Under the pieces are notes generated by a model. That model was not told the DNA's origin. It saw only the letters and a program-made list of their open reading frames with translations, and did not search any database. A DNA stretch of 63,998 bases, counting the filler, from Sandaracinaceae bacterium (GTDB lineage Bacteria > Myxococcota_A > Polyangia > Polyangiales > JADJQN01): assembly GCA_947483975.1 (NCBI GenBank). It is 12 parts of 12 records of this genome, joined end to end, with 100 filler letters (N's around TTAATTAATTAA, not from the genome) between each part and the next. Parts side by side here need not be neighbours in the genome. Positions count along the whole stretch, not along the records: positions 16,284 to 21,542 come from CANKOL010000362.1; 11 more parts are not named here. One strand, written 5' to 3'. Positions 1 through 63,998 of this stretch are shown here, one piece after another; the first letter of the stretch is position 1; every line of letters begins with the position of its first letter. Both the position numbers and the translations under genes were made by a program.

Positions 1-534
1 GAGCTTGCGCTCGCGGCGCCCGCGCGCGTGCGGAGCTTGACGCTGATCGCCACGTTCGGTGGCGGCTCGCTGCGGGCGCGGCTGCCGTCGCTGCCCGGGG
101 TCCGCGGCTTCGTCGCGGCGAACCTCGCCCGTGAGCCGGAGGCGCGCATCCGGGCGCTGCAGGCGCTGCTCTATCCGCCGGAGTTCCTGGCGAACAGCGA
201 CGTCGGCGCGCTGACCGAGCGCATGCGCGCGCAGCTGACGAAGCGCGTCCCGCGGGAGACGCTCCTCGGGCAGCTGCACGCGGTGTTTCGGCACGACGCG
301 CTCGGGCGCCTCCCGCAGCTGACGATGCCGACGCTGATCGTGCGCCCCGGGCGCGACCTGCTCGTGCGGCCGACGAACAGCGACCGGCTCAGCGAGCGCC
401 TCCCGCACGCGCGCCGCCTCGCGCTCCCCGACGCGGGGCACGGTGTCATCTTTCAGAGCGCGCGGGAGGTCAACGCGGCGGTCGCCGACCTCGTCGCGAC
501 GGTCGAAGCCGAGGGCGCGGCGAGCGCCCGCTGA
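1..534 (+). CDS. alpha/beta hydrolase, 5'-partial
   Basis: Frame open from base 1; C-terminal PTLIV..G.RDLLV and LPDAGHGV acid/His motifs. Confidence 0.8.
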   Translation, partial: ELALAAPARVRSLTLIATFGGGSLRARLPSLPGVRGFVAANLAREPEARIRALQALLYPPEFLANSDVGALTERMRAQLTKRVPRETLLGQLHAVFRHDALGRLPQLTMPTLIVRPGRDLLVRPTNSDRLSERLPHARRLALPDAGHGVIFQSAREVNAAVADLVATVEAEGAASAR

Positions 535-1518
535 TCAGTAGCCCGCGCCAGGGTCGACGAGGTCCGCCGGGTCGAACGCGGCGCCGGTCCCGAAGTGCGC
601 GGCGAGCAGCAGCGAGCGCGCCAGCGTCGCGTCGAGCCAGCCCGGCTCGCGGTCCGCGCAGTGCGGCGAAAGGAGCAAGTTGGGGAGCGCGTAGAGCGGG
701 CTCTCCGGCGGGAGCGGCTCCTGCTCGAAGACGTCGAGCGCCGCGCCGCGCAGGCGCCCGCTCGCGAGGGCGTCGTAGAGCGCGCGCTCGTCGACCGTCG
801 GCCCGCGACCGACGTTGACGAGCACCGCGTGCGGGCGGAGCGCGGCGAGCAAGCGCGCGTCGACGGCGTGGTGCGTCGAGGCAGTCAGCGGCAGCGCGAC
901 GAGCAGGTGATCGCTCCGCGCCGCGAGGTCGTGCGGCGAGGTCACGAACGCGTCGACGAGCGCGTCGTTCGCGCTGCGCTCTGGATGCCGACGGTGCGCC
1001 AACACGCGCATCCCGCACGCCTTGGCGAGGCGCGCGCACGCTCGCCCGATGTCGCCGTAGCCGTAGACGCCGAGCGTCGTGCCGCGGAGCGCCCGCGGCT
1101 CGAACTGTGACCACGAGCGCGCGACCTTGGCTCGCTCGAGGCGCGCGAGGTCCTTCGCGAAGTGCAGGAGCGCCGCGAGCGTCCACTCGGCGAGCGCCTC
1201 GGAGAAGACACCGCGCGCGTTCGTGACGCCGCCGCGCGTGCGCGCGAACTCCGTCAGCGCGGGGGACACCAGGTGATCGAGCCCCGCGGCGGCGCTGTGC
1301 ACCCAGCGCAGGCGCGGCGCGGCTTCGAGCACCGGATCGAGCGCGCTCCGCCCGCACCACCAGGTGAGCACTCCGTCGAGCGTCGGCGCGGCGTCGCCCA
1401 CGTCCTCGAGGTGCGCGTGCGGCCCGACGAACGCGACCCCCGGCGGCGGCGCGTCGCGCGCGGCGAGCAGGCGAGCGTCGGTCGGAGCCCCGAGGAGGAG
1501 GACTTGCTTCGTGTTCAT
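535..1518 (-). CDS. D-2-hydroxyacid dehydrogenase
   Basis: GVYGYGDIG Rossmann motif, LVNVGRG, AALDVFEQEPL, LLSPH; likely start MNTKQ. Confidence 0.92.
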   Translation of the reverse strand: MNTKQVLLLGAPTDARLLAARDAPPPGVAFVGPHAHLEDVGDAAPTLDGVLTWWCGRSALDPVLEAAPRLRWVHSAAAGLDHLVSPALTEFARTRGGVTNARGVFSEALAEWTLAALLHFAKDLARLERAKVARSWSQFEPRALRGTTLGVYGYGDIGRACARLAKACGMRVLAHRRHPERSANDALVDAFVTSPHDLAARSDHLLVALPLTASTHHAVDARLLAALRPHAVLVNVGRGPTVDERALYDALASGRLRGAALDVFEQEPLPPESPLYALPNLLLSPHCADREPGWLDATLARSLLLAAHFGTGAAFDPADLVDPGAGY

Positions 1519-1631
1519 ACGATTCTCAGGCACCCGGCCGAGCGTAGCGCGCGCTGCCTTCGCAGGTTCGCGTGCGCGATTGCGCGCGCCGACGCTTCCG
1601 CTCGGGGCGCTCGCGCCCCACGGTGTGCGGG

Positions 1632-2429
1632 ATGAACCAGCCAGCGAACCCCGCGAGCCCCACGCGTCGGACGCCGATCGCCTTCGTCGGGCACGGCGCG
1701 CCGCTGATCGCGCTCGACGCCGAGAAGGGCGCACCCTTGCGCGCGTGGGGTGAGGCGCTCGGACGACCGCGCGCCGTGCTCGCGCTCTCGGCGCACTGGG
1801 AGCGTGCCCCGCTGACCAGCGGCGCGACCGAGACGCGGCCGCTCGTCTACGACTTCGGCGGCTTCCCGCGCGCGCTCTACGAGGTGCAGTACCCGGCGCC
1901 CGGTGCTCCGCGGCTCGCCGACCGCGTCGAGGGCTTGCTCGGCGTGCCGATGCCGCGCAGCGCGCGCGGCCTCGACCACGGCGTGTGGACGCCGCTCGTG
2001 CATCTGTTCCCCGACGCGAGCGTGCCGGTGCTGCAGGTCTCCCTGCCGAGCAGCGACGGCGCGCGCGCGCTCTTCGCGCTCGGGCAGCGCCTCGCGCCGC
2101 TGCGCGACGAGGGCGTCCTCTTGCTGTGCAGCGGCAACGTCACGCACAACCTCGGCGCCGTCGACTTTGCAGGCACCTCCGCGCCGCCCCGCTGGGCGCA
2201 GGACTTCGACGAGTGGACGCGCGACACGCTCGCGCGCTCCGACTGGGACGCGCTGCTCGACTACGAGTCGAGGGCGCCTCGCTATCGAGCGTCGCACCCG
2301 ACCGACGACCACTGGCTCCCGCTGCTGGTCGCCGCCGGTGCGGCGAGCGTCGCGCCGACGACGACCCGCTTCCCCGTCGAGGGCTGGGAGTTTGGCAGTC
2401 TCTCCCGTCGCTCGGTCGAGTTCGCCTGA
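1632..2429 (+). CDS. LigB/DODA-type extradiol ring-cleavage dioxygenase
   Basis: FVGHGAP, SAHW, YDFGGFP, RGLDHGVW, SGNVTHNL, HPTDDHWLPL. Confidence 0.92.
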   Translation: MNQPANPASPTRRTPIAFVGHGAPLIALDAEKGAPLRAWGEALGRPRAVLALSAHWERAPLTSGATETRPLVYDFGGFPRALYEVQYPAPGAPRLADRVEGLLGVPMPRSARGLDHGVWTPLVHLFPDASVPVLQVSLPSSDGARALFALGQRLAPLRDEGVLLLCSGNVTHNLGAVDFAGTSAPPRWAQDFDEWTRDTLARSDWDALLDYESRAPRYRASHPTDDHWLPLLVAAGAASVAPTTTRFPVEGWEFGSLSRRSVEFA

Positions 2430-2509
2430 GTCTCCGCGAAAGCTCTCGAGCCGCGCGCGCTGCTGGACGTCGAATGGGCTGTGCGTAGTTCCCCGAAGGG
2501 AACAGCACC

Positions 2510-3076
2510 ATGCGCCAGCACATCGAACGGTGGCTCGGGCTCCTCGGCAGCGGCTTGCTCGAGAACTGGCAGGACGACCAGGCGATCGAGGCCGCCATCG
2601 AGATCGTCGGCGAGGCGCAGCTCTCGGATCTGCGCGAGTGGATGACGCATCAGTCCCACGAGGACTTGCAGGAGCTCGACGCGACGGCGATCGAGGTCTG
2701 CATCTGGATGGCGCGCGCCGATGGCATCGTCTCGGAGGCGGAGCGCATGCACATCGAGGAACTCATCGCGGCGAGTCATCTCGACCGCGCGACGGTCGTG
2801 CGTGTCCGCGAGGCGTGGGAGCGTCGCCCCAACCTGATCGGCCTCGCGGACCGGCTCCCGCATCCCATCCTGCGCGAGCTGCTGCTCGTGCTCGCGTGGC
2901 AGACGGCGTTCGCGGACGGGCGCTTGAACCGCGTCGAGCAGGGCGGCGAGCTGCTCCTCGCGACGCTGCTCGCGGTGCCCGAGGAGCGCTCCTACGCGCT
3001 GCGGCACTCGCTCGGTGCCATCTCGCGTCGGCCGCCCCCGTTGCACCCGCCGAGCGGCGCTCCACTGGCGAAGTAG
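2510..3076 (+). CDS. TerB-like (tellurite resistance) domain protein
   Basis: Paired MARADGIVSEAE and AFADGRLNRVE motifs. Confidence 0.7.
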   Translation: MRQHIERWLGLLGSGLLENWQDDQAIEAAIEIVGEAQLSDLREWMTHQSHEDLQELDATAIEVCIWMARADGIVSEAERMHIEELIAASHLDRATVVRVREAWERRPNLIGLADRLPHPILRELLLVLAWQTAFADGRLNRVEQGGELLLATLLAVPEERSYALRHSLGAISRRPPPLHPPSGAPLAK

Positions 3077-3119
3077 CTGCGGCGCGCCGCATCGCTGAGC
3101 CTCGCACGCGCGCGCGGCG

Positions 3120-4646
3120 TCAGGTCTCCTCGAGCTCCGCGAAGAGGTCCGCGACCTCCGCGCGCCCGCGCAGAGGCTCGCAGAAGCGGGTCGCGACGCC
3201 GAGCAGGGACTGCTCGAGCCGCGCGACCTCCGCGCCCTTCGCCTCGAGGTCCGTGTCCACCGTCTCCCGCGCATCGTCCGTCGTCTGCACCTGCGCGGCG
3301 AGCTTCTCGCGGAGCGCGCTCAGCTGAAAGTCGAGGTCCGCGACCTCGCGCTGCTTCGTGGCGAGGCGCTCGACGAGGATGCGCGTCGCCTCGCGCGCGT
3401 GCGACAGGTCCTCGCCGAGCACCTGCACCGCGTGCCCGAGCTGATCGCGCGCGGCGAGGTCGCTCGCCTCGAGCGAGTCGAGCTCGCGCTGTCGGCTGAG
3501 CCCCTTCGCCCGCAGCCCGCTGATGCGCGAGAGCACCTCGCGGATCTGGTCGAGCGCGTCGAGCGCGTCCGACGGCGGCGTCGTCTCCGGATAGGCGCGG
3601 CGCAGCATCTGCTCGAAGACCAGGCTGCGTCGCTCCCAGCGCTCGAGCGTCACCGCCGGCAGCGCGGTGCGCGAGCTCCGCGGCGGGAGCGACTCGCGTG
3701 GTCGCGACGTCTCCTCGCTGCCCGAGAGCGTCTCGAGCACGCGCACGATCCGGTGCGCGTCGACGGGGCGGCGCTCGGGCGACTTCTCGAGCAGCGCCGA
3801 GATCGTCGCGTCGAGCAGCGGCGGGCAGTCGTCGACGAACTCGCTGACGGCGTGCGGCGTCGCCTCGAGGTGCGCGATCAGGAGCCCGCCGACGTCGTGC
3901 TCGTCGTACGGCAGCCGGCCGGCGAGCATCTCGAAGAGCACGATGCCGAGCGAGTAGAGGTCCGACGCCGCGCCCGCGTCCTTGCCCTTGATGCGCTCGG
4001 GCGCGATGTACTGCGGCGTGCCGACGACCTCGCCTGCGAGCGTGAGCCGCGTGTCCCCGCGCGAGCGCGCGATGCCGAAGTCGACGAGCTTCAAGAGCGG
4101 CTCGCCGGACTCTGTCTTCACGATGAAGATGTTCTCGGGCTTCAGATCGCGGTGCACGACGCCGAGGTCGTGCGCGCGCGCGAGCCCGCGGGCCATCTGC
4201 AGCCCGAGCGCCGCGACCGTCTCGAGGGGCAGCGGTCCGCGCGTGAGCAGCTCGCGCAGAGACTCCCCGTCGAGCAGCTCCATCACGATGTACGGCAGCC
4301 CGTCGTCCGTCTCGCCGGAGTCGTAGATCGTGACGACGTTCTCGTGCGCGATGGCCGCCGCGCTGCGCGCCTCGCGCCGGAAGCGCTCGCGCAGCTGCTC
4401 GTCGCGCCCGAGGCGCGCGTGCAGGATCTTCACCGCGACGGGCCGGTCGACGAGCGTGTGCCGCGCCCGATAGACGACGGCCATCCCGCCCTCGCCGAGC
4501 ACGGACTCGACGAGATAGCGCCCCGCGATCAGCGTCCCGATCCGCGGATCGGCGTGCTCCTCGAGCGCCGCGCCGTCGACGACGCAGGTCGCGCGCGTGT
4601 CGTGGTACTCGAGCCTACAGACGGGACAAACGCGCATCACCGTCAC
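3120..4646 (-). CDS. Ser/Thr protein kinase with N-terminal Cys motif and C-terminal coiled coil
   Basis: GEGGMAVV, VAVK, HRDLKPEN, DFG, GTPQYIAPE. Confidence 0.95.
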   Translation of the reverse strand: MTVMRVCPVCRLEYHDTRATCVVDGAALEEHADPRIGTLIAGRYLVESVLGEGGMAVVYRARHTLVDRPVAVKILHARLGRDEQLRERFRREARSAAAIAHENVVTIYDSGETDDGLPYIVMELLDGESLRELLTRGPLPLETVAALGLQMARGLARAHDLGVVHRDLKPENIFIVKTESGEPLLKLVDFGIARSRGDTRLTLAGEVVGTPQYIAPERIKGKDAGAASDLYSLGIVLFEMLAGRLPYDEHDVGGLLIAHLEATPHAVSEFVDDCPPLLDATISALLEKSPERRPVDAHRIVRVLETLSGSEETSRPRESLPPRSSRTALPAVTLERWERRSLVFEQMLRRAYPETTPPSDALDALDQIREVLSRISGLRAKGLSRQRELDSLEASDLAARDQLGHAVQVLGEDLSHAREATRILVERLATKQREVADLDFQLSALREKLAAQVQTTDDARETVDTDLEAKGAEVARLEQSLLGVATRFCEPLRGRAEVADLFAELEET

Positions 4647-4649
4647 CCC

Positions 4650-5372
4650 TCAAAGCGTCGCGCAGCAGCGGAAGCCCGTCGAGTAATCCGAGTAGCTCAC
4701 GTCGTGCGCGGTCGTCTGATAGAGGCAGCCCTCCCCGTTGATGCGCGTGTCGACGTAGAAGCCGCCGCGGAACGTGCCAGCCGGGTCGGACGTCCACTCG
4801 TGGAGGTTGCCCATCAGGTCGAACGCGCCCTCCGGCGTGACGCAGCCCGCATGGCTGCCGGTCGTGGCGAGCGAAGCCGGCAACTGATTGATGCACGCGT
4901 CGCTCAGCTGCGACCAGATCCACGGGTCGCTCGTGCCGAAGCGCTCGACCGCGGGGTGCACCGCGCGCGCGTCGTTGCACACGCCGTTCATGCGCGTCGT
5001 GCCGTACGGATAGGTGCGCCCCGCGCTGCCCTCGCACGCGAGCAGCCACTCGGCGTCCGTGCAGAGGCGCTTGCCGGACTCTGCGCACGCCGCCGCCGCT
5101 TGCGTGCCGCTGATGTAGCCCTGCGGCACCGCGCCCTCGAGCGACACGGCGCCGACGCGGTTCGAGCCCGGATTGTGAAACGGCGACCAGCTTCCGATCG
5201 GCCCGGTGTCGTCGACGAGCACGAGCGCGGCTTCGTAACGGTCGATGCACGCGGTCGAGAACGGCACCATCCCGGGCAGGCAGCCGCCGGCGCCGGGCGC
5301 CTCGCTCAGCCCATCGTTGGGGGTCGGGCTGTCCGCGGGGTCGCACGCGCCGGGTGGCCCCGCGTCGGCCTC
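4650..5372 (-). CDS. FGE-sulfatase (SUMF1/EgtB/PvdO) domain protein, 5'-partial
   Basis: CIDRYEA, KRLCTDAEW, YPYG, DLMGNLHEW, GFRCC; frame open to contig end. Confidence 0.88.
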   Translation of the reverse strand, partial: EADAGPPGACDPADSPTPNDGLSEAPGAGGCLPGMVPFSTACIDRYEAALVLVDDTGPIGSWSPFHNPGSNRVGAVSLEGAVPQGYISGTQAAAACAESGKRLCTDAEWLLACEGSAGRTYPYGTTRMNGVCNDARAVHPAVERFGTSDPWIWSQLSDACINQLPASLATTGSHAGCVTPEGAFDLMGNLHEWTSDPAGTFRGGFYVDTRINGEGCLYQTTAHDVSYSDYSTGFRCCATL

Positions 5373-5472
5373 NNNNNNNNNNNNNNNNNNNNNNNNNNNN
5401 NNNNNNNNNNNNNNNNTTAATTAATTAANNNNNNNNNNNNNNNNNNNNNNNNNNNNNNNNNNNNNNNNNNNN
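5373..5472. other. artificial contig linker (first of 11; others at 10820, 16184, 21543, 26901, 32257, 37601, 42936, 48262, 53579, 58886)
   Basis: N44-TTAATTAATTAA-N44, stops in all six frames. Confidence 0.99.
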
Positions 5473-5983
5473 GCCCGCTGCCTCCGCGCGGCGTCACGCC
5501 CGTCGGCGGCTCGAGCCCGCGGGGCGGCGGCTCGGTGCTCGGCAGGTCCTCACCGACGGCCGTCGGCGTACCGATCTCCATCGGCGCAGCGATCGCGTCC
5601 GGCGGCACGACCGGCGCGGCGGGCGCCTCGCCGCCCTTGGTCAGCCAGCCGGCGACACCGCCGAGCAAGAGCAAGACGACGACGATGCCGCCGATCAGCG
5701 CCCAGGTGCGCGCGGACGACTGCACGCCGATCGACTGCAGCGACACGCTCGACGCGCCCGGATCGTACGGGCTCGGCATCTGCCCGAGCGGCGGGCCCGC
5801 GGGCGCCTGGCCGACGCGCACACTGCCGCCGGGCGCAGGGCTGACGGGCGCAGGGCTGACGGGTGCACCGCCCCCCGCGGACCGGAGCGTCGAGCCGGCG
5901 CTCTGAGGCGAGAGCCCCGCGCCGCACATGTTGCAGAACCGCGCATCGACCGCGTTTTGCGCACCGCAGGACTGACAGAACAT
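5473..5983 (-). CDS. zinc-ribbon membrane protein, 3'-partial
   Basis: MFCQSCGAQNAVDARFCNMCG, Pro-rich linker, one TM helix. Confidence 0.8.
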
Positions 5984-6017
5984 GGGCCGCAACATAGCAG
6001 CAGTGCCGACCGGCACG

Positions 6018-6680
6018 TTACTCGAGCAGCGCGCGCGGCCCCTCGCGGGACGCGAGCCCGACGTCCACCGGCGCGCTCACGACGAGCCCACCGAGCACGC
6101 TGACCTCGTTCTGCACGCCGGTTCGCAGATGCTCCGCGTGCATCCAGCGCACGCCGAGGCGCAGCGAGATCCGCACGGCGCCGAGCACGAGCGGCACCTC
6201 GAGCCCGCCGCCGAACACGAGCGCCGCTTGCGCGCGCTGCGCCGGTGAGAGCGCGACGACCCCAAGCTCCAGCCCGAGCGAGTCGACGAGCACGTCGAGC
6301 CACTCGCGCCCGAGCGAGCTGTTCGTCAGAAAGCGCGCGAGAAACAGCGGCCGCAGCTCGAGCCCACCGCCGACGCTCCACGCGGCGCCGGACCCGGCGA
6401 GCCCCTCCGCCTGCGCGAACGCAAACGGCCCGACGCTGTCGAGAAAGCGCGCGCGCAGCTCGAGCGTGCTCCCGTCGCGGGCGGCGCCGTGATCGACGAC
6501 CGCGCCCGCGCCGAGCCCCGCCGCGAGCCAGACGTCGCCGTCGAAGCGCCCGTAGAGCCCGTCGCCCGCGCCCTCGTCGGCCGCCGCACGCCCGGCGAAC
6601 GCGAGCACGAGCGCGACGAGGACGAGCGAGACGACGCGGAGACCTCGCGGCACGGGCGCGACGCTAGCACGCTCACTCAT
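6018..6680 (-). CDS. secreted hypothetical, probable beta-barrel-like protein
   Basis: Signal peptide ending AAA|DEG; alternating amphipathic strands (GGGLELRP, GGGLEVP). Confidence 0.65.
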   Translation of the reverse strand: MSERASVAPVPRGLRVVSLVLVALVLAFAGRAAADEGAGDGLYGRFDGDVWLAAGLGAGAVVDHGAARDGSTLELRARFLDSVGPFAFAQAEGLAGSGAAWSVGGGLELRPLFLARFLTNSSLGREWLDVLVDSLGLELGVVALSPAQRAQAALVFGGGLEVPLVLGAVRISLRLGVRWMHAEHLRTGVQNEVSVLGGLVVSAPVDVGLASREGPRALLE

Positions 6681-7308
6681 CGGGCTCGTCGGGATCGCCG
6701 CCGCGGAGCCAAGTGACGACGAAGAGCACGGGGATGACGAACACGAATTCGAGGTCCGCCTCGAGCCCGCCGCTCACCTCCCAGCGCTCGGGCCCGGTGA
6801 CGCTGCGGCGCAGATCCACGTACAGCTGCAGCCCATAGCCGTAGCGAGAGAGGTAGTTGTACGGCCGGTAGCCGAACGCCGCGCGCGCGAGCGCGAGCGC
6901 GCCATCCGCCCCGTCGAGCGCGCCCGCCGCGGTGCCGTCGTCGCGCCTCGACGCGTAGCCGAGCGCCGCCGTCAGCACGAGCGGCAGCGCCGGCACGACG
7001 GGCAGCAGCACGCTCGCGCCGAGCGTGAGCTCCGCCGTCGTCAGGTCGTTCGTCCGCAGCTCGAGCGAGGGCCCGACCCGCACCGTGTCGGCGAGCCGCG
7101 GGCCGAACGAGAGGTCCGCGACGAGGTGCGCGTCGAACAGCCCATCGGTCGGCAGTCCGCGGACGAACGCCGCGCCGCCGCCTGTGCCGAGTCGAACCGA
7201 GACCTGCACATCGGCTCGAGCGCGAGGAGGTGCGGTCGCGACGAGGAGAGCGAGCGTCGAGCAGAGGGTCGCAGCGAGCGTGAAGCGCCGCCTCAGAGCA
7301 CGAGCCAC
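6673..7308 (-). CDS. secreted hypothetical, probable beta-barrel-like protein
   Basis: GTG start overlapping upstream gene; signal ending ARA|DVQ; amphipathic beta strands. Confidence 0.6.
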   Translation of the reverse strand: MARALRRRFTLAATLCSTLALLVATAPPRARADVQVSVRLGTGGGAAFVRGLPTDGLFDAHLVADLSFGPRLADTVRVGPSLELRTNDLTTAELTLGASVLLPVVPALPLVLTAALGYASRRDDGTAAGALDGADGALALARAAFGYRPYNYLSRYGYGLQLYVDLRRSVTGPERWEVSGGLEADLEFVFVIPVLFVVTWLRGGDPDEPDE

Positions 7309-8072
7309 GTGAAGCCCTGATCGAGCTGCACCTCGCGAGTGTCCCCGTCCGACGTGAGGATCGTCAGCGCTCCGCCCCGCCCGGCGAGCTGCGAGAGCGC
7401 GCTCGACGCCGCGGGCCCGCCGAGGTCTGCGACGCTCCGCCCCGCGATCTTCAAGATGCGGTCGCCGACCGCGATGCCCGCGCGCCCGGCCGGCGAGAAC
7501 TGCTCCATCTCGATGACCAGCAGCCCGTCCGAGCGCTCCTCGACGGTGCGAATCCCCACGCCGCGATGCGGGCGCGGCGGCTCGACCTTGATGCGCAGCG
7601 TCGCGCCGGGTGAGTCGAGCGGGAGCGTCGTCTCCGAGCCCGGCAGCGCGGTGTCGGGCAGCCCGTTCGACTGCAGGATCCCCACCGGATCGCGCGAGAT
7701 TCCGTCCGAATCGTAGACCTCGAAGCGAAGCTCGCTCGCGTGCGCGAGCGAGACGTTCGTCGGGAGCTGCGCGTTCCACACCGGCGCCGTCGTGTTGTCG
7801 AGCACGGGCGTCCGGAAGATCTCCGTCCCGCCGCGCAGCACGCGCACATAGACATCCGGTCCATCGCCGTCGTCCCACGGCAAGCCGCTGCGCTGCTCGG
7901 GCGGCACCGCCGCGGCGACGATCGTCAGCCGCCAGACGTCAGGCGGCGCGTCGCTGCTCGCGCCGTCGTCCGCGGACGCCGGGTTCAGCGAGATCATCCG
8001 ACGCGGATACGCGCAAGACGAAGCCAGCAGCGCGCAAAGCACGAGCACCATGGGGAGCGTGGGTCGGGGCAT
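7293..8072 (-). CDS. lipoprotein with C2 domain and PDZ domain
   Basis: Lipobox LASSC; C2: DDGDGPDVYV..RTPVLDNTTAPVWN..LRFEVYDSD...DPVG; PDZ: GVGI...SPAGRAGIAVGDRILKIAG. Confidence 0.82.
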   Translation of the reverse strand: MPRPTLPMVLVLCALLASSCAYPRRMISLNPASADDGASSDAPPDVWRLTIVAAAVPPEQRSGLPWDDGDGPDVYVRVLRGGTEIFRTPVLDNTTAPVWNAQLPTNVSLAHASELRFEVYDSDGISRDPVGILQSNGLPDTALPGSETTLPLDSPGATLRIKVEPPRPHRGVGIRTVEERSDGLLVIEMEQFSPAGRAGIAVGDRILKIAGRSVADLGGPAASSALSQLAGRGGALTILTSDGDTREVQLDQGFTWLVL

Positions 8073-8131
8073 CGCGGCGCATCGTGGCAAAGCCTTGGGA
8101 CCCGCGCCAGATCCGCGGTACAAAGGGCCCC

Positions 8132-9553
8132 ATGCGTCGCTGCAAGATCGTCTGCACCCTCGGTCCCGCCTCGAGCACCCTCGAGCGCATTCGCGAGTTG
8201 ATCGAAGCCGGCATGGACTGCGCGCGGCTCAACTTCTCGCACGGCAGCCACGAAGATCACGCGCGCGTCGCGGGCTATGTGCGCCAAGCGAGCGCCGAGC
8301 TCGGCAAGCCGGTCGCGCTGCTCGCCGACCTCTCCGGGCCGAAGATGCGCGTCGGGCGCTTCCCCGGCGGGCCGATCACGCTCGTGCCGGGCGCGAAGTT
8401 CACGCTGACGACGCGCGAGGTCCCCGGGGACGCGAACCTCGTCTCGGTCACCTACAAGCCGCTGCCGACGGACGTCGTCCCAGGCGACCGCGTCTTGCTC
8501 GACGACGGCCTGCTCACGCTCGAGGTCGCCGAGGTGACGGGCGGCACCGACGTCATCTGCACCGTGATCGTCGGCGGCCCGCTCTCGAACAACAAGGGCC
8601 TGAACCTGCCGGGCGCCAAGCTGAGCGCCCCCGCGCTCACCGAGAAGGACGAGGTCGACCTCGAGTTCGCGGTCAGCGTCGTCAACGTCGACTACGTCGC
8701 GCTCTCGTTCGTGCGCACGCCCGAGGACGTGAAGCGCGCGCAGGCGCTCGCGCGCGGCAAGCCCGTGATCGCGAAGATCGAGAAGCCCGAGGCGATCGAG
8801 TGCCTCGGCGCGATCCTCGATCAGGCGGACGGCGCGATGGTCGCCCGCGGCGACCTCGGCGTGGAGATGGGCTCCGAGAAGGTGCCGATCATCCAGAAGC
8901 GCATCATCCGCGAGGTCAACAACCGCGGGAAGATCGTGATCACCGCGACGCAGATGCTCGACTCGATGATCCGCAACCCGACGCCGACGCGCGCCGAGGC
9001 CGCCGACGTCGCGAACGCCGTCCTCGATCAGACCGACGCCGTGATGCTGAGCGGCGAGACGGCGTCCGGCGCCTATCCCATCGAGTCCGTGCGCATGATG
9101 GCCGCGATCATCAACGAGGTAGAGACCGCCTGGCTCGCCGGCGAGGCGGGCGTGCAGACGGAGCGCGTGACGCTGACGAAGGAAGACTGGGGCGGCTGGG
9201 ACTTCGCGAACGCCGCCGCGCGCGCCGCGACCCTGATGGCGGGCGCGCTGCCACTGAAGGCGATTGTCACCTTCACGCGCGACGGCAGCACCGCGCGGCT
9301 GCTCAGCGAATATCGGCCCCGCGCGCCGATCATCGCGATCACGCCGCGCCCCGAGGTCGCCACCCGCCTCGCGCTCGAGTGGGGCGTCTCGGCGCACGTC
9401 GAGGTGCCGCCCGAGCACTCCGAGGAAGTGCTGCGCATCGCCTGCGCGCTGCTCGTGCGCAAGAAGGTCTGCGTCCGCGGCGACGCGTTCGCCATCGTCG
9501 CTGGCTGGCCGCCCTCGGGCGGCTCCAACACCGTGAAACTGCACCGGCTGTGA
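8132..9553 (+). CDS. pyk: pyruvate kinase
   Basis: KIVCTLGPAS, RLNFSHG, IAKIE, MVARGDLG, TATQMLDSM, MLSGETA. Confidence 0.98.
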   Translation: MRRCKIVCTLGPASSTLERIRELIEAGMDCARLNFSHGSHEDHARVAGYVRQASAELGKPVALLADLSGPKMRVGRFPGGPITLVPGAKFTLTTREVPGDANLVSVTYKPLPTDVVPGDRVLLDDGLLTLEVAEVTGGTDVICTVIVGGPLSNNKGLNLPGAKLSAPALTEKDEVDLEFAVSVVNVDYVALSFVRTPEDVKRAQALARGKPVIAKIEKPEAIECLGAILDQADGAMVARGDLGVEMGSEKVPIIQKRIIREVNNRGKIVITATQMLDSMIRNPTPTRAEAADVANAVLDQTDAVMLSGETASGAYPIESVRMMAAIINEVETAWLAGEAGVQTERVTLTKEDWGGWDFANAAARAATLMAGALPLKAIVTFTRDGSTARLLSEYRPRAPIIAITPRPEVATRLALEWGVSAHVEVPPEHSEEVLRIACALLVRKKVCVRGDAFAIVAGWPPSGGSNTVKLHRL

Positions 9554-9575
9554 GCCCTCACGAGCACAGCCGCGC

Positions 9576-10819
9576 ATGAGCGCCGAGGTCCCGAGCCGCA
9601 TCGGTCGCTATACGATCGACCGCCTGATCGGCTCGGGCGCGATGGGCAACGTCTTCCTCGGGCGTGACCCGGACCTCGAGCGCGCCGTCGCTGTAAAGAC
9701 CGTGCGTACACACGATCTGCCGCCCGAGGCGAAGCAGGTCTACCTCGACCGCTTCAAGAACGAAGCGCGCGCCTCAGCGCGCCTGCATCACCCGAGCATC
9801 GTCGCGGTGTACGACGTCGGCGACGACCCGGACGCTGGCCCCTTCCTCGTGCTCGAGTACGTCGCTGGCTCGAGCCTGAAGCAGATCCTGCAAGGTCGCG
9901 GCCCGCTCGAGGCGGCCGCGGTCGTCGCGCTCGCCGAGCAGATCGGGCGCGCGCTCGACATCGCGCACGCGGCGCGGATCATCCACCGCGACATCAAGCC
10001 AGACAATCTCCTGATCACGCCCGAGGGGCGCGCCAAGCTCGCGGACTTCGGCGTCGCGCGCGTGCCGGACGCGGCGCTCACGCGCGAAGGGCAGTTCCTC
10101 GGCACTCCTTGCTACGCCGCGCCCGAGACGCTCCGCTCCGGCGACTACGGCCCGCGCACCGATCTCTTCTCGTTCGCCGCCGTCCTCTACGAGACGATCA
10201 GCGGCACTCGCGCCTTCCCGGGCGACGAGGCCATCGCGGTCGCGCACAAGGTCCTGCACGACGAACCGCCGCCGCCGAGCGCGGTCGCGCGTGGCAGCGC
10301 CGCGATCCCGCCCGCCGTCGACAAGGTGATCATGCGCGGCCTCTCGAAGGACGCCGCGCGCCGCCCCGCGAGCGGCGGGGACTTCGCCCGCGAGGTGCGC
10401 GCCGCGTACGCGAGCGTCGGCGCGGTCGAGAGCGGCGACTCCTCTGCGACCGAGAGCAGCGTCGGCGCCGCACCGCCCTCACCTGCTGCGCACACGCGCG
10501 CGACCGCCGCAGTGTTCCTGACAGTGATCCTGATCGGCTTGCTCGGCAGCATCGGGGTCGTGTTGTGGCTCGGGCGCGACGATCCCAACGACGTCGCCCT
10601 CCCCGCGTTCAGCGATGCCGGCGTTGCCCTCGTCGCCGAGGCTGGCGCCGCTCCTGCCGCTGAGCTCGACGCCGGTCTCGACCTCGGCCCAGAGGACGCC
10701 GGCGCGCACGTCGATGCGGCGCTCGTCGTGGACGCCGGGGCCGACGCAGCCTCGGCCGCGCTCTTCGACGGCGGTGCCCTCGACGCGGGCGATACGCGCA
10801 CGACCGGACAGCGCGCCGA
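9576..10819 (+). CDS. membrane Ser/Thr protein kinase, 3'-partial
   Basis: GSGAMGNV, HRDIKPDN, DFG, GTPCYAAPE, TM helix, DAG-rich tail. Confidence 0.95.
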
Positions 10820-10920
10820 NNNNNNNNNNNNNNNNNNNNNNNNNNNNNNNNNNNNNNNNNNNNTTAATTAATTAANNNNNNNNNNNNNNNNNNNNNNNNN
10901 NNNNNNNNNNNNNNNNNNNC

Positions 10921-11133
10921 GCCCGCTTCCGCGCCCGCCGCGCCGCGCTCGCCCTGCACGTCGCGCTCCGCGAGCACGCCGACGACGACTGGTTCAGGAA
11001 CCCGCGCGTCAGCGAGCCCTTGCGCGCGATGACCTCGCGCGGCGGCGCGCTGACGGTGGAGGCGGCGCTGACCGAGCTTGGCGGCAGCGTCGAGCACGCG
11101 AAGGCGCGGATGGGCGAGCTGATCGGCGGGTAG
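10921..11133 (+). CDS. 3' end of uncharacterised protein (..EHADDDWFRNPR..)
   Basis: Open frame with GC3-biased codons, ending TAG at 11131-11133. Confidence 0.6.
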   Translation, partial: ARFRARRAALALHVALREHADDDWFRNPRVSEPLRAMTSRGGALTVEAALTELGGSVEHAKARMGELIGG

Positions 11134-11184
11134 GGCAGTCGCTGGAGTCAGTGGGAGGCTGAGTGACCACCTGCGTGACCGCTC

Positions 11185-11308
11185 GGGGTAGGGGACGTGC
11201 TCGACACCTGCGGCGCATCCACTCGCGAGGTTCTGCGCGGCGGCGGTCAAACGGGATGAGGGGGTGTCGCTCGTCGAGCGCGCAGGTGCTGCGCTCGTCC
11301 CCCACCCC
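11185..11308. repeat. REPIN-like pair of inverted ~28-bp repeats
   Basis: GGGGTAGGGGACGTGCTCGACACCTGCG vs reverse-strand GGGGTGGGGGACGAGCGCAGCACCTGCG (23/28); GTRG near both outer ends. Confidence 0.5.
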
Positions 11309-11394
11309 TCACTGCCAGAGGCGATGGCGGGCTTCGCTGGGCGGGTCGGCGGCGGGTGCTGGGCTAGCCGAGCGTGACGGCGAGGGCGCGGAAC

Positions 11395-11632
11395 TCGTCT
11401 GGGCCAAGCTGAGCTTGGGCGGCGGGATTTCGGAATCGTCTGGGCCAAGCTGAGCTTTGGGTGGAGGGATTTCGGAATCATCCGGTCCAAGCTGAGCTTG
11501 GGCGGCGGGATTTCAGAATCGTCTGGGCCAAGCTGAGCTTGGGCGGCGGGATTTCAGAATCGTCTGGGGCAAACTGAGCTTGGGCGGCGGGATTTCAAAA
11601 TCGTCTGGGGCAAGCTGAGCTTGGGCGGCGGG
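11395..11632. repeat. 41-bp tandem repeat x5.8 with internal palindrome
   Basis: Units start at 11395, 11436, 11478, 11519, 11560, 11601; consensus TCGTCTGGGCCAAGCTGAGCTTGGGCGGCGGGATTTCRGAA. Confidence 0.97.
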
Positions 11633-11639
11633 CGAGTAC

Positions 11640-11907
11640 ATGCGCTCGTCCCCCGACCAGCAGGCTCGTCCGCATAGGCAAGCGCACCGACGCGGGTCGC
11701 GAGTTCGACTGCATCTACACCTTCGACGGACGCTGGGGGACCGCCGAGGCGCCCAGCCTCCGCGGCGCGTACACGCAGGGGCGAACGCGAGCGAGCGCGC
11801 GCAAGAACCTCCTCGGGGCGATCCGTGATCTGCTCGCGTCCTACGAGGCGCTCGGGGAGCCTCCGCCGTTCGCCGAGGTCGCCGTCGAGCGCACGCGCGT
11901 CGCATGA
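11640..11907 (+). pseudogene. hicB: HicB-family antitoxin, +1 frameshift near 5' end
   Basis: Frame not in ORF track reads FDCIYTFDGRWGTAEAPSLRGAYTQGRTRASARKNLLGAIRDLL; ATG 11640 is one base out of frame across a C5 run. Confidence 0.75.
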
Positions 11908-11998
11908 AGTCGGATACACGCCGCCCGCACTCCGCTACGCAGCCGCGTGGCGAGCGTTCGCTCATTCGCCGGTACCGTTCCCCGGCTCGCAGCCTTCG

Positions 11999-13567
<1,569 letters not shown>

Positions 13568-13795
13568 TGCCCAGAGGATACTCGACCTCAGTGAATTGCT
13601 GGCTGGGTCGTTCGGCCAACATCCCGCGTCGCGCCGCGAGGGGACGGGCCCCGTCCGCCGAGCACGTCACCCAGGCGTCGCCGTCGTGCCGCGCCTCCCG
13701 CAGCGCGTACCGGGTCGCGCTGCGTCGAGCGCGCGCCCCAGACCCTCCGCGCATCTCAAGCCGTGATGACGGCGACCTGACCCAGGTTGAGCTGC

Positions 13796-13990
13796 AAGCG
13801 AGCGCTCTGCTCAGCGTCGTCACCGGTCGCCGAGCATCGTTTCCGTCTCGTCAACGCCCGCGAGGGCGGGTCGCACAGCGTCTTCCGAAATCCGCGCACC
13901 GGTCAGCTGATAGCGGTGCCGCGCCCCGCCGAGACCAACGAGCGACTTGCGGAGACGGTCCGTCGGGACGCGGCGGTTGAGTTGCGTTGA
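13796..13990 (+). pseudogene. hicA: HicA-family toxin lacking its original start
   Basis: REGGSHSVFRNPRTGQLIAVPR (GSH catalytic motif); ~65 aa; VPRH changed to VPRP. Confidence 0.78.
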
Positions 13991-14157
13991 CGCTGCGCGC
14001 TAATTCGTACGCCTTTCGCGGTGCTCGCGGCCCCGGGCGACATGCGCATCGGCGCGCCGACCGGCCGAGCGCGGCCCGTCTCGTCGAGGCGCTCGTCGTA
14101 TACACGCAGGGCAATCGCAAAGTCGGCCGCAGGGCTTTCGGGCGGCGAGTCGGCGAG

Positions 14158-14390
14158 GCGCAGGACCGAGGCGCGGTGTACGTCTTTTTGCGCACCGGGA
14201 CGACGTGGGCTCAAGAGGCGTACGTCAAGGCGTCGAACGCGGCGATGAACGATCTTTTTCGGCACTTCAGGGTCGCTCTCGTCGGACGGGACGCGGCTCG
14301 GCGTGGGCGCATGGGGAGAGACCTCGAACGCGGCGGGCATCGGCGGCGACCAGGCCGACAACAGCGCCGACGGCACCGCGCCGTATATTG
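14158..14390 (+). pseudogene. FG-GAP/integrin-alpha-like repeat fragment
   Basis: GAVYVFLRTGTTWAQEAYVKASN..DLF, then frameshifted GAWGETSNAAGIGGDQADNSA. Confidence 0.75.
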
Positions 14391-14711
14391 ACCTCGCGCG
14401 AAGTCAGCCATCGCCTCCGATTGTGACGGCCGGGCGACGAGCGCAGCTGCGACAGTGCGGTCGGCGAGCGACACCCGCACGTGGCGCGCGATCGTCGGTG
14501 CGCGGAGCTTCGCGAGCGCTCCGCCACGGCCGTCGCGCGCGTCACCCGGCCGGCGCGGTCACGCAGGGCGTCTCGCGCGGCATACGCGGTCACGCAGGGC
14601 GGTTCGCTCGTGAGACGCGGCGCGTCGAGAATGCACTCCCGCGCACCGATCCAAGAAACCGAGACCTGCAAGCCCGGCGACGGCGTAGGATTCACAGCAA
14701 GAGGACCACCG

Positions 14712-14945
14712 ATGAAGGCGATCAAATACCAGGTGAAGATCGGCCGGGACCACAGGGTCGTGGTGGAGCTGCCCGCGGAAACCCCGGAAGGCATGGCCGA
14801 GGTCATCGTGCTCGTACCGGAGCGGTCAGAACCACGGCCCGGCCTGGCTGCGCTGCTCGCTGACTTCAGGACGCGCACGGGAGGCCGCACGAGAGAAGAG
14901 CTCGACTTGGAGCTCGCCGCCGAGCGGGCGAGCTGGAGCGACTGA
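14712..14945 (+). CDS. putative antitoxin of PIN toxin (77 aa)
   Basis: GAGGA RBS; TGATG coupling to PIN gene; beta-rich N-terminus, acidic tail ending ERASWSD. Confidence 0.75.
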   Translation: MKAIKYQVKIGRDHRVVVELPAETPEGMAEVIVLVPERSEPRPGLAALLADFRTRTGGRTREELDLELAAERASWSD

Positions 14946-15351
14946 TGGCGAGGGTCTACCTCGACAGCTGCGTCGTGATCTATCTGCGCGAAGGGACGCC
15001 AGAACAGAAGGCCCGGATCCACGAGGCCATGGCCAAGGCGAGCGCGGCCGGCAGCACGTTCAACGTGTCCGAGCTCGTGCGATTCGAATGCCGGGTGGGT
15101 CCGCTGAGGCGCGCCGACCTGCCGTTATTGGCTGACTACGACGCGTTCTTTGCGCTCCCGAGCTGATGGTCGTGCCCCTCGAGCGTGCCGCGTTCGACCG
15201 CGCAGCCTCGCTGCGAGCCACGATGGCTCTGAAGACCCCCGATGCGCTCCACGTCGGCGCCGCGCTGACGTCCGGATGTGACGAACTCTGGACGAATGAC
15301 CGGCGCTTCTCCGTGCTCGAGCCGACCCTTCGCGTTGTGGTCGTCTCGTAG
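14945..15351 (+). pseudogene. vapC: VapC/PIN toxin split by single-base frameshift at ~15157
   Basis: VYLDSCVVIY..VSELVRFEC in ORF1; LKTPDALH..LWTNDRR in ORF2; adding one C restores LPELMVV. Confidence 0.85.
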
Positions 15352-15439
15352 GTTATCCCCACGTCCACTTCAGACCGCAGACAATGCGCTTCCGGCGGAT
15401 GCTGAGCTCCTTCTTGTGCCGACACGTACGCTCGTCGCT

Positions 15440-15743
15440 CTGCGAGCGCGCAATGCGCGCGATGCGCGCGATGCCGGCGAGGCCTTTCCACGCCGCGGCG
15501 TCGTCGATCCACGAGAGGTAGTGGGACACCGTCATGGTCCGCTCCTCGATGCGTCCGTGTCCGGCGTCCGTCTCGTGGTGCGTCGTGAGCTTCGGCGGAG
15601 GGTCGTTGAGAGGACGTGATTCGCGTCTGGCGTCCGCGAGGTAAGTGCCGATCTGCGCGTTCAGCGTCGGGGTGGTTGTCCTTGACTTGAAGTACGTATT
15701 TGCCGCGGCGGTCGATGATCTTCGCGGCAATCGCACGCTGGCA
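15440..15743 (-). mobile_element. ISAs1-family transposase internal fragment, frameshifted
   Basis: CQRAIAAKIIDRRGKYVLQVKDNHP/TL...DAGHGRIEER...WKGL. Confidence 0.85.
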
Positions 15744-15745
15744 TC

Positions 15746-16183
15746 GTAGAAGACGCACGCGTCGACGCCGTGGGTGGGTTCGTAGCTCTCGTAGCGGAAG
15801 GTGAAGCTCGTCGCGCACTCGATCCCATCGACGAGGTGGTGCCGGTACACGCTGGCCTCGGCCGCGCCGTCGCCGCTCTTCCACACGCCGAACGCGCCGG
15901 TCGTCGCTCGCGCGAAGGGACCGCGCCAGAAGTAATACGCGCCGCCGAAGAAGTCCTCGGCGCCTGTGCCGAGCAGCCAGTCGTCATCGCAGCGGAGCTC
16001 GTGGTCGCCCTCGAGCACGTTCCACTCGTACATCTCCGTGCGGATCGACCAAGTCGATGGCCGGATCGCCGGTACCAGCGCCTGCTCTGCCGGTGGCCCA
16101 GAAGCGCGTGAGCACGCCGACGCCCGCCACGTCGAGCAGCACCTCGGCGTCTCCATCGCGGGCGGCGAAGTGGCTCCAGTCGC
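15746..16183 (-). pseudogene. second, internally deleted copy of the DUF2961 gene
   Basis: 15746-16047 matches 12020-12321 (4 mismatches); 16051-16183 identical to 13188-13320. Confidence 0.95.
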
Positions 16184-16284
16184 NNNNNNNNNNNNNNNNN
16201 NNNNNNNNNNNNNNNNNNNNNNNNNNNTTAATTAATTAANNNNNNNNNNNNNNNNNNNNNNNNNNNNNNNNNNNNNNNNNNNNC

Positions 16285-16452
16285 GTATCGGCGACCGACG
16301 CGACGCTGCTCGCGCTGCTCGGCTACCTCACCGGGCAGCTTCCGGCGCTGCTCGGCGGGCTGCTGACGCTGACGCCCGCGCCCGACGCGCGACGCCGCGG
16401 CGCCCCGCGCGCGCCCGCCGGGAACTTGCCCACGGCTTGCCCGACGGGGTAG
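16285..16452 (+). CDS. 3' end of membrane protein, probably another UPF0104 flippase-like protein
   Basis: VSATDATLLALLGYLTGQLPALLGGLL resembles last helix of downstream flippase domain (IGAGEAVLVPLLYFAIDMAFSAAGGVF). Confidence 0.55.
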   Translation, partial: VSATDATLLALLGYLTGQLPALLGGLLTLTPAPDARRRGAPRAPAGNLPTACPTG

Positions 16453-16478
16453 CCGCGCCTATGCCGTCCGACCGCCGT

Positions 16479-19400
16479 ATGGACCCGAAGCGCAAGCAGC
16501 TCCTCCTCACGCTCCTCAAGGTCGTCGTCGCCGTCGGGATCTTCGCGTACCTCGGGCGCGAGCTCACCCACAAAGAGAACATCGGCGCGCTCCGCGAGCG
16601 CCTCGCGAACCTCTCCTGGGGCTGGGTCGCCGTCGCCGCCGTGATCCAAGCGCTCGCGATCGGCTGCAGCATCGCGCGCTGGCAGCTGCTCCTCCGCGGG
16701 CAGGGCGTCCGGGCGCCGCTCTCGCACCTGTTCTCCGCGTTCATGTCGGGGCGCTTCCTCAGCGCGATCTCGCCGGGCGGCTGGACGGGCCTCGACGCCT
16801 ACCGGATCTTCGACATCGCGTCGCGCACGAAGAAGAGCGCGCGCGCCGTCGCCACCGTCGGCATCGACAAGCTGCTCGGACAGGCGGCCCTCGGCAGCGT
16901 GATCGTCGTCGCCGCGAGCGCGTTCGGCGTGCCGTACCTCGGCGTCGCGAAGGTCGCGATGCTCGCCGCGGCGTTCCTCGGGCTGATCGTCACGATCTTC
17001 GCGCTGCTGCTCCGCCCGACGCTCTTCCGCACGCTCTCCGCGCGCCTCCCGGCGAAGGTCCGCACGCGCCTGCAGACGATGGTGGACGCGGTCAGCGCCT
17101 ATCAGGGCAAGGGGCGGCTGCTCCTCGGCGCGTTCGGGCTCTCCTGGGGCACGCACCTCTTCACGAACCTGATCACCGTCGCGGCGGCGTTCGCGCTCGG
17201 CCTCCGTGTCTCGCCGGGCGAGGTGTTCTTCGTCTCGACGATGATGGTGATCGCGACGCTGCTGCCGATCTCGCCGAACGGCATGGGCCTGCGCGAGGCG
17301 GCCGCCGTCTACCTGTTTGGGCAGGTCGGCATCGGCGCGGGCGAGGCGGTGCTCGTGCCGCTCCTCTACTTCGCGATCGACATGGCCTTCAGCGCGGCGG
17401 GCGGCGTGTTCTTGCTGCTGCCGAAGCGCGAGCCGGCGATCGTGGTGGAGGACGCAGAGCGGGAAGATCGGGCGAACGCGGAGATCCCGCTCGCGGCCCC
17501 GACGACCTGGCCGACGCTCACGCGCGGGCTCTCGCTCGGGCTCGGCGCGGGGCTCTTCGCGGGGCTGCTCGTGGGGCTCGCGGAGGCGGGCGTGATCATC
17601 GCGTCCTCGGGCGGGCGCGCGGAGCACACCGTGCTCGCGTACGGCGCCGTCGTGTACGCCGTGCTGCTCGGCCTGGGCGGCGCGTGCGGTGGGCTCGCGC
17701 TCGCGTGGAGCGGGCGCGTGATGCAGCGCGAGGCGTTCGAGGAGAACCGCGCGTTTGGGCTCTGGGTCGGGCTGCTCGTCGCGGCGCCGACGCTCGCGCT
17801 CGGCGCGTTCCGCGTGCGGCGCGACGTGTTCCAAGAATTGCTCGTGTGGGCGAGCCCGAAGGGCGCGCTCGTCTTGCTCGGCTGCGCCGTCGCCGCGTTC
17901 TTGCTCTTCGCGCTCGTCGGGCTGCTCTTCGCGCGCGTCACCTACTCGCGCTTCGGCGCGTGGCTGCTGCGCCCGTGGGGCGCGCCCGTCGTCGTCGCCG
18001 TGCTGATCGCCGCGGTGCTCGGCTACGTCATCGTGCAGAAGCCGGCGCCCGTCGCCGAGGCGCGACTCAACCGCCCCGCGGCGCCCGCGCAGGCGGGTCC
18101 GATCATCTTCATCGTCGTCGACACGCTGCGCGCGAGCCGCCTGCCGACGTACGGCTACGCGGACGGGCGCACGCCGCACCTCGACGCCTTCGCGCACGAC
18201 GCGCTCCGCTTCGAGAACGCCTTCTCGAACGCCTCGTGGACGCGCCCGAGCTTCGCGACGCTGCTGACCGGCAGCTACCCCTCGCGGCACTCGACGATGG
18301 GCAAGAGCGACTCGCTGCCCGAGGCGCTCGTCACGATGCCCGAGGCGCTCAAGGCGCACGGCTACGCGACGAGCGGCATCGTGACGAACTACAACGTCGC
18401 GCCGTTCTTCCACTTCGATCAGGGCTTCGATCGCTACACCTACCTCGAGCCGAACTTCGTCCTCGGCGCCGACGACACCGCCGCCAAGCTGCTGCTGATC
18501 CAGTTCGCGCGGCAGACGTACGAGAAGCTCGAGGAGAAGCTGCTCGGCGGCACGCCGCCCGGGCGCGCCTACCAAGACGGCGCGACGGTGAACCGCGCCG
18601 CCTTCGCGGAGCTAGACCGCCTCGCGCGCCCAGAGAACGCGGGCGCGCCGCCGTTCCTCTTCGTCGCGTACATGGACCCGCACGACCCGTACTACCCGCA
18701 CCCGTACGGCAGCGCGGCGGGGTATTCGCGCGCCGCGCACCAGAACCCGACGCTCGACGAGGTGCCGCACCTGAGCGCGCTCTACGACGGCGAGATCACC
18801 TATTGGGACCAGCAATTCGGCGCGCTCGTCGCGGAGCTGAAGCGCCGGCACGTCTACGAGAACGCCACGATCATCATCACCGGCGACCACGGCGAGGAGC
18901 TCGGCGAGCACGGCGGCTTCTGGCACGGCACGACGCTCTACGACGAGCAGGTGCGCGTGCCGCTCTTCGTGAAGCTGCCGTTCAACCAGCGCGGCGGGCA
19001 GGTGCGCACCGAGTGGGTGCAGCACGTCGACCTGATGCCGACGGTGCTCAAGCTCGCGGGCGTCGAGGTGCCGCCGGGCGTGCAGGGGCACGACGTCTTC
19101 GACCGCACCGTGCGGCGCGACGAGGCCTTCGCGGAGGAGAGCCAAGAGGGCACGATCCTGCAGAGCCTGCGGCTGCAGCGCGGCGGCAGTGAGCTGAAGC
19201 TCATCACGGCGAACGAGGGCAACCCGCGCGGGCTCGAGACGACGGAGCTCTACCGGCTCGACGTCGACCGGCACGAGCGCGTGAACCTCGCGACGGAGCT
19301 GACGTGGGAGACCTCGCACGTGCGCGCTCAGCTCACGAGCTTCGGAACGCGCGCACAGCAGGGGCGCGTCAGCGGGCAGCAGGTCGCGATGACCGAGAAC

Positions 19401-19511
19401 GAGTGCCGTCGCCTCGCGGCGCTCGGCTACGTGCAGGCGAGCGACTGTGACCACCTGAGCGGCGGCGCGCTGCCTCCCGAGCCAGCGCCCGCCCCGACGC
19501 CGCGCCCGTAG
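16479..19511 (+). CDS. UPF0104/LPG-synthase-TM flippase-like domain fused to sulfatase-like (alkaline phosphatase superfamily) domain
   Basis: RWQLLL, PGGWTGLDAYR, LLPISPNGMGLRE; then ~5 TMs; IVVDTLRA, SWTRPSFATLLTG, YMDPHDPY, GDHGE, LAALGY. Confidence 0.88.
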   Translation: MDPKRKQLLLTLLKVVVAVGIFAYLGRELTHKENIGALRERLANLSWGWVAVAAVIQALAIGCSIARWQLLLRGQGVRAPLSHLFSAFMSGRFLSAISPGGWTGLDAYRIFDIASRTKKSARAVATVGIDKLLGQAALGSVIVVAASAFGVPYLGVAKVAMLAAAFLGLIVTIFALLLRPTLFRTLSARLPAKVRTRLQTMVDAVSAYQGKGRLLLGAFGLSWGTHLFTNLITVAAAFALGLRVSPGEVFFVSTMMVIATLLPISPNGMGLREAAAVYLFGQVGIGAGEAVLVPLLYFAIDMAFSAAGGVFLLLPKREPAIVVEDAEREDRANAEIPLAAPTTWPTLTRGLSLGLGAGLFAGLLVGLAEAGVIIASSGGRAEHTVLAYGAVVYAVLLGLGGACGGLALAWSGRVMQREAFEENRAFGLWVGLLVAAPTLALGAFRVRRDVFQELLVWASPKGALVLLGCAVAAFLLFALVGLLFARVTYSRFGAWLLRPWGAPVVVAVLIAAVLGYVIVQKPAPVAEARLNRPAAPAQAGPIIFIVVDTLRASRLPTYGYADGRTPHLDAFAHDALRFENAFSNASWTRPSFATLLTGSYPSRHSTMGKSDSLPEALVTMPEALKAHGYATSGIVTNYNVAPFFHFDQGFDRYTYLEPNFVLGADDTAAKLLLIQFARQTYEKLEEKLLGGTPPGRAYQDGATVNRAAFAELDRLARPENAGAPPFLFVAYMDPHDPYYPHPYGSAAGYSRAAHQNPTLDEVPHLSALYDGEITYWDQQFGALVAELKRRHVYENATIIITGDHGEELGEHGGFWHGTTLYDEQVRVPLFVKLPFNQRGGQVRTEWVQHVDLMPTVLKLAGVEVPPGVQGHDVFDRTVRRDEAFAEESQEGTILQSLRLQRGGSELKLITANEGNPRGLETTELYRLDVDRHERVNLATELTWETSHVRAQLTSFGTRAQQGRVSGQQVAMTENECRRLAALGYVQASDCDHLSGGALPPEPAPAPTPRP

Positions 19512-19522
19512 CGAGCGCGCTC

Positions 19523-19657
19523 GGGCTCCGTGCTCAGAGCGACACGACCGGCGCGCGCACGGGCTCCGTGGTCAGAGCGACACGACCGGCGCGCGCACGG
19601 GCTCCGTGGTCAGAGCGACACGACCGGCGCGCGCTCGGCGATCAGAGCGACACGACC
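19523..19657. repeat. 38-bp tandem repeat x3 plus a fourth 16-bp core
   Basis: TCAGAGCGACACGACC at 19534, 19572, 19610, 19642. Confidence 0.95.
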
Positions 19658-19752
19658 CAGACGAGCGCGGCGCCGATGGCGCTGACGGCGAAGATGCTGA
19701 GCGCGAGGTTCCAGAGATCGGCGGGGTGAACATGGACTTGCGAGAGAGTCAT
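19642..19752 (-). CDS. small membrane peptide, 36 aa (MTLSQVHVHPADLWNLALSIFAVSAIGAALVWVVSL)
   Basis: GGAGG 5 nt before ATG; single hydrophobic helix; promoter-like sequence upstream. Confidence 0.7.
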   Translation of the reverse strand: MTLSQVHVHPADLWNLALSIFAVSAIGAALVWVVSL

Positions 19753-19769
19753 CGTGGCCTCCGGGTCTA

Positions 19770-19812
19770 TCTCTAACGATGACAGTACGGACTGTCAAGG
19801 TTGCGACTGTCA
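19770..19812 (-). promoter_or_regulatory. sigma70-like promoter overlapped by TGACAGT-N4-ACTGTCA operator and a third half-site
   Basis: TTGACA 19798-19793, 17-nt spacer, TAGAGA; half-sites at 19780-19786, 19791-19797, 19806-19812. Confidence 0.6.
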
Positions 19813-19946
19813 CGGATCTGCGAGATTCCCCCCGCGCGCCCCAGACGCAGAGACGCCCCGCCGACTCGAGGGTCAGCGGGGCGCGTTTTACGGATGGGTG
19901 TTCAGCGGAGCGTCAGCGGAGTGGGCTGTGGCGGCGCCGTCGGGAC

Positions 19947-21542
19947 CTAGGGCGTGGTCCTGCAGGTGAGCGTCACGCTGAAGGCGCTGAGGCTGCCGGT
20001 GTCGCCGGAGGCGAAGTCCTGGGCCCGCAGCAGCCAGGTGCCGTTGGCGAGGGTGCCGATCAGCGGCGAGTAGTCTGCGCCATAGGTGCCGGACAGAATG
20101 GGCGTGCCGCCGGGGGGCCACGCGGCGCCGCCGGCGACGAACGTGTACGGCCCGAGGAGGTCGGCGTTGCCGCCGACGCGATTCGAGAGGGTCGCGGTCG
20201 CGGTCGTCGGGCCGACCACGTCGAGCCTGACGTCACCCGCAAAGGTGTGGGGGGGGCCCCACGCGTGGGTCGTGCGCACCGACGCGACGACGCAGGTCGG
20301 GAGCGCCACCGCGAGGCCTAGGTTCACCGCGCCTCCGCCGCTGCCGAAGAAGCCGTCCGGCACGGCGACCGTGGGGCCCGCGTAGCTGACCGTGTACGAG
20401 CAGAGGCTCGGCGCGCCGCTGCAGACGAAGCCAGCCTCGATCGCGCACGAGGCGCTGCAGCCGTCGCCCGCGCGGACGCCGCCGTCGTCGCACGTCTCTG
20501 CGCCCGCCTGCACGCCGTCGCCACAGGTCGCCACGCACCGACTCGGGGTGCCCGTGCACGTCCAGCCTGCCTCGATCGCGCAGGTCGCAGAGCAGCCGTC
20601 GCCGGGGATGCGGTCGCCGTCGTCGCAGGCCTCGAGGCCGGGGTGGATGCCGTCGCCGCAGAGCGGCGCGCACGCGCTCGGCGCGCCTGTGCAGCGGTAG
20701 CCGACCTCGACCGCGCACGTCGCAGAGCAGCCATCACCCGACGCCGCGCCGCCGTCATCGCACGCCTCGACGCCCGCGATCACGCCGTCGCCGCAGGTCG
20801 CCACGCACCGACTCGGCGTGCCCGTGCAGGTGTAGCCGACCTCGATCGTGCACAGCGAGGAGCAGCCGTTGCCCGAGCTCGTGCCGCCGTCGTCGCACGC
20901 CTCGACGCCCGCGATCACGCCGTCGCCGCAGACCGGCGTGCACACGCTCGGCGCGCCCGTGCAGCGGTAGCCGACCTCGACCGCGCACGTCGCGGAGCAG
21001 CCGTCGGCCGCCGCCGTGCCGCCGTCATCGCAGGCCTCGGTGCCGGTGCGCAGGCCGTCGCCGCAGACCGGCGCGCACACGCTCGGCGTGCCCGAGCAGG
21101 AGTAGCCGACCTCGACCGTGCACGTCGCGGAGCAGCCGTCGCCGGTCCGGAGACCACCGTCGTCACACACCTCGGCGCCCGTGAGCAGGCCGTCGCCGCA
21201 GACCGGCGCGCACACGCTCGGGGCGCCCGCGCAGGCGTAGCCCAGCTCGACCGTGCACATCGCGGAGCAGCCGTCGCCAGCCGCCACGCCGCCGTCGTCG
21301 CAAGCCTCGACGCCCGCGCGCACGCCGTCGCCGCAGTCCGTCACGCACACGCTCGGCGCGCCCGAGCAGACGAAGCCAGCCTCGAGCGTGCACGTCGCAG
21401 AGCAGCCGTTGCCCGCCGCGGTGCCGCCGTCGTCGCAAGCCTCGGCGCCCGCGCGCACGCCGTCGCCGCAGGTCGTCACGCACACGCTCGGGCTGCCCGA
21501 GCAGGCGAAGCCAGCCTCGAGCGTGCACGTCGCCGAGCAGCC
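19947..21542 (-). CDS. myxococcal Cys-rich repeat (DUF4215-like) protein with C-terminal proprotein-convertase P-domain, 5'-partial
   Basis: 8 x 45-aa CGDG...EACDDG...GCS..C units; HTFAGDV...NGTWLLRAQD..GDTGSL. Confidence 0.88.
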   Translation of the reverse strand, partial: GCSATCTLEAGFACSGSPSVCVTTCGDGVRAGAEACDDGGTAAGNGCSATCTLEAGFVCSGAPSVCVTDCGDGVRAGVEACDDGGVAAGDGCSAMCTVELGYACAGAPSVCAPVCGDGLLTGAEVCDDGGLRTGDGCSATCTVEVGYSCSGTPSVCAPVCGDGLRTGTEACDDGGTAAADGCSATCAVEVGYRCTGAPSVCTPVCGDGVIAGVEACDDGGTSSGNGCSSLCTIEVGYTCTGTPSRCVATCGDGVIAGVEACDDGGAASGDGCSATCAVEVGYRCTGAPSACAPLCGDGIHPGLEACDDGDRIPGDGCSATCAIEAGWTCTGTPSRCVATCGDGVQAGAETCDDGGVRAGDGCSASCAIEAGFVCSGAPSLCSYTVSYAGPTVAVPDGFFGSGGGAVNLGLAVALPTCVVASVRTTHAWGPPHTFAGDVRLDVVGPTTATATLSNRVGGNADLLGPYTFVAGGAAWPPGGTPILSGTYGADYSPLIGTLANGTWLLRAQDFASGDTGSLSAFSVTLTCRTTP

Positions 21543-21642
21543 NNNNNNNNNNNNNNNNNNNNNNNNNNNNNNNNNNNNNNNNNNNNTTAATTAATTAANN
21601 NNNNNNNNNNNNNNNNNNNNNNNNNNNNNNNNNNNNNNNNNN

Positions 21643-21788
21643 CGCGCGCGCGCGTCGGCGGTGCGGGGCGCAGGCTCTTCGTCGTCGCGCTCGCGGAGCC
21701 CGGCGTCGCGGCGCCGCCCTCGGCGTTCGATGAGGTGCTGCGCAAGCCCGTGGACCTCACGGAGCTGATCGCGCTCCTGCGCGCCTGA
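21643..21788 (+). CDS. 3' end of response-regulator receiver-like domain
   Basis: AFDEVLRKPVDLTELIALL*. Confidence 0.6.
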
Positions 21789-21805
21789 GGCGCGCTCGCG
21801 CGGCC

Positions 21806-22459
21806 TCAGCGGCTGCAGCCGGAGACGTGCCCGGGCGGCGTGTTCGGCGGCACGACGACGGGGTGCGGGACCGTCGGACTCTCGGCGCACGCGACGCGGC
21901 GGAAGACGACGGGGATGTTGCGGAAGGCGTGCCCGTCGTCGAGGATCGACTGAAATTCCATCAGCGAGAAGTCGATCTTCCCGCTGTAGGTGTCGACGGC
22001 GTAGCCGCCCATGAAGCCGCAGTAGTCGCGCTCGACGGTGTACTCGATCCCCGAGAAGACGATCGTGCCGTCAGGCGCGACGGTGCCGCGCGCGGTCTCC
22101 CGCACCTCGGCGCGGGTCCTCCCCGAGTCACACGCGGGCGGCTCGGAGGTGCGCTCGTCGCCCGTCCAGAAGTGCACGCGCATCTGCCCGTTCAGCTGGC
22201 TCGGCTGCCCCGGGACGCGCCGCACGTCGAGGTTGACGACGTACCACTGCCGCTGCTGCGGATAGAACGCGTGCGACATCCACGTGCCCGTCACGGGATC
22301 GCTGCAGTCCGTCGCCGGGGGCGGCAGCCGCGCGCGCTGCTCCTGCACGTTGGCGGGCGCGTGGATCGGCCAGCCCATCAGCGCGAGCACGCCCGCGCAG
22401 CCCGCGAGCCAGCGCACCCAGCGCGAGCGTCTGCGGGCCTCTGGCGATCGCGCGCGCAC
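21806..22459 (-). CDS. secreted hypothetical protein
   Basis: Signal-like N-terminus, DPVTGTW, beta-rich, several Cys. Confidence 0.7.
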   Translation of the reverse strand: MRARSPEARRRSRWVRWLAGCAGVLALMGWPIHAPANVQEQRARLPPPATDCSDPVTGTWMSHAFYPQQRQWYVVNLDVRRVPGQPSQLNGQMRVHFWTGDERTSEPPACDSGRTRAEVRETARGTVAPDGTIVFSGIEYTVERDYCGFMGGYAVDTYSGKIDFSLMEFQSILDDGHAFRNIPVVFRRVACAESPTVPHPVVVPPNTPPGHVSGCSR

Positions 22460-22466
22460 GCCCCGC

Positions 22467-23456
22467 TCAGCTCGCGAGCAGCCCCGCGCCGTGGAGCGCG
22501 GCCTCTCTCGCGTGCGCGAGGAGGCGGTCCGCCCCGCGCGCGAGGAGCGATGAGGCGATCTCTCGCCCCGCGTCGATCGCCGCCTGCAGGCGCACCGCGG
22601 GGTCGTCGCTCGTCAGCCAAGCGTCCGTGCCGGCGCGGAGCACCTCTTCGCCGTCCACCGAGCCGACGAGCCCATCGACGCGCAGGCGCGAACCGTCCGG
22701 CTCGAGGCGCGCGTGCGCCGCCATCGGCGCCTGACAGCCGCCCTCGAGGCTGCCCAGAAACGCGCGCTCCGCCTCGACGCAGAGGCGCGTCGGCGTGTGC
22801 TCGAGCGGCGCGAGCAGCGCGCGCGTGCGCTCGTCCGTGGCGCGCGCCTCGAGCGCGAGGACGCCCTGACCGACGGCGGGGAGCGAGATATCGACCGGGA
22901 TCGGCCAGAGCGGCCGCTGGTCGAGGCCGAGGCGGCGCAGCCCGGCGTAGGCGAGCACGATCGCGTCGTACTGCCCCTCGTCGAGCTTGCGCAGGCGCGT
23001 GTCGACGTTGCCGCGCAGCATGGCGTAGGCGAGGTCGTTGCGGAACGCGCGCAGCTGACAGCTGCGCCGCAGCGAGCTCGTGCCGATGCGCGCCCCGGCG
23101 CTGAACGCGTCGAGCTCTTGGCCGCTCTTGGAGACGAGCACGTCGCGCGGGTCCTCGCGCTCCGGCACGCAGACGAGCGCGAGCCCCTCGGCGAGCATCG
23201 CGGGCACGTCCTTCATCGAGTGCACCGCGAAGTCCGCGCGCCCGTCCGCGATCGCGGCCTCGACCTCGCTGACGAAGAGGCCCTTGCCGCCGATCTTCGA
23301 GAGCATCCCGGTCTGGTTGCGGTCGCCCTCGGTGACGATCTGCACCTCCTCGATCTCGAGGCCAGGCCAGCGCGCGCAGAGCTGCGCGCCGATCGCGCGG
23401 GTTTGCGTCAGCGCGAGCAGGCTCTTGCGCGTCGCGACCCGGAGCACGTTCTTCAC
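22467..23456 (-). CDS. hemC: hydroxymethylbilane synthase
   Basis: ATRKSLLALTQ, GGKGLF, AVHSMKDVP, GTSSLRR, RGNVDTRL, LEGGCQAP. Confidence 0.97.
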   Translation of the reverse strand: MKNVLRVATRKSLLALTQTRAIGAQLCARWPGLEIEEVQIVTEGDRNQTGMLSKIGGKGLFVSEVEAAIADGRADFAVHSMKDVPAMLAEGLALVCVPEREDPRDVLVSKSGQELDAFSAGARIGTSSLRRSCQLRAFRNDLAYAMLRGNVDTRLRKLDEGQYDAIVLAYAGLRRLGLDQRPLWPIPVDISLPAVGQGVLALEARATDERTRALLAPLEHTPTRLCVEAERAFLGSLEGGCQAPMAAHARLEPDGSRLRVDGLVGSVDGEEVLRAGTDAWLTSDDPAVRLQAAIDAGREIASSLLARGADRLLAHAREAALHGAGLLAS

Positions 23457-23490
23457 AGTTCCCCCTGGGCGGCGCAGATCATTCGGCTCT

Positions 23491-24822
23491 TCACAGTTCC
23501 CCTTTGGCGACCGCGGTCGCAGCGTTCTTGGCGGGCGGCGTCGCGGCCGGCGCGTCGCCTCGATCGAGATCGAAGAGGCGCCGGACGGCGTGCAAGAGCT
23601 GCCCGCCGTGATCGGCCTCGACGCCCTTCTTCAGCTCGGTCAGCGGCTGATGGAGCAGCTTGTTGACCATCGCGTCGCCCATCTTCTCGAGGCTCTTGCG
23701 GTCCTCGTCGCTGAGCGAGCGCAGGCGCGGCGCGGTGCGCTCGAGCTCCGCCATCACGACCTCGCGGAAGCGCGTGCGGAGCGCGACGATGGTCGGCGTG
23801 AGCTCGAGGCTCTTGCGCCAAGACTCGAACTCCAGCACCTCGCCCTGCACGATGCGCTCGGCGGACTCAGCCTCTTTGCGGCGCGCGTCGACCGCGCCGC
23901 GGGACACGCTCTCGAGCTGATCGACGTCGTAGAGGAAGACGTTCTCGAAGTCGCCGACGCGCGGATCGATGTCGCGCGGGACGGCGATGTCGACGAGCAG
24001 CATCAGGCGATGCCGCCGCGCCTTGACGACCGTCTGCATGACCTCGTGCGTGATCACGAAGCGCGGGCTCGCGGTCGAGCTGATGACGACGTCCGCGAGC
24101 GTCAGCTCCGCCGCGAGATCCTCGAAGGTGCGCGCCTCGCCCTCGTACGCCGCGGCGAGCGTCTGCGCGCGCTCGAGGCTGCGGTTGAGCACGACGAGCC
24201 GAGCGCCGTCGTTGCGGAGCACCTTGGCGGCGGCTTCCGCCATCTCGCCCGCGCCGACGAGCAGCACGCGGCGCCCCTCGAGCTTGCCGAAGACCTTGGC
24301 CGCGAGCTCGCAGGCGATGTTGCTGACGCTGACGGAGCCCGCGGCGATGCCCGTCTCCGAGCGCACGCGCTTGGCGACCGTGAACGCCTTCTGAAAGCAG
24401 CGCGAGAGCATCGCGCCCGCCGTACCGGCGCCCTCGGCGGCGGTGAAGGCGTCCTTCACCTGCCCGAGGATCTGCGGCTCGCCGAGGACCATCGAGTCGA
24501 GGCTCGAGGCCACGCGAAAGACGTGCGAGACGGCGTCCCCGCCGGAGCGCTCGTAGAGGTGCGCGTCGAGGTCGCTCGACTTCGCGCGCTGCGCGAGCCA
24601 CTGCCGCGCGGCCCGCGAGCCGAGCACCGGATCGGTCGCCGCGGCGTAGACCTCGACGCGGTTGCACGTCGAGATGACGACCGTCTCGTCGACTGAGCCC
24701 GTCGCGACGAGCGCGCGCAGGTCCTCGGTCAGCTGCTCGGCGGGGATCGCGAGGCGCTCTCGGATCTCGAGGGGCGCGGTGCGATGGGAGAGCCCGACGA
24801 CGAAGATCTCGCGGGCGCTCAC
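23491..24822 (-). CDS. hemA: glutamyl-tRNA reductase
   Basis: GLSHRTAP, STCNRVE, SLDSMVLGEPQILGQ, GAGEM, DIAVPRDID. Confidence 0.97.
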   Translation of the reverse strand: MSAREIFVVGLSHRTAPLEIRERLAIPAEQLTEDLRALVATGSVDETVVISTCNRVEVYAAATDPVLGSRAARQWLAQRAKSSDLDAHLYERSGGDAVSHVFRVASSLDSMVLGEPQILGQVKDAFTAAEGAGTAGAMLSRCFQKAFTVAKRVRSETGIAAGSVSVSNIACELAAKVFGKLEGRRVLLVGAGEMAEAAAKVLRNDGARLVVLNRSLERAQTLAAAYEGEARTFEDLAAELTLADVVISSTASPRFVITHEVMQTVVKARRHRLMLLVDIAVPRDIDPRVGDFENVFLYDVDQLESVSRGAVDARRKEAESAERIVQGEVLEFESWRKSLELTPTIVALRTRFREVVMAELERTAPRLRSLSDEDRKSLEKMGDAMVNKLLHQPLTELKKGVEADHGGQLLHAVRRLFDLDRGDAPAATPPAKNAATAVAKGEL

Positions 24823-25619
24823 AGGGCCTCCGCGCGGAGCACGTAGCCGACGAGCACGACGACGGCGCACGCGAAGCCGAGCATCGTGCCGATCGCCGCC
24901 CGCCTCCCGCGCCACCCGGCGAGCACGCGCAAGAACAGCACGCCCGCGAAGAACAGCCACGCGAGCATCGCCGTCAGGCGCGACACGTTGAACGACGGGT
25001 GCTCACCGAGGCGCGCCGCGACGACCGCGCCCGTGATGATGCCGACCGTCAGCAGGGGGAAGCCGATCGTGACGAGCTGAAAGCCGAGCGAGTCGAGCAC
25101 GTCGAGCGGCGGCAGGCGCTGGAACAGCCCGCCGAGCTGCTTCTTGCGGAGCAGGCTCTCTTGGATGAGGTAGGCGAGGGCGACGGCGAAGGCGAGCGCG
25201 AAGGCGACGATGCCGAGGATGTTCACGCCGACGTGCACCGGCAGGAGCGCAGAGCGCACGGGCTCCGGCACGGCGGCGACGTTGCGCTGAAACCCCGCGC
25301 CGAGAAAGAGCAGCAGCGTGACCGGCGTGATGAACGCGCCGAGCACGGCGAGGCGATACCGGCGCAGCGCGAGCAGGTAGCCGATCGCGATCAGCGCGGA
25401 GGTCGTCGCCAACATCTGCCGGATGTCGGCGGTCGGCAGGTTGCCCCCGACGGCGTAGTCGGCGCCGAGGAAGACGATGTGCGCGACGACCGCCGCGCCG
25501 AGCAGGCGCGTGGCCCAGCGGCCGAGATCCTCTGCGCCGCGCACGGCGAAGACGAGATAGAGCGCGCCGGCGATCGAGTAGAGCGCGGCGGCGGCGAGGA
25601 AGGTGAGGGTGACGATCAC
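24819..25619 (-). CDS. ccsA: CcsA/HemX-like cytochrome c assembly membrane protein
   Basis: Multi-TM; HV, YLIQE..LRKK, LPPLDVLD, GFPLLT, GWRGRR; coupled to hemA. Confidence 0.85.
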   Translation of the reverse strand: MIVTLTFLAAAALYSIAGALYLVFAVRGAEDLGRWATRLLGAAVVAHIVFLGADYAVGGNLPTADIRQMLATTSALIAIGYLLALRRYRLAVLGAFITPVTLLLFLGAGFQRNVAAVPEPVRSALLPVHVGVNILGIVAFALAFAVALAYLIQESLLRKKQLGGLFQRLPPLDVLDSLGFQLVTIGFPLLTVGIITGAVVAARLGEHPSFNVSRLTAMLAWLFFAGVLFLRVLAGWRGRRAAIGTMLGFACAVVVLVGYVLRAEAL

Positions 25620-25626
25620 GCGCGTA

Positions 25627-26043
25627 TCACTGGGACTGAAGGAAGAAACGCGCAAGGAGGTCGATCTCACCCGTCGGCGGTTCGCCCATCGCCGCCCGCG
25701 TGGCGCCCGCGAGCGAGTCGCCGCTGATCACGGTCGCCGTGTCGTGGAGCGGCTCGCCGACGAAGCCCTCGAGCACCTCGTAGGCGTCCGGATCGAGCAC
25801 GACCGAGCCCGACGAGTAGTCCCCGCCGAGCGCCGTGATCTGCCCGAGATCCTTCACTTTGCCGATCAGCGAGTGCGCGTCCCCGCCGCCCGCGACCTCG
25901 CTGAGGAAGCGCACGGCGGTCTGCAGGCGGAACTGCTGCCCCTCTGGCTGGAGCGTCAGCAGGTCGTGCTCGATCGTCACGCGCTCCTCGGAGAGCCAGA
26001 CGTCGAGGGCTTCTTGCGGGATGAAGACGCGGTTCTGGGGCAT
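25627..26043 (-). CDS. hypothetical protein
   Basis: Good codon bias; ends 7 nt before ccsA start. Confidence 0.8.
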   Translation of the reverse strand: MPQNRVFIPQEALDVWLSEERVTIEHDLLTLQPEGQQFRLQTAVRFLSEVAGGGDAHSLIGKVKDLGQITALGGDYSSGSVVLDPDAYEVLEGFVGEPLHDTATVISGDSLAGATRAAMGEPPTGEIDLLARFFLQSQ

Positions 26044-26128
26044 GGGTGGGGACGGCTCCGAGGGCTCCGAAATCGCTGGCGAAAGCTAACACGCGAGCCC
26101 GCGCGCGGGAAGCCGGGGCGCGTAGCGA

Positions 26129-26158
26129 TTGACAGTGCCGCATGGCGCGCCCCATGGT
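26129..26158 (+). promoter_or_regulatory. putative trxA promoter
   Basis: TTGACA-N18-CATGGT ending 21 nt upstream of ATG. Confidence 0.4.
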
Positions 26159-26179
26159 CTCGCCCCTGAGGTGACCCCC

Positions 26180-26509
26180 ATGGCTGGCAAGAACGTGCTC
26201 ACGGTGAACGAGCTGAATTTCGAGGCGCAGGTCCTGAAGAGCGATGTGCCCGTGCTCGTCGACTTCACGGCGACCTGGTGCGGGCCGTGTCGGCAGATCG
26301 CGCCGCTCGTCGACCAGATCGCGGACGAGTACGTCGGGCGCGCGAAGGTCGCGAAGCTCGACATCGACGAGTCCCCCGGGATCGCTCAGAAATACGGCAT
26401 TCGCGGCGTGCCGACGCTCTACGTCTTCAAGGGCGGGCAGGTCGTCGCGCAGCAGGTGGGCGCGGTGCCGAAGACGGCGCTGGTCTCGCTGGTCGAGCGC
26501 GCGCTCTGA
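26180..26509 (+). CDS. trxA: thioredoxin
   Basis: VLVDFTATWCGPC, GIRGVPT. Confidence 0.97.
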   Translation: MAGKNVLTVNELNFEAQVLKSDVPVLVDFTATWCGPCRQIAPLVDQIADEYVGRAKVAKLDIDESPGIAQKYGIRGVPTLYVFKGGQVVAQQVGAVPKTALVSLVERAL

Positions 26510-26580
26510 CTCGTTCGGAGCGCTGAGTCGTTTAGAGGGTTGAGTCGTCGGGGCGCTGAGTGGTCAGCGCCGCGGCGGCG

Positions 26581-26900
26581 TCATGGCTGCTGACGAAGCT
26601 GCTGGAAGCGCTGCTGCAAGCGGCGCTCGCGCTCGTCGGCGGAGGCGGAGTGCCGCGTCCAGGCGATCACCGCGCCGACGCTGAGGATCACGAGCGCGAG
26701 CGCGACCGAGATCCAGATGATCGCGCGTCCGTTGGAGGCGCGCGGCGCCTGGCGCACGAGGTCCTCCGCGGTGGCGACGGGCGCGCGCTGCGGTGCGCGC
26801 TGAGACGGGCGCTGGGGCGCTTGCGCCGGATTCTGCGGGGCGACGGCGGGTGGAGTGCTCGCGGGCGCGCGGCCGAGGGCCCCTGGTCGGCTCGGGGGGC
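26581..26900 (-). CDS. 3' end of Pro-rich single-TM protein
   Basis: ..AIIWISVALALVILSVGAVIAW..QQLRQQP*. Confidence 0.6.
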
Positions 26901-27000
26901 NNNNNNNNNNNNNNNNNNNNNNNNNNNNNNNNNNNNNNNNNNNNTTAATTAATTAANNNNNNNNNNNNNNNNNNNNNNNNNNNNNNNNNNNNNNNNNNNN

Positions 27001-29110
27001 CGACGGCGCCGAGGCGCCCCCCGTCACGCCGCCCGTCGTCGCGGTGCCCGCGGACGTCGCCGAGCCGCTCGGTGAGACGCGCGGCGACGACGTCTACGCG
27101 GAGTCGGTCGTGTCGGCGTCGCGCACCGCGCAGTCGCCCCTCGACGCCCCCAACTCGACGACGATCATCACCGCGCAGGACATCCGCCTCACGGGGCTGA
27201 CGAGCCTCGGAGACCTGCTCCGGCGCGTCGCGGGCGTCGACGTGATGCGCCTGACGCCCGGCGACACGCAGTTCTCGATCCGCGGCCTCAACCAGCGCTT
27301 CTCCAACAAGGTCATCGTGCTGCTCGATGGCCGCTCGGTGTACCTCGACTTCCTCGGCACGACGCAGTCGGACACGCTGCCGTTCAACCTCGAGGACGTC
27401 GAGCGCATCGAGGTGATCCGTGGCCCGGCGTCCGCGCTCTACGGCGCCGACGCGGTCACCGGCATCGTCAACATCATCACGCGCGACCCCGGCGAAGGCC
27501 GCGCCTACGCTGCGCTCAGCGGCGGCAACGACGGCGTCGGGCGCGCGGTCGGCGGCGTGACGGCGCGCAGCGGGGGCCTCTCCTACCGGCTCAGCATGGG
27601 CTACGCGCAGGCGTTCAATTACGCCGCGGTCGTCGACCCGCGCCGCGTCGACGTGCTGCCCGCGTCGGGCTCGCCGTACGGCCTGATGAACGTCTGGTTC
27701 AACGGCGACTTCCGCTATCAGCTCGGGCACGGCTATCAGCTGCGGTTCGGCAACGCGACGCAGACGGGTAGCTCGACGATGCAGGGCGTCAGCCGCCTGC
27801 GGCAGATCGAGTCTGCGGGGCAGGTCTTCTCGCAGACGTACGCGCAGCTCAACACGCCGATCGGGCTGCAGCTGCGCACCTTCTGGAACGGCTTCGGCAC
27901 GACCGCGACGGTGGACGAGCAGGTGACGGGCGCCATCCCGACGACCGCCGACGACATCGTGCAGCACATCGTGGACGTGGAGGCGACGTACGCGCACCGC
28001 TTCGGCACGGGCTTCCGCAACGACATCACCGCCGGGCTCGCGTACCGCTACAAGTACATCGACTGGGTCTGGCTCGGCCCGCAGGTCAACACGCAGCACC
28101 ACTTCGCGGCGTACCTGCAGGACCAGATGCGGATCATCAAGGGGCTGCAGCTCGTGGTGAGCGCGCGCCTCGACTCGCACCCGCTGCTCGCCGCGATCCA
28201 GGTCTCGCCGCGCGCGTCGGTCGTCGTGCGCCCGAGCCGCGGGCAGGCGTTCCGCGCGACGGTGGGCCGCGCGTTCCGCGGGCCGACGTTCCTCGAGTCG
28301 TACCTGAACATCGACAACAACTCGCCGCTGCGCGGCGTGACCGCCCTCGGCGCGGGCAACACCAAGCTGCGCCCCGAGGAGATGATCTCGGCCGAGATCG
28401 GCTACGCGAACCAGGCGAGCGACTACTTCGCGCTCGAGGTGAACGGCTACTTCAACCTCGTCAGCGACCTCATCTCGCTCTCGTCGGTCGACACCTATCG
28501 CCTGCGCGACACGGACGGCGCGGGCGCAGAGGCGGGCGGCGCCATCCCCGCGGGCGGCTTCATCGGCGCGGTCGACGCGTTCCCCGTCGGCGTGCTGCGC
28601 TATCAGAACCTCGGGCTGCTCGCGAGCACGGGGCAGGGCGCGCAGTTCCGACAGCTCGGCGCAGAGGTCGGCGTGCGCGTGTTCCCGCTCGACGGCCTCG
28701 ACGTCTACGCGAACTACGCGCTCAGCGACACCGCGCCGAACAACCTCACCGCGGTCGAGGCGCAGCAGCGGCTGCGCGGCTTCGAGGCGGATCAGCGCAC
28801 CAGCCTGCACAAGGTCAACGTCGGCGTGCAGTACCGCTCGCGCTTCGGGCTCGACGTCTCGACGGATTTTCACTGGGTGAGCTCGCAGCTCTGGGTCGAG
28901 CAGGTGAGCGACGTCGCGACGGGCGTCGCCTTCCAGAGCTTCGCCTTGCCGAACTACGCGGTGCTCGACGCGCGCGTCGGCTATCGCCTCGGCACGCACC
29001 TCGAGTTCGGCATCGTGGGCACCAACCTGCTCTCTTCCGGGGTGCGCCAGCACCCGTTCGCGCAGCCCATCGACCGACGCGTCTGGGGCAGCGTCACGGC
29101 GAGGTTCTGA
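27001..29110 (+). CDS. TonB-dependent receptor, 5'-partial
   Basis: VVSASR, plug SIRG, IEVIRGPASALYGADAVTGIVNIIT, NLL, terminal F. Confidence 0.95.
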
Positions 29111-29111
29111 G

Positions 29112-31064
29112 ATGAGCCACACTCGATTCGCTCACTCCCGCGCTCTCCTGCTCGCGCTCGCGAGCGCGTCATCGTTTCTCGCCTGCGAGGCGCCGCCGCA
29201 GGACGTGTTCCGCGCCGACGGCGGCGTGTCGCCCGACCCGCACGGAGTGATGCGCGGCACGGTCGTCTACGCCGGCCCACGCCTGCCCTGCGACTGGACG
29301 CTCGACGACACCTACCTCGACGAGGACCGCGTCCCGAGCGTGCGCGGGCGCGTGATCCTGACGCTCTTCGACGCGCACAACCCGCCGCCGCCCGAGGGCA
29401 GCGCGACGAGCGCCGTCAACCTGCTCGCGATCGACGGAGCGGAGCTCTTCGGCACCGAGCCGACGCGCCTGCGCGACGTCTGTCAGCCGCTCCACCCGAC
29501 CGGCGCCGAGGGCCCCGCGACGGGCTCCGCGCCCTTCGTGTGGCCCGACCTCGAGCTCGGTCGCTCGTACCAGATCCGCGGCTTCTACGACTCGGACGAG
29601 GACTTCAGCCCGTTCTTCTCGGTGCGCAACAGCCCGACCGCGGGGGACGTCGGCGGCGGCGCGCTCGTCGACCCGACCTCGCCCGTCGTGCGCTATCAGC
29701 CGATCACGTTCGGCCCCGTCGCCGAGCACCTGCGCGGCCAGGAGCTGACCGGCGTCACCGTCTCGCTCGGCGCCGTCGTGACGACCGAGCGCCCAGCGTT
29801 CCGCTACGAGGGCACGGGCACCTTCTCGAGCCAGGCGCTCCTGCCGACGACGGCGGACACGACCGCCGCCGACGCGGAGCTTTGGGACCTGACCATGTCG
29901 AAGCTGACGCTGCTCTCGGACGCGGACCCGGGGCTCACCGCGGCGTTCGAGGCGGGCGGCGTGCAGGTCGACTTCGCGAACCGCTACGCGAACCAGTGGT
30001 ACGTGCGCGACGTCGACGTCTCGAACAACACCACCGGCGCGCCCGGCGCCGACGGCGTCGCGGACCCGCACCCGATCCTCGGGCGCACGCGCAACGTGAA
30101 GTGGGTCACGCCGATCATCCTGATGACGCGCGCGCAGACCGAAGCCGAGGTCCGCGCGCACATCCCGGCGGTCCTGCTGATCCCGTCGGTGCGCCCCGCG
30201 GTCGTGCTGCTCGGCAACACGCGCGCGATGTATCCGTCCCTGCCGATCTCGATCGCGCCGGTCGGCGTCGTGGTGCTCGATCCCACGCTGCCGCAGTGCC
30301 GCGTCCCGTTCGTGCCGCCAGGCAATCAGCGCGAGCTCTACAGCCCGGACGACGGCAGCGTGCCCGGCGGGATCCCCACGGACTGCCAGGAAGTGCCGAC
30401 CGGCGAGTACACGATCAACGTGCTCCACGGCGTCGTGCGCGGGCGCCGGGCGGGCGGTCAGGCGTGCGCCGACGCGTCGATGTGCGACCAAGACGAGTCG
30501 CTCGTCTCGGGCATCGTGCGGTGCACCGCGGGCGCCTGCGCGATCAGCGAGTCGCAGAGCGGCGTCGACCTCTTGAGCGGGCTCTTCTCGAGCCAGACGT
30601 GGACCGTGCCCAACGACCTCGGCGCGCCCGACGTCTTCTACAACCGCTACGCGCGCAATCAGCTCGACCCGCTCCCGGCGGGCGGCGGGGCGCTCCCGAC
30701 GCAGCCCGGGCCGGGCTCGCTCCTGCTCGCCTCGCAGAGCCCGAGCGCGCGCTTCTTCGTCTTCGATCCGGACGACGGCAACCCCGGTCACCAATACGAC
30801 GCCGCGGCGCGCCGCGACGTGCGCGCGCCGGCGTGCGAGTCCGCCGTGCCCGCTGCCGGCGGCGAGGCGCTGCCCTTCACGCCGCTCGCCGTCCCCGCCG
30901 AGTGCTGCGCCGCCGTCGCGTCGCTCTGCCATCTGCCGCTCTGCGCGCTCGCGACGCTGCCCGGGCGCACCGAGCGCAGCCGCTTCCTGACGAGCGCCGA
31001 CCTCGACGCGGCGGGCAAGCCGAGCTGCGTGCCCTTCGCGATCCCGGCGAGCTGCTGCCCGTGA
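29112..31064 (+). CDS. large Cys-containing lipoprotein, unknown function
   Basis: Lipobox FLAC; starts 1 nt after receptor stop. Confidence 0.8.
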   Translation: MSHTRFAHSRALLLALASASSFLACEAPPQDVFRADGGVSPDPHGVMRGTVVYAGPRLPCDWTLDDTYLDEDRVPSVRGRVILTLFDAHNPPPPEGSATSAVNLLAIDGAELFGTEPTRLRDVCQPLHPTGAEGPATGSAPFVWPDLELGRSYQIRGFYDSDEDFSPFFSVRNSPTAGDVGGGALVDPTSPVVRYQPITFGPVAEHLRGQELTGVTVSLGAVVTTERPAFRYEGTGTFSSQALLPTTADTTAADAELWDLTMSKLTLLSDADPGLTAAFEAGGVQVDFANRYANQWYVRDVDVSNNTTGAPGADGVADPHPILGRTRNVKWVTPIILMTRAQTEAEVRAHIPAVLLIPSVRPAVVLLGNTRAMYPSLPISIAPVGVVVLDPTLPQCRVPFVPPGNQRELYSPDDGSVPGGIPTDCQEVPTGEYTINVLHGVVRGRRAGGQACADASMCDQDESLVSGIVRCTAGACAISESQSGVDLLSGLFSSQTWTVPNDLGAPDVFYNRYARNQLDPLPAGGGALPTQPGPGSLLLASQSPSARFFVFDPDDGNPGHQYDAAARRDVRAPACESAVPAAGGEALPFTPLAVPAECCAAVASLCHLPLCALATLPGRTERSRFLTSADLDAAGKPSCVPFAIPASCCP

Positions 31065-31108
31065 CGCGCGCCCTCCCGCCCAGCCCTCGAGCGAAAGGTC
31101 CCCCGACG

Positions 31109-32256
31109 ATGCCGCGAACGACTAGCCCCTGGAGCGTCCTGCCTGCGGCGCTGCTGTGCGCGGCGCTGCCGCTCGCGGGCTGCAATGTGCCGCTGCCGGA
31201 CGACCCCGACGGCGGGGCCACGGATATGGCGCTGCGCCGACGGGACCTCGGCGGCGACGCGGCCGCGCTCGATCTCGGCATGGCGCAAGATCTCGGAGAG
31301 CCCACGGACCTCGGAGAGCCAAGCGATCTTGGAGAACCCGTCGATCTTGGAGAGCCTGCGGATCTCGGCGTCCTCGACGACGCGGGCCCTCCCGGCGCCG
31401 TCGGCGTCCGGTTCGCGCACCTGATCCCCGGCGGCGTCGCGGAGACGACCGTCGTCGGCACGAGCGCGATCACGCTCCCGGTGCGCCTCTGCATCTACAC
31501 CTACCTGCCGCCCCGCACCGCGCCCGTCGCGACGCAGGCGCCGACCGCGCTTCCGCCCGCGCCCGCGTCGCCGGGCACGGTGTCGTTCCTCCCGTTCCGC
31601 GCGATCTCGGGCGCGTACAACACCTCGCTCTTCACGGCGCTCGACGTCGTCTACCGCGTGCGCGTCTACACCGTCGGCCCGACCGGCATCGGCATGGACG
31701 ACGTCGCCTGCCCGACCTACGGCACGACCTCGCCGCCGCCGCTGATCGAGCAAGACGTCCCCGGCGCCGCCGTGCAGCTCGGGCACAGCTACACCGCCGT
31801 CGCGCTCGGCCTCGTGCCCGGCACGCTCGGCTCGACGCCGCCCGCGCTCCCCGCGGTGTGCGGCGCCGCGTTCGACACCGCGTGCCCCGGCACCGGCGTC
31901 GGCAGCCGCGCGCCCGCCCTCGCGCTCCTCGACGACGACGTCAGCGCCCCGTCGGCGGGGCACGCGAAGCTGCGCGTGATGCACGGGATCGCGAACGGCC
32001 CGCCGGTCGACGTCTGCTACGACGCCGACGGCCCCGGCGGCACGGCCGAGTCAGCCGTCGCGGCGAACGTCAGCTACGGCACGGCCTCGGCGTACCTCGA
32101 GGTCCCGGCGCCGCTCGCCTCGGGCGCGCTCAACGTGCACATCGCCTCGGCGACGGCGTGCGCGGGCCCCGTGATCGGGCAACTGCCGATGCCGATCCCG
32201 GCGGGCGCGATCCCCGCGGGCCTCCTCGCGGCCGGCGCGACCAACGACGTGCTCGC
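31109..32256 (+). CDS. DUF4397-like lipoprotein with DLG repeats, 3'-partial
   Basis: Lipobox LAGC; VRFAHLIP, YTAVALG, AKLRVMHGIANGPPVDV, NVSYG..SAYL. Confidence 0.75.
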
Positions 32257-32356
32257 NNNNNNNNNNNNNNNNNNNNNNNNNNNNNNNNNNNNNNNNNNNN
32301 TTAATTAATTAANNNNNNNNNNNNNNNNNNNNNNNNNNNNNNNNNNNNNNNNNNNN

Positions 32357-33613
32357 GACCGCCGCGAGCACGCGCTCGTAGAGCGTCGTCGCGCCCGCGA
32401 GGTCGTCGAGCTTCTCGGCGCGCACCTCGGCGGCGGCGGAGAGCAACTCGGCGACGCGGTCGGGCTGCGTCGACGCCTCGGCCGCCGCGATCAGGCCCTC
32501 GGCGTGCCGCGCGTGCGCGCCCGTCTTCTCGGCGAGCGCGCGCAGCTCCCCTTCAGCGGCGAGGTCTGCGGGCGCGATGGCCAGGAGCGCGAGGAACTGC
32601 TCCATCGCCTCCGCGTGCTTGCCAGCGGCGGCGAGCCGCAGGCCGATGTCCCGACGCAGGGCGGGCTCTTCCGACTTCTCTCCGCGGCCGAGCGCGAGCT
32701 CGAGGACGCGGATGACGTCGGCCTCGCGCCCCTGCTCTTCATAGCGGGAGCGCAGCAGCACGAGGGCGCGCTCGCGCACCTCGCCGCTCGCCTCCGGCGC
32801 CGCGAGGATCCGCTCGAGCAGCGGCAACGCCGCCGCCTCGTCGCCCTCGTCGAGGAGCTGCCGCGTCTCGACGAGCGCAGCCGACACATCCCGGAGCTGC
32901 ATCAGGAAGCACTCGGCGATGCGCGCGCGGAGCGCCGTCGCGTCCTGCGGCGTCGACGCCGTCTCGATGCGCGCCTTCCAGAGGTCGATCAGGTCCCGGA
33001 AGCGCTCCTGACGCTCGAGCAAGCGCTCGAGGGACGACGCGATCTGCCCATCGCCCGGGCGCGCCGTGAAGAGCTGCTGCAGGTAGCCGATCGCGCGATC
33101 GGCGTCGCCCGCGAAGTCCTTCGCGACGTTCGCCGCCTCGTCGAGGAGCTCGAGGCGCCGCGCAGGAGACGTCGCCGCCGCGATCGCGCGGTCGTAGAGC
33201 GCGAGCAGCTCGGACCAGCGTGCGCCCGCCGTCAGCACGACGGCGAGCCGCTCGAGCGGGAAGGTCGCCGACGGATCGATCTCGAGCACGCGCGTCAGCA
33301 CGCGGACGAGCGCCGGCGCATCGTCGCCGAACCACTCCGCGTGAAAGCGCGCGGCGCGCTCGCCGAGCGACACCGCGAGCGGCGCCGGGAGCGCCTGCTC
33401 GAGCGCGGCGACGAAGAGCTCCGACACCTCGTCGGGTCGCTGCAGCTCTGCGGCGAGCTCCTCGAGCGCGTCCCAGAGGTCGTCGCGCTGCGGCTCCGCG
33501 CGCGTCTCGCCGAGGAGCTGCGCGAAGCGCTCGTCGCCGGGCGCTGCCGAGCTGCTTGCCGGGGTGTTCTTCTTCGCCTGCTTCGTGTCGCCGGAACGGG
33601 AATTACGGTCCAT
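32357..33613 (-). CDS. large TPR-repeat protein (gliding-motility AgmK/AgmU-like), 3'-partial
   Basis: Repeated VLEIDP..LERL, W.ELL.LY helical repeats. Confidence 0.8.
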
Positions 33614-33691
33614 TTTCCCCTCGGTACGTCGGCCAAGAGCCGCGCGGGCGACGACAATACCAGCGTCCGCTTCGATCTGATCACATCGAAT

Positions 33692-33708
33692 TCCGGAAAG
33701 TTTCGGGA
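33692..33708. promoter_or_regulatory. imperfect palindrome TCCGGAAA-G-TTTCGGGA in divergent intergenic region
   Basis: 7/8 inverted repeat; resembles site at 57123. Confidence 0.35.
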
Positions 33709-33731
33709 GGCTCCTGTGGCACGCTCCGGGC

Positions 33732-34466
33732 GTGTCCGAAGCCGCGTCGGCCCTCAGCGAACGGGAGCAGGCGCTCGTCGCGGCCGCCCTGCGCGTCTAC
33801 CGGCGGTATCAGGTCGAGATCGTCGAGGGGCTCGGCCTCTGCCCGTGGGCCGAGCGCGCCCGCCTCGACGGCCATGTGCGCGAGCGCGTCGTGCTCCTGC
33901 GCGAGCCGGACGCCGTCGCGGCCGCCGACGCGCTCGCCGCGCTCATCGAGGACCCGCAGGTAGAGATCGGCCTGCTGCTCTTCCCGCGGCTGCGCTTGGG
34001 CCGCCTCGACTTCGAGCGCTTCGTGGCGCGCGTCCGAGACGAGCACACCCGCCGCGACGAGGCTCCGGCGGACGCCGGTGGGGCCCGCGGCGGCGCTCGG
34101 ATGGCCCTCGCGGCGTTTCACCCCGACGCGCCGCCCGAGCTCTCCGAGGCCGCCCGGCTCGTGCCGTTTCTCCGCCGCTCCCCGGATCCCACGATCCAGC
34201 TCGTGCGCCGCAGCGTCCTCGAGAGCGTCCGCGCGACCGATGAGGCGCACGGCACCGGCCTCGTCGACCTCGCGACGCTCGACGTCGAGGCGTTCCTCGC
34301 GGCGCCCGCGCAGCGCCCCATCTACGAGAACGTCGCGGCGCACAACCTGGCGACCGTCACGAGGCTCGGCCCCGACGCCGTCGAGGCCATCCTCTGCGAC
34401 ATCCGCGCGGAGCGCGACGCGCTCTACGAGGCGCTCGGCGAGTCGGCGGCCGCGCGCGCTCAATAA
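33732..34466 (+). CDS. DUF1415-family protein
   Basis: GLGLCPWA, AAFHP, RRSPDPTIQLVR, IYENVAAHN. Confidence 0.8.
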   Translation: MSEAASALSEREQALVAAALRVYRRYQVEIVEGLGLCPWAERARLDGHVRERVVLLREPDAVAAADALAALIEDPQVEIGLLLFPRLRLGRLDFERFVARVRDEHTRRDEAPADAGGARGGARMALAAFHPDAPPELSEAARLVPFLRRSPDPTIQLVRRSVLESVRATDEAHGTGLVDLATLDVEAFLAAPAQRPIYENVAAHNLATVTRLGPDAVEAILCDIRAERDALYEALGESAAARAQ

Positions 34467-35422
34467 AGCGTGCAGTACTCGGCGGTGACCATCTCACTGA
34501 TCGCCGTCGCCATGTCGAGCGTGCCCGCGCGCACGTCGCGGATCGACCACGCCTGGCCGCCCGTCGCGACGGGGAGCGAGTCGCGCCCGGCGTACGGCTC
34601 GTGAAAGCCGCGCCCGACGTTGCTGCTCGTGCCAGCGCCGCACTCCTCGCCCGCGCCCGGCGCGGCGAACGCGCCGACGCGGATCTCCTGCCGCTGTAGC
34701 TCCGCGACGACCTCGTCGTAGGTGTGCTCGACCGCGATGCCGTCGCCGCCGAAGCCCGAGCCGCTCAGCACGGCCGGCCGTTCGGCGAACGTGTCGTCGG
34801 TGACGTGGATGACGATGCGCGTCGCCCCGGTGCGCCAAGGGCAGGTCGTCGCCGCGAGGTAGAGCGCGTCGAGGGAATTCTCTGCGCAGTCCGAGTTCGC
34901 GTTGCCGCCGCCTGGCTGACCGTTGGTCGCGCAGAACGAGCGCCAGCGGTCGAAGGCGGCCTCCATGTCCGGCACCGACGCGAACGGCGCGCACGACGCC
35001 TCGGCGACCGCGTTGTCGACGAACACCACCAGCGAGAACTGCGTGTCGGCCGTCAGCGCCTGCGCGGCCTCCGAGATGCTGCGCAGGCCCGTGCGCACGC
35101 GCGCGAGGTCGTCGCCCATCGACGTGCTGACGTCGACGACGAAGACGACGTCGATCGGCGCCGTGCAGAGCGGGGTCGGGCCGAGGTCGAGCGGCGGCCC
35201 GAAGTCCAGCGGCGTGCCGCCGTCCGCGCGACAGCTCGCCTGCGCCGCGCAGTTGCCGTCGTAGCAGTCGACGAAGCCGTCGTGGTCGTTGTCGAGCCCG
35301 TCCGAGCACGTCGCGGCCGTGCTCTCGACCGAGCCCGCGGGCGTCCCCGTCCGGTCGCGCCCACCGCAGGCAGCGAGGCCGACGAGCACACCAAGCGCGA
35401 GCGAAGCGAAGCGTCGAGTCAT
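34460..35422 (-). CDS. vWA-domain lipoprotein
   Basis: Lipobox LAAC; CSDGLDND.DGFVDC motif; MIDAS DVSTSM; HVTD. Confidence 0.85.
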   Translation of the reverse strand: MTRRFASLALGVLVGLAACGGRDRTGTPAGSVESTAATCSDGLDNDHDGFVDCYDGNCAAQASCRADGGTPLDFGPPLDLGPTPLCTAPIDVVFVVDVSTSMGDDLARVRTGLRSISEAAQALTADTQFSLVVFVDNAVAEASCAPFASVPDMEAAFDRWRSFCATNGQPGGGNANSDCAENSLDALYLAATTCPWRTGATRIVIHVTDDTFAERPAVLSGSGFGGDGIAVEHTYDEVVAELQRQEIRVGAFAAPGAGEECGAGTSSNVGRGFHEPYAGRDSLPVATGGQAWSIRDVRAGTLDMATAISEMVTAEYCTLY

Positions 35423-35488
35423 GCAGCTCTCCCGCGCGCAGCGTCTCACGGCAGCGCCCTCGCAGTCATCTGCGCGGCCGCCGCGCCG

Positions 35489-36568
35489 TCACCCCCGGTC
35501 GAGAAACGCGAGCACCGGCTCAAACAGCTCCCGCGCGACCGCCTCCCCCGCGGCGAGGTCGCCGTGCCCATAGTCCGCGCTCGACCCGTGCGCGACGCCG
35601 AGCACCGCGAACGACTTGTCCGTGAAGCCCGGCACGTTCGCGCCCCACGCGTCGTGCGCCGCGCGCACCGAGTCAGGCGGGGCGAGCCCGTCGGCCGCGC
35701 CCGCATAGAACGCCACCGGCGTCTCGACGCCGTGCAGCCCGTCGAGGAGGCGCGCGCCGTCGAGCCGCAGCTCCCCGTCGGCGAAGCCCCACGCCGCGAA
35801 GTCCGCCAAGAGCGCCCCCGGCAGGTCCTCGATCATGTTGACGAGCGCCGCGCCCGCGAGGCCCGGCGGCATGTTGCGCGGGTTGTAGACGACGTGGTGC
35901 AGCGGCGTCGTCGGCAGCCAGTCGGCGGCGAACGCGGTCAGCCGCGAGAGCACGCGCACGGGCAAGCTCGGCGTCAGCGCGCGCGGCAGAAAGCGCAGCG
36001 CGCGCATCGCCGAGAGCGGCAGCACGATGCGCCCCGGCGAGCCCACGAGCACCGCGCGGCGCACCTCCGCGAGCGGCACCGTCCGCCCGAGCCCGGCATA
36101 GAGCAGCATCCCGCCCATCGAGAAGCCGACGTAGTCGAGCGCCGGCTGCCCCGTGTGCGCGAGCACGGCGCGCACCGCCGTCGGCACATCGTGCTTCACC
36201 ATCGCGTCGAAGCGCATCAGCCGCGCGGGCGTCGGGAGCGCGCTCCGCAGCCTGAGCAGCCAGACGTCGCGCCCCGCGGCGGCGAGCACGCGCGCGAGCG
36301 AGCGGTCGTTCGTGAGGTCGAGGTTGCGATGGTTCGCGCCGATGCCGTGCACGATCAGCACGGGCGGCAGCGGCGGCTCGCGCACCTCGTCGGACGGCTC
36401 GTGCGCGAGGTGCCGAAGCTCGATCGCCGCACCGTCGGCGAGCGCGAGGCGCTCGGTCGAGGCGTAGTGCAGCGGCACCGTCAGCTTGCGGACCCAGTAA
36501 CGCAGGTGCAGCCAGCCGGCGAGCCCGAGCGCGACGAGCACGGCGACTACGGTGAGAGCGACCGACAT
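35489..36568 (-). CDS. alpha/beta hydrolase with N-terminal anchor (PhaC/lipase-like)
   Basis: LIVHG, GFSMGG nucleophile, GAADGL, YGHGDL. Confidence 0.85.
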   Translation of the reverse strand: MSVALTVVAVLVALGLAGWLHLRYWVRKLTVPLHYASTERLALADGAAIELRHLAHEPSDEVREPPLPPVLIVHGIGANHRNLDLTNDRSLARVLAAAGRDVWLLRLRSALPTPARLMRFDAMVKHDVPTAVRAVLAHTGQPALDYVGFSMGGMLLYAGLGRTVPLAEVRRAVLVGSPGRIVLPLSAMRALRFLPRALTPSLPVRVLSRLTAFAADWLPTTPLHHVVYNPRNMPPGLAGAALVNMIEDLPGALLADFAAWGFADGELRLDGARLLDGLHGVETPVAFYAGAADGLAPPDSVRAAHDAWGANVPGFTDKSFAVLGVAHGSSADYGHGDLAAGEAVARELFEPVLAFLDRG

Positions 36569-36612
36569 CCAGGGCTGCACGCGCCGCAATATGGGGCCGC
36601 CGCGCGCGGGCG

Positions 36613-37600
36613 CTACCTTCGCTGCACGTAGTCGTCGAGGTCGAGGCGGCGCGTGCGCGCCCAGTACTCGAGCGTCAGCCCGGGCCAGAGCGCGACGATG
36701 CGGCCGTCGGGCGCCTGGTACCAGCTCGTGCAGCCCGACGCCCAGATGGTGTCGCGCAGCTTGCGCTGAATTTCCTCGTCGTACGCCCGCTGCACCTCGG
36801 CGCGCACGTCGAGCGACACGAGCGCTCGCTCCCGGAGCGCGCGCACGCACTGCACCGCGTACCGCGCCTGCGCCTCGATCATGAAGACCATCGAGCTGCT
36901 GCCGAGCCCGGTGTTCGGGCCCATCAGCAAGCACAAGTTCGGAAAGCCGCTGACCGTGAGCCCGAGGAACGTCTCCGGCGCGCCATGCCAGGTCTCGTTG
37001 AGCTCGCGCCCGCCCGCGCCGCGCACCTCGAGCTTCGAGAGGTACGCGTTCGTCCGAAAGCCCGTGCAGTAGACGAGCACGTCGAGGTCGCGCTCGCGCC
37101 CATCGACGGTGCGCACGCCGCGCGCGGTCAGCTCGGCGATGCCCTCGCTGACGAGCTCGACGTTCGGGCGCAGGAACGCCGGGAAGTAGTCGTTCGACAC
37201 GAGCACGCGCTTGCAGCCGAGGCGGTAGCTCGGCGTGAGCCGGGACCGCAGCGCGGGGTCGGGGACGCTGGCGCGCAGGTGCTCGACGCCCATCCTCTCG
37301 GCGAGCTTCGCGAAGCGCGCGCCGCGGACGAAGGCGAGGCTGGTCAGCTCGTTTCGCCAGTAAATCGCAGCTCGCTGCGCGCGCCTCGCGAGCGGCAGGC
37401 GCGCAAAGATCGCCTGCTCGAGCGGCGTGTACGCGCGGTCGAGGCGCGGCACGACCCACGCGGGGCTGCGTTGAAAGACGTGCAGCTGCGCGACCTGCGC
37501 CGCGATCGACGGCACGATCTGAATGGCGCTCGCGCCCGTCCCGATCACGCCGACGCGCTTGCCGCGCAGGTCGACGCCGTGGTCCCAGCACGCCGAGTGA
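36613..37600 (-). CDS. flavin-containing (Baeyer-Villiger-type) monooxygenase, 5'-partial
   Basis: HSACWDH, IGTGASAIQ, GCKRVL, CTGF, FPNL..GPN. Confidence 0.92.
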
Positions 37601-37700
37601 NNNNNNNNNNNNNNNNNNNNNNNNNNNNNNNNNNNNNNNNNNNNTTAATTAATTAANNNNNNNNNNNNNNNNNNNNNNNNNNNNNNNNNNNNNNNNNNNN

Positions 37701-39109
<1,409 letters not shown>

Positions 39110-39148
39110 TCGTCTCTCCGCGACTTTGCTCCCACAGGGAACCCAGCG

Positions 39149-40333
39149 ATGAACATCCACGAGTATCAGGGCAAGCAGCTCTTCAAGAAGTACGGCGTCC
39201 CGACGCTTGCGGGTGTTCCCGCGTTCACGGTCGATGAGGCCGAGGCGGCGGCGACGAAGCTCATTGCCGACAGCGGCAGTGACGTCGTCGTCGTCAAGGC
39301 CCAGATCCACGCTGGCGGCCGCGGCAAGGGCGGCGGCGTCAAGGTGGTCCGGGGAGCAGCGGCGGCGCGCGAAGCGGCGTCGAAGATCCTCGGTATGCAG
39401 CTGATCACGCACCAGACCGGCCCCGAGGGCAAGAAGGTCGCGCGGCTGTTCGTCGAGGCCGGCGCGGCGATCGCGAAGGAGTACTACATCGCGCTCGTGC
39501 TCGACCGCGAGACGCGGCGGGTCGCCGTGATGGTCTCGACCGAGGGCGGCATGGACATCGAGGAGGTCGCCGCTCACACGCCGGAGAAGATCCTGCGCGA
39601 GTGGGTGGACCCGGCCATCGGCTTTGCCGCGTATCAGGGGCGCAAGCTCGCCTTCGCGCTCGGCCTCACGGGCGGCGCGGTCGGCGAGTTCACGAAGCTC
39701 GCGAGCGCGCTCTACGACCTCTACATGAAGGAAGACTGCTCCCTCGTGGAGGTCAACCCGCTCGTCCTCACGAAGGACAACCACGTCCTCGCGCTCGACG
39801 CGAAGATCAACCTCGATGACAACGCGTTCTTCCGCCACAAGGAGTGGAACGAGTGGCGCGATCTCACCGAGGAGGAGCCGACGGAGATCGTCGCGAAGGC
39901 GGCGGACCTCTCCTACGTTCAGCTCGACGGGAACATCGGCTGCCTCGTCAACGGCGCCGGGCTCGCGATGTCCACGATGGACATCATCAAGCACTACGGC
40001 GGTGAGCCGGCGAACTTCCTCGACGTCGGCGGCGGCGCCACGAAGGAAGCCGTCACCAAGGCGTTCACGATCATCCTCACGTCGAAGGACGTGAAGGGCA
40101 TCTTCGTCAACATCTTCGGCGGGATCATGAAGTGCGACACCATCGCCGAGGGCGTCATCGCCGCGACGAAGGAGCTTGGGCTCACCGTGCCGCTGGTCGT
40201 GCGCCTCGAGGGCACGAACGTGGAGCGCGGGCGCAAGATGCTCGACGAGTCGGGGCTGGCCATCACGTCGGCGACGACGATGGCCGATGGTGCGCAGAAG
40301 ATCGTGGCGCTCGTGCAGCAGAGCAAGGGTTGA
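39149..40333 (+). CDS. sucC: succinyl-CoA synthetase beta subunit
   Basis: [39 protein letters not shown]. Confidence 0.98.
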
Positions 40334-40339
40334 TCAGCG

Positions 40340-41224
40340 ATGTCCATCCTCATCGACAAGAACACTCGCGTCCTCTTCCAGGGCATCACCGGCTCTGCTG
40401 GTAGCTTCCACGCCAAGCAGTGCATGGAGTACGGCACGACGGTCGTCTCCGGCGTCACGCCCGGCAAGGGCGGCGAGAAGTTCGAGAACACCGTGCCGAT
40501 CTTCGACACCGTGGCCGCCGCGGTGCGCGAGACCGGCGCGAACGCCACGTGCATCTTCGTGCCGCCGCCGTTCGCGGCGGACTCCATCCTCGAGGCGATC
40601 GACGCGGGCGTGCCGCTGATCATCTGCATCACCGAGGGCATCCCGGTCACCGACATGATCCGGGTGCGGCGAGTGCTCGACTCGCAGACCAAGAGCCGGC
40701 TCGTCGGGCCGAACTGTCCGGGCGTGATCACGCCGGGCGAGTGCAAGATCGGCATCATGCCGGGGCACATCCACACCTCGGGCGGGCCCATCGGCGTCAT
40801 CTCGCGCTCCGGCACGCTGACGTACGAGGCGGTTGGGCAGCTGACGGCGCTCGGCATCGGGCAGACGACGTGCGTCGGCATCGGCGGTGACCCGGTCAAC
40901 GGCACCGACTTCGTCGACCTGCTCAAGCTGTTCAACGCCGACGGCAAGACCGAGGGCCTGATCATGATCGGCGAGATCGGCGGCGGCGCCGAGGAGCTCG
41001 GGGCCGAGTACATCAAGGCGCACTTCAAGAAGCCGGTCGTCGGCTTCATCGCCGGCACGACGGCACCTCCGGGCAAGCGCATGGGTCACGCGGGCGCGAT
41101 CATCTCGGGCGGCAAGGGCACCGCGTCCGCGAAGATTCAGGCGATGCGGGAGGCCGGCGTGCACATGGCGGCGACCCCGTCCGAGATGGGCACCACGATG
41201 GCCGCCCTGCTCAAGAAGTCCTGA
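40340..41224 (+). CDS. sucD: succinyl-CoA synthetase alpha subunit
   Basis: [27 protein letters not shown]. Confidence 0.98.
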
Positions 41225-41256
41225 GCCCCGGCTCAGCAACAGGAGAACGGATTTTC

Positions 41257-41676
41257 ATGGCGATCGAACGTACGCTGTCCATCATCAAGCCCGACGCAGT
41301 CGAGAAGCACCGCATCGGGGCCATCATCGCGCTCATCGAGGGCGCGGGCCTCGAGGTGAAGGCGGCTCGCATGATTCACCTCTCTCGCCCGGTGGCCGAG
41401 GGCTTCTACGCGGTGCACAAGGAGCGCGGGTTCTTCGGGGAGCTCGTGCAGTTCATGACGCGCGGCCCGGTCGTCGTCATGGCGCTCGAGGGCGAGAACG
41501 CCGTCGCGAAGTACCGTGAGCTGATGGGCGCGACCGACCCGGCGAAGGCCGTGGACGGCACGATCCGCAAGGCCCACGGCGCGAACATCGGCGAGAACGC
41601 CGTGCACGGCTCGGACGCCGCGGAGACCGCGAAGAACGAGATCGCGTACTTCTTCCCGGGCCACGAAGTCCCCTGA
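41257..41676 (+). CDS. ndk: nucleoside diphosphate kinase
   Basis: [21 protein letters not shown]. Confidence 0.98.
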
Positions 41677-41790
41677 TTCGGCGGGCAGGGTAGAGCGAGG
41701 ACGCCTCCGTTCGCGTGAGCGAGCGGGGGCGTTTTTGCGTGGAGGCGCGGGCCGAGGCTCGCGCGGGGCGGATCGGCTACCCTCACCGCG

Positions 41791-42870
41791 ATGCGCCTCG
41801 AGAGCCCGATGGGATGGTTGGCCGCGGGATGTGCGGCCGCGAGGTACAGCGCCGCGGGGAGCGTCGCCGCGTACGCAGCGACGGCGTGCCTCGTCGCGGC
41901 TTGCGCGTCGAACAGCGTGCCCGACGCGGGGATGCGCACGGGCGTCGACGGCGGAGGTCCTGGCGACCTCGGCGCGTTCGACGGCGGAGGCCCCGGCGAC
42001 CTCGGCGCGTTCGACGGCGGAGGTCCTGGCGACCTCGGGCGCGTCGATCTTGGGGCAGTGGACCTCGGGCGCGCCGACCTCGGCAGCGTGGACCTCGGGC
42101 GCGCCGACCTCGGCGTGGTCGACGCAGGGTGCGCGGCCGGCAGCACGCGCGCGTGCCCGACGGCGTGCGCGACGAGCGGCGTCGCGACCTGCGCGAGCGG
42201 CGCGTTCGGGGCCTGCGTGCCGCCGATGGAGACGTGCAACGGCCGTGACGACGACTGCGACGGCGTCGTCGACGACGGCGCGCGCGTGCTCGTCTTCGAC
42301 CCGGTCCCGATGGCGGACCTGACCGCGCTGCAGCCCGCTTGCACGGGGCCTAGCTCCACCGTCGACACCTGCCTCAGCACCGTGCATCGCTGGTGCGGCG
42401 CGCACGCGCTCGGCTGCTTCGCGTCGGGGGCGGGCTTTCTTCAGGCGACGCCGACGGGCGCGCGGGTCGCGTGCTTGGCGCGCGCGGGCACGACGGTGGT
42501 CAACGCGACGTTCGCGCAGGTGTCCACCGTCAGCAGCGTGCCCATCACGGTGGCGAACGTCTCCGAGCGCGTCGCGCAGAGCGGCGCGCATCGCTGGTGC
42601 GGCGCCCTCGGCTATGCGACGGGCGTCGGCCCCGTCGAGCACTCCGCGACCGACATGGCCATCGCCTGCCTCGACGCGGCGATCGCGTCGGCGGTGAGCC
42701 TCCCGCTCGCCGAGGTGAACGGGCGCGGCTGCGATCCGCTCGCCACGCCGGGCTCGATCGAGTGCGCGTCGGCGGTCGACCTCGGCTGTCGGGACCGCGG
42801 CTACGTCGCGGGCTTCGGTCCCGTCGAGTGGAACGACAGCCTCGTGGTCGCGGTGTGCCTGCGGCCTTGA
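41791..42870 (+). CDS. Cys-rich secreted/lipoprotein with MopE-like metal-binding motif and three C-terminal repeats
   Basis: LVAAC; DLG/DGG repeats; ETCNGRDDDCDGVVDD; exact start uncertain. Confidence 0.75.
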   Translation: MRLESPMGWLAAGCAAARYSAAGSVAAYAATACLVAACASNSVPDAGMRTGVDGGGPGDLGAFDGGGPGDLGAFDGGGPGDLGRVDLGAVDLGRADLGSVDLGRADLGVVDAGCAAGSTRACPTACATSGVATCASGAFGACVPPMETCNGRDDDCDGVVDDGARVLVFDPVPMADLTALQPACTGPSSTVDTCLSTVHRWCGAHALGCFASGAGFLQATPTGARVACLARAGTTVVNATFAQVSTVSSVPITVANVSERVAQSGAHRWCGALGYATGVGPVEHSATDMAIACLDAAIASAVSLPLAEVNGRGCDPLATPGSIECASAVDLGCRDRGYVAGFGPVEWNDSLVVAVCLRP

Positions 42871-43035
42871 GCGGCGCGCTTGCGCTCGCGGTGCGCCGAC
42901 TCGGTAGCGCGGCGACGCTCGGCGCGGCGCTCGCGNNNNNNNNNNNNNNNNNNNNNNNNNNNNNNNNNNNNNNNNNNNNTTAATTAATTAANNNNNNNNN
43001 NNNNNNNNNNNNNNNNNNNNNNNNNNNNNNNNNNN

Positions 43036-43882
43036 AGTCCGCGCGCCGCTCGACCGCCTGCTGCCGTCGGAGCGCGGCCGCGCGCTGCAGGTCAGCGACC
43101 CGCACCGCCTCGAGCGCGTCAGGGCTCGGCGTGCCGTCGTACCAAGGGAACAGCGGCGGCCGATCGAGGCACTCCGGCCGGTCGCCGACCGAGCAGTAGA
43201 TGCGCACATGAAAGTGGCTGTCGTGGTTCTCGCTGCCGCGGATCGGCGCCGTCACCAGCTCCACGCGATGAAACGCGTCCTCCGGCGTCTGGATCGACCG
43301 CCCGTAGGCGAGCAGCCGCTGCCGCAGAGGCTCGACGATGAGCACGTGCTGCACCTCGGCCATCGGGTCGTCCACGAAGGCGACGAGCAGCGCCCAGTTG
43401 CGCGCGTCGTCGAAGCGCACCGTCGCCCCGAGGCGCGGCCCCGTCCCATCGGCGCCGAGCGGCACGAGCACCGCCTGCGGGAGCTGCTGCCCGCGCTCGT
43501 CGAGCACGTAGAAGCCGACGTCCGCGTCGCGCCCCGCCTGATGCGAGCCGTGCGGCGCGAGCGGCCCGCCGTGCTCGCTCGAGAGATCGCCCACCGCGAG
43601 GATCGAGCCCGGGAAGTCGCGCGCCACCGAGTCCGCGGCGCGCTCGAGCAGCCCGACCAGCTCGCGCGTGCCGAAGTGATTCGAGCGCACCGACGCGAGC
43701 GAGTCCCGCGACTCGAGCGCGAACGCGTGGAGCAGGCTCCCCGCCTCCGTGTGCCCGATCGACTGGCTGTCGAAGTCGCCCTCGTCGGTGGGCGCTGCGG
43801 GCGCGTCCTGCGCGCGCGTCGGCGAAGCGACGGCGAGCGCGGCAGCGACGAGCAGCGAGAACGAGAGGGCGGAGAGACGCAC
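43036..43882 (-). CDS. MepA-like penicillin-insensitive murein endopeptidase, 3'-partial
   Basis: SIG..GSL, GDLS..GG, HGSHQAGRDAD, HDSHFHVRI. Confidence 0.88.
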
Positions 43883-43915
43883 GCAGGCGAAGCGTAGCGC
43901 GAGCGGCCGACCACT

Positions 43916-43991
43916 CGCCGCCCCAGTGACCGCGCCGCCCCAGTGACCGCGCCGCCCCAGTGACCGCGCCGCCCCAGTGACCGCGCCGCCC
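43916..43991. repeat. 17-bp perfect tandem repeat x4.5 (CGCCGCCCCAGTGACCG)
   Basis: Units at 43916, 43933, 43950, 43967; intergenic. Confidence 0.95.
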
Positions 43992-43993
43992 GC

Positions 43994-45043
43994 CTACCGC
44001 GCGAGGAAGAACATCGCCGCCACCGCGAGCACCACGACGAAGAGCCCGGCGATCCCCGCGCCGATCGCGAGCTTCACGAGGAAGCTCATGCCGCCGCTGC
44101 TCGCCTGCGCCTTCGCGTGCGACCTCGCCTGCGGACGCGCGGCGGGCGCGCTCGTGCTCCACGCCGCGGGCTGCGGCACGGCGTCGAGCGCGCGCAGCAT
44201 CTCCCCCGCGTTCGCGAAGCGCTGCTCGGGCAGCTTCGCCATCGCGCGCTCGAGCACGGCTTGAAGCTCAGGGCGCACCTCGAGCCCCTCCTTCGACTCG
44301 CTGAGCTTCGGCACGGGCGCCATCAAGTGCAGGCGCAGCATCTCCATGCGCTCCTCGCCGAGGTACGGCCAAGTGCCCGTCAGCGCCTCGAAGAGCACGA
44401 TGCCCGTCGAGTACACGTCGGAGCGCATATCGACCGCGCCGCCGGTGCCCTGCTCCGGCGACATATACGCGGGAGTGCCGAGCACCGCGCCCATCATCGT
44501 CAGCTTCTGCGCGGGGCCCCAGCGCTGATCGTCGACGAATTTCGCCAGGCCGAAGTCGAGGATCTTCGCGCAGAAGGTGCCATCCGGCAGCCGCGCGACG
44601 AAGACGTTCTCGGCCTTCATGTCGCGGTGCAGCACGCCCTGCGAGTGCGCGTAGGCGAGCCCGGCGACCACCTGCCGGGCGAGGTCGAGCGCGAGCGCCG
44701 GCGGCGGCAAGTGCTGCTCGAGGAACGCGTCGAGGGGCATTCCGTCCATCAGCTCCATCACCAGATACGGCACGGCGCGCTGCTCGGCGATCGCCGTCAC
44801 ACCGAAGCCGACGACGCCGACGATGTTCGGGTGCTGCAGCCCGCTGAGCGCCCGCGCCTCTCGCTGAAAGCGCTCGCGGGAGTCGGCGTCCTCGCCATAC
44901 TCGTCATGCAGAAGCTTCAACGCCACCATGGGCGCGCCGCCTGTTTGCTCGGCGCGATACACCGCCCCCGCCCCCCCGGCGCCGAGCAGGGACACGATGC
45001 GATAGCGGCCGTCGATGACTTGGCCGACGAGGTCAGAGGCCAT
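43994..45043 (-). CDS. Ser/Thr protein kinase with C-terminal TM helix
   Basis: GAGGAGAV, HRDMKAEN, DFG, GTPAYMSPE. Confidence 0.95.
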   Translation of the reverse strand: MASDLVGQVIDGRYRIVSLLGAGGAGAVYRAEQTGGAPMVALKLLHDEYGEDADSRERFQREARALSGLQHPNIVGVVGFGVTAIAEQRAVPYLVMELMDGMPLDAFLEQHLPPPALALDLARQVVAGLAYAHSQGVLHRDMKAENVFVARLPDGTFCAKILDFGLAKFVDDQRWGPAQKLTMMGAVLGTPAYMSPEQGTGGAVDMRSDVYSTGIVLFEALTGTWPYLGEERMEMLRLHLMAPVPKLSESKEGLEVRPELQAVLERAMAKLPEQRFANAGEMLRALDAVPQPAAWSTSAPAARPQARSHAKAQASSGGMSFLVKLAIGAGIAGLFVVVLAVAAMFFLAR

Positions 45044-45062
45044 GATTGGCGGCGAGTGTACC

Positions 45063-45091
45063 TTGACAATCCCTGCCGTCCCGGACATTTT
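45063..45091 (+). promoter_or_regulatory. putative rpsT promoter
   Basis: TTGACA-N17-CATTTT. Confidence 0.5.
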
Positions 45092-45171
45092 CCCGCTCCC
45101 CGGACGCCCGGAGTGCGCGCTAGCGCCACAGCAGAGTGCGGGCAGACGCGTCGCAGCAGAGAGAGACCAAC

Positions 45172-45444
45172 GTGGCGAATCATCCTTCGGCAGAGAAGCG
45201 CAATCGGCAGAACATCAAGCGTCGCGCGCGCAATACCCACGTCCGCACGACCGTCCGCACGGTGGTCAAGCGCGTACGTGTCGCCCTCGACCTCGGCAAC
45301 GCCACGGAGGCGAAGACCGCCCTCGAGGTCGCCGTCCGTCGCATCGACCAGGCCGTGAGCAAGGGCGTGTTCCACGCCTCCACGGGCTCGCGCTACGTCT
45401 CGCGCCTCATGGCGCAGGTCGCCGCGCTCGCCAAGCCGGCCTGA
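45172..45444 (+). CDS. rpsT: 30S ribosomal protein S20
   Basis: ANHPSAEKRNRQN, IDQAVSKGVFH..SR..SRL. Confidence 0.97.
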   Translation: MANHPSAEKRNRQNIKRRARNTHVRTTVRTVVKRVRVALDLGNATEAKTALEVAVRRIDQAVSKGVFHASTGSRYVSRLMAQVAALAKPA

Positions 45445-45635
45445 GCTGATCCCCGAACCAGGCGCTCCGCCTGGTCCGCCCACCTCCGCTCACGAACGCC
45501 CCGCCGGGAATATCCCGCGCGGGGCGATCGCGTTCCGTCGCGCTGGGGAGCGACCTCGCAATGTGACGCGCGCCCTGCTCCGTGGGCAGACGAGCCGACC
45601 GAATGCGGCGTGAACCGTGCTACACGGTGGCCGAT

Positions 45636-46475
45636 ATGTCTGCGTCTGCACCGGCTCCCACACCGATCGATGTGCTCGACGCAGTGTTCCTCGCGACGGC
45701 GGTCAAGAGCGAGGGCCTCCCGCCGCCCGCGTTCGCGGAGATCGCCTTCGCCGGCCGGTCGAACGTGGGCAAATCGAGCGTGATCAACACGCTCGTGCAG
45801 CGCCGCAAGCTCGTCCGCACGAGCTCCACGCCCGGCGCGACGCGCGGGCTGAACCTCTTTCGCGCGACGCTGCGCGACGGCTCGATGGTCGATCTCGTCG
45901 ACCTCCCCGGCTACGGCTACGCGAAGGTCAGCAAGACCGAGCGCAACGCCTGGGGCCCGCTGATCGAGGGCTTCCTCAAGCGTCGCAAGGGCGTGCGCGC
46001 GGTCGTCGTCATCGTCGACGCGCGCCGCGGGCTCGAGCCAGACGACGCGCAGCTGCTCGCGTTCTTGCAGCACCTCGAGCTCAAGGCGATCGTCGTCGCG
46101 ACCAAGCTCGACAAGCTCCCGCCCAACAAGCAGAAGCCCGCCGTCGCGGCGATCGCGCGCGACGCCGGAGTGCGCGCGTTCGGCTTCTCGAGCGAGGACG
46201 GCGCTGGGCGCGAGGAGCTCTGGCGCGTGCTCGTCCGTGCCGCGGGGCTGCTCCCGGCGACCGACGCGAACAGCGCGCCCGCTCAGCGGAGCGAGGCGGG
46301 CTCGGTCGAGCCTTCGGAGCCCACCACGACGGCGACGACGCCCGTCGCCGAAGAGTGCGGGTCGACGAGCGCTCGGCCGGAGGGCAAGCCCGCCCCCACG
46401 AGCGCGGCCCGCCCCAAGGCGCGCTCCTCGCGCGCCAACCCGGGCGCCCCGCGCAAGCGCTCGCTCGGGAAGTAG
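45636..46475 (+). CDS. engB: ribosome biogenesis GTPase YsxC/EngB with low-complexity tail
   Basis: GRSNVGKSS, TPGATR, DLPGYGY, TKLDK. Confidence 0.95.
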   Translation: MSASAPAPTPIDVLDAVFLATAVKSEGLPPPAFAEIAFAGRSNVGKSSVINTLVQRRKLVRTSSTPGATRGLNLFRATLRDGSMVDLVDLPGYGYAKVSKTERNAWGPLIEGFLKRRKGVRAVVVIVDARRGLEPDDAQLLAFLQHLELKAIVVATKLDKLPPNKQKPAVAAIARDAGVRAFGFSSEDGAGREELWRVLVRAAGLLPATDANSAPAQRSEAGSVEPSEPTTTATTPVAEECGSTSARPEGKPAPTSAARPKARSSRANPGAPRKRSLGK

Positions 46476-47137
46476 CGCCCTCGCCCGGCGCCTTCCACGT
46501 ACTGCTTCACGCTCTGCGGCACGCGGAGGGTCCAGTCCTGCAGGCGCCCGCGGAGCACACCGCTGAGAAAGCCATCGCCGTAGTCGGCCATCAAGCCATA
46601 CGAGAGCAGGCTCTTGCCATCCCCGTAGGGCCGCACCGTGAAGAAGCCCCACGCGGCGCGGATCGAGTGCGGGCGGCGCGCGTCGAGCACGAACGTGAGA
46701 TCGTGCTGTGCCTCGTGCGCGCGCGTGCTCAGGTAGTAGCTCGCACGCACGGGGCCGACCTCGTGCGCGAGGAAGACCGTGCGGCGCTCGTCGAAGCGCT
46801 CGACGGTGCGCGAGGCCGTGCAATTCGGCAGCATCCGCGTGTACTGCGGGACGTCGAGCACGGCGCGCCAGACGGCGTCGGGCGGCAGCGTGACGACCTG
46901 CCAGCTCGTGCCGCCGAGCAAGATCTGATTGCCGCGGCGCTCGGACTTCCGGCGGACGACGAGGCCGCCGCTCTCGAGCGTGCTGCGCTCCGCCGCGGTG
47001 AACGGACGCGCCTGCGCCCCAGGCGCCTGCTGCGCGGAGGCCTCCCCGCTCGTGCCGAGGACGAGCAGCGCGGCGGCGAGCCCCGTGAGGACGGCGAGAG
47101 CGCGAAGTGACTGCGAGCTAAATAAGGCGAGGCGCAT
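46283..47137 (-). CDS. secreted SRPBCC/START-like protein
   Basis: Signal peptide; PPDAVWRAVLD..YTRMLP typical of SRPBCC N-terminus. Confidence 0.7.
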   Translation of the reverse strand: MRLALFSSQSLRALAVLTGLAAALLVLGTSGEASAQQAPGAQARPFTAAERSTLESGGLVVRRKSERRGNQILLGGTSWQVVTLPPDAVWRAVLDVPQYTRMLPNCTASRTVERFDERRTVFLAHEVGPVRASYYLSTRAHEAQHDLTFVLDARRPHSIRAAWGFFTVRPYGDGKSLLSYGLMADYGDGFLSGVLRGRLQDWTLRVPQSVKQYVEGAGRGRYFPSERLRGAPGLAREERALGRAALVGAGLPSGRALVDPHSSATGVVAVVVGSEGSTEPASLR

Positions 47138-47182
47138 CCAGGACCTCCCTAGGCTAACAGAGAGACGCCCCGGCGCGCGGTC

Positions 47183-47971
47183 CTATTCGCCGACGGGCAC
47201 CGGGCCGGGGTACCAAGGCCAAAAAGGCGCGCGGTCCTCGCACTGCGGGCGGTCCGAGGGGTCGCAGTAGACGCGCACGTGGAAGTGATTGCGGTGCGGA
47301 TTGCCGTGGGCGGGCTGGACGAGCAGCAGCTCCGCGCGCTCGAGGACCGACGCGCTCGCGCGCCGACGGCGCCCCTCCGTGAGCAGGCGCGCGCGCAGCG
47401 GGGCGGCGACGAAGATGTACTGCACCCGGGCGTCCGGGTCCGCGACGAGGCGCGCGACGAGCTCCCAGTTCCTGGCATCGTCGAAACGTAGCCCCTCGTT
47501 CGGCGCGTGGCCGCGTCCGCTGCCGTCGAACGCCGCGAACGCGAACGGCTCGTACGGCTGCCCCGCCCCATCGAGCATGTAGAACGCCAGGTCGGCGTCG
47601 CGCCCGCTCTCGTGCGAACCATGCCCATCGATCTCGCCACCGCCGCGCTTCGAGAGCTCCCCGACCGTCAAGCGCCCGCCCGGCACCCGCCGCTGCACGA
47701 CCCGCGCGGCGCGCTCGATCAGCTGCACGAGCTCGCTCGTCCCCCAGAAGTTGCCGCCCGGAGCGACCTCACCCGCGCGGTGCACGAACTCCGACTCGCG
47801 CAGCTCGGCAGGGTCGCGCAGGCGCCCCTCCCACGGGAAGCCGATCGACCGGCTCTGCGGGGCCCGCGCACGTCGGCGCGAGCCGCTCCTCGGGGGCGTC
47901 GCGCTCGCCGCCTGAGCGAGCAGAAGCGCAGAGCAGAGCGCCGCGAGCACGGCGACGAGCGGGCGAGACAT
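47183..47971 (-). CDS. MepA-like murein endopeptidase (second paralog)
   Basis: SIG..GRL, GELSKRGGG, HGSHESGRDAD, HRNHFHVRV. Confidence 0.9.
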   Translation of the reverse strand: MSRPLVAVLAALCSALLLAQAASATPPRSGSRRRARAPQSRSIGFPWEGRLRDPAELRESEFVHRAGEVAPGGNFWGTSELVQLIERAARVVQRRVPGGRLTVGELSKRGGGEIDGHGSHESGRDADLAFYMLDGAGQPYEPFAFAAFDGSGRGHAPNEGLRFDDARNWELVARLVADPDARVQYIFVAAPLRARLLTEGRRRRASASVLERAELLLVQPAHGNPHRNHFHVRVYCDPSDRPQCEDRAPFWPWYPGPVPVGE

Positions 47972-48078
47972 CGGAGAGGTGCTTACGCAGAGTGACGCGC
48001 GGCGGGCAAGTTTCAGGGGCCGCGGTCGTCGAGACGGCCGGCGACTCCCCGTTTTCTCGGCCTGCTATCGTCCGCCCC

Positions 48079-48261
48079 ATGTTCCCTTCGCGGCCCGCCC
48101 TCGCGCTCACGACGACCCTCGCGCTCACGACGACCCTCGCGCTCACGACGACCCTCGCCGCGTGCGGCGGCGTCTCCCCGACGGCGCGTCCTGAGCCCAC
48201 CCGTCGCTCGCAGGGGACGCAGGACGACGGCGCCGCGCAGGGCGACCCGGCGCGGGGCGAG
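48079..48261 (+). CDS. lipoprotein N-terminus, 3'-partial; signal peptide contains 18-bp repeat x3
   Basis: MFPSRPA(LALTTT)3LAACGG. Confidence 0.6.
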
Positions 48262-48361
48262 NNNNNNNNNNNNNNNNNNNNNNNNNNNNNNNNNNNNNNN
48301 NNNNNTTAATTAATTAANNNNNNNNNNNNNNNNNNNNNNNNNNNNNNNNNNNNNNNNNNNN

Positions 48362-49750
48362 CGCGTCAGGCGGCTCCGGGGCGGCGGCGTTGCCGGCGGC
48401 GGTCAGCGTCAGCGCCGTGGACTCCGCCCGCGCATACGCGCCCGTCGCGGGGTCGAGCGTCGCGACGCCGAGCGGCGCGATCGCGAACGTGCCCGGGCGG
48501 CGGGCGACGACCAGCCACTCGAAGGTGCGGGTGCCGCCGACGAGGTCGCTCGGCGCGTCGATCTGGTCCTTCAGCTGAGGCTCCATGATCGAGAGCCCGT
48601 CGATGACGGGGGTCGCGATCCGCACGTCGCGCAGGTTGCCCGTTCCGCGGACGCGCGCGGTCAGCGTGACGGCATCTCCCGTCGCGACCTGCGTCCGGTC
48701 GAGCGCCGCTTCGACCGTGAAGCGCCCGACGTGCACCTCGCCGCTCGGTCGCCCCTCCGCGGGAAGCTCGCGCACGTGGACCGGCATCGGGACGCCCTCG
48801 CGGTGCATCGTGCGCTGGGGCGCGCCGCCGAAGAGATCGAACACCGACCCGCCGCCCTGCACGTCGACCGTCATCGGCCCGATCGAGAGCTCCCCCGCGT
48901 GGAGCGGAAACGCCGCGAACCGCCGCAGCACATAGACGCGGAACGAGTTCCCACCGACGGCCTGCTCCGTCGCCTCGAGCGTCCGCTGCGGAGGCAGCAG
49001 ATCGTGGACCCAGAAGCCCTCGGCGCTCGGCTCGCGGGACGCCGCGGGCGCGCTGCGAATGCCGCCGCTGACGTAGAGGTAGATGGTGACCGTCACCTGC
49101 TCGCCGACGTACGGCGTGGGCTTGTCGACGACCGTGCGGATGAACGCCTGCGGATCGTACGCGGCGCCGTCGAGCGTGCCCGTCGGGGGACCGAGCGGCG
49201 GACCGCCGCCGGGAGGTGTCTGCGGATCGTCGGGCGGCGTCTGGGTCCCGCCCGGCTGCGTCGGGTCCATCGGGACGAGCCCCTGCGGCGAGGGCTCGGG
49301 CGGTGGCGTCTGTCCTGCCGGGACGACGAGGATCGTCAGTCGATTGCTGAGAAAACGCCGCCCACCGACCATCACCCGCGCTGGCTTGAGCTCGTAGCGC
49401 CCCGGGCGGCGCGCGATCAGCTGCAGCGTCTGCACGCTCGACGACTGCATCACCTGCGTCTGACCGCCGAAGCCGAACTGGAAGCTCATCGGCGTCGCGA
49501 CGCGGCGCGAGACGACGTCGAAGCCCGTCACGTCGGGGGGCTCGAACAGCTGCAGCGCGCCACCCGTCGCGTCCGCGCGGATCTCGAGGACGAGCGTGTC
49601 CCCGACGGCGAGCGAGGCGTGGTCGGCGCTCATGCTCACCGTCGCCGACTGCGCCGCCGCGCGCGCGTGCCCGAGCGTCGCGCTCATCACGAGCGCCGCC
49701 AGGCAGGACACGACGTACAGAGCGCGGCGCGCCGTTGCCGTCACGCTCAC
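48362..49750 (-). CDS. batD: BatD-family protein, 3'-partial
   Basis: Signal; Ig-like repeats; PYVGEQVTVT, VGRFTVEA.LD, GTGNL; last visible gene of bat operon. Confidence 0.88.
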
Positions 49751-50919
49751 CAGTCCTGCGCGGGGGCGCGATTTTCGCGCAGCGCGCGGGAGCGCGCCCG
49801 GTAGCGCTCGAGGTTCTCTTCGCCGTCGCGCAGCGAGTCGAGCACGCGCGCGACCTCGCCTGGGAGCCCGTCGCCTTGGGGCGTCTCCTGCCCCTGCGGA
49901 CGCTGACCGCCCTGGCTGCCGTCCTGCGCGCCCGGCTGCTGCTGCGCTTGTTGCTGCTGCTGGGCCTGTTGCTGCTGCTGATTCTGCGCGTCCTGCCCAG
50001 GTTGCTGCGGAGGCTGCTGCTCTGGCCGCTGCTGATCGCCCGGCTGCTGCTGCTGATCGCCCGGCTGCCCGTTCTGCGGCGGCTGCTGCTGGTTCTGCTG
50101 CGGCTGCTGCTGGTCGCCCGGCTGCCCGTCCTGCGGCGGCTGGTTCGGGTCGTTCTGCGCCTGCTGGTTCTGCTGCTGTTGTTGCTGTTGTTGCTGCTGT
50201 TGTTGCTGCTGTTGGGCGCGGCGCTGCTCGTCCTGCTGACGTTGCTGCTCTTCCTCGTCGTGCAGGCGACGCACCGCGAGCTCCAGGTTCCACGCGGCGT
50301 CGCGGTTGCCCGGCACGATGCGCAGGGACCGGCGGAAGCCGTCCGCCGCCTCCCGGAAGAGGCGCTGCGCCTCGTGGTGATCGGCTTGCGGCGCCTGGGC
50401 TCCGCCCGCTGGCGCGGCTCCGCCCGCTGGCGCGGCTCCGGCTGGCGGTGCGCCCGGCAGGCTCGGCGGTGCGCCCGGCAGGCTCGGCGGTGCGCCTGGG
50501 ATCGCGCCACCCTGCGCGACGGCCTGAGCGCCCGCCGCCGTCGCGGCAGCGTCCGCTTGCCGATAGAACGCGAGCCCGAGGTCGTAGTACGCAGCCGCGC
50601 GAATCGGAGGCGCGGCAGGCGGCTCGGTCGCGAGCAAGAACGCCTCGCGTGCCTTGTCGTGCTGCTCGAGGGCGAGCAGCGCGAGCCCGCGGTCGAGGTG
50701 CACGCCCGCCTCCGAGGGCAGCTCGCGCGCGGCGAGCTCGTAGGAGCGCAGCGCGCCCGCAGCGTCGTTCGCCGCGAGGCGAGTGTTGCCCTCGCGCACG
50801 TTGCCGTTCTCCGCGCGCAGCCAGTCCCAGGCGCGCGCGCTCGGCGCGCTCACGGCGTGCGCGAGCGTGAGCGCCCCAGCGAACAGCAGCGTCGAAGCGA
50901 GCCTTGACCGCGTCTTCAT
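49747..50919 (-). CDS. batC: BatC-like TPR protein with poly-Gln linker
   Basis: REGN, YYDLGLAFY, DAAWNLELA, Q-rich region, terminal QDW. Confidence 0.82.
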   Translation of the reverse strand: MKTRSRLASTLLFAGALTLAHAVSAPSARAWDWLRAENGNVREGNTRLAANDAAGALRSYELAARELPSEAGVHLDRGLALLALEQHDKAREAFLLATEPPAAPPIRAAAYYDLGLAFYRQADAAATAAGAQAVAQGGAIPGAPPSLPGAPPSLPGAPPAGAAPAGGAAPAGGAQAPQADHHEAQRLFREAADGFRRSLRIVPGNRDAAWNLELAVRRLHDEEEQQRQQDEQRRAQQQQQQQQQQQQQQQNQQAQNDPNQPPQDGQPGDQQQPQQNQQQPPQNGQPGDQQQQPGDQQRPEQQPPQQPGQDAQNQQQQQAQQQQQAQQQPGAQDGSQGGQRPQGQETPQGDGLPGEVARVLDSLRDGEENLERYRARSRALRENRAPAQDW

Positions 50920-51995
50920 GGGGCCTTCCTCTTCCGGCGGCGGAACCGCCCGACCCAGGCATCGGGCAGCAGCGCCTCGAGCAGGATGAGCAGGAACGCG
51001 GGCAAGAGCACGAGCGCGTAGCGATCTTCGTGCACGGTGATGCGCCGCGAGCGCTGCTCGTCCTGGCGCAGGCGCCGCATCGCGCGGCGGATCTCCTCGA
51101 CGCCGACGCCGCCGTGCTCCGCGCGGAAATACCGCCCATGCCCGAGCCGCGCGATGTCCTTGAGCTGCTGCTCGTTCTGCGTGGTCAGCGAGGTGAGCAC
51201 GGGCTGCCCGTCGTCGCCGCGCATATAGCCGGTCCACGTGCCATCGGGCGCGTACGTCGGGATCGGCTCACCCGTCGAGGAGCCGATGCCGACGACGAAG
51301 ATCGACGCTCCCCCGTCCGCGAGCGCGCGCGCCGCTTCGAGCGGATCTCCCTCGTGATCCTCGCCGTCCGTCATCAGGATCACGACCCGCGAGCGCGTCG
51401 AGGCGGCCTGCGCCTCGGGCGCGTCGGGCGCCTGTCGGGGCGCGCTGCGATCGAGGAGGCTCTTCGCCGCGACGAGCGCGCGACCGATCGCCGTCCCGCC
51501 GACGGGCATATCGTACGGACCGAGGTCGCGGAAGAAGAGCGTCGCCGCCGACATATCGATGGTCATCGGAAACTCCATCGTCTCGCCGGCGAAGGCGACG
51601 ATCCCGACGCGGTCGCCGTCGAGGTCTCCGAGCAGCCGAGTGAGCTCCGCCTTGGCTCGCTCGATGCGGCTCGGGCGGACGTCGCGCGCGAGCATGCTCT
51701 TCGAGAAGTCGAGCACCACGACGACGTCGACGCCGCGCTTGCGGAGGATGCGCGTGCGCGAGCCGTATTGTGGGCGGGCGAGCGCGACGACCGTGAGCAC
51801 GAGCCCGAGGACGAGCAGCACGGCGCGCGCGGCGCGGAAGCCGGCGGGCTTGCCGATCTGCAGCGCCGAGAGGTTCTCCGCGGTGCCGAAGCGCTCACGC
51901 GCGCGCTTGCGCAGCCACCACGCGAGCAGCGGCAAGCCCGCGACGAACGGCACGCCGAGCAGCAGCCAGAGGACGGCGGGTGCGCCCCAGCTCAT
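50916..51995 (-). CDS. batB: BatB-like vWA protein
   Basis: ALARPQYG, DFSKSM..DV.PSRIE, LMTDGE, G.PIP. Confidence 0.88.
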   Translation of the reverse strand: MSWGAPAVLWLLLGVPFVAGLPLLAWWLRKRARERFGTAENLSALQIGKPAGFRAARAVLLVLGLVLTVVALARPQYGSRTRILRKRGVDVVVVLDFSKSMLARDVRPSRIERAKAELTRLLGDLDGDRVGIVAFAGETMEFPMTIDMSAATLFFRDLGPYDMPVGGTAIGRALVAAKSLLDRSAPRQAPDAPEAQAASTRSRVVILMTDGEDHEGDPLEAARALADGGASIFVVGIGSSTGEPIPTYAPDGTWTGYMRGDDGQPVLTSLTTQNEQQLKDIARLGHGRYFRAEHGGVGVEEIRRAMRRLRQDEQRSRRITVHEDRYALVLLPAFLLILLEALLPDAWVGRFRRRKRKAP

Positions 51996-53107
51996 GGGAA
52001 CCTCCGCAGCACGAGCGTCGAGACCAGCAGCTCGAGCAGCAGCAGCAAGAGCGCCGGCGCGACGAACGCCGGGAAGAGCTCGCCGTAGACGCGCCCCGTG
52101 TCCTCGATGACGCTGCGCTCGAGCCGGTCGAGGATCGTGTGGAAGCTCCGCTCGAGCCCCTGTCGATCGGTCGCGCGGAACGCCTCGCCGCCCGTGCGCC
52201 GCGCCATCGAGAGGAGCAGCTCGGGGTTGATCGGGAAGCTGCCACGGTCGAAGATCGGCCGCCCGAAGAAGTCCACGCCCTGCTGCACGCGCGCGTCCGC
52301 CGCCTCGCCCATCAGCACCGTGTAGACCTTGACGCCCATCGTCTTGGCGAAGTCCGCCGCTTGATCGGGCGAGACGTTGCCGCTGTTGGAGTCGCCGTCG
52401 GTCAGCAAGATGACGACCTTGCTCTTCGCGTCGCTCTTGCGCAGGCGGTTCAGCGAGACGCCGATCGCGTTGCCGATCGCGGTGCCGCGCCCCTCGATCA
52501 TGCCGAGCTGCAGCTCGTCGATCATGCCGCGCAGCGCCTCGTGATCGGAGGTCAGCGGCAGCAGCGTGTACGCCTCGCGCCCGAAGATCACCGACCCGAT
52601 GCGGTCGTTCGGGCGGCGGCGGATGAAGTCGTCGACGACGACCTTCGTCGCGTCGAAGCGGTTCGGCTGGATGTCGCCGGCTTGCATCGAGAGCGAGCAG
52701 TCGAGCGTCAGCACGATGTCGATGCCCTGCACGTCGGTGCGGTCCCGCGCGTGGATCGACTGCGGGCCCATCAGCGCCGCGGCGAGCAGCGTCACCGACA
52801 CCACGCGGAGCCCGGTCGGCAGCCCGGTCAGCCAGGTGCGCCAGCCGGGCTGGAGCCTCGCGAGCTCGAGCCCGCGCGAGACGAGCAGGCGCGGCGAGCG
52901 CGACTCGGTGAGCCAGCCGCGCGCCGCGAGCACGAGCAGCGCCGCCGGCAAGAGCAGCCCCGCCCACGGTCGCTCGAAGCGGAACTGCCCGGTCAGCAGC
53001 GGCACCCCGAACACCGCCTCGACGACGTAGGCGACGGCGTAGCCGACCGGCAGGAAGACGCCGAGCGTCCACAGCACCGGCGCGAGCAGCTTGAGCGCGC
53101 GCCTCAT
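51992..53107 (-). CDS. batA: BatA-like vWA protein
   Basis: GIDIVLTLDCSLSM, DRIG, PLTSD, GTAIG, LLTDG, TGG.AFRA. Confidence 0.9.
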   Translation of the reverse strand: MRRALKLLAPVLWTLGVFLPVGYAVAYVVEAVFGVPLLTGQFRFERPWAGLLLPAALLVLAARGWLTESRSPRLLVSRGLELARLQPGWRTWLTGLPTGLRVVSVTLLAAALMGPQSIHARDRTDVQGIDIVLTLDCSLSMQAGDIQPNRFDATKVVVDDFIRRRPNDRIGSVIFGREAYTLLPLTSDHEALRGMIDELQLGMIEGRGTAIGNAIGVSLNRLRKSDAKSKVVILLTDGDSNSGNVSPDQAADFAKTMGVKVYTVLMGEAADARVQQGVDFFGRPIFDRGSFPINPELLLSMARRTGGEAFRATDRQGLERSFHTILDRLERSVIEDTGRVYGELFPAFVAPALLLLLLELLVSTLVLRRFP

Positions 53108-53578
53108 GAGGGCGCCCCCTCGCCGCGCCGCGTCGGCATCTCGTACACGCTCTTGCGCACGGGCATATCGGGCTGCGGCGTCTCGTGCAGGTGCTCGAGG
53201 GTCACGCTCACGCGCATCCCGCGCGCCGTGCGGACCTCGCGCAGCGCCGTCGCGAGACGCGCGAGCGTGCCGATGATGGCCTCCCGCGCGGCGCCGTCGT
53301 CGGGTAGCTCAGGCGCGAGGAACACGCGCACCGCGCCAGAGAAATTGATGTCGGTCGCGTGCGCCTGGAGCGCGGCGTGGACCGCCGGCTCGAGCGCGCG
53401 CGACACCGAGAACGCCGAGCGCGGCGCCATCGTGACGACGAGGCTGCCGTCCGTCTGCGCGGTCACGCGCGCGTCGTCCTCGCCGTCGATCCCTGCGCGG
53501 TCGCGCGCTGCCGCCGGTGACACGGGGGCGAGCCCCGGGACGTGCCCCGCGCGCATCGCACCGGGCACGGCCCCGGCC
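53104..53578 (-). CDS. hypothetical protein coupled to batA, 5'-partial
   Basis: ATGA overlap with batA start. Confidence 0.55.
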
Positions 53579-53678
53579 NNNNNNNNNNNNNNNNNNNNNN
53601 NNNNNNNNNNNNNNNNNNNNNNTTAATTAATTAANNNNNNNNNNNNNNNNNNNNNNNNNNNNNNNNNNNNNNNNNNNN

Positions 53679-53891
53679 CTCTCGGGCGCCGTCAGCGTCT
53701 GCGCGGACGATGACGCGGACGCGCTCGCCGCAGCGCTCGTCGCGATGCTCGCCGCGCCCGTCGCCGCGCGCGAGGTCGCCGCGCGCGGTCGCGCGTACGT
53801 GGCACGCGAACACTCCGCCGCGCGCTTTCTCACGACGCTCGCCGCGGTCACCGCGCGCGCGCTTGACGCCTCGCGGCGGCTCAGCACATAG
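53679..53891 (+). CDS. 3' end of GT4-like glycosyltransferase
   Basis: DDDADALAAALVAML..P..REVAARGRAYVAREHS. Confidence 0.65.
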   Translation, partial: LSGAVSVCADDDADALAAALVAMLAAPVAAREVAARGRAYVAREHSAARFLTTLAAVTARALDASRRLST

Positions 53892-53898
53892 CTCCGGC

Positions 53899-54102
53899 AT
53901 GAAGACTCACGAGCTCGAGGTCGATGGGATGTCGTGTCAGCACTGCGTGCGCTCGGTGCGAGAGGCGCTCGACGGAGTGTCCGGAATCTCACGCGCGGAC
54001 GTGAAGGTCGGCCACGTCAGCCTCGACGCCGAGGAGAGCGTCACGCTCGAGGCGATCGCGGCGGCGCTGATGAGCGTCGGCTTCCACGTCCGCGGCAACT
54101 GA
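53899..54102 (+). CDS. copZ: CopZ-like heavy-metal-associated chaperone
   Basis: VDGMSCQHCV, 67 aa, terminal GF. Confidence 0.88.
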   Translation: MKTHELEVDGMSCQHCVRSVREALDGVSGISRADVKVGHVSLDAEESVTLEAIAAALMSVGFHVRGN

Positions 54103-54107
54103 GCGCG

Positions 54108-55979
54108 TCAGGGCTCGGTGAGCAGCACGTCGCGATCGACCGCGACGTGCGCCTGCGTCGTCGTCGTCCCGTCGGGCCAGAGCACGGAGATGTCCACGGG
54201 CGCGCCGCCCGGCACCCCGAAGTGCACCCGCGGATCGAAGCTCCCGAGATAGCCCTCGCCGATCACATGAGAGCGCACGATCGTGCCGCTCGCGTGCGTC
54301 ACGGTGACGAGCGCGCCTGCTGCGCCGCGGTTCGCGCCGCGCCCTCGGAGCGCGACGCGCAGCCAGTGCCCGCGCGGCGGCCGCACGTTGTGCAGCACGA
54401 GCGGCGCGCCCGTGCGCGGCGCCATCACCACGTCGAGGCGACCGTCCTCGTCGAGGTCGACGAGCGCGACGCCGCGGTGCTGTCCGGGTAGGGCGAACGC
54501 GGGGCCCTCGGCGCTCGACCGCACCGCGAGCACGCCGCCGCGGTTCTCGTAGAGGTTCGGCGGCTGATCGGAAGGCCCGACGCCGTGCGTCGCCGCGAGC
54601 TCCGAGTCCAAGTAGACGTGCCCCGTCGCCTCGACGAGATCGAGGTCGCCGTCGAGATCGAAGTCGGCGAGCGCCGCGCCCCAGCGGAACGTGCGCTCTG
54701 TGACCGTGGTGCCGATGGTGCGCGCGCGGTCCTCGCAGAAGCCGTCGCGGCAGAGGTACACCGCCGTCGCGTCGAGCGCGTAGCTCGAGGTCACGTGATC
54801 GACGTTCCCGTCGCCGTCGACGTCCCCGGTGGACCAGCCCATCGTGTCCGTGCCGTAGCCGCGCTGGTTCGTCGCCAGCCCGATCAGCGCGGACACATCC
54901 GCGAAGGGCGCCGTCGGCGTCGCGCGCCGCAGCGGTCGGTCGTCGTACAGCGTGCCGTAGTCGTTGCCGATCCAGAGATCCACGGGCCCGCGTCCCTCCA
55001 TGCGCGCGATCCCGACGACGAGCGTCGGCTCAGCCCGCGCCGCGTCGGGCGCGCTGCGCAGCGTGTCGTCGACGTAGTCTCCGCTCGGCGTCCGGAGCAG
55101 CAGCACGTTCGGCACCCCCGGCAGGCGCCCGAGGTCCGTCGCGCACGGGAGCGCGCCGCAGTCCGCGGGCAGATGCGCGCGGTCGTCGTCGACGAAGCCC
55201 GCGACGAGGAGGTCCACGTCGCCATCGCCGTCCACGTCGCCCGCCGCCGCCGACATGTAGAGGTGCGTCGCGCCGACGGGCGGCAAGCGGCGAGTCTGGT
55301 CGACGAAGCTTCCCCCGACATTGAGGAAAAGCCGGATTTCACCGCGCCCAGGGACGAGCAGGTCATCGTCCCCGTCGCCGTCCGCGTCGAACGCGAGGCA
55401 CGCCATCGCGTCTCCGACGTCGCCGAGCCCCGCGGCGCTCGTGCGCTCCTCGTAGTCGAGCGGACCGCGCGCCACGAAGAGCCGCGAGCCGCCGGTCGCC
55501 GTCGGTCGCGCCGTGAAGAAGAGATCGAGCGGCGGCACGCCGTCGACATCGAGCACGCAGACCCCGCCGCTCATCCGGTCGGCGAGCGACGCCAGCGCCT
55601 CGCTCGGCGCGCGGTCGAAGCTGAGTCCGCTCGCGGCGCCGACCTCCTCGAACCACGGCACCTCGACGTCCGCGCCCGCATCCTCTCCGCCGTCCTCGGG
55701 CCCCGCCGCGTCGTCGGAGAGCGCCTGCGCGTCCTCGACCAGCGCGTCCTCGCCCGCGTCGTCGGGCCCCGCGTCCATCGCCGCGTCGCCCGCGTCCGGC
55801 GCGTGTCCGCCGGGCACCTCGCGTCCGCACGCTGCGAGCAGGAAGCAGGCGCCGAGCGCAGCCGAGCGCGCGACCCAAGGGCTGAGCGCAGCCGAGCAAA
55901 CGACCCAAGGGCTGAGCGCAGCCGAGCGCGCGACCCAAGGGCTGAGCGCAGCCGAGAGCGGCGAGCGCGGTCGGCGCAT
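54108..55979 (-). CDS. CRTAC1/ASPIC-UnbV FG-GAP repeat lipoprotein
   Basis: Repeated D.DGDGD.DL; HWLRVALRG..NR.A.GA.V; VHFG; lipobox LAAC. Confidence 0.9.
   Translation of the reverse strand: MRRPRSPLSAALSPWVARSAALSPWVVCSAALSPWVARSAALGACFLLAACGREVPGGHAPDAGDAAMDAGPDDAGEDALVEDAQALSDDAAGPEDGGEDAGADVEVPWFEEVGAASGLSFDRAPSEALASLADRMSGGVCVLDVDGVPPLDLFFTARPTATGGSRLFVARGPLDYEERTSAAGLGDVGDAMACLAFDADGDGDDDLLVPGRGEIRLFLNVGGSFVDQTRRLPPVGATHLYMSAAAGDVDGDGDVDLLVAGFVDDDRAHLPADCGALPCATDLGRLPGVPNVLLLRTPSGDYVDDTLRSAPDAARAEPTLVVGIARMEGRGPVDLWIGNDYGTLYDDRPLRRATPTAPFADVSALIGLATNQRGYGTDTMGWSTGDVDGDGNVDHVTSSYALDATAVYLCRDGFCEDRARTIGTTVTERTFRWGAALADFDLDGDLDLVEATGHVYLDSELAATHGVGPSDQPPNLYENRGGVLAVRSSAEGPAFALPGQHRGVALVDLDEDGRLDVVMAPRTGAPLVLHNVRPPRGHWLRVALRGRGANRGAAGALVTVTHASGTIVRSHVIGEGYLGSFDPRVHFGVPGGAPVDISVLWPDGTTTTQAHVAVDRDVLLTEP
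55851..55956. repeat. 30-bp tandem repeat x3.5 inside signal-peptide region
   Basis: Encodes SAALSPWVAR/SAALSPWVVC. Confidence 0.93.
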
Positions 55980-57040
55980 CACGCCTTCGTCGTCGCCGCG
56001 GGCGAGGTGCGCTGAGCGTCGCGCGCAGGGGCGTTGCCGAGCAGCACCGCGACCCACGCGAACTCCGGCGTGTGCGCGAGGACGATCTTCGCGCTCATCG
56101 TCAGCGGCACCGAGAGCAGCGCGCCGACGGGCCCCCACACCCAGCCCCAGAAGAACATCGACAAGAGCACGACGAGCGGCGAGAGGCCGAGCGCTCTGCC
56201 CATCACGCGCGGCTCGAGCACGTTGCCGATGAGCACGTTCAGCGCCGTGTAGAGCACGGCGAAGAGCGCCGCCGCGCCCGGCCCGTGCATCACCAGCGCG
56301 AGCGCGATCGGCGGTCCCGAGGCGATGATGCTGCCGATGGTCGGGATGAAGTTGAGCAGGAACGCGACCACGCCCCAGAGCACCGGGAAGTCGAGCTTGA
56401 AGGCGTGCGCGAGCCCGCCGACGACCAGGCCCGCGACGAGGTTGGAGGCCGTCTTGACGCCGAGGTACTTCTGTACCTCGTGCGCCGCCCGCTCGAGCCG
56501 CGCGAACTCCTCGTCTGCGTCCGGGAGCAGCGGGCGGAGCTTGTCGCCGAAGACGGTCGCCTCGAACATCAGAAATGCCGCGATCAGCAGCACGAAGAAG
56601 AGCTGCCCGATCACGTTCATCACGCTCTGCAACAGCGTGCCCGCGAGCGACATCACGGACGCCGGCTCGATCAGCGCGCCGATCCGTCCCGCGTCGAGGT
56701 CGGCGCCGCGCGCGTTGAGCGCGAGGATCGCCGCGTTGAGCATCGCCTTCGTCTGCGTCTGATAAGCCGGGAGCCGCGCCTGAAAGTCCTCGAGCACGCT
56801 CGCGAGCAGCAGCCCGAGCCCCACGACGAGCGCGATGTCGAGCACGACCACGACCAGCACGGCGAGGCCGCGCGGCACCCGCCGCGTGACGAGCAAGCGC
56901 ACGAGCGGATACGACACGACCGCCAGGAAGAACGCGAGCAGCAGCGGCTCGACGAGCGCCGCAGCAAGCCGCAGCCCCGCCACGAGCACAACCAGTGCCG
57001 CGAGGTGAAGTAAGAGGCGAGTGCCGTTGGCGGACGCCAC
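55979..57040 (-). CDS. AI-2E family transporter
   Basis: PLLLAFFLA, YLGVKT, FLLNFIPTIG, GNVLEPRVMG..LGLSP, GALLSVPLT. Confidence 0.93.
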   Translation of the reverse strand: MASANGTRLLLHLAALVVLVAGLRLAAALVEPLLLAFFLAVVSYPLVRLLVTRRVPRGLAVLVVVVLDIALVVGLGLLLASVLEDFQARLPAYQTQTKAMLNAAILALNARGADLDAGRIGALIEPASVMSLAGTLLQSVMNVIGQLFFVLLIAAFLMFEATVFGDKLRPLLPDADEEFARLERAAHEVQKYLGVKTASNLVAGLVVGGLAHAFKLDFPVLWGVVAFLLNFIPTIGSIIASGPPIALALVMHGPGAAALFAVLYTALNVLIGNVLEPRVMGRALGLSPLVVLLSMFFWGWVWGPVGALLSVPLTMSAKIVLAHTPEFAWVAVLLGNAPARDAQRTSPAATTKA

Positions 57041-57122
57041 GCAGCGGAGCCTAGCAGCGTTCCGTCGACACGCTGGATCACGCGTTGATTTCAGGAGAAT
57101 CGCGACTTCCGCCTGTGCGCCT

Positions 57123-57141
57123 GATCCGAAAATTTCGGATC
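57123..57141. promoter_or_regulatory. perfect palindrome GATCCGAAA-A-TTTCGGATC, putative operator
   Basis: 9-bp arms, 1-nt centre, between divergent genes. Confidence 0.5.
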
Positions 57142-57193
57142 GGCGTCGTCGGCCACATACCATTTCATTCGTGTTCCCCGAGTGCCTTCCCAC

Positions 57194-58885
57194 ATGGCGA
57201 TGACCGACCTCCGCCCCCTTCCAATGCGTGAGTCTGCGGAACGTACGAAGTCGCCCTCGAGCGACTCGACCGACCCCCGCGGCGCCCTCGTGTTGGCCCT
57301 CCTCGGAAGTTCCACCCCGGCGGAGTTGCCTCCGCTCGCCGACCTCGTCGCCGCGGTCGCGGACCTCGCCGAGGGCGCGCGCTCGAAGGTGATCCTGCCG
57401 CTCGGGAGTCGTCCTGCGGAGTACGCGCTCGTGCGGCGCGGAGACCACGCGCTCGTCAGTCACTACGAGACGGGCGGCGTGCCCGAGGTCGTCGTCCGCG
57501 ACCGGGTGGTGCCGCTGCGCGCGCTGCTCGCGACGTGCGCGTCCACGGCTCGCGCGCTCGCGCACCGGGAGGGCGATGGCGCGTCGGGTGACGCGTACGT
57601 CCGGCTCGCGGCGCGCTCTGAGGTCGCGGCGGCGTCGATGGTCGGAGACGCGCACGCGCACGCGGCGCCGGTCGAGGTCGTCGGCGGCTTCCAGGAGCAG
57701 CCCTCAGATCTCGTCGCGCTCGCGTTCGGCTTCTCTGCGCAGATCCTGCCGTCCGTCGATGGACTGCCCGAGGGCTCGGCGCGCGCCGACGTGCACGCGA
57801 CGCTCTTCGAGGGGCGTCTCTGGGCGTACTCGCGCGGTCGTCGCATCGCCCTCGCGCGCGGCCCGATCTTCCTGGTCGCTCATCGCCTCGTCGCCGCGGT
57901 GCGCGCGCTGATCGACGCCTGGGAGGCTGAGCGCGGCGTTCATGTACGGCTGCGCACCGGCTCCTTCGTCGTCGGGCTTCGCCTCGCGAAGGACGGCGAG
58001 GTCGCGCTCACGATCGGTGAGGGCACCGACGCGACGCTCACCGTGCCCGCGCTCGACGTGCCTGGCGCGGCAGAGCCTGTGCTGCGCCTCGCCACCGATC
58101 TGATGCGCGGGCTCGGCTCCGCAGACCGCGCACAGCTGCGCAATCTGCGCGTCACCGCGCTGCGCGACGAGGTCCGCGCGCTCCGCAAGATCCTGCGCAC
58201 GCGCACGCGCAAGGACGGCTTCGTCAACAGCAACCCCGACCGACTGCGCCTGTCGAGCCCCCCGAGCGCAGAGCCCGCGCCGAGCGCAGAGGCAGGCGCG
58301 CGCGCGCCGCTCCGCACGTCTCCGGCTGCCGCGATGGGCCGACTTCGCTACGCCGAGCGCTGGCGCACCGAGATCGAAGGGCTCGACGCCTCGACGACGT
58401 ACCTCTGCGGAGAGCGCGTCGTCGTGTCGACCGCGCGCCGCATCGTCGCGCTCTCGCGCGAGACCGGCGAGGTCGTCTGGGCTCGCCGCGCGCCGCGGGC
58501 CGCGTCGATGATGGTCGGCACTTCACTCTTGCGGCAGACGCCCGACGGCGCCGTCGAGGTCTGGGACATCGCCGAGGGCGAGGTGCTCGCCCGCACGCGC
58601 GTCGTGCCGCGCGCCGGAGGCGTCCCGGCGTGTTCGTTCGCGGGCGGTGGCGATCTGCCGCCGATGGCCATCCTCGCCGAGGGGCAGACGCGCCTCGTCG
58701 CGATCGATCTGCGCACGGGCGAGCTGCGCTGGCGCTTCCGCGCGCGGGGCGGCGCGTTCAAGCTGCGGCGCGCGGGGCGCATCTTGCTCGTCGTCTGCGG
58801 CGACGGCGCCGTGCACGCGCTCGACGTCGCGTCGGGCGAGGTCGTCTGGCGCTTCAGCGAGCCCGCGCGCTTCTCCCTCGCGCCC
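57194..58885 (+). CDS. PQQ-like beta-propeller protein with unknown N-terminal domain, 3'-partial
   Basis: ALSRETGEVVW, AIDLRTGELRW, ALDVASGEVVW repeats. Confidence 0.85.
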
Positions 58886-58985
58886 NNNNNNNNNNNNNNN
58901 NNNNNNNNNNNNNNNNNNNNNNNNNNNNNTTAATTAATTAANNNNNNNNNNNNNNNNNNNNNNNNNNNNNNNNNNNNNNNNNNNN

Positions 58986-59346
58986 CGCCGCCGCCACCGC
59001 CGCCCTCACCACGACCGCCGCCGAGCAGCATCACGTTGGTCGCGACGATCTCGGTGGTCGAGCGCTTGCCGCCATCCTTGTCCTCCCACTGCCGCGTCTG
59101 CAGGCGTCCCTCGACGCCGATGCTCCGGCCCTTGGCGAGGATCTTGTTCAAGGCTTCCGCCCGGTTGCCCCAGACCACGACCGTGTGCCACTCGGTCTTC
59201 TCCTGGCGCTGCCGGTTCTTGTCGACGTACGACTCGGTCGTCGCGATCCGCAGGCGCAGCACGGCCCCGCCGCCTTGCGTGTACTTGAGCTCGGGATCCA
59301 TCCCGAGGTTCCCGATCAGAATGACTTTGTTGAGACCTTCGCCCAT
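58986..59346 (-). CDS. ssb: single-stranded DNA-binding protein, 3'-partial
   Basis: NKVILIGNLG.DPE, TEWH, VEGRLQTR.W. Confidence 0.97.
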
Positions 59347-59422
59347 CGTCGCCTCGCTCGCTGCGTCTGGCTCGCTGCCAGTCGCGGGGGGGCGGCGACG
59401 ATACGATCGCCAGCCCAGCTAA

Positions 59423-60703
59423 TCAACGAGACGCAGCGTCCTTGGTCGAACTGACGGGAGGCTTCGCCGCGCGCGCGCTCGGACGCTTGGCGTCGGCGGG
59501 TCGGCGCTCCTCGGCGCGCACGACCGCCGCGAGGTCGGTCATCAGCCGCTCGCGCTCCTGCTCGTAGGTCTTCGGCCCGACCTCGTCCTTCGTGCGCTGA
59601 AGCTCGAGCGCCTCGAGCGCGTCGAGCACCTGCACCCTGCGGGTCGCGAGGGCGTCGCCGCTCTGCGCCCCGCCGGAGTTGACCGCGACGTAGACGCCGG
59701 CGATCGCCAGCAGCAGCGCGCCGACGGCCGCATACCAGCGCAGCGGACCAGGCGTCGGCAACCCCGAGAATTGCAGCCTCACGCTCTGCAGCGGGGGGTC
59801 CTGCGCGGTTCGCTCGAGGTCGGCGAGCCAGAGGCGCTTGCCCTCGCTCTCGACCACCTGCGTCCGCGAGAACTGCGAAGGCTGGGCGCCAGCGGCACCT
59901 GCGCCGCGCGACACAGCCTCGACGTCGAGCGACCCGCCCTCGGGCGCCTCCGAGATGACGCGGTACGAGTACGTGCGGAAGGGCACCGGCAGCTCGATCA
60001 CCTGCTGCGCCCCGGCGCGCGGCAGGTCGTAGGCCCAGGTCAGCACGACCGAACCCGGCGGCAGCGAGCCGTGGATTCGATAGCCTTGCGCGTCCGTCAG
60101 CAGCTTCTGGTCGGTCATCACCGCCTCGGTCTGCTGCCCCGTGAAGCCCGGCGGCAGCACGAGCGCTTGCCCGGCCTCCGGGAAGACGAACGTCGCCTGC
60201 CCGAGGTTCATCAGCTCGACGCTCTGCACGAGGTGCAGCCGCGCCTCGCGGAATTCGACCGAGACCTCGCCGTGCACGAGCAAGATCGAAGTCGGGTCCC
60301 GCGTCGTCGGCAGGCGCGTGATGCGCACGTCGAAGCCCGCGGTCGTCGGGAGCCGGAACGGCGTGGAGCTGTACAGCGCCCCTTCGAAGGGGAGATTCAC
60401 GCGATACGCCTCGACCGCGCCGGTCGCTCGCCCGCTGAACGTCGTGCGCCCCGTCGCGTCGGTGCGCTGCCGGAGTCGGTCCCGCGCGCCGCCCGCGCCC
60501 ATCAAGCCGACGTTGACCTCGGCGCCGTTCACGGGAGCGCCCGCCTGATCGACGACGGTCACCCGGATGCTGCCGACGGGCACTTCCATGCTCGCCTGCC
60601 CGGTGACGAGCTCTCGCTGCGCCGGAGGGGCGCCCTGCGCGCTGACGAGCTGCGGCGCCGCGCCGACCAGGGCGAGGACCCACAGGATGTGATGGAGCCT
60701 CAC
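59423..60703 (-). CDS. membrane-anchored protein with carboxypeptidase-regulatory-like Ig domain and CcmI-like tail
   Basis: Signal; V.VVDQAGAPVNGAEV, TDATGR; TM; LDALEALE...YEQERERL. Confidence 0.75.
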   Translation of the reverse strand: MRLHHILWVLALVGAAPQLVSAQGAPPAQRELVTGQASMEVPVGSIRVTVVDQAGAPVNGAEVNVGLMGAGGARDRLRQRTDATGRTTFSGRATGAVEAYRVNLPFEGALYSSTPFRLPTTAGFDVRITRLPTTRDPTSILLVHGEVSVEFREARLHLVQSVELMNLGQATFVFPEAGQALVLPPGFTGQQTEAVMTDQKLLTDAQGYRIHGSLPPGSVVLTWAYDLPRAGAQQVIELPVPFRTYSYRVISEAPEGGSLDVEAVSRGAGAAGAQPSQFSRTQVVESEGKRLWLADLERTAQDPPLQSVRLQFSGLPTPGPLRWYAAVGALLLAIAGVYVAVNSGGAQSGDALATRRVQVLDALEALELQRTKDEVGPKTYEQERERLMTDLAAVVRAEERRPADAKRPSARAAKPPVSSTKDAASR

Positions 60704-61452
60704 GACGCCTCCTCGCTCTCGCTCTTGCCGAGCCGCGCCGCGCACTTCTTGCAGAACACCGCGTCCGACTCGTTCAGCACCGCGCAGCTCGGGCACGGCA
60801 CCTTCGCCGGCGAAGCTGCGGCCCTCACCTTGGCCTCCGGCGCCGCAGCGCCCTCAGACTCCGGCGCCGCAGCGCCCTCAGACTCGGTCGAGTCCGCGTC
60901 GTCGTCCGACTCGACCGGCTCGCGCTCAGCCACCGGCGACTCCAACGGCTCGCGCTCCGCGGCCTCCGCCTCGTGCTCCGGCTCGGAACCGAGCGGCTCG
61001 CGCTCGAGCTCCGTCTCCGCGGCGGCCGACGACTTCGACGCCGACGCTGCCGCCGCGCGCTTCTTTCCGCGGGCCGTCTTCGGCGCCCCTGCGCCCTTGC
61101 CCCCGCGCGGCGCCCCGAGGCGGTCGCGCACGAGCTTCTCGGCCTTCTCGCGCCACGGGCCGAGGTCCTTGTCGAGCTCGCCCAGGACGTCCTTGGCGCG
61201 CGCGCGATAGGCGGCGTCGAGACGCTTCCAGTCCGCGTCGCTGATCTTCCCGACGGCTCGCTCGAATTCGATGTCCTTCAGCGCGGTCAGCAGCGAGTTC
61301 TTCTCGTCGATCAGCGCGGCGCGGTCGCCGCCGATCGCCGCAGAGATCTCGTCGACGCCGCGGCCGAAGAGCGCGCGCACGCTCTGCCAAAAGGCGATGA
61401 GCGCGAGCAGGATGAGGATGGAGGCGGAAACCAGCAATACGTTCGGAAGCAT
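60700..61452 (-). CDS. CcmI-like N-terminal domain plus zinc ribbon
   Basis: TM; LLTALKDIEFE..GKISD.D; CPSC...FCKKCA. Confidence 0.75.
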   Translation of the reverse strand: MLPNVLLVSASILILLALIAFWQSVRALFGRGVDEISAAIGGDRAALIDEKNSLLTALKDIEFERAVGKISDADWKRLDAAYRARAKDVLGELDKDLGPWREKAEKLVRDRLGAPRGGKGAGAPKTARGKKRAAAASASKSSAAAETELEREPLGSEPEHEAEAAEREPLESPVAEREPVESDDDADSTESEGAAAPESEGAAAPEAKVRAAASPAKVPCPSCAVLNESDAVFCKKCAARLGKSESEEAS

Positions 61453-63998
61453 CAGTCTCCGAGCTTGCGAAGCTCATCTTCGAGGGCGTCGTCGTACTTC
61501 GCCTGCGTTTCGGTGGTCGCCGGGTCGGCCGCGTCCGCCGCAGCCTGCGCGCTCGCGACGGCGACGCCGCGCGCGGTCCAGCGCCGGCCGAGCCAGAACA
61601 CCCCGCCCGCCGCGAGCACGATCGCGACGACGGGCACGGCCCAGAGCGCGCGATCGAGGCCGTGATCCGCGGGGATCGAGATGGACTTCGAGCCGTACTG
61701 CGCGCGGTAGTCGGCCGAGATCTGCGCGAGGGTGTCACCCCGCGCCATGCGCGCGCGGACCTCGGTGCGACGCGTCTCCGCCTCGCTGCACGCGCAGAGC
61801 GAGAGGTCGAGGCGCTCGCAGTCGCCGCAGGTGCAGAGGAGCCGCTCGAAGACCTGCCGCTCCGCCATCGAATGGAGCGTCACCTGCCCTGCGTGCAGCG
61901 AGGACGCGTCCTGCGCGGCAGCCGACGCATGGCTGAAGACGAGCAGCCCACCCGCGCCGATGGCGAGCAGCAGAGCCGCCGTCGACAGCCCGCGGGAGCG
62001 CGCTCCAAAGCGCGCCTCGCCGAGCAATTCCTTGAGCGTCGGGACCATCGCGATCACCGTGCCGATGATCATCAAGATGCAGCCCCACCAGATCCAGCCG
62101 ACGAACGGCCGCACGATCACCTTGAACGTGCCGACCTCCGTGCCCTCGTTCACTCCGTTGAGGATGACGTAGAGGTCACCGGCGAGGGTCGAGGCGATCG
62201 CGACCTCCGTCGTCGGCATATCCGGGAGCTTCCGGTAGATGAACTTCGCGGGCGACACCCGACCGAGCGGCTGCCCGTTCTGCGACACGAGCAGATCGGC
62301 GAAGATCATCTGCTTGTTCTCGTCCTCGTCCGTGCGGGCGCCGAGAAAGCGCAGCGAGTAGCTGCCGACGTGCATCACGCCGTCGCGCCCCAAGGCCGAC
62401 TCTTGCTCGACGTCGTAGGCCGCGCCCGTGAAGCCGAAGTACATCAGCACGATCGCGATGTGCACGACGTAGCCGCCGTAGCGGCGCCGCGCCTTGACGA
62501 TCAGCACGACGAACGCGACGGCGACGTTCTCCTTGGCGTTGCGCATCCGCATCGCGGTGCCGCGCCAGAACTCCTGCGAGATCGCCGCGAAGACCCACAC
62601 GCAGATGACGAAGGCCGACACCGGCGCCGCCGAGAACAGCGCGGCCAGCACCTTGCCCGTGAGCGTGTCGTAGATCTCCGGCGCGTTCATCAGCGGCGGG
62701 AAACCGATCATCGGCCCGACGATGATGTGCAGGACCAGCGCGCTCACCGCCGCGACGGTCGGCACGATGAACGCGCGCAGCAGGTTCTTGCCGCTCGCCT
62801 TGCGCCACGCGATCAGCGGGCCGACGCCGGTCAGGAAGAGCAGCACGAGGCCGAGCGGCACCATCCAGCGGTTGTAGAAGCCGGGACCGACGGTGACCGT
62901 CTCGTTGCGCAGCGCCTCGCTGATCAGCGGGAAGGTCGTCGCGATGAGCACGAACGCCATCATCCCGAGGAGGATCCAGTTGTTCAGGAGGAAGGCGAAC
63001 TCACGCGACAGGAGCGCGTCGATGCTGTTCTCGGACTTCAGCAGCGGCAGCCGCCAGATGATCAGCCCGAGGCACGCGACGAGCACGATGCCCATGTAGA
63101 CGACGAAGTAGAGGCCTATGTCCGAGCGCGAGAAGCTGTGCACGCTCGCGATCAGCCCCGAGCGCGTCAGGAACGTGCCGAAGATCGTCATGAAGAACGT
63201 CAGGCAAAGGAGGAAGACGTTCCACACCTTGAGCATCCCGCGGCGCTCTTGGATCATCACCGAGTGCAGGTACGCGGTGCCGACGAGCAGCGGCATGAAC
63301 GCGGCGTTTTCCACCGGATCCCACGCCCAGTAGCCGCCCCAGCCGAGCTCCTCGTAGGACCAGAGCATGCCGAGGACGTTGCCGATGGCGAGCGCGAGCC
63401 ACGCGAGCAGCGCCCAGCGGCGCGTCGCGAGCAGCCACTCATCGTGCAGGCGCCCGGTGACGAGCGCGGCGATGACGAACGCGAACGGGATCGACCAGCC
63501 GACGAAGCCCGCGTAGAGCATCGGCGGGTGGATCGCCATCCAGTAATTCTGGAGCAGCGGGTTGAGCCCCTCACCGTCGGCGGGCGCGCCGGACGCGTTG
63601 AGCGAGAAGGGGTTGGCGGCGAAGAGCATCAGCACGCCGAAGAACAAGAACACCGTCATCAGCGTCGCGAGCACCCAGGGCTGAAGCTCCGCGTAGCGCT
63701 TGCGCATCCAGAGCGTGCACGCGGCCGTGTAGCAAGACAGCAGGAACGCCCACCAGAGGAGCGAGCCGTCCTGTCCGCCCCAGAGCGCGGTGAACAGGTA
63801 GCCCGTCGTCATGCTCCGGTCGGAGTAGCGGCTGACGTAGTGGATGCGGAAGTCGTGCGTCTGGAACGCGTACGCGAGCAGCGCGACGGCGACCGCGACG
63901 AGCGCGCAGGTGGCGAACGTGCCCATGCGCGCCGCCTGCAGGAAACGCGGGCGCCCGCGTGTCGCGATCAACGCTGTCATCAGCGTGTAACCGGCAGC
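61452..63998 (-). CDS. ccmF: heme lyase CcmF fused to CcmH-like domain, possibly 5'-partial
   Basis: WGGQDGS, LNPLLQ, HPP, WGGYWAWDPVEN, LTRSG, SVHSF; C-terminal LLCTCGDC...CAC. Confidence 0.93.
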   Translation of the reverse strand, partial: AAGYTLMTALIATRGRPRFLQAARMGTFATCALVAVAVALLAYAFQTHDFRIHYVSRYSDRSMTTGYLFTALWGGQDGSLLWWAFLLSCYTAACTLWMRKRYAELQPWVLATLMTVFLFFGVLMLFAANPFSLNASGAPADGEGLNPLLQNYWMAIHPPMLYAGFVGWSIPFAFVIAALVTGRLHDEWLLATRRWALLAWLALAIGNVLGMLWSYEELGWGGYWAWDPVENAAFMPLLVGTAYLHSVMIQERRGMLKVWNVFLLCLTFFMTIFGTFLTRSGLIASVHSFSRSDIGLYFVVYMGIVLVACLGLIIWRLPLLKSENSIDALLSREFAFLLNNWILLGMMAFVLIATTFPLISEALRNETVTVGPGFYNRWMVPLGLVLLFLTGVGPLIAWRKASGKNLLRAFIVPTVAAVSALVLHIIVGPMIGFPPLMNAPEIYDTLTGKVLAALFSAAPVSAFVICVWVFAAISQEFWRGTAMRMRNAKENVAVAFVVLIVKARRRYGGYVVHIAIVLMYFGFTGAAYDVEQESALGRDGVMHVGSYSLRFLGARTDEDENKQMIFADLLVSQNGQPLGRVSPAKFIYRKLPDMPTTEVAIASTLAGDLYVILNGVNEGTEVGTFKVIVRPFVGWIWWGCILMIIGTVIAMVPTLKELLGEARFGARSRGLSTAALLLAIGAGGLLVFSHASAAAQDASSLHAGQVTLHSMAERQVFERLLCTCGDCERLDLSLCACSEAETRRTEVRARMARGDTLAQISADYRAQYGSKSISIPADHGLDRALWAVPVVAIVLAAGGVFWLGRRWTARGVAVASAQAAADAADPATTETQAKYDDALEDELRKLGD

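What the first reader, a model, noticed from the sequence alone, without database searches (positions are those of the whole stretch)
16285..19511. Flippase-like domain fused to a Thr-nucleophile sulfatase-fold enzyme, behind a probable second flippase gene
Seen: one ~1010-aa ORF with a UPF0104/LPG-synthase-TM domain, ~5 further TMs and an alkaline-phosphatase-superfamily domain (DTLR, PHDPY, DHGE). The active-site motif is W-T-R-P-S-F rather than the C/S-x-P-x-R needed for formylglycine. The upstream gene end also resembles a UPF0104 last helix. Known: LtaS, EptA and OpgB use a Thr nucleophile behind a 5-TM anchor, and MprF couples flippase and enzyme in one chain. Inference: a one-polypeptide flip-and-transfer machine decorating surface glycans or lipids with phospho- or sulfo-groups. 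I know of no characterised example.
Basis: partly seen in the sequence, partly recalled or inferred. Interest (0 to 1): 0.7.

Follow-up and report, generated by a model that had tools for sequence, protein, structure and literature searches.

The report
Lipid-flippase domain fused to periplasmic phosphoesterase-like enzyme
A myxobacterial membrane protein joins a lipid-flipping module of the MprF kind to an outward-facing enzyme that has the sulfatase fold but the active site of a phosphate-transferring enzyme, a conserved but untested design for modifying envelope lipids.

Summary
Window 16461-19511 (+) is one unbroken gene of 1016 aa. It has a PF03706 flippase-like domain, five more membrane helices and a PF00884 sulfatase-fold domain. 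An invariant Thr in W-T-R-P-S-F sits where sulfatases carry the formylglycine Cys/Ser.

The fragment at 16285-16452 is the end of a second, separate flippase-like gene. This rests on orthology with one Polyangiales genome. The window is a chain of roughly 5.3-kb contigs, so only 16284-21542 is real context.

The fusion is conserved. All 120 best homologs (47-98% identity, Polyangia/Myxococcota) have it, and contigs from other studies span it.

The core module is 5-TM plus enzyme, and it often occurs without the flippase domain. Two genomes carry the two parts as adjacent genes.

Fold and profile comparisons give MprF subdomain 1, then a LapC/LtaS/EptA-like 5-TM-anchored periplasmic domain. That domain fails both sulfatase signatures and keeps EptA-type Asp/His residues.

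Best reading (0.55): a lipid translocase coupled to a periplasmic Thr-nucleophile phosphoryl-transfer enzyme. It is not a sulfatase. Substrate and acceptor are unknown.

It is uncharacterised, carries only automatic database names, and this scan already noted the family on another genome (e1-2274636). I rate it a new variant of a known kind.

The parts
16285..16452 (+). 3' end (55 codons plus TAG) of a separate flippase-like (PF03706/PplT) gene. It is cut by the contig start and ends 8 nt before the fusion gene's ATG.
   Evidence: Searches give the sequence and the stop. Of 45 aligned residues, 35 are identical (E 8e-18) to residues 282-322 of L001:9335-10342. That protein is a PF03706 protein, E 2.2e-29. 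The fragment alone gives no Pfam hit. The rest of the gene was not found in the own assembly.
16461..19511 (+). The fusion gene, 1016 aa from the ATG. The frame is already open from TTG 16437, which gives 1024 aa and is the P0001 numbering used in this report.
   Evidence: All 120 best homologs share the architecture. Contigs of runs X10 and X12 span 16284-19546 and 16284-19563.
16512..17399 (+). Flippase-like domain (residues 26-321) with the MprF subdomain-1 fold: six full helices and two half-helix hairpins.
   Evidence: PF03706, E 4.2e-34. TIGR00374, 68.4 bits against a cut-off of 43.2. VIA-align: MprF 6lvf_B Z 20.8, 288 aligned, model 17-332 against chain 28-338. VIA-align on the N-terminal model: 6lvf_B Z 20.2 and 9j8q_A Z 18.5. 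The Foldseek top 5 are all MprF.
17418..17516 (+). Acidic linker (residues 328-360), inferred to be cytoplasmic. The split forms of other genomes break at this place.
   Evidence: mean D+E 8.0, K+R 4.9. Split ORFs occur in L051 and L053.
17517..18038 (+). Five-helix membrane bundle (residues 361-534) that anchors the enzyme domain. It carries invariant G368/G372/G376/G380, E383, Y402, Y407, R462, D463 and E467.
   Evidence: Full-length PbgA 6xlp_A aligns over model 352-979 (Z 31.5, 467 aligned). The bundle alone gives Z 7.3 to PbgA residues 1-201, which is weak. The same bundle precedes the enzyme in 69 unfused representatives.
18090..19436 (+). Alkaline-phosphatase-superfamily (sulfatase-fold) enzyme domain (residues 552-1000), inferred to be periplasmic. 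It ends in an L-x-x-L-G-Y motif.
   Evidence: PF00884, E 2.8e-47. VIA-align Z 36.4 to 6hr5_A, and 26-33 to other S1 sulfatases and PMH. The Foldseek top hit is PMH 2w8s, E 1.4e-15. hhalign to LapC gives E 3e-9 and to EptA E 9.3e-7.
18237..18254 (+). W601-T602-R-P-S-F606. T602 (18240-18242) is the presumed nucleophile at the formylglycine position. F606 lies at the sulfatase Arg position.
   Evidence: alignments. These residues are invariant in 56 of 56 family members. T is present in 144 of 150 representatives. WT[KR]P[SAG] is found in 121 of 121 and 110 of 150. T602 aligns to LapC T302.
18120..18122 (+). D562, the presumed first metal ligand, at the end of the first beta-strand.
   Evidence: Invariant. 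Present in 144 of 150 representatives. Aligned to LapC D268.
18681..18683 (+). H749 in Y-M-D-P-H-D-P-Y.
   Evidence: Present in 145 of 150 representatives. Aligned to E. coli EptA H385. By spacing this equals MCR-1 His395, a second-zinc ligand (PMC5031297, passages).
18885..18890 (+). D817-H818 of G-D-H-G-E, presumed metal ligands.
   Evidence: Present in 149 of 150 and 150 of 150 representatives. Aligned to EptA D455/H456, which correspond to MCR-1 Asp465/His466 (PMC5031297).
18924..18926 (+). H830 of F-W-H-G, twelve residues after H818, as in EptA and MCR-1.
   Evidence: Present in 148 of 150 representatives. Aligned to EptA H468 and LapC H468. In the sulfatase alignments the sulfate-binding Lys falls on G831.

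Best explanation
The gene encodes an inner-membrane protein built of two working modules.

Module 1 (residues ~17-327) has the fold of MprF subdomain 1. This is the part of MprF that holds the lipid head group while it crosses the bilayer, so the module is expected to move a lipid between leaflets without an energy source.

Module 2 (residues ~361-1000) is a five-helix anchor plus an outward-facing alkaline-phosphatase-superfamily domain. This layout matches LapC/PbgA, LtaS and EptA.

The module 2 active site has four elements:
- an invariant Thr (T602), the presumed nucleophile;
- a D562/D817/H818 metal site, as in EptA and MCR-1;
- two further invariant His (H749, H830) at the positions of the EptA/MCR-1 second-zinc histidines;
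- none of the basic residues that bind sulfate in true sulfatases.

The most likely chemistry is attack of the Thr alkoxide on a phosphodiester of a membrane lipid head group in the outer leaflet. The phospho-group would then pass to an envelope acceptor, or to water. The translocase module would either deliver the donor lipid or return the lipid product.

Shown here: the architecture, its conservation, the folds and the active-site make-up.

Inferred: the topology, phosphoryl rather than sulfuryl chemistry, a lipid substrate, and any coupling between the two modules. The substrate and the acceptor are unknown.
For: Architecture and conservation:
- Pfam and NCBIfam domains.
- All 120 listed homologs, of 594 with E <= 1e-3, carry PF03706 plus PF00884.
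- The active-site residues are invariant or nearly so in 56 family members and in 144-150 of 150 representatives.

Folds:
- MprF subdomain 1: Z 20.8 and 20.2. The Foldseek top 5 are all MprF, and the next hit has E 0.056.
- Enzyme domain: Z 36.4 to 26 to S1 sulfatases and PMH, 31.4 to YejM, 27.3 to LtaP, 26.3 to LtaS, 25.2 to EptC, 24.1 to EptA and 23.2 to NPP.
- Full-length PbgA aligns over model 352-979.

Active site:
- hhalign to E. coli EptA has probability 91% and E 9.3e-7. It puts H749, D817/H818 and H830 on EptA H385, D455/H456 and H468.
- hhalign to LapC has probability 96% and E 3e-9. It puts D562, T602 and H830 on D268, T302 and H468.
- The roles of those residues come from PMC5031297 and PMC7576196 (passages read).

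Not a sulfatase:
- PS00523 and PS00149 match 0 of 121 family members and 0 of 150 representatives.
- The formylglycine position is Thr, and the Arg55, Lys113 and Lys375 positions are F606, T650 and G831.
- The signatures and the statement that Thr cannot give formylglycine are from PMC5066984 (passages read).

Topology:
- Six full helices plus two hairpins plus five helices give an odd count. The MprF helix scheme is from PMC8131360.
- Mean K+R is 19.7 in the loops assigned to the cytoplasm and 8.5 in those assigned to the periplasm.
- Soluble paralogs in the same genome carry lipoprotein-type signal sequences.

Functional link between the modules:
- They are fused in most genomes.
- They are adjacent separate ORFs in G039 and G074.
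- The G039 ORF is 50% identical to the window's fused domain, against 24-36% to stand-alone paralogs.

MprF acts as an energy-independent scramblase (PMC11980842, abstract read).
Against: - No experiment exists and no substrate is known.
- By sequence and fold the enzyme domain is nearer to true sulfatases and phosphonate monoester hydrolases than to EptA or LtaS.
- Every named NCBIfam enzyme family scores far below its cut-off.
- The hhalign to EptA covers only the C-terminal half, 130 columns. T602 is therefore matched to the EptA Thr only by position in the fold.
- LapC, the best profile match among the 5-TM proteins, is mainly a regulator, and its enzymatic role is debated.
- The 5-TM plus enzyme module is common without any fused flippase domain: 69 of 150 representatives. 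Five of the 7 unfused genomes have no flippase-like gene nearby.
- On a quick tree of the enzyme domain the fused state is scattered: 24 changes against a shuffled mean of 27.4. The coupling is therefore dispensable or easily lost.
- Gene neighbourhoods are not conserved.
- I could not inspect the models' coordinates. The proximity of the named residues and the contact between the modules were not checked.
Confidence: 0.55

Rival explanations
1. The enzyme is a plain periplasmic hydrolase, a phosphodiesterase or phosphatase that strips head groups from membrane lipids or scavenges phosphate. No transfer to an acceptor takes place. The flippase-like domain only feeds it lipid during membrane remodelling, for example under phosphate limitation.
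For: The active site is the same as in the best explanation.

Phosphate-related neighbours occur in some loci:
- Ppx/GppA plus a histidine phosphatase lie downstream in 4 loci of one genus.
- NPP-type Phosphodiest genes are adjacent and co-directional in L032 and L034.
- A phosphate-selective porin is divergent in L036.

YejM is reported to have Mg-dependent phosphatase activity (PMC7576196, passages). The nearest solved relatives, PMH and the sulfatases, are hydrolases.
Against: These neighbours are seen in few lineages, and four of the loci are one genus. Nothing of the kind lies on the window's own contig. The 5-TM anchor is typical of transferases that use lipid donors, which is my recollection of LtaS, EptA and OpgB. 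No regulatory evidence is available.
Confidence: 0.22
2. The outward-facing domain is mainly a lipid-binding sensor or regulator like LapC/PbgA. Catalysis would be residual at most, and the protein would report or adjust the lipid balance of the envelope.
For: LapC is the best profile match among the 5-TM proteins (E 3e-9 over 262 columns). Full-length PbgA aligns over the 5-TM and enzyme parts (Z 31.5), and the periplasmic domain of YejM gives Z 31.4.
Against: This family keeps the Asp-His metal pair (149 of 150 and 150 of 150 representatives), whereas LapC has Gly/Arg451 at those positions. The nucleophile and all presumed ligands are under strong conservation. The NCBIfam LapC model scores 31.7 bits against a cut-off of 825.
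Confidence: 0.1
3. It is a true sulfatase, or a sulfotransferase-like enzyme, acting on a sulfolipid or sulfated glycan, as the database names 'choline-sulfatase' and 'arylsulfatase A-like' suggest.
For: The best sequence and fold matches are S1 sulfatases. The own genome has 9 FGE-sulfatase-domain matches.
Against: - Thr cannot be turned into formylglycine (PMC5066984, passages).
- PS00523 and PS00149 fail in all 121 family members and all 150 representatives.
- The Arg55, Lys113 and Lys375 positions are F, T and G.
- All scores are far below the curated cut-offs, for example 126 bits against 433.
- None of the 7 PF00884 matches in this genome has a C/S-x-P-x-R motif.
Confidence: 0.03
4. The fusion is an assembly or gene-calling artefact of a fragmented metagenome bin.
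For: The bin has 524 contigs and is 81% complete. The contig is only 5259 bases long.
Against: The frame is unbroken. All 120 best homologs from many sources are fused, including one on a 10.3-Mb contig of Sandaracinus amylolyticus. Single contigs of runs from two other studies span the whole gene, and a third spans both domain junctions.
Confidence: 0.01

Closest known systems
MprF (bifunctional aminoacyl-phosphatidylglycerol synthase / lipid translocase; structures 6lvf, 7duw, 7f47, 9j8q, 9goe)
   Same: - The N-terminal ~310 residues have the fold of MprF subdomain 1: Z 20.8 and 20.2, 263-288 residues aligned.
- The Foldseek top 5 are all MprF.
- The domain matches PF03706.
- Both proteins join a lipid-moving domain and a lipid-related enzyme in one chain.
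   Different: - There is no MprF subdomain 2: only model 40-323 aligns to PaMprF.
- No GNAT-type synthase domain is found.
- The enzyme is of another superfamily and sits, by inference, on the periplasmic side, whereas MprF's synthase is cytoplasmic.
- Sequence similarity to MprF itself is marginal: NF033480 gives 17.7 bits against a cut-off of 600, and there were no phmmer or profile hits to PDB MprF chains.
LapC / YejM / PbgA (5-TM inner-membrane protein with a periplasmic alkaline-phosphatase-fold domain)
   Same: - Both have a five-helix anchor plus an outward-facing domain.
- Full-length 6xlp_A aligns over model 352-979 (Z 31.5), and the periplasmic domain 6vat gives Z 31.4.
- hhalign gives E 3e-9 and matches D268, T302 and H468 to D562, T602 and H830.
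   Different: - This family keeps the Asp-His metal ligands where LapC has Gly-Arg451.
- The NCBIfam score is 31.7 against a cut-off of 825.
- The membrane parts show no sequence match, and the structural match for the bundle alone is weak (Z 7.3).
- LapC has no flippase-like domain.
EptA / MCR-1, LtaS and related 5-TM-anchored Thr-nucleophile phospho-group transferases
   Same: - Both have a 5-TM anchor, an outward-facing alkaline-phosphatase fold and a Thr at the nucleophile position.
- The D-H-G-E...H-G and H-x-P histidines align with EptA.
- The fold scores are Z 23.5-27.3.
   Different: - All scores lie far below the family cut-offs: EptA 39.6 against 561, LtaS 29.7 against 970.
- Only the C-terminal 130 columns align to EptA by profile.
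- The domain is closer to sulfatases and PMH.
- There is no EptA-type membrane-domain Pfam match.
- Donor and acceptor are unknown.
S1 formylglycine sulfatases and phosphonate monoester hydrolases
   Same: These give the best fold and sequence matches: Z up to 36.4, PMH 2w8s at Foldseek E 1.4e-15, and 7oz8 at phmmer E 3.6e-24. The C-terminal subdomain is shared (SGSH_C).
   Different: There is no Cys or Ser for formylglycine, no Arg55, and no G-K-x-H signature. The protein is membrane-anchored and fused to a translocase.
Stand-alone and fused PplT / UPF0104 proteins (E. coli YbhN/PplT; GpgF of the GlcN-PG operon)
   Same: The domain family is the same: TIGR00374 scores above its cut-off. The theme of a flippase-like domain beside or fused to a lipid-modifying enzyme is described in preprint 10.1101/2022.03.11.483950 (section 5 read) and in PMC12713373 (passages read).
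   Different: Neither text mentions a sulfatase-fold partner: 0 occurrences of 'sulfatase' in either. In the cases those texts describe, the known or predicted partner enzymes are cytoplasmic.

Membership tests
PplT / UPF0104 flippase-like domain (PF03706, TIGR00374) | Match to the family models above their curated cut-offs | tested here: met
   PF03706 scores 118.8 bits against 33.4. TIGR00374 scores 68.4 bits against 43.2.
PplT / UPF0104 flippase-like domain (PF03706, TIGR00374) | Lipid translocation activity | not testable with these tools
   This needs a proteoliposome scrambling assay.
MprF | Subdomain-1 fold (TM1, 2, 3a/3b, 4-6, 7a/7b, 8) | tested here: met
   6lvf_B gives Z 20.8 over model 17-332 against chain 28-338. 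The N-terminal model gives Z 20.2 and 18.5. The scheme is from PMC8131360.
MprF | Subdomain 2 (TM9-14) following subdomain 1 | tested here: inconclusive
   Five helices follow, not six. The alignment to PaMprF stops at model residue 323. The 6lvf_B range reaches residue 417 with only 263 residues aligned.
MprF | C-terminal aminoacyl-PG synthase (tandem GNAT) domain | tested here: not met
   Pfam finds only Sulfatase-clan families after residue 550. NF033480 scores 17.7 bits against a cut-off of 600.
S1 formylglycine sulfatases | PROSITE PS00523 with Cys/Ser nucleophile and Arg55 | tested here: not met
   The pattern matches 0 of 121 family members and 0 of 150 representatives. The query has S-W-T-R-P-S-F. 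The alignments are, and the pattern is from PMC5066984.
S1 formylglycine sulfatases | PROSITE PS00149 (G-[YV]-x-[ST]-x2-[IVAS]-G-K-x-[FYWMK]-[HL]) | tested here: not met
   The pattern matches 0 of 121 and 0 of 150. The query has G-Y-A-T-S-G-I-V-T-N-Y-N.
S1 formylglycine sulfatases | Sulfatase fold | tested here: met
   Z is 36.4 to 6hr5_A and 26-33 to many S1 chains. Foldseek E is 1e-15 to 1e-14.
EptA/MCR phosphoethanolamine transferases | Score above the curated family cut-off | tested here: not met
   NF007160 scores 39.6 bits against 561, and NF028537 scores 36.8 against 500.
EptA/MCR phosphoethanolamine transferases | Zn1 ligands Asp-His and the two conserved His (MCR-1 Asp465/His466, His395, His478) | tested here: met
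   hhalign to E. coli EptA puts D817/H818, H749 and H830 on D455/H456, H385 and H468. The equivalence to MCR-1 numbering is by identical spacing, with roles from PMC5031297.
EptA/MCR phosphoethanolamine transferases | Thr nucleophile and acidic first ligand aligned to Thr285/Glu246 | tested here: inconclusive
   The N-terminal half was not aligned to EptA by hhalign. T602 and D562 do align to LapC T302 and D268 and to the formylglycine and Asp positions of sulfatases.
EptA/MCR phosphoethanolamine transferases | Phosphoethanolamine transfer from PE to lipid A | not testable with these tools
   This needs biochemistry or lipid A mass spectrometry.
LapC / YejM / PbgA | Score above the NF038282 cut-off | tested here: not met
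   31.7 bits against 825.
LapC / YejM / PbgA | 5-TM anchor followed by a periplasmic alkaline-phosphatase-fold domain | tested here: met
   6xlp_A aligns over model 352-979 against chain 3-586, Z 31.5, 467 aligned. hhalign gives E 3e-9 over the periplasmic domain.
LtaS | Score above the NF053595 cut-off | tested here: not met
   29.7 bits against 970. The fold score is Z 26.3 to 2w5q_A.

The most novel reading that the evidence does not exclude
The protein is a mirror image of MprF. A scramblase-type domain brings a lipid made on the cytoplasmic face to an enzyme on the periplasmic face of the same chain. The enzyme takes the lipid's phospho-head group onto Thr602 and writes it onto an envelope molecule. 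This would be a new, self-contained envelope-decoration route in Polyangia and related Myxococcota. The flippase-like domain would also clear or recycle the lipid by-product. The repeated fusion, fission and loss of the domain would then show how bacteria tune lipid supply to periplasmic transferases of the LtaS/EptA kind.
Probability: 0.3. Interest if true: 0.75.

Novelty: new variant of a known kind. Interest (0 to 1): 0.5.

Why it matters
How lipids cross the bacterial inner membrane to feed periplasmic head-group transferases such as LtaS, EptA and OpgB is poorly understood. How the by-products of those enzymes return is equally unclear.

This family ties a domain of the only bacterial scramblase type so far characterised (MprF) to a periplasmic enzyme of that general class. 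The two parts are fused, split or unlinked in related genomes. That makes it a natural test bed for whether lipid flipping and periplasmic phospho-group chemistry are coupled.

The family also shows that a large clade annotated 'sulfatase', 'choline-sulfatase' or 'arylsulfatase A-like' cannot be sulfatases of the known kind. The clade is defined by W-T-[KR]-P-S. This matters for annotating sulfur and phosphorus cycling genes in metagenomes.

A cultured species, Sandaracinus amylolyticus, carries a 49%-identical fused ortholog (P0097), so the family is open to experiment.

Tried and rejected
- **DUF2961 ORF as neighbour.** The ORF at 15353-16156 (-) looked like the upstream neighbour. I rejected it because it lies on another contig.
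- **Rest of the upstream gene.** A search of the own assembly found only the fusion gene, the fragment itself and a 36% paralog on C34.
- **Sequence searches of the N-terminal part against PDB.** phmmer with the N-terminal 544 aa gave 0 hits. A profile of 18 flippase-like domains gave one chance hit, E 0.2. Fold search was needed to see MprF.
- **Conserved neighbours.** None is general across 22 genome loci or 11 metagenome loci. Recurrent genes are lineage-bound: an FG-GAP protein in 6 loci, Ppx/GppA plus His_Phos_1 in 4 loci of one genus, and NPP-type genes in 2 loci.
- **FGE-sulfatase matches.** The own genome has 9, which tells nothing either way. An EptA family search of the own genome matched only this gene, weakly, at 23.2 bits.
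- **Cluster look-up.** For ten unfused representatives it gave only 'sulfatase' or 'sulfatase-like hydrolase/transferase [bacterium]', or no name.
- **ESM Atlas look-up.** It gave unfused clusters of 620-649 aa, commonest in Myxococcota and Candidatus Zixiibacteriota. These are leads only.
- **RNA.** No RNA holder was listed among the sequencing runs.
- **Promoter and terminator scan** of the contig found 0 and 0.
- **Literature.** 'LPG_synthase_TM' plus 'sulfatase' gave 0 papers. 'Sulfatase' plus 'threonine nucleophile' plus 'formylglycine' gave 0. 'Flippase-like' plus 'sulfatase' gave 1 irrelevant paper. 'UPF0104' plus 'flippase' gave 3 papers, none on this fusion.
- **Complex prediction.** Contact between the modules is therefore untested.
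- **Tree of the enzyme domain.** It was built with FastTree on 137 of 151 rows. Rows with under 85% of the profile columns filled were dropped, and 35 rows were left unlabelled. It cannot separate repeated loss, repeated gain, split genes and labelling errors.

Full report
**What is in the window.**
The window is not one stretch of genome. It is a chain of contigs of about 5.3 kb joined by N44-TTAATTAATTAA-N44 spacers: 22 N runs of 44 bases. The contig that holds the finding is window 16284-21542.

That contig carries three things:
- the last 55 codons and TAG stop of a + strand gene (16285-16452);
- eight bases later, an ATG (16461) that opens a frame running to 19511, which is 1016 aa, or 1024 aa from an upstream in-frame TTG at 16437 (P0001, whose numbering is used here);
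- a convergent gene for a DUF4215 cysteine-rich repeat protein at 19947-21485 (-).

The DUF2961 ORF to the left lies on another contig and is not a neighbour.

**The observation.**
Pfam finds LPG_synthase_TM (PF03706) at residues 26-321 (E 4.2e-34) and Sulfatase (PF00884) at 556-876 (E 2.8e-47). There are weaker matches to SGSH_C and to the NPP-type Phosphodiest family.

NCBIfam places the N-terminus in the 'flippase-like domain' family TIGR00374, above its cut-off. Every named enzyme family stays far below its cut-off:

| Family | Bits | Cut-off |
|---|---|---|
| choline-sulfatase | 126 | 433 |
| arylsulfatase | 124 | 481 |
| EptA | 39.6 | 561 |
| LapC/YejM | 31.7 | 825 |
| LtaS | 29.7 | 970 |
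| MprF | 17.7 | 600 |

In alignments to solved sulfatases and a phosphonate monoester hydrolase, T602 of W-T-R-P-S-F lies opposite the formylglycine Ser or Cys. F606 lies opposite the Arg of C/S-x-P-x-R.

**Is the fusion real and conserved?**
Yes. A search of 5.8 billion clustered proteins gave 594 hits at E <= 1e-3 among the 8000 candidates scored. All 120 listed are 970-1060 aa, 47-98% identical and carry both PF03706 and PF00884.

The named ones come from Polyangiales, Sandaracinaceae or Myxococcota metagenome bins, as 'sulfatase-like hydrolase/transferase'. One comes from Sandaracinus amylolyticus, as 'Choline-sulfatase' (P0097, on a 10.3-Mb contig).

Contigs assembled from public runs support the same thing. 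Runs of two other studies span the whole gene (X10 6570 nt, X12 6587 nt; 104 and 115 differences; one compensated +1/-1 pair four bases apart) and run 3.3 kb further upstream. A contig of a third study spans both domain junctions.

In genome samples the gene is patchy:
- 30 of 151 genomes of the class have a match at E <= 1e-100. Of these, 22 are full-length fused, 7 hold only the 5-TM plus enzyme part, and 1 is cut by a contig end.
- 56 of 201 genomes of the phylum match the 5-TM plus enzyme part at E <= 1e-80.

**The core module and the accessory domain.**
A search with the enzyme domain alone against 1.84 billion representatives gave 107,747 hits at E <= 1e-3. I scored the best 150 with profiles built from the family alignment:
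- 35 hold flippase-like domain plus 5-TM plus enzyme;
- 5 hold flippase-like domain plus enzyme;
- 69 hold 5-TM plus enzyme only, typically 600-680 aa with the enzyme starting near residue 200;
- 41 hold the enzyme part only, some of them truncated.

So the conserved unit is the 5-TM-anchored enzyme, and the flippase-like domain is an addition.

On a quick tree of the enzyme domain the fused state is scattered. The tree has 137 rows: 32 fused, 70 unfused and 35 unlabelled. Fourteen rows with poor coverage were dropped. There are 24 changes, against a mean of 27.4 (range 19-32) in 1000 label shuffles. I read this only as 'labile or mislabelled'.

The 7 unfused genomes of the class sample divide as follows:
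- G039 and G074 carry a full flippase-like ORF immediately upstream on the same strand, in another frame, breaking exactly in the linker. In G039 the gap is 10 nt.
- The G039 ORF is 50% identical to the window's fused domain but only 24-36% identical to stand-alone paralogs. It is therefore a fission or frameshift product of the fusion.
- The other five have flippase-like genes only elsewhere. Four were checked within 8 kb by HMM. For G028 the matches lie on other contigs.

Fused, split-adjacent and unlinked states among relatives argue for a functional link that is not obligatory.

**The second flippase gene.**
The 55-residue fragment gives no Pfam hit by itself. Of 45 aligned residues, 35 are identical (E 8e-18) to the C-terminus of a 336-aa PF03706 protein. 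That protein lies directly upstream of the 80%-identical ortholog in a Polyangiales genome, L001.

The rest of the gene is missing from the assembly.

It is not a family-wide partner:
- among 22 genome loci it is adjacent only in L001 and two genes away in L020;
- the 79%-identical metagenome relatives L044 and L045 have fructose-1,6-bisphosphatase directly upstream instead.

This paralog is about 30% identical to the fused domain.

**Folds.**
The whole-protein model has mean pLDDT 83.7 and the N-terminal 536-aa model 85.3.

The N-terminal domain matches MprF and nothing else convincingly:
- VIA-align Z 20.8 (288 aligned, model 17-332 against 6lvf_B 28-338), Z 20.2 and Z 18.5;
- the five best Foldseek hits are all MprF (E 2e-5 to 2.3e-4), and the sixth has E 0.056.

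The aligned range is MprF subdomain 1 (Leu24-Arg325: TM1, 2, 3a/3b, 4-6, 7a/7b, 8), which holds the head-group cavity (PMC8131360, passages read). MprF subdomain 2 is not matched.

The five helices that follow align, together with the enzyme domain, to full-length PbgA/LapC (6xlp_A, Z 31.5, model 352-979). Alone they match its membrane part only weakly (Z 7.3).

The enzyme domain matches as follows:

| Target | Z |
|---|---|
| S1 sulfatases and phosphonate monoester hydrolases | 36.4 to 26 |
| YejM periplasmic domain | 31.4 |
| LtaP | 27.3 |
| LtaS | 26.3 |
| EptC | 25.2 |
| EptA | 24.1 |
| MCR-1 | 23.5-23.7 |
| NPP | 23.2 |

The best Foldseek hit is PMH 2w8s, E 1.4e-15.

**Active site.**
In 56 family members W601, T602, R603, P604, S605, F606, D562, T563, H618, K623, D747, H749, D750 and H830 are invariant. 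D817 and H818 are at least 90% conserved.

Across the 150 representatives the counts are:

| Residue | Present in (of 150) |
|---|---|
| D562 | 144 |
| T602 | 144 (Ser once) |
| H749 | 145 |
| D817 | 149 |
| H818 | 150 |
| H825 | 148 |
| H830 | 148 |
| N651 | 136 |

Both PROSITE sulfatase signatures, taken from the SulfAtlas paper, match none of the 121 family members and none of the 150 representatives. W-T-[KR]-P-[SAG] matches 121 of 121 and 110 of 150. The same paper states that Arg55 is 99% conserved in formylglycine sulfatases. It also states that Thr would give a ketone rather than formylglycine, and that Thr-bearing PF00884 members cannot be called sulfatases (PMC5066984, passages read).

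In the alignments the sulfatase Lys/His pair (G-K-x-H) falls on T650/N651. The second Lys falls on G831.

Profile comparison with E. coli EptA (probability 91%, E 9.3e-7, 130 columns) puts H749, D817/H818 and H830 on EptA H385, D455/H456 and H468. The spacings of 71 and 12 residues are those of MCR-1 His395, Asp465/His466 and His478. These are the Zn1 ligands and the two histidines that hold the second zinc in LptA (PMC5031297, passages read).

Comparison with E. coli LapC (probability 96%, E 3e-9, 262 columns) puts D562, T602 and H830 on D268, T302 and H468, and H818 on R451. The residue roles are from PMC7576196 (passages read).

The domain thus has a sulfatase-like scaffold with the catalytic make-up of the Thr-nucleophile phosphoryl-transfer enzymes.

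All 7 PF00884 matches in this 81%-complete genome lack C/S-x-P-x-R. Six carry Thr at the aligned position, and the seventh is NPP-like.

**Topology (inferred).**
The MprF scheme gives six full helices and two hairpins for subdomain 1, with both ends in the cytoplasm. Five more helices then put the enzyme outside.

Family-wide, the loops assigned to the cytoplasm hold 19.7 Lys+Arg on average. Those assigned to the periplasm hold 8.5.

Soluble paralogs of the enzyme in the same genome begin with lipoprotein-type signal sequences.

One periplasm-side loop (R462-D463...E467) is charged and invariant. It may belong to the substrate site.

**Mechanism and rivals.**
The best-supported reading is a lipid translocase of the MprF type joined to a periplasmic Thr-nucleophile metallo-enzyme. 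That enzyme would act on a phospho-head group of a membrane lipid and pass it to an acceptor or to water. PaMprF was shown to scramble many lipids without an energy source (PMC11980842, abstract read).

I cannot tell transferase from hydrolase. Some loci carry phosphate-related neighbours: Ppx/GppA plus a histidine phosphatase in four loci of one genus, NPP-type genes adjacent in L032 and L034, and a phosphate-selective porin in L036. These give the hydrolase and phosphate-scavenging rival some weight.

A LapC-like sensor role is less likely, because the metal ligands LapC has lost are kept here. A true sulfatase is very unlikely. An artefact is excluded.

**Novelty.**
Flippase-like (PplT/UPF0104) domains fused to, or encoded beside, lipid-modifying enzymes are a described theme. 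The PplT preprint counts 148 architectures and names glycosyltransferases, kinases, hydrolases and 'phosphotransferases', but never uses the word sulfatase. GpgF is a predicted flippase in the GlcN-PG operon.

The protein is in public databases under automatic names. I found no paper on it. An earlier report of this scan described the same family on another genome with the same reading (e1-2274636).

I therefore rate it a new variant of a known kind, of moderate interest.

Noticed in passing
window 5373-5472, 10820-10919, 16184-16283, 21543-21642 and seven further places: The window is a chain of contigs of about 5.3 kb joined by N44-TTAATTAATTAA-N44 spacers. Neighbourhood arguments across these spacers are invalid.
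   Followed up: yes
window 19947-21485 (-): A convergent gene encodes a 512-aa DUF4215 cysteine-rich repeat protein (8 repeats, E 3.8e-54) with a weak proprotein-convertase P-domain match at its C-terminus. No link to the fusion gene was seen in other loci.
   Followed up: partly
own genome G000: C179:338-2914, C31:22244-24694, C234:3-1319, C89:1021-3000, C50:7574-9016, C12:590-1765: Six further PF00884 or NPP-like paralogs were found. None has a C/S-x-P-x-R motif, and most have W-T-x-P-S. C179 and C31 have lipoprotein-type signals and an N-terminal domain of about 400 aa with no assigned family. Five of the six end in an L-x-x-L-G-Y motif like the fusion protein, and the role of that motif is unknown.
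   Followed up: partly
L051 (G039:C143) 3787-4842 and 4853-6760; L053 (G074:C386) 2419-3597 (-) and 452-2509 (-): These are split versions of the fusion. A full flippase-like ORF and a 5-TM plus enzyme ORF lie back to back in different frames, and the break is in the linker. Whether they are real two-gene operons or frameshifts was not resolved.
   Followed up: partly
L004 5766-10020 (-): Divergent from the ortholog lie three genes: a PMT_2 (GT-C) glycosyltransferase, a GT2 glycosyltransferase and a 353-aa membrane protein without a Pfam match. This is the layout of a polyprenyl-phosphate-sugar pathway. It was seen in this one locus only.
   Followed up: no
L002 7376-9358 (+): The DNA methyltransferase-like ORF upstream of the ortholog looks interrupted by an intein-like insert, which begins with Cys and ends ...T-H-N-C. 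A PD-(D/E)XK nuclease gene lies next to it.
   Followed up: no
window 18132-18136: Contigs of runs X10 and X12 carry a +1 insertion behind 18132 and a 1-base deletion at 18136. The pair is compensated and changes about one codon at the start of the enzyme domain.
   Followed up: no
window 11999-13567 (-) and 15353-16156 (-): Two ORFs with DUF2961 matches (E 1.3e-19 and 2.1e-11) lie on other contigs of the chain.
   Followed up: no
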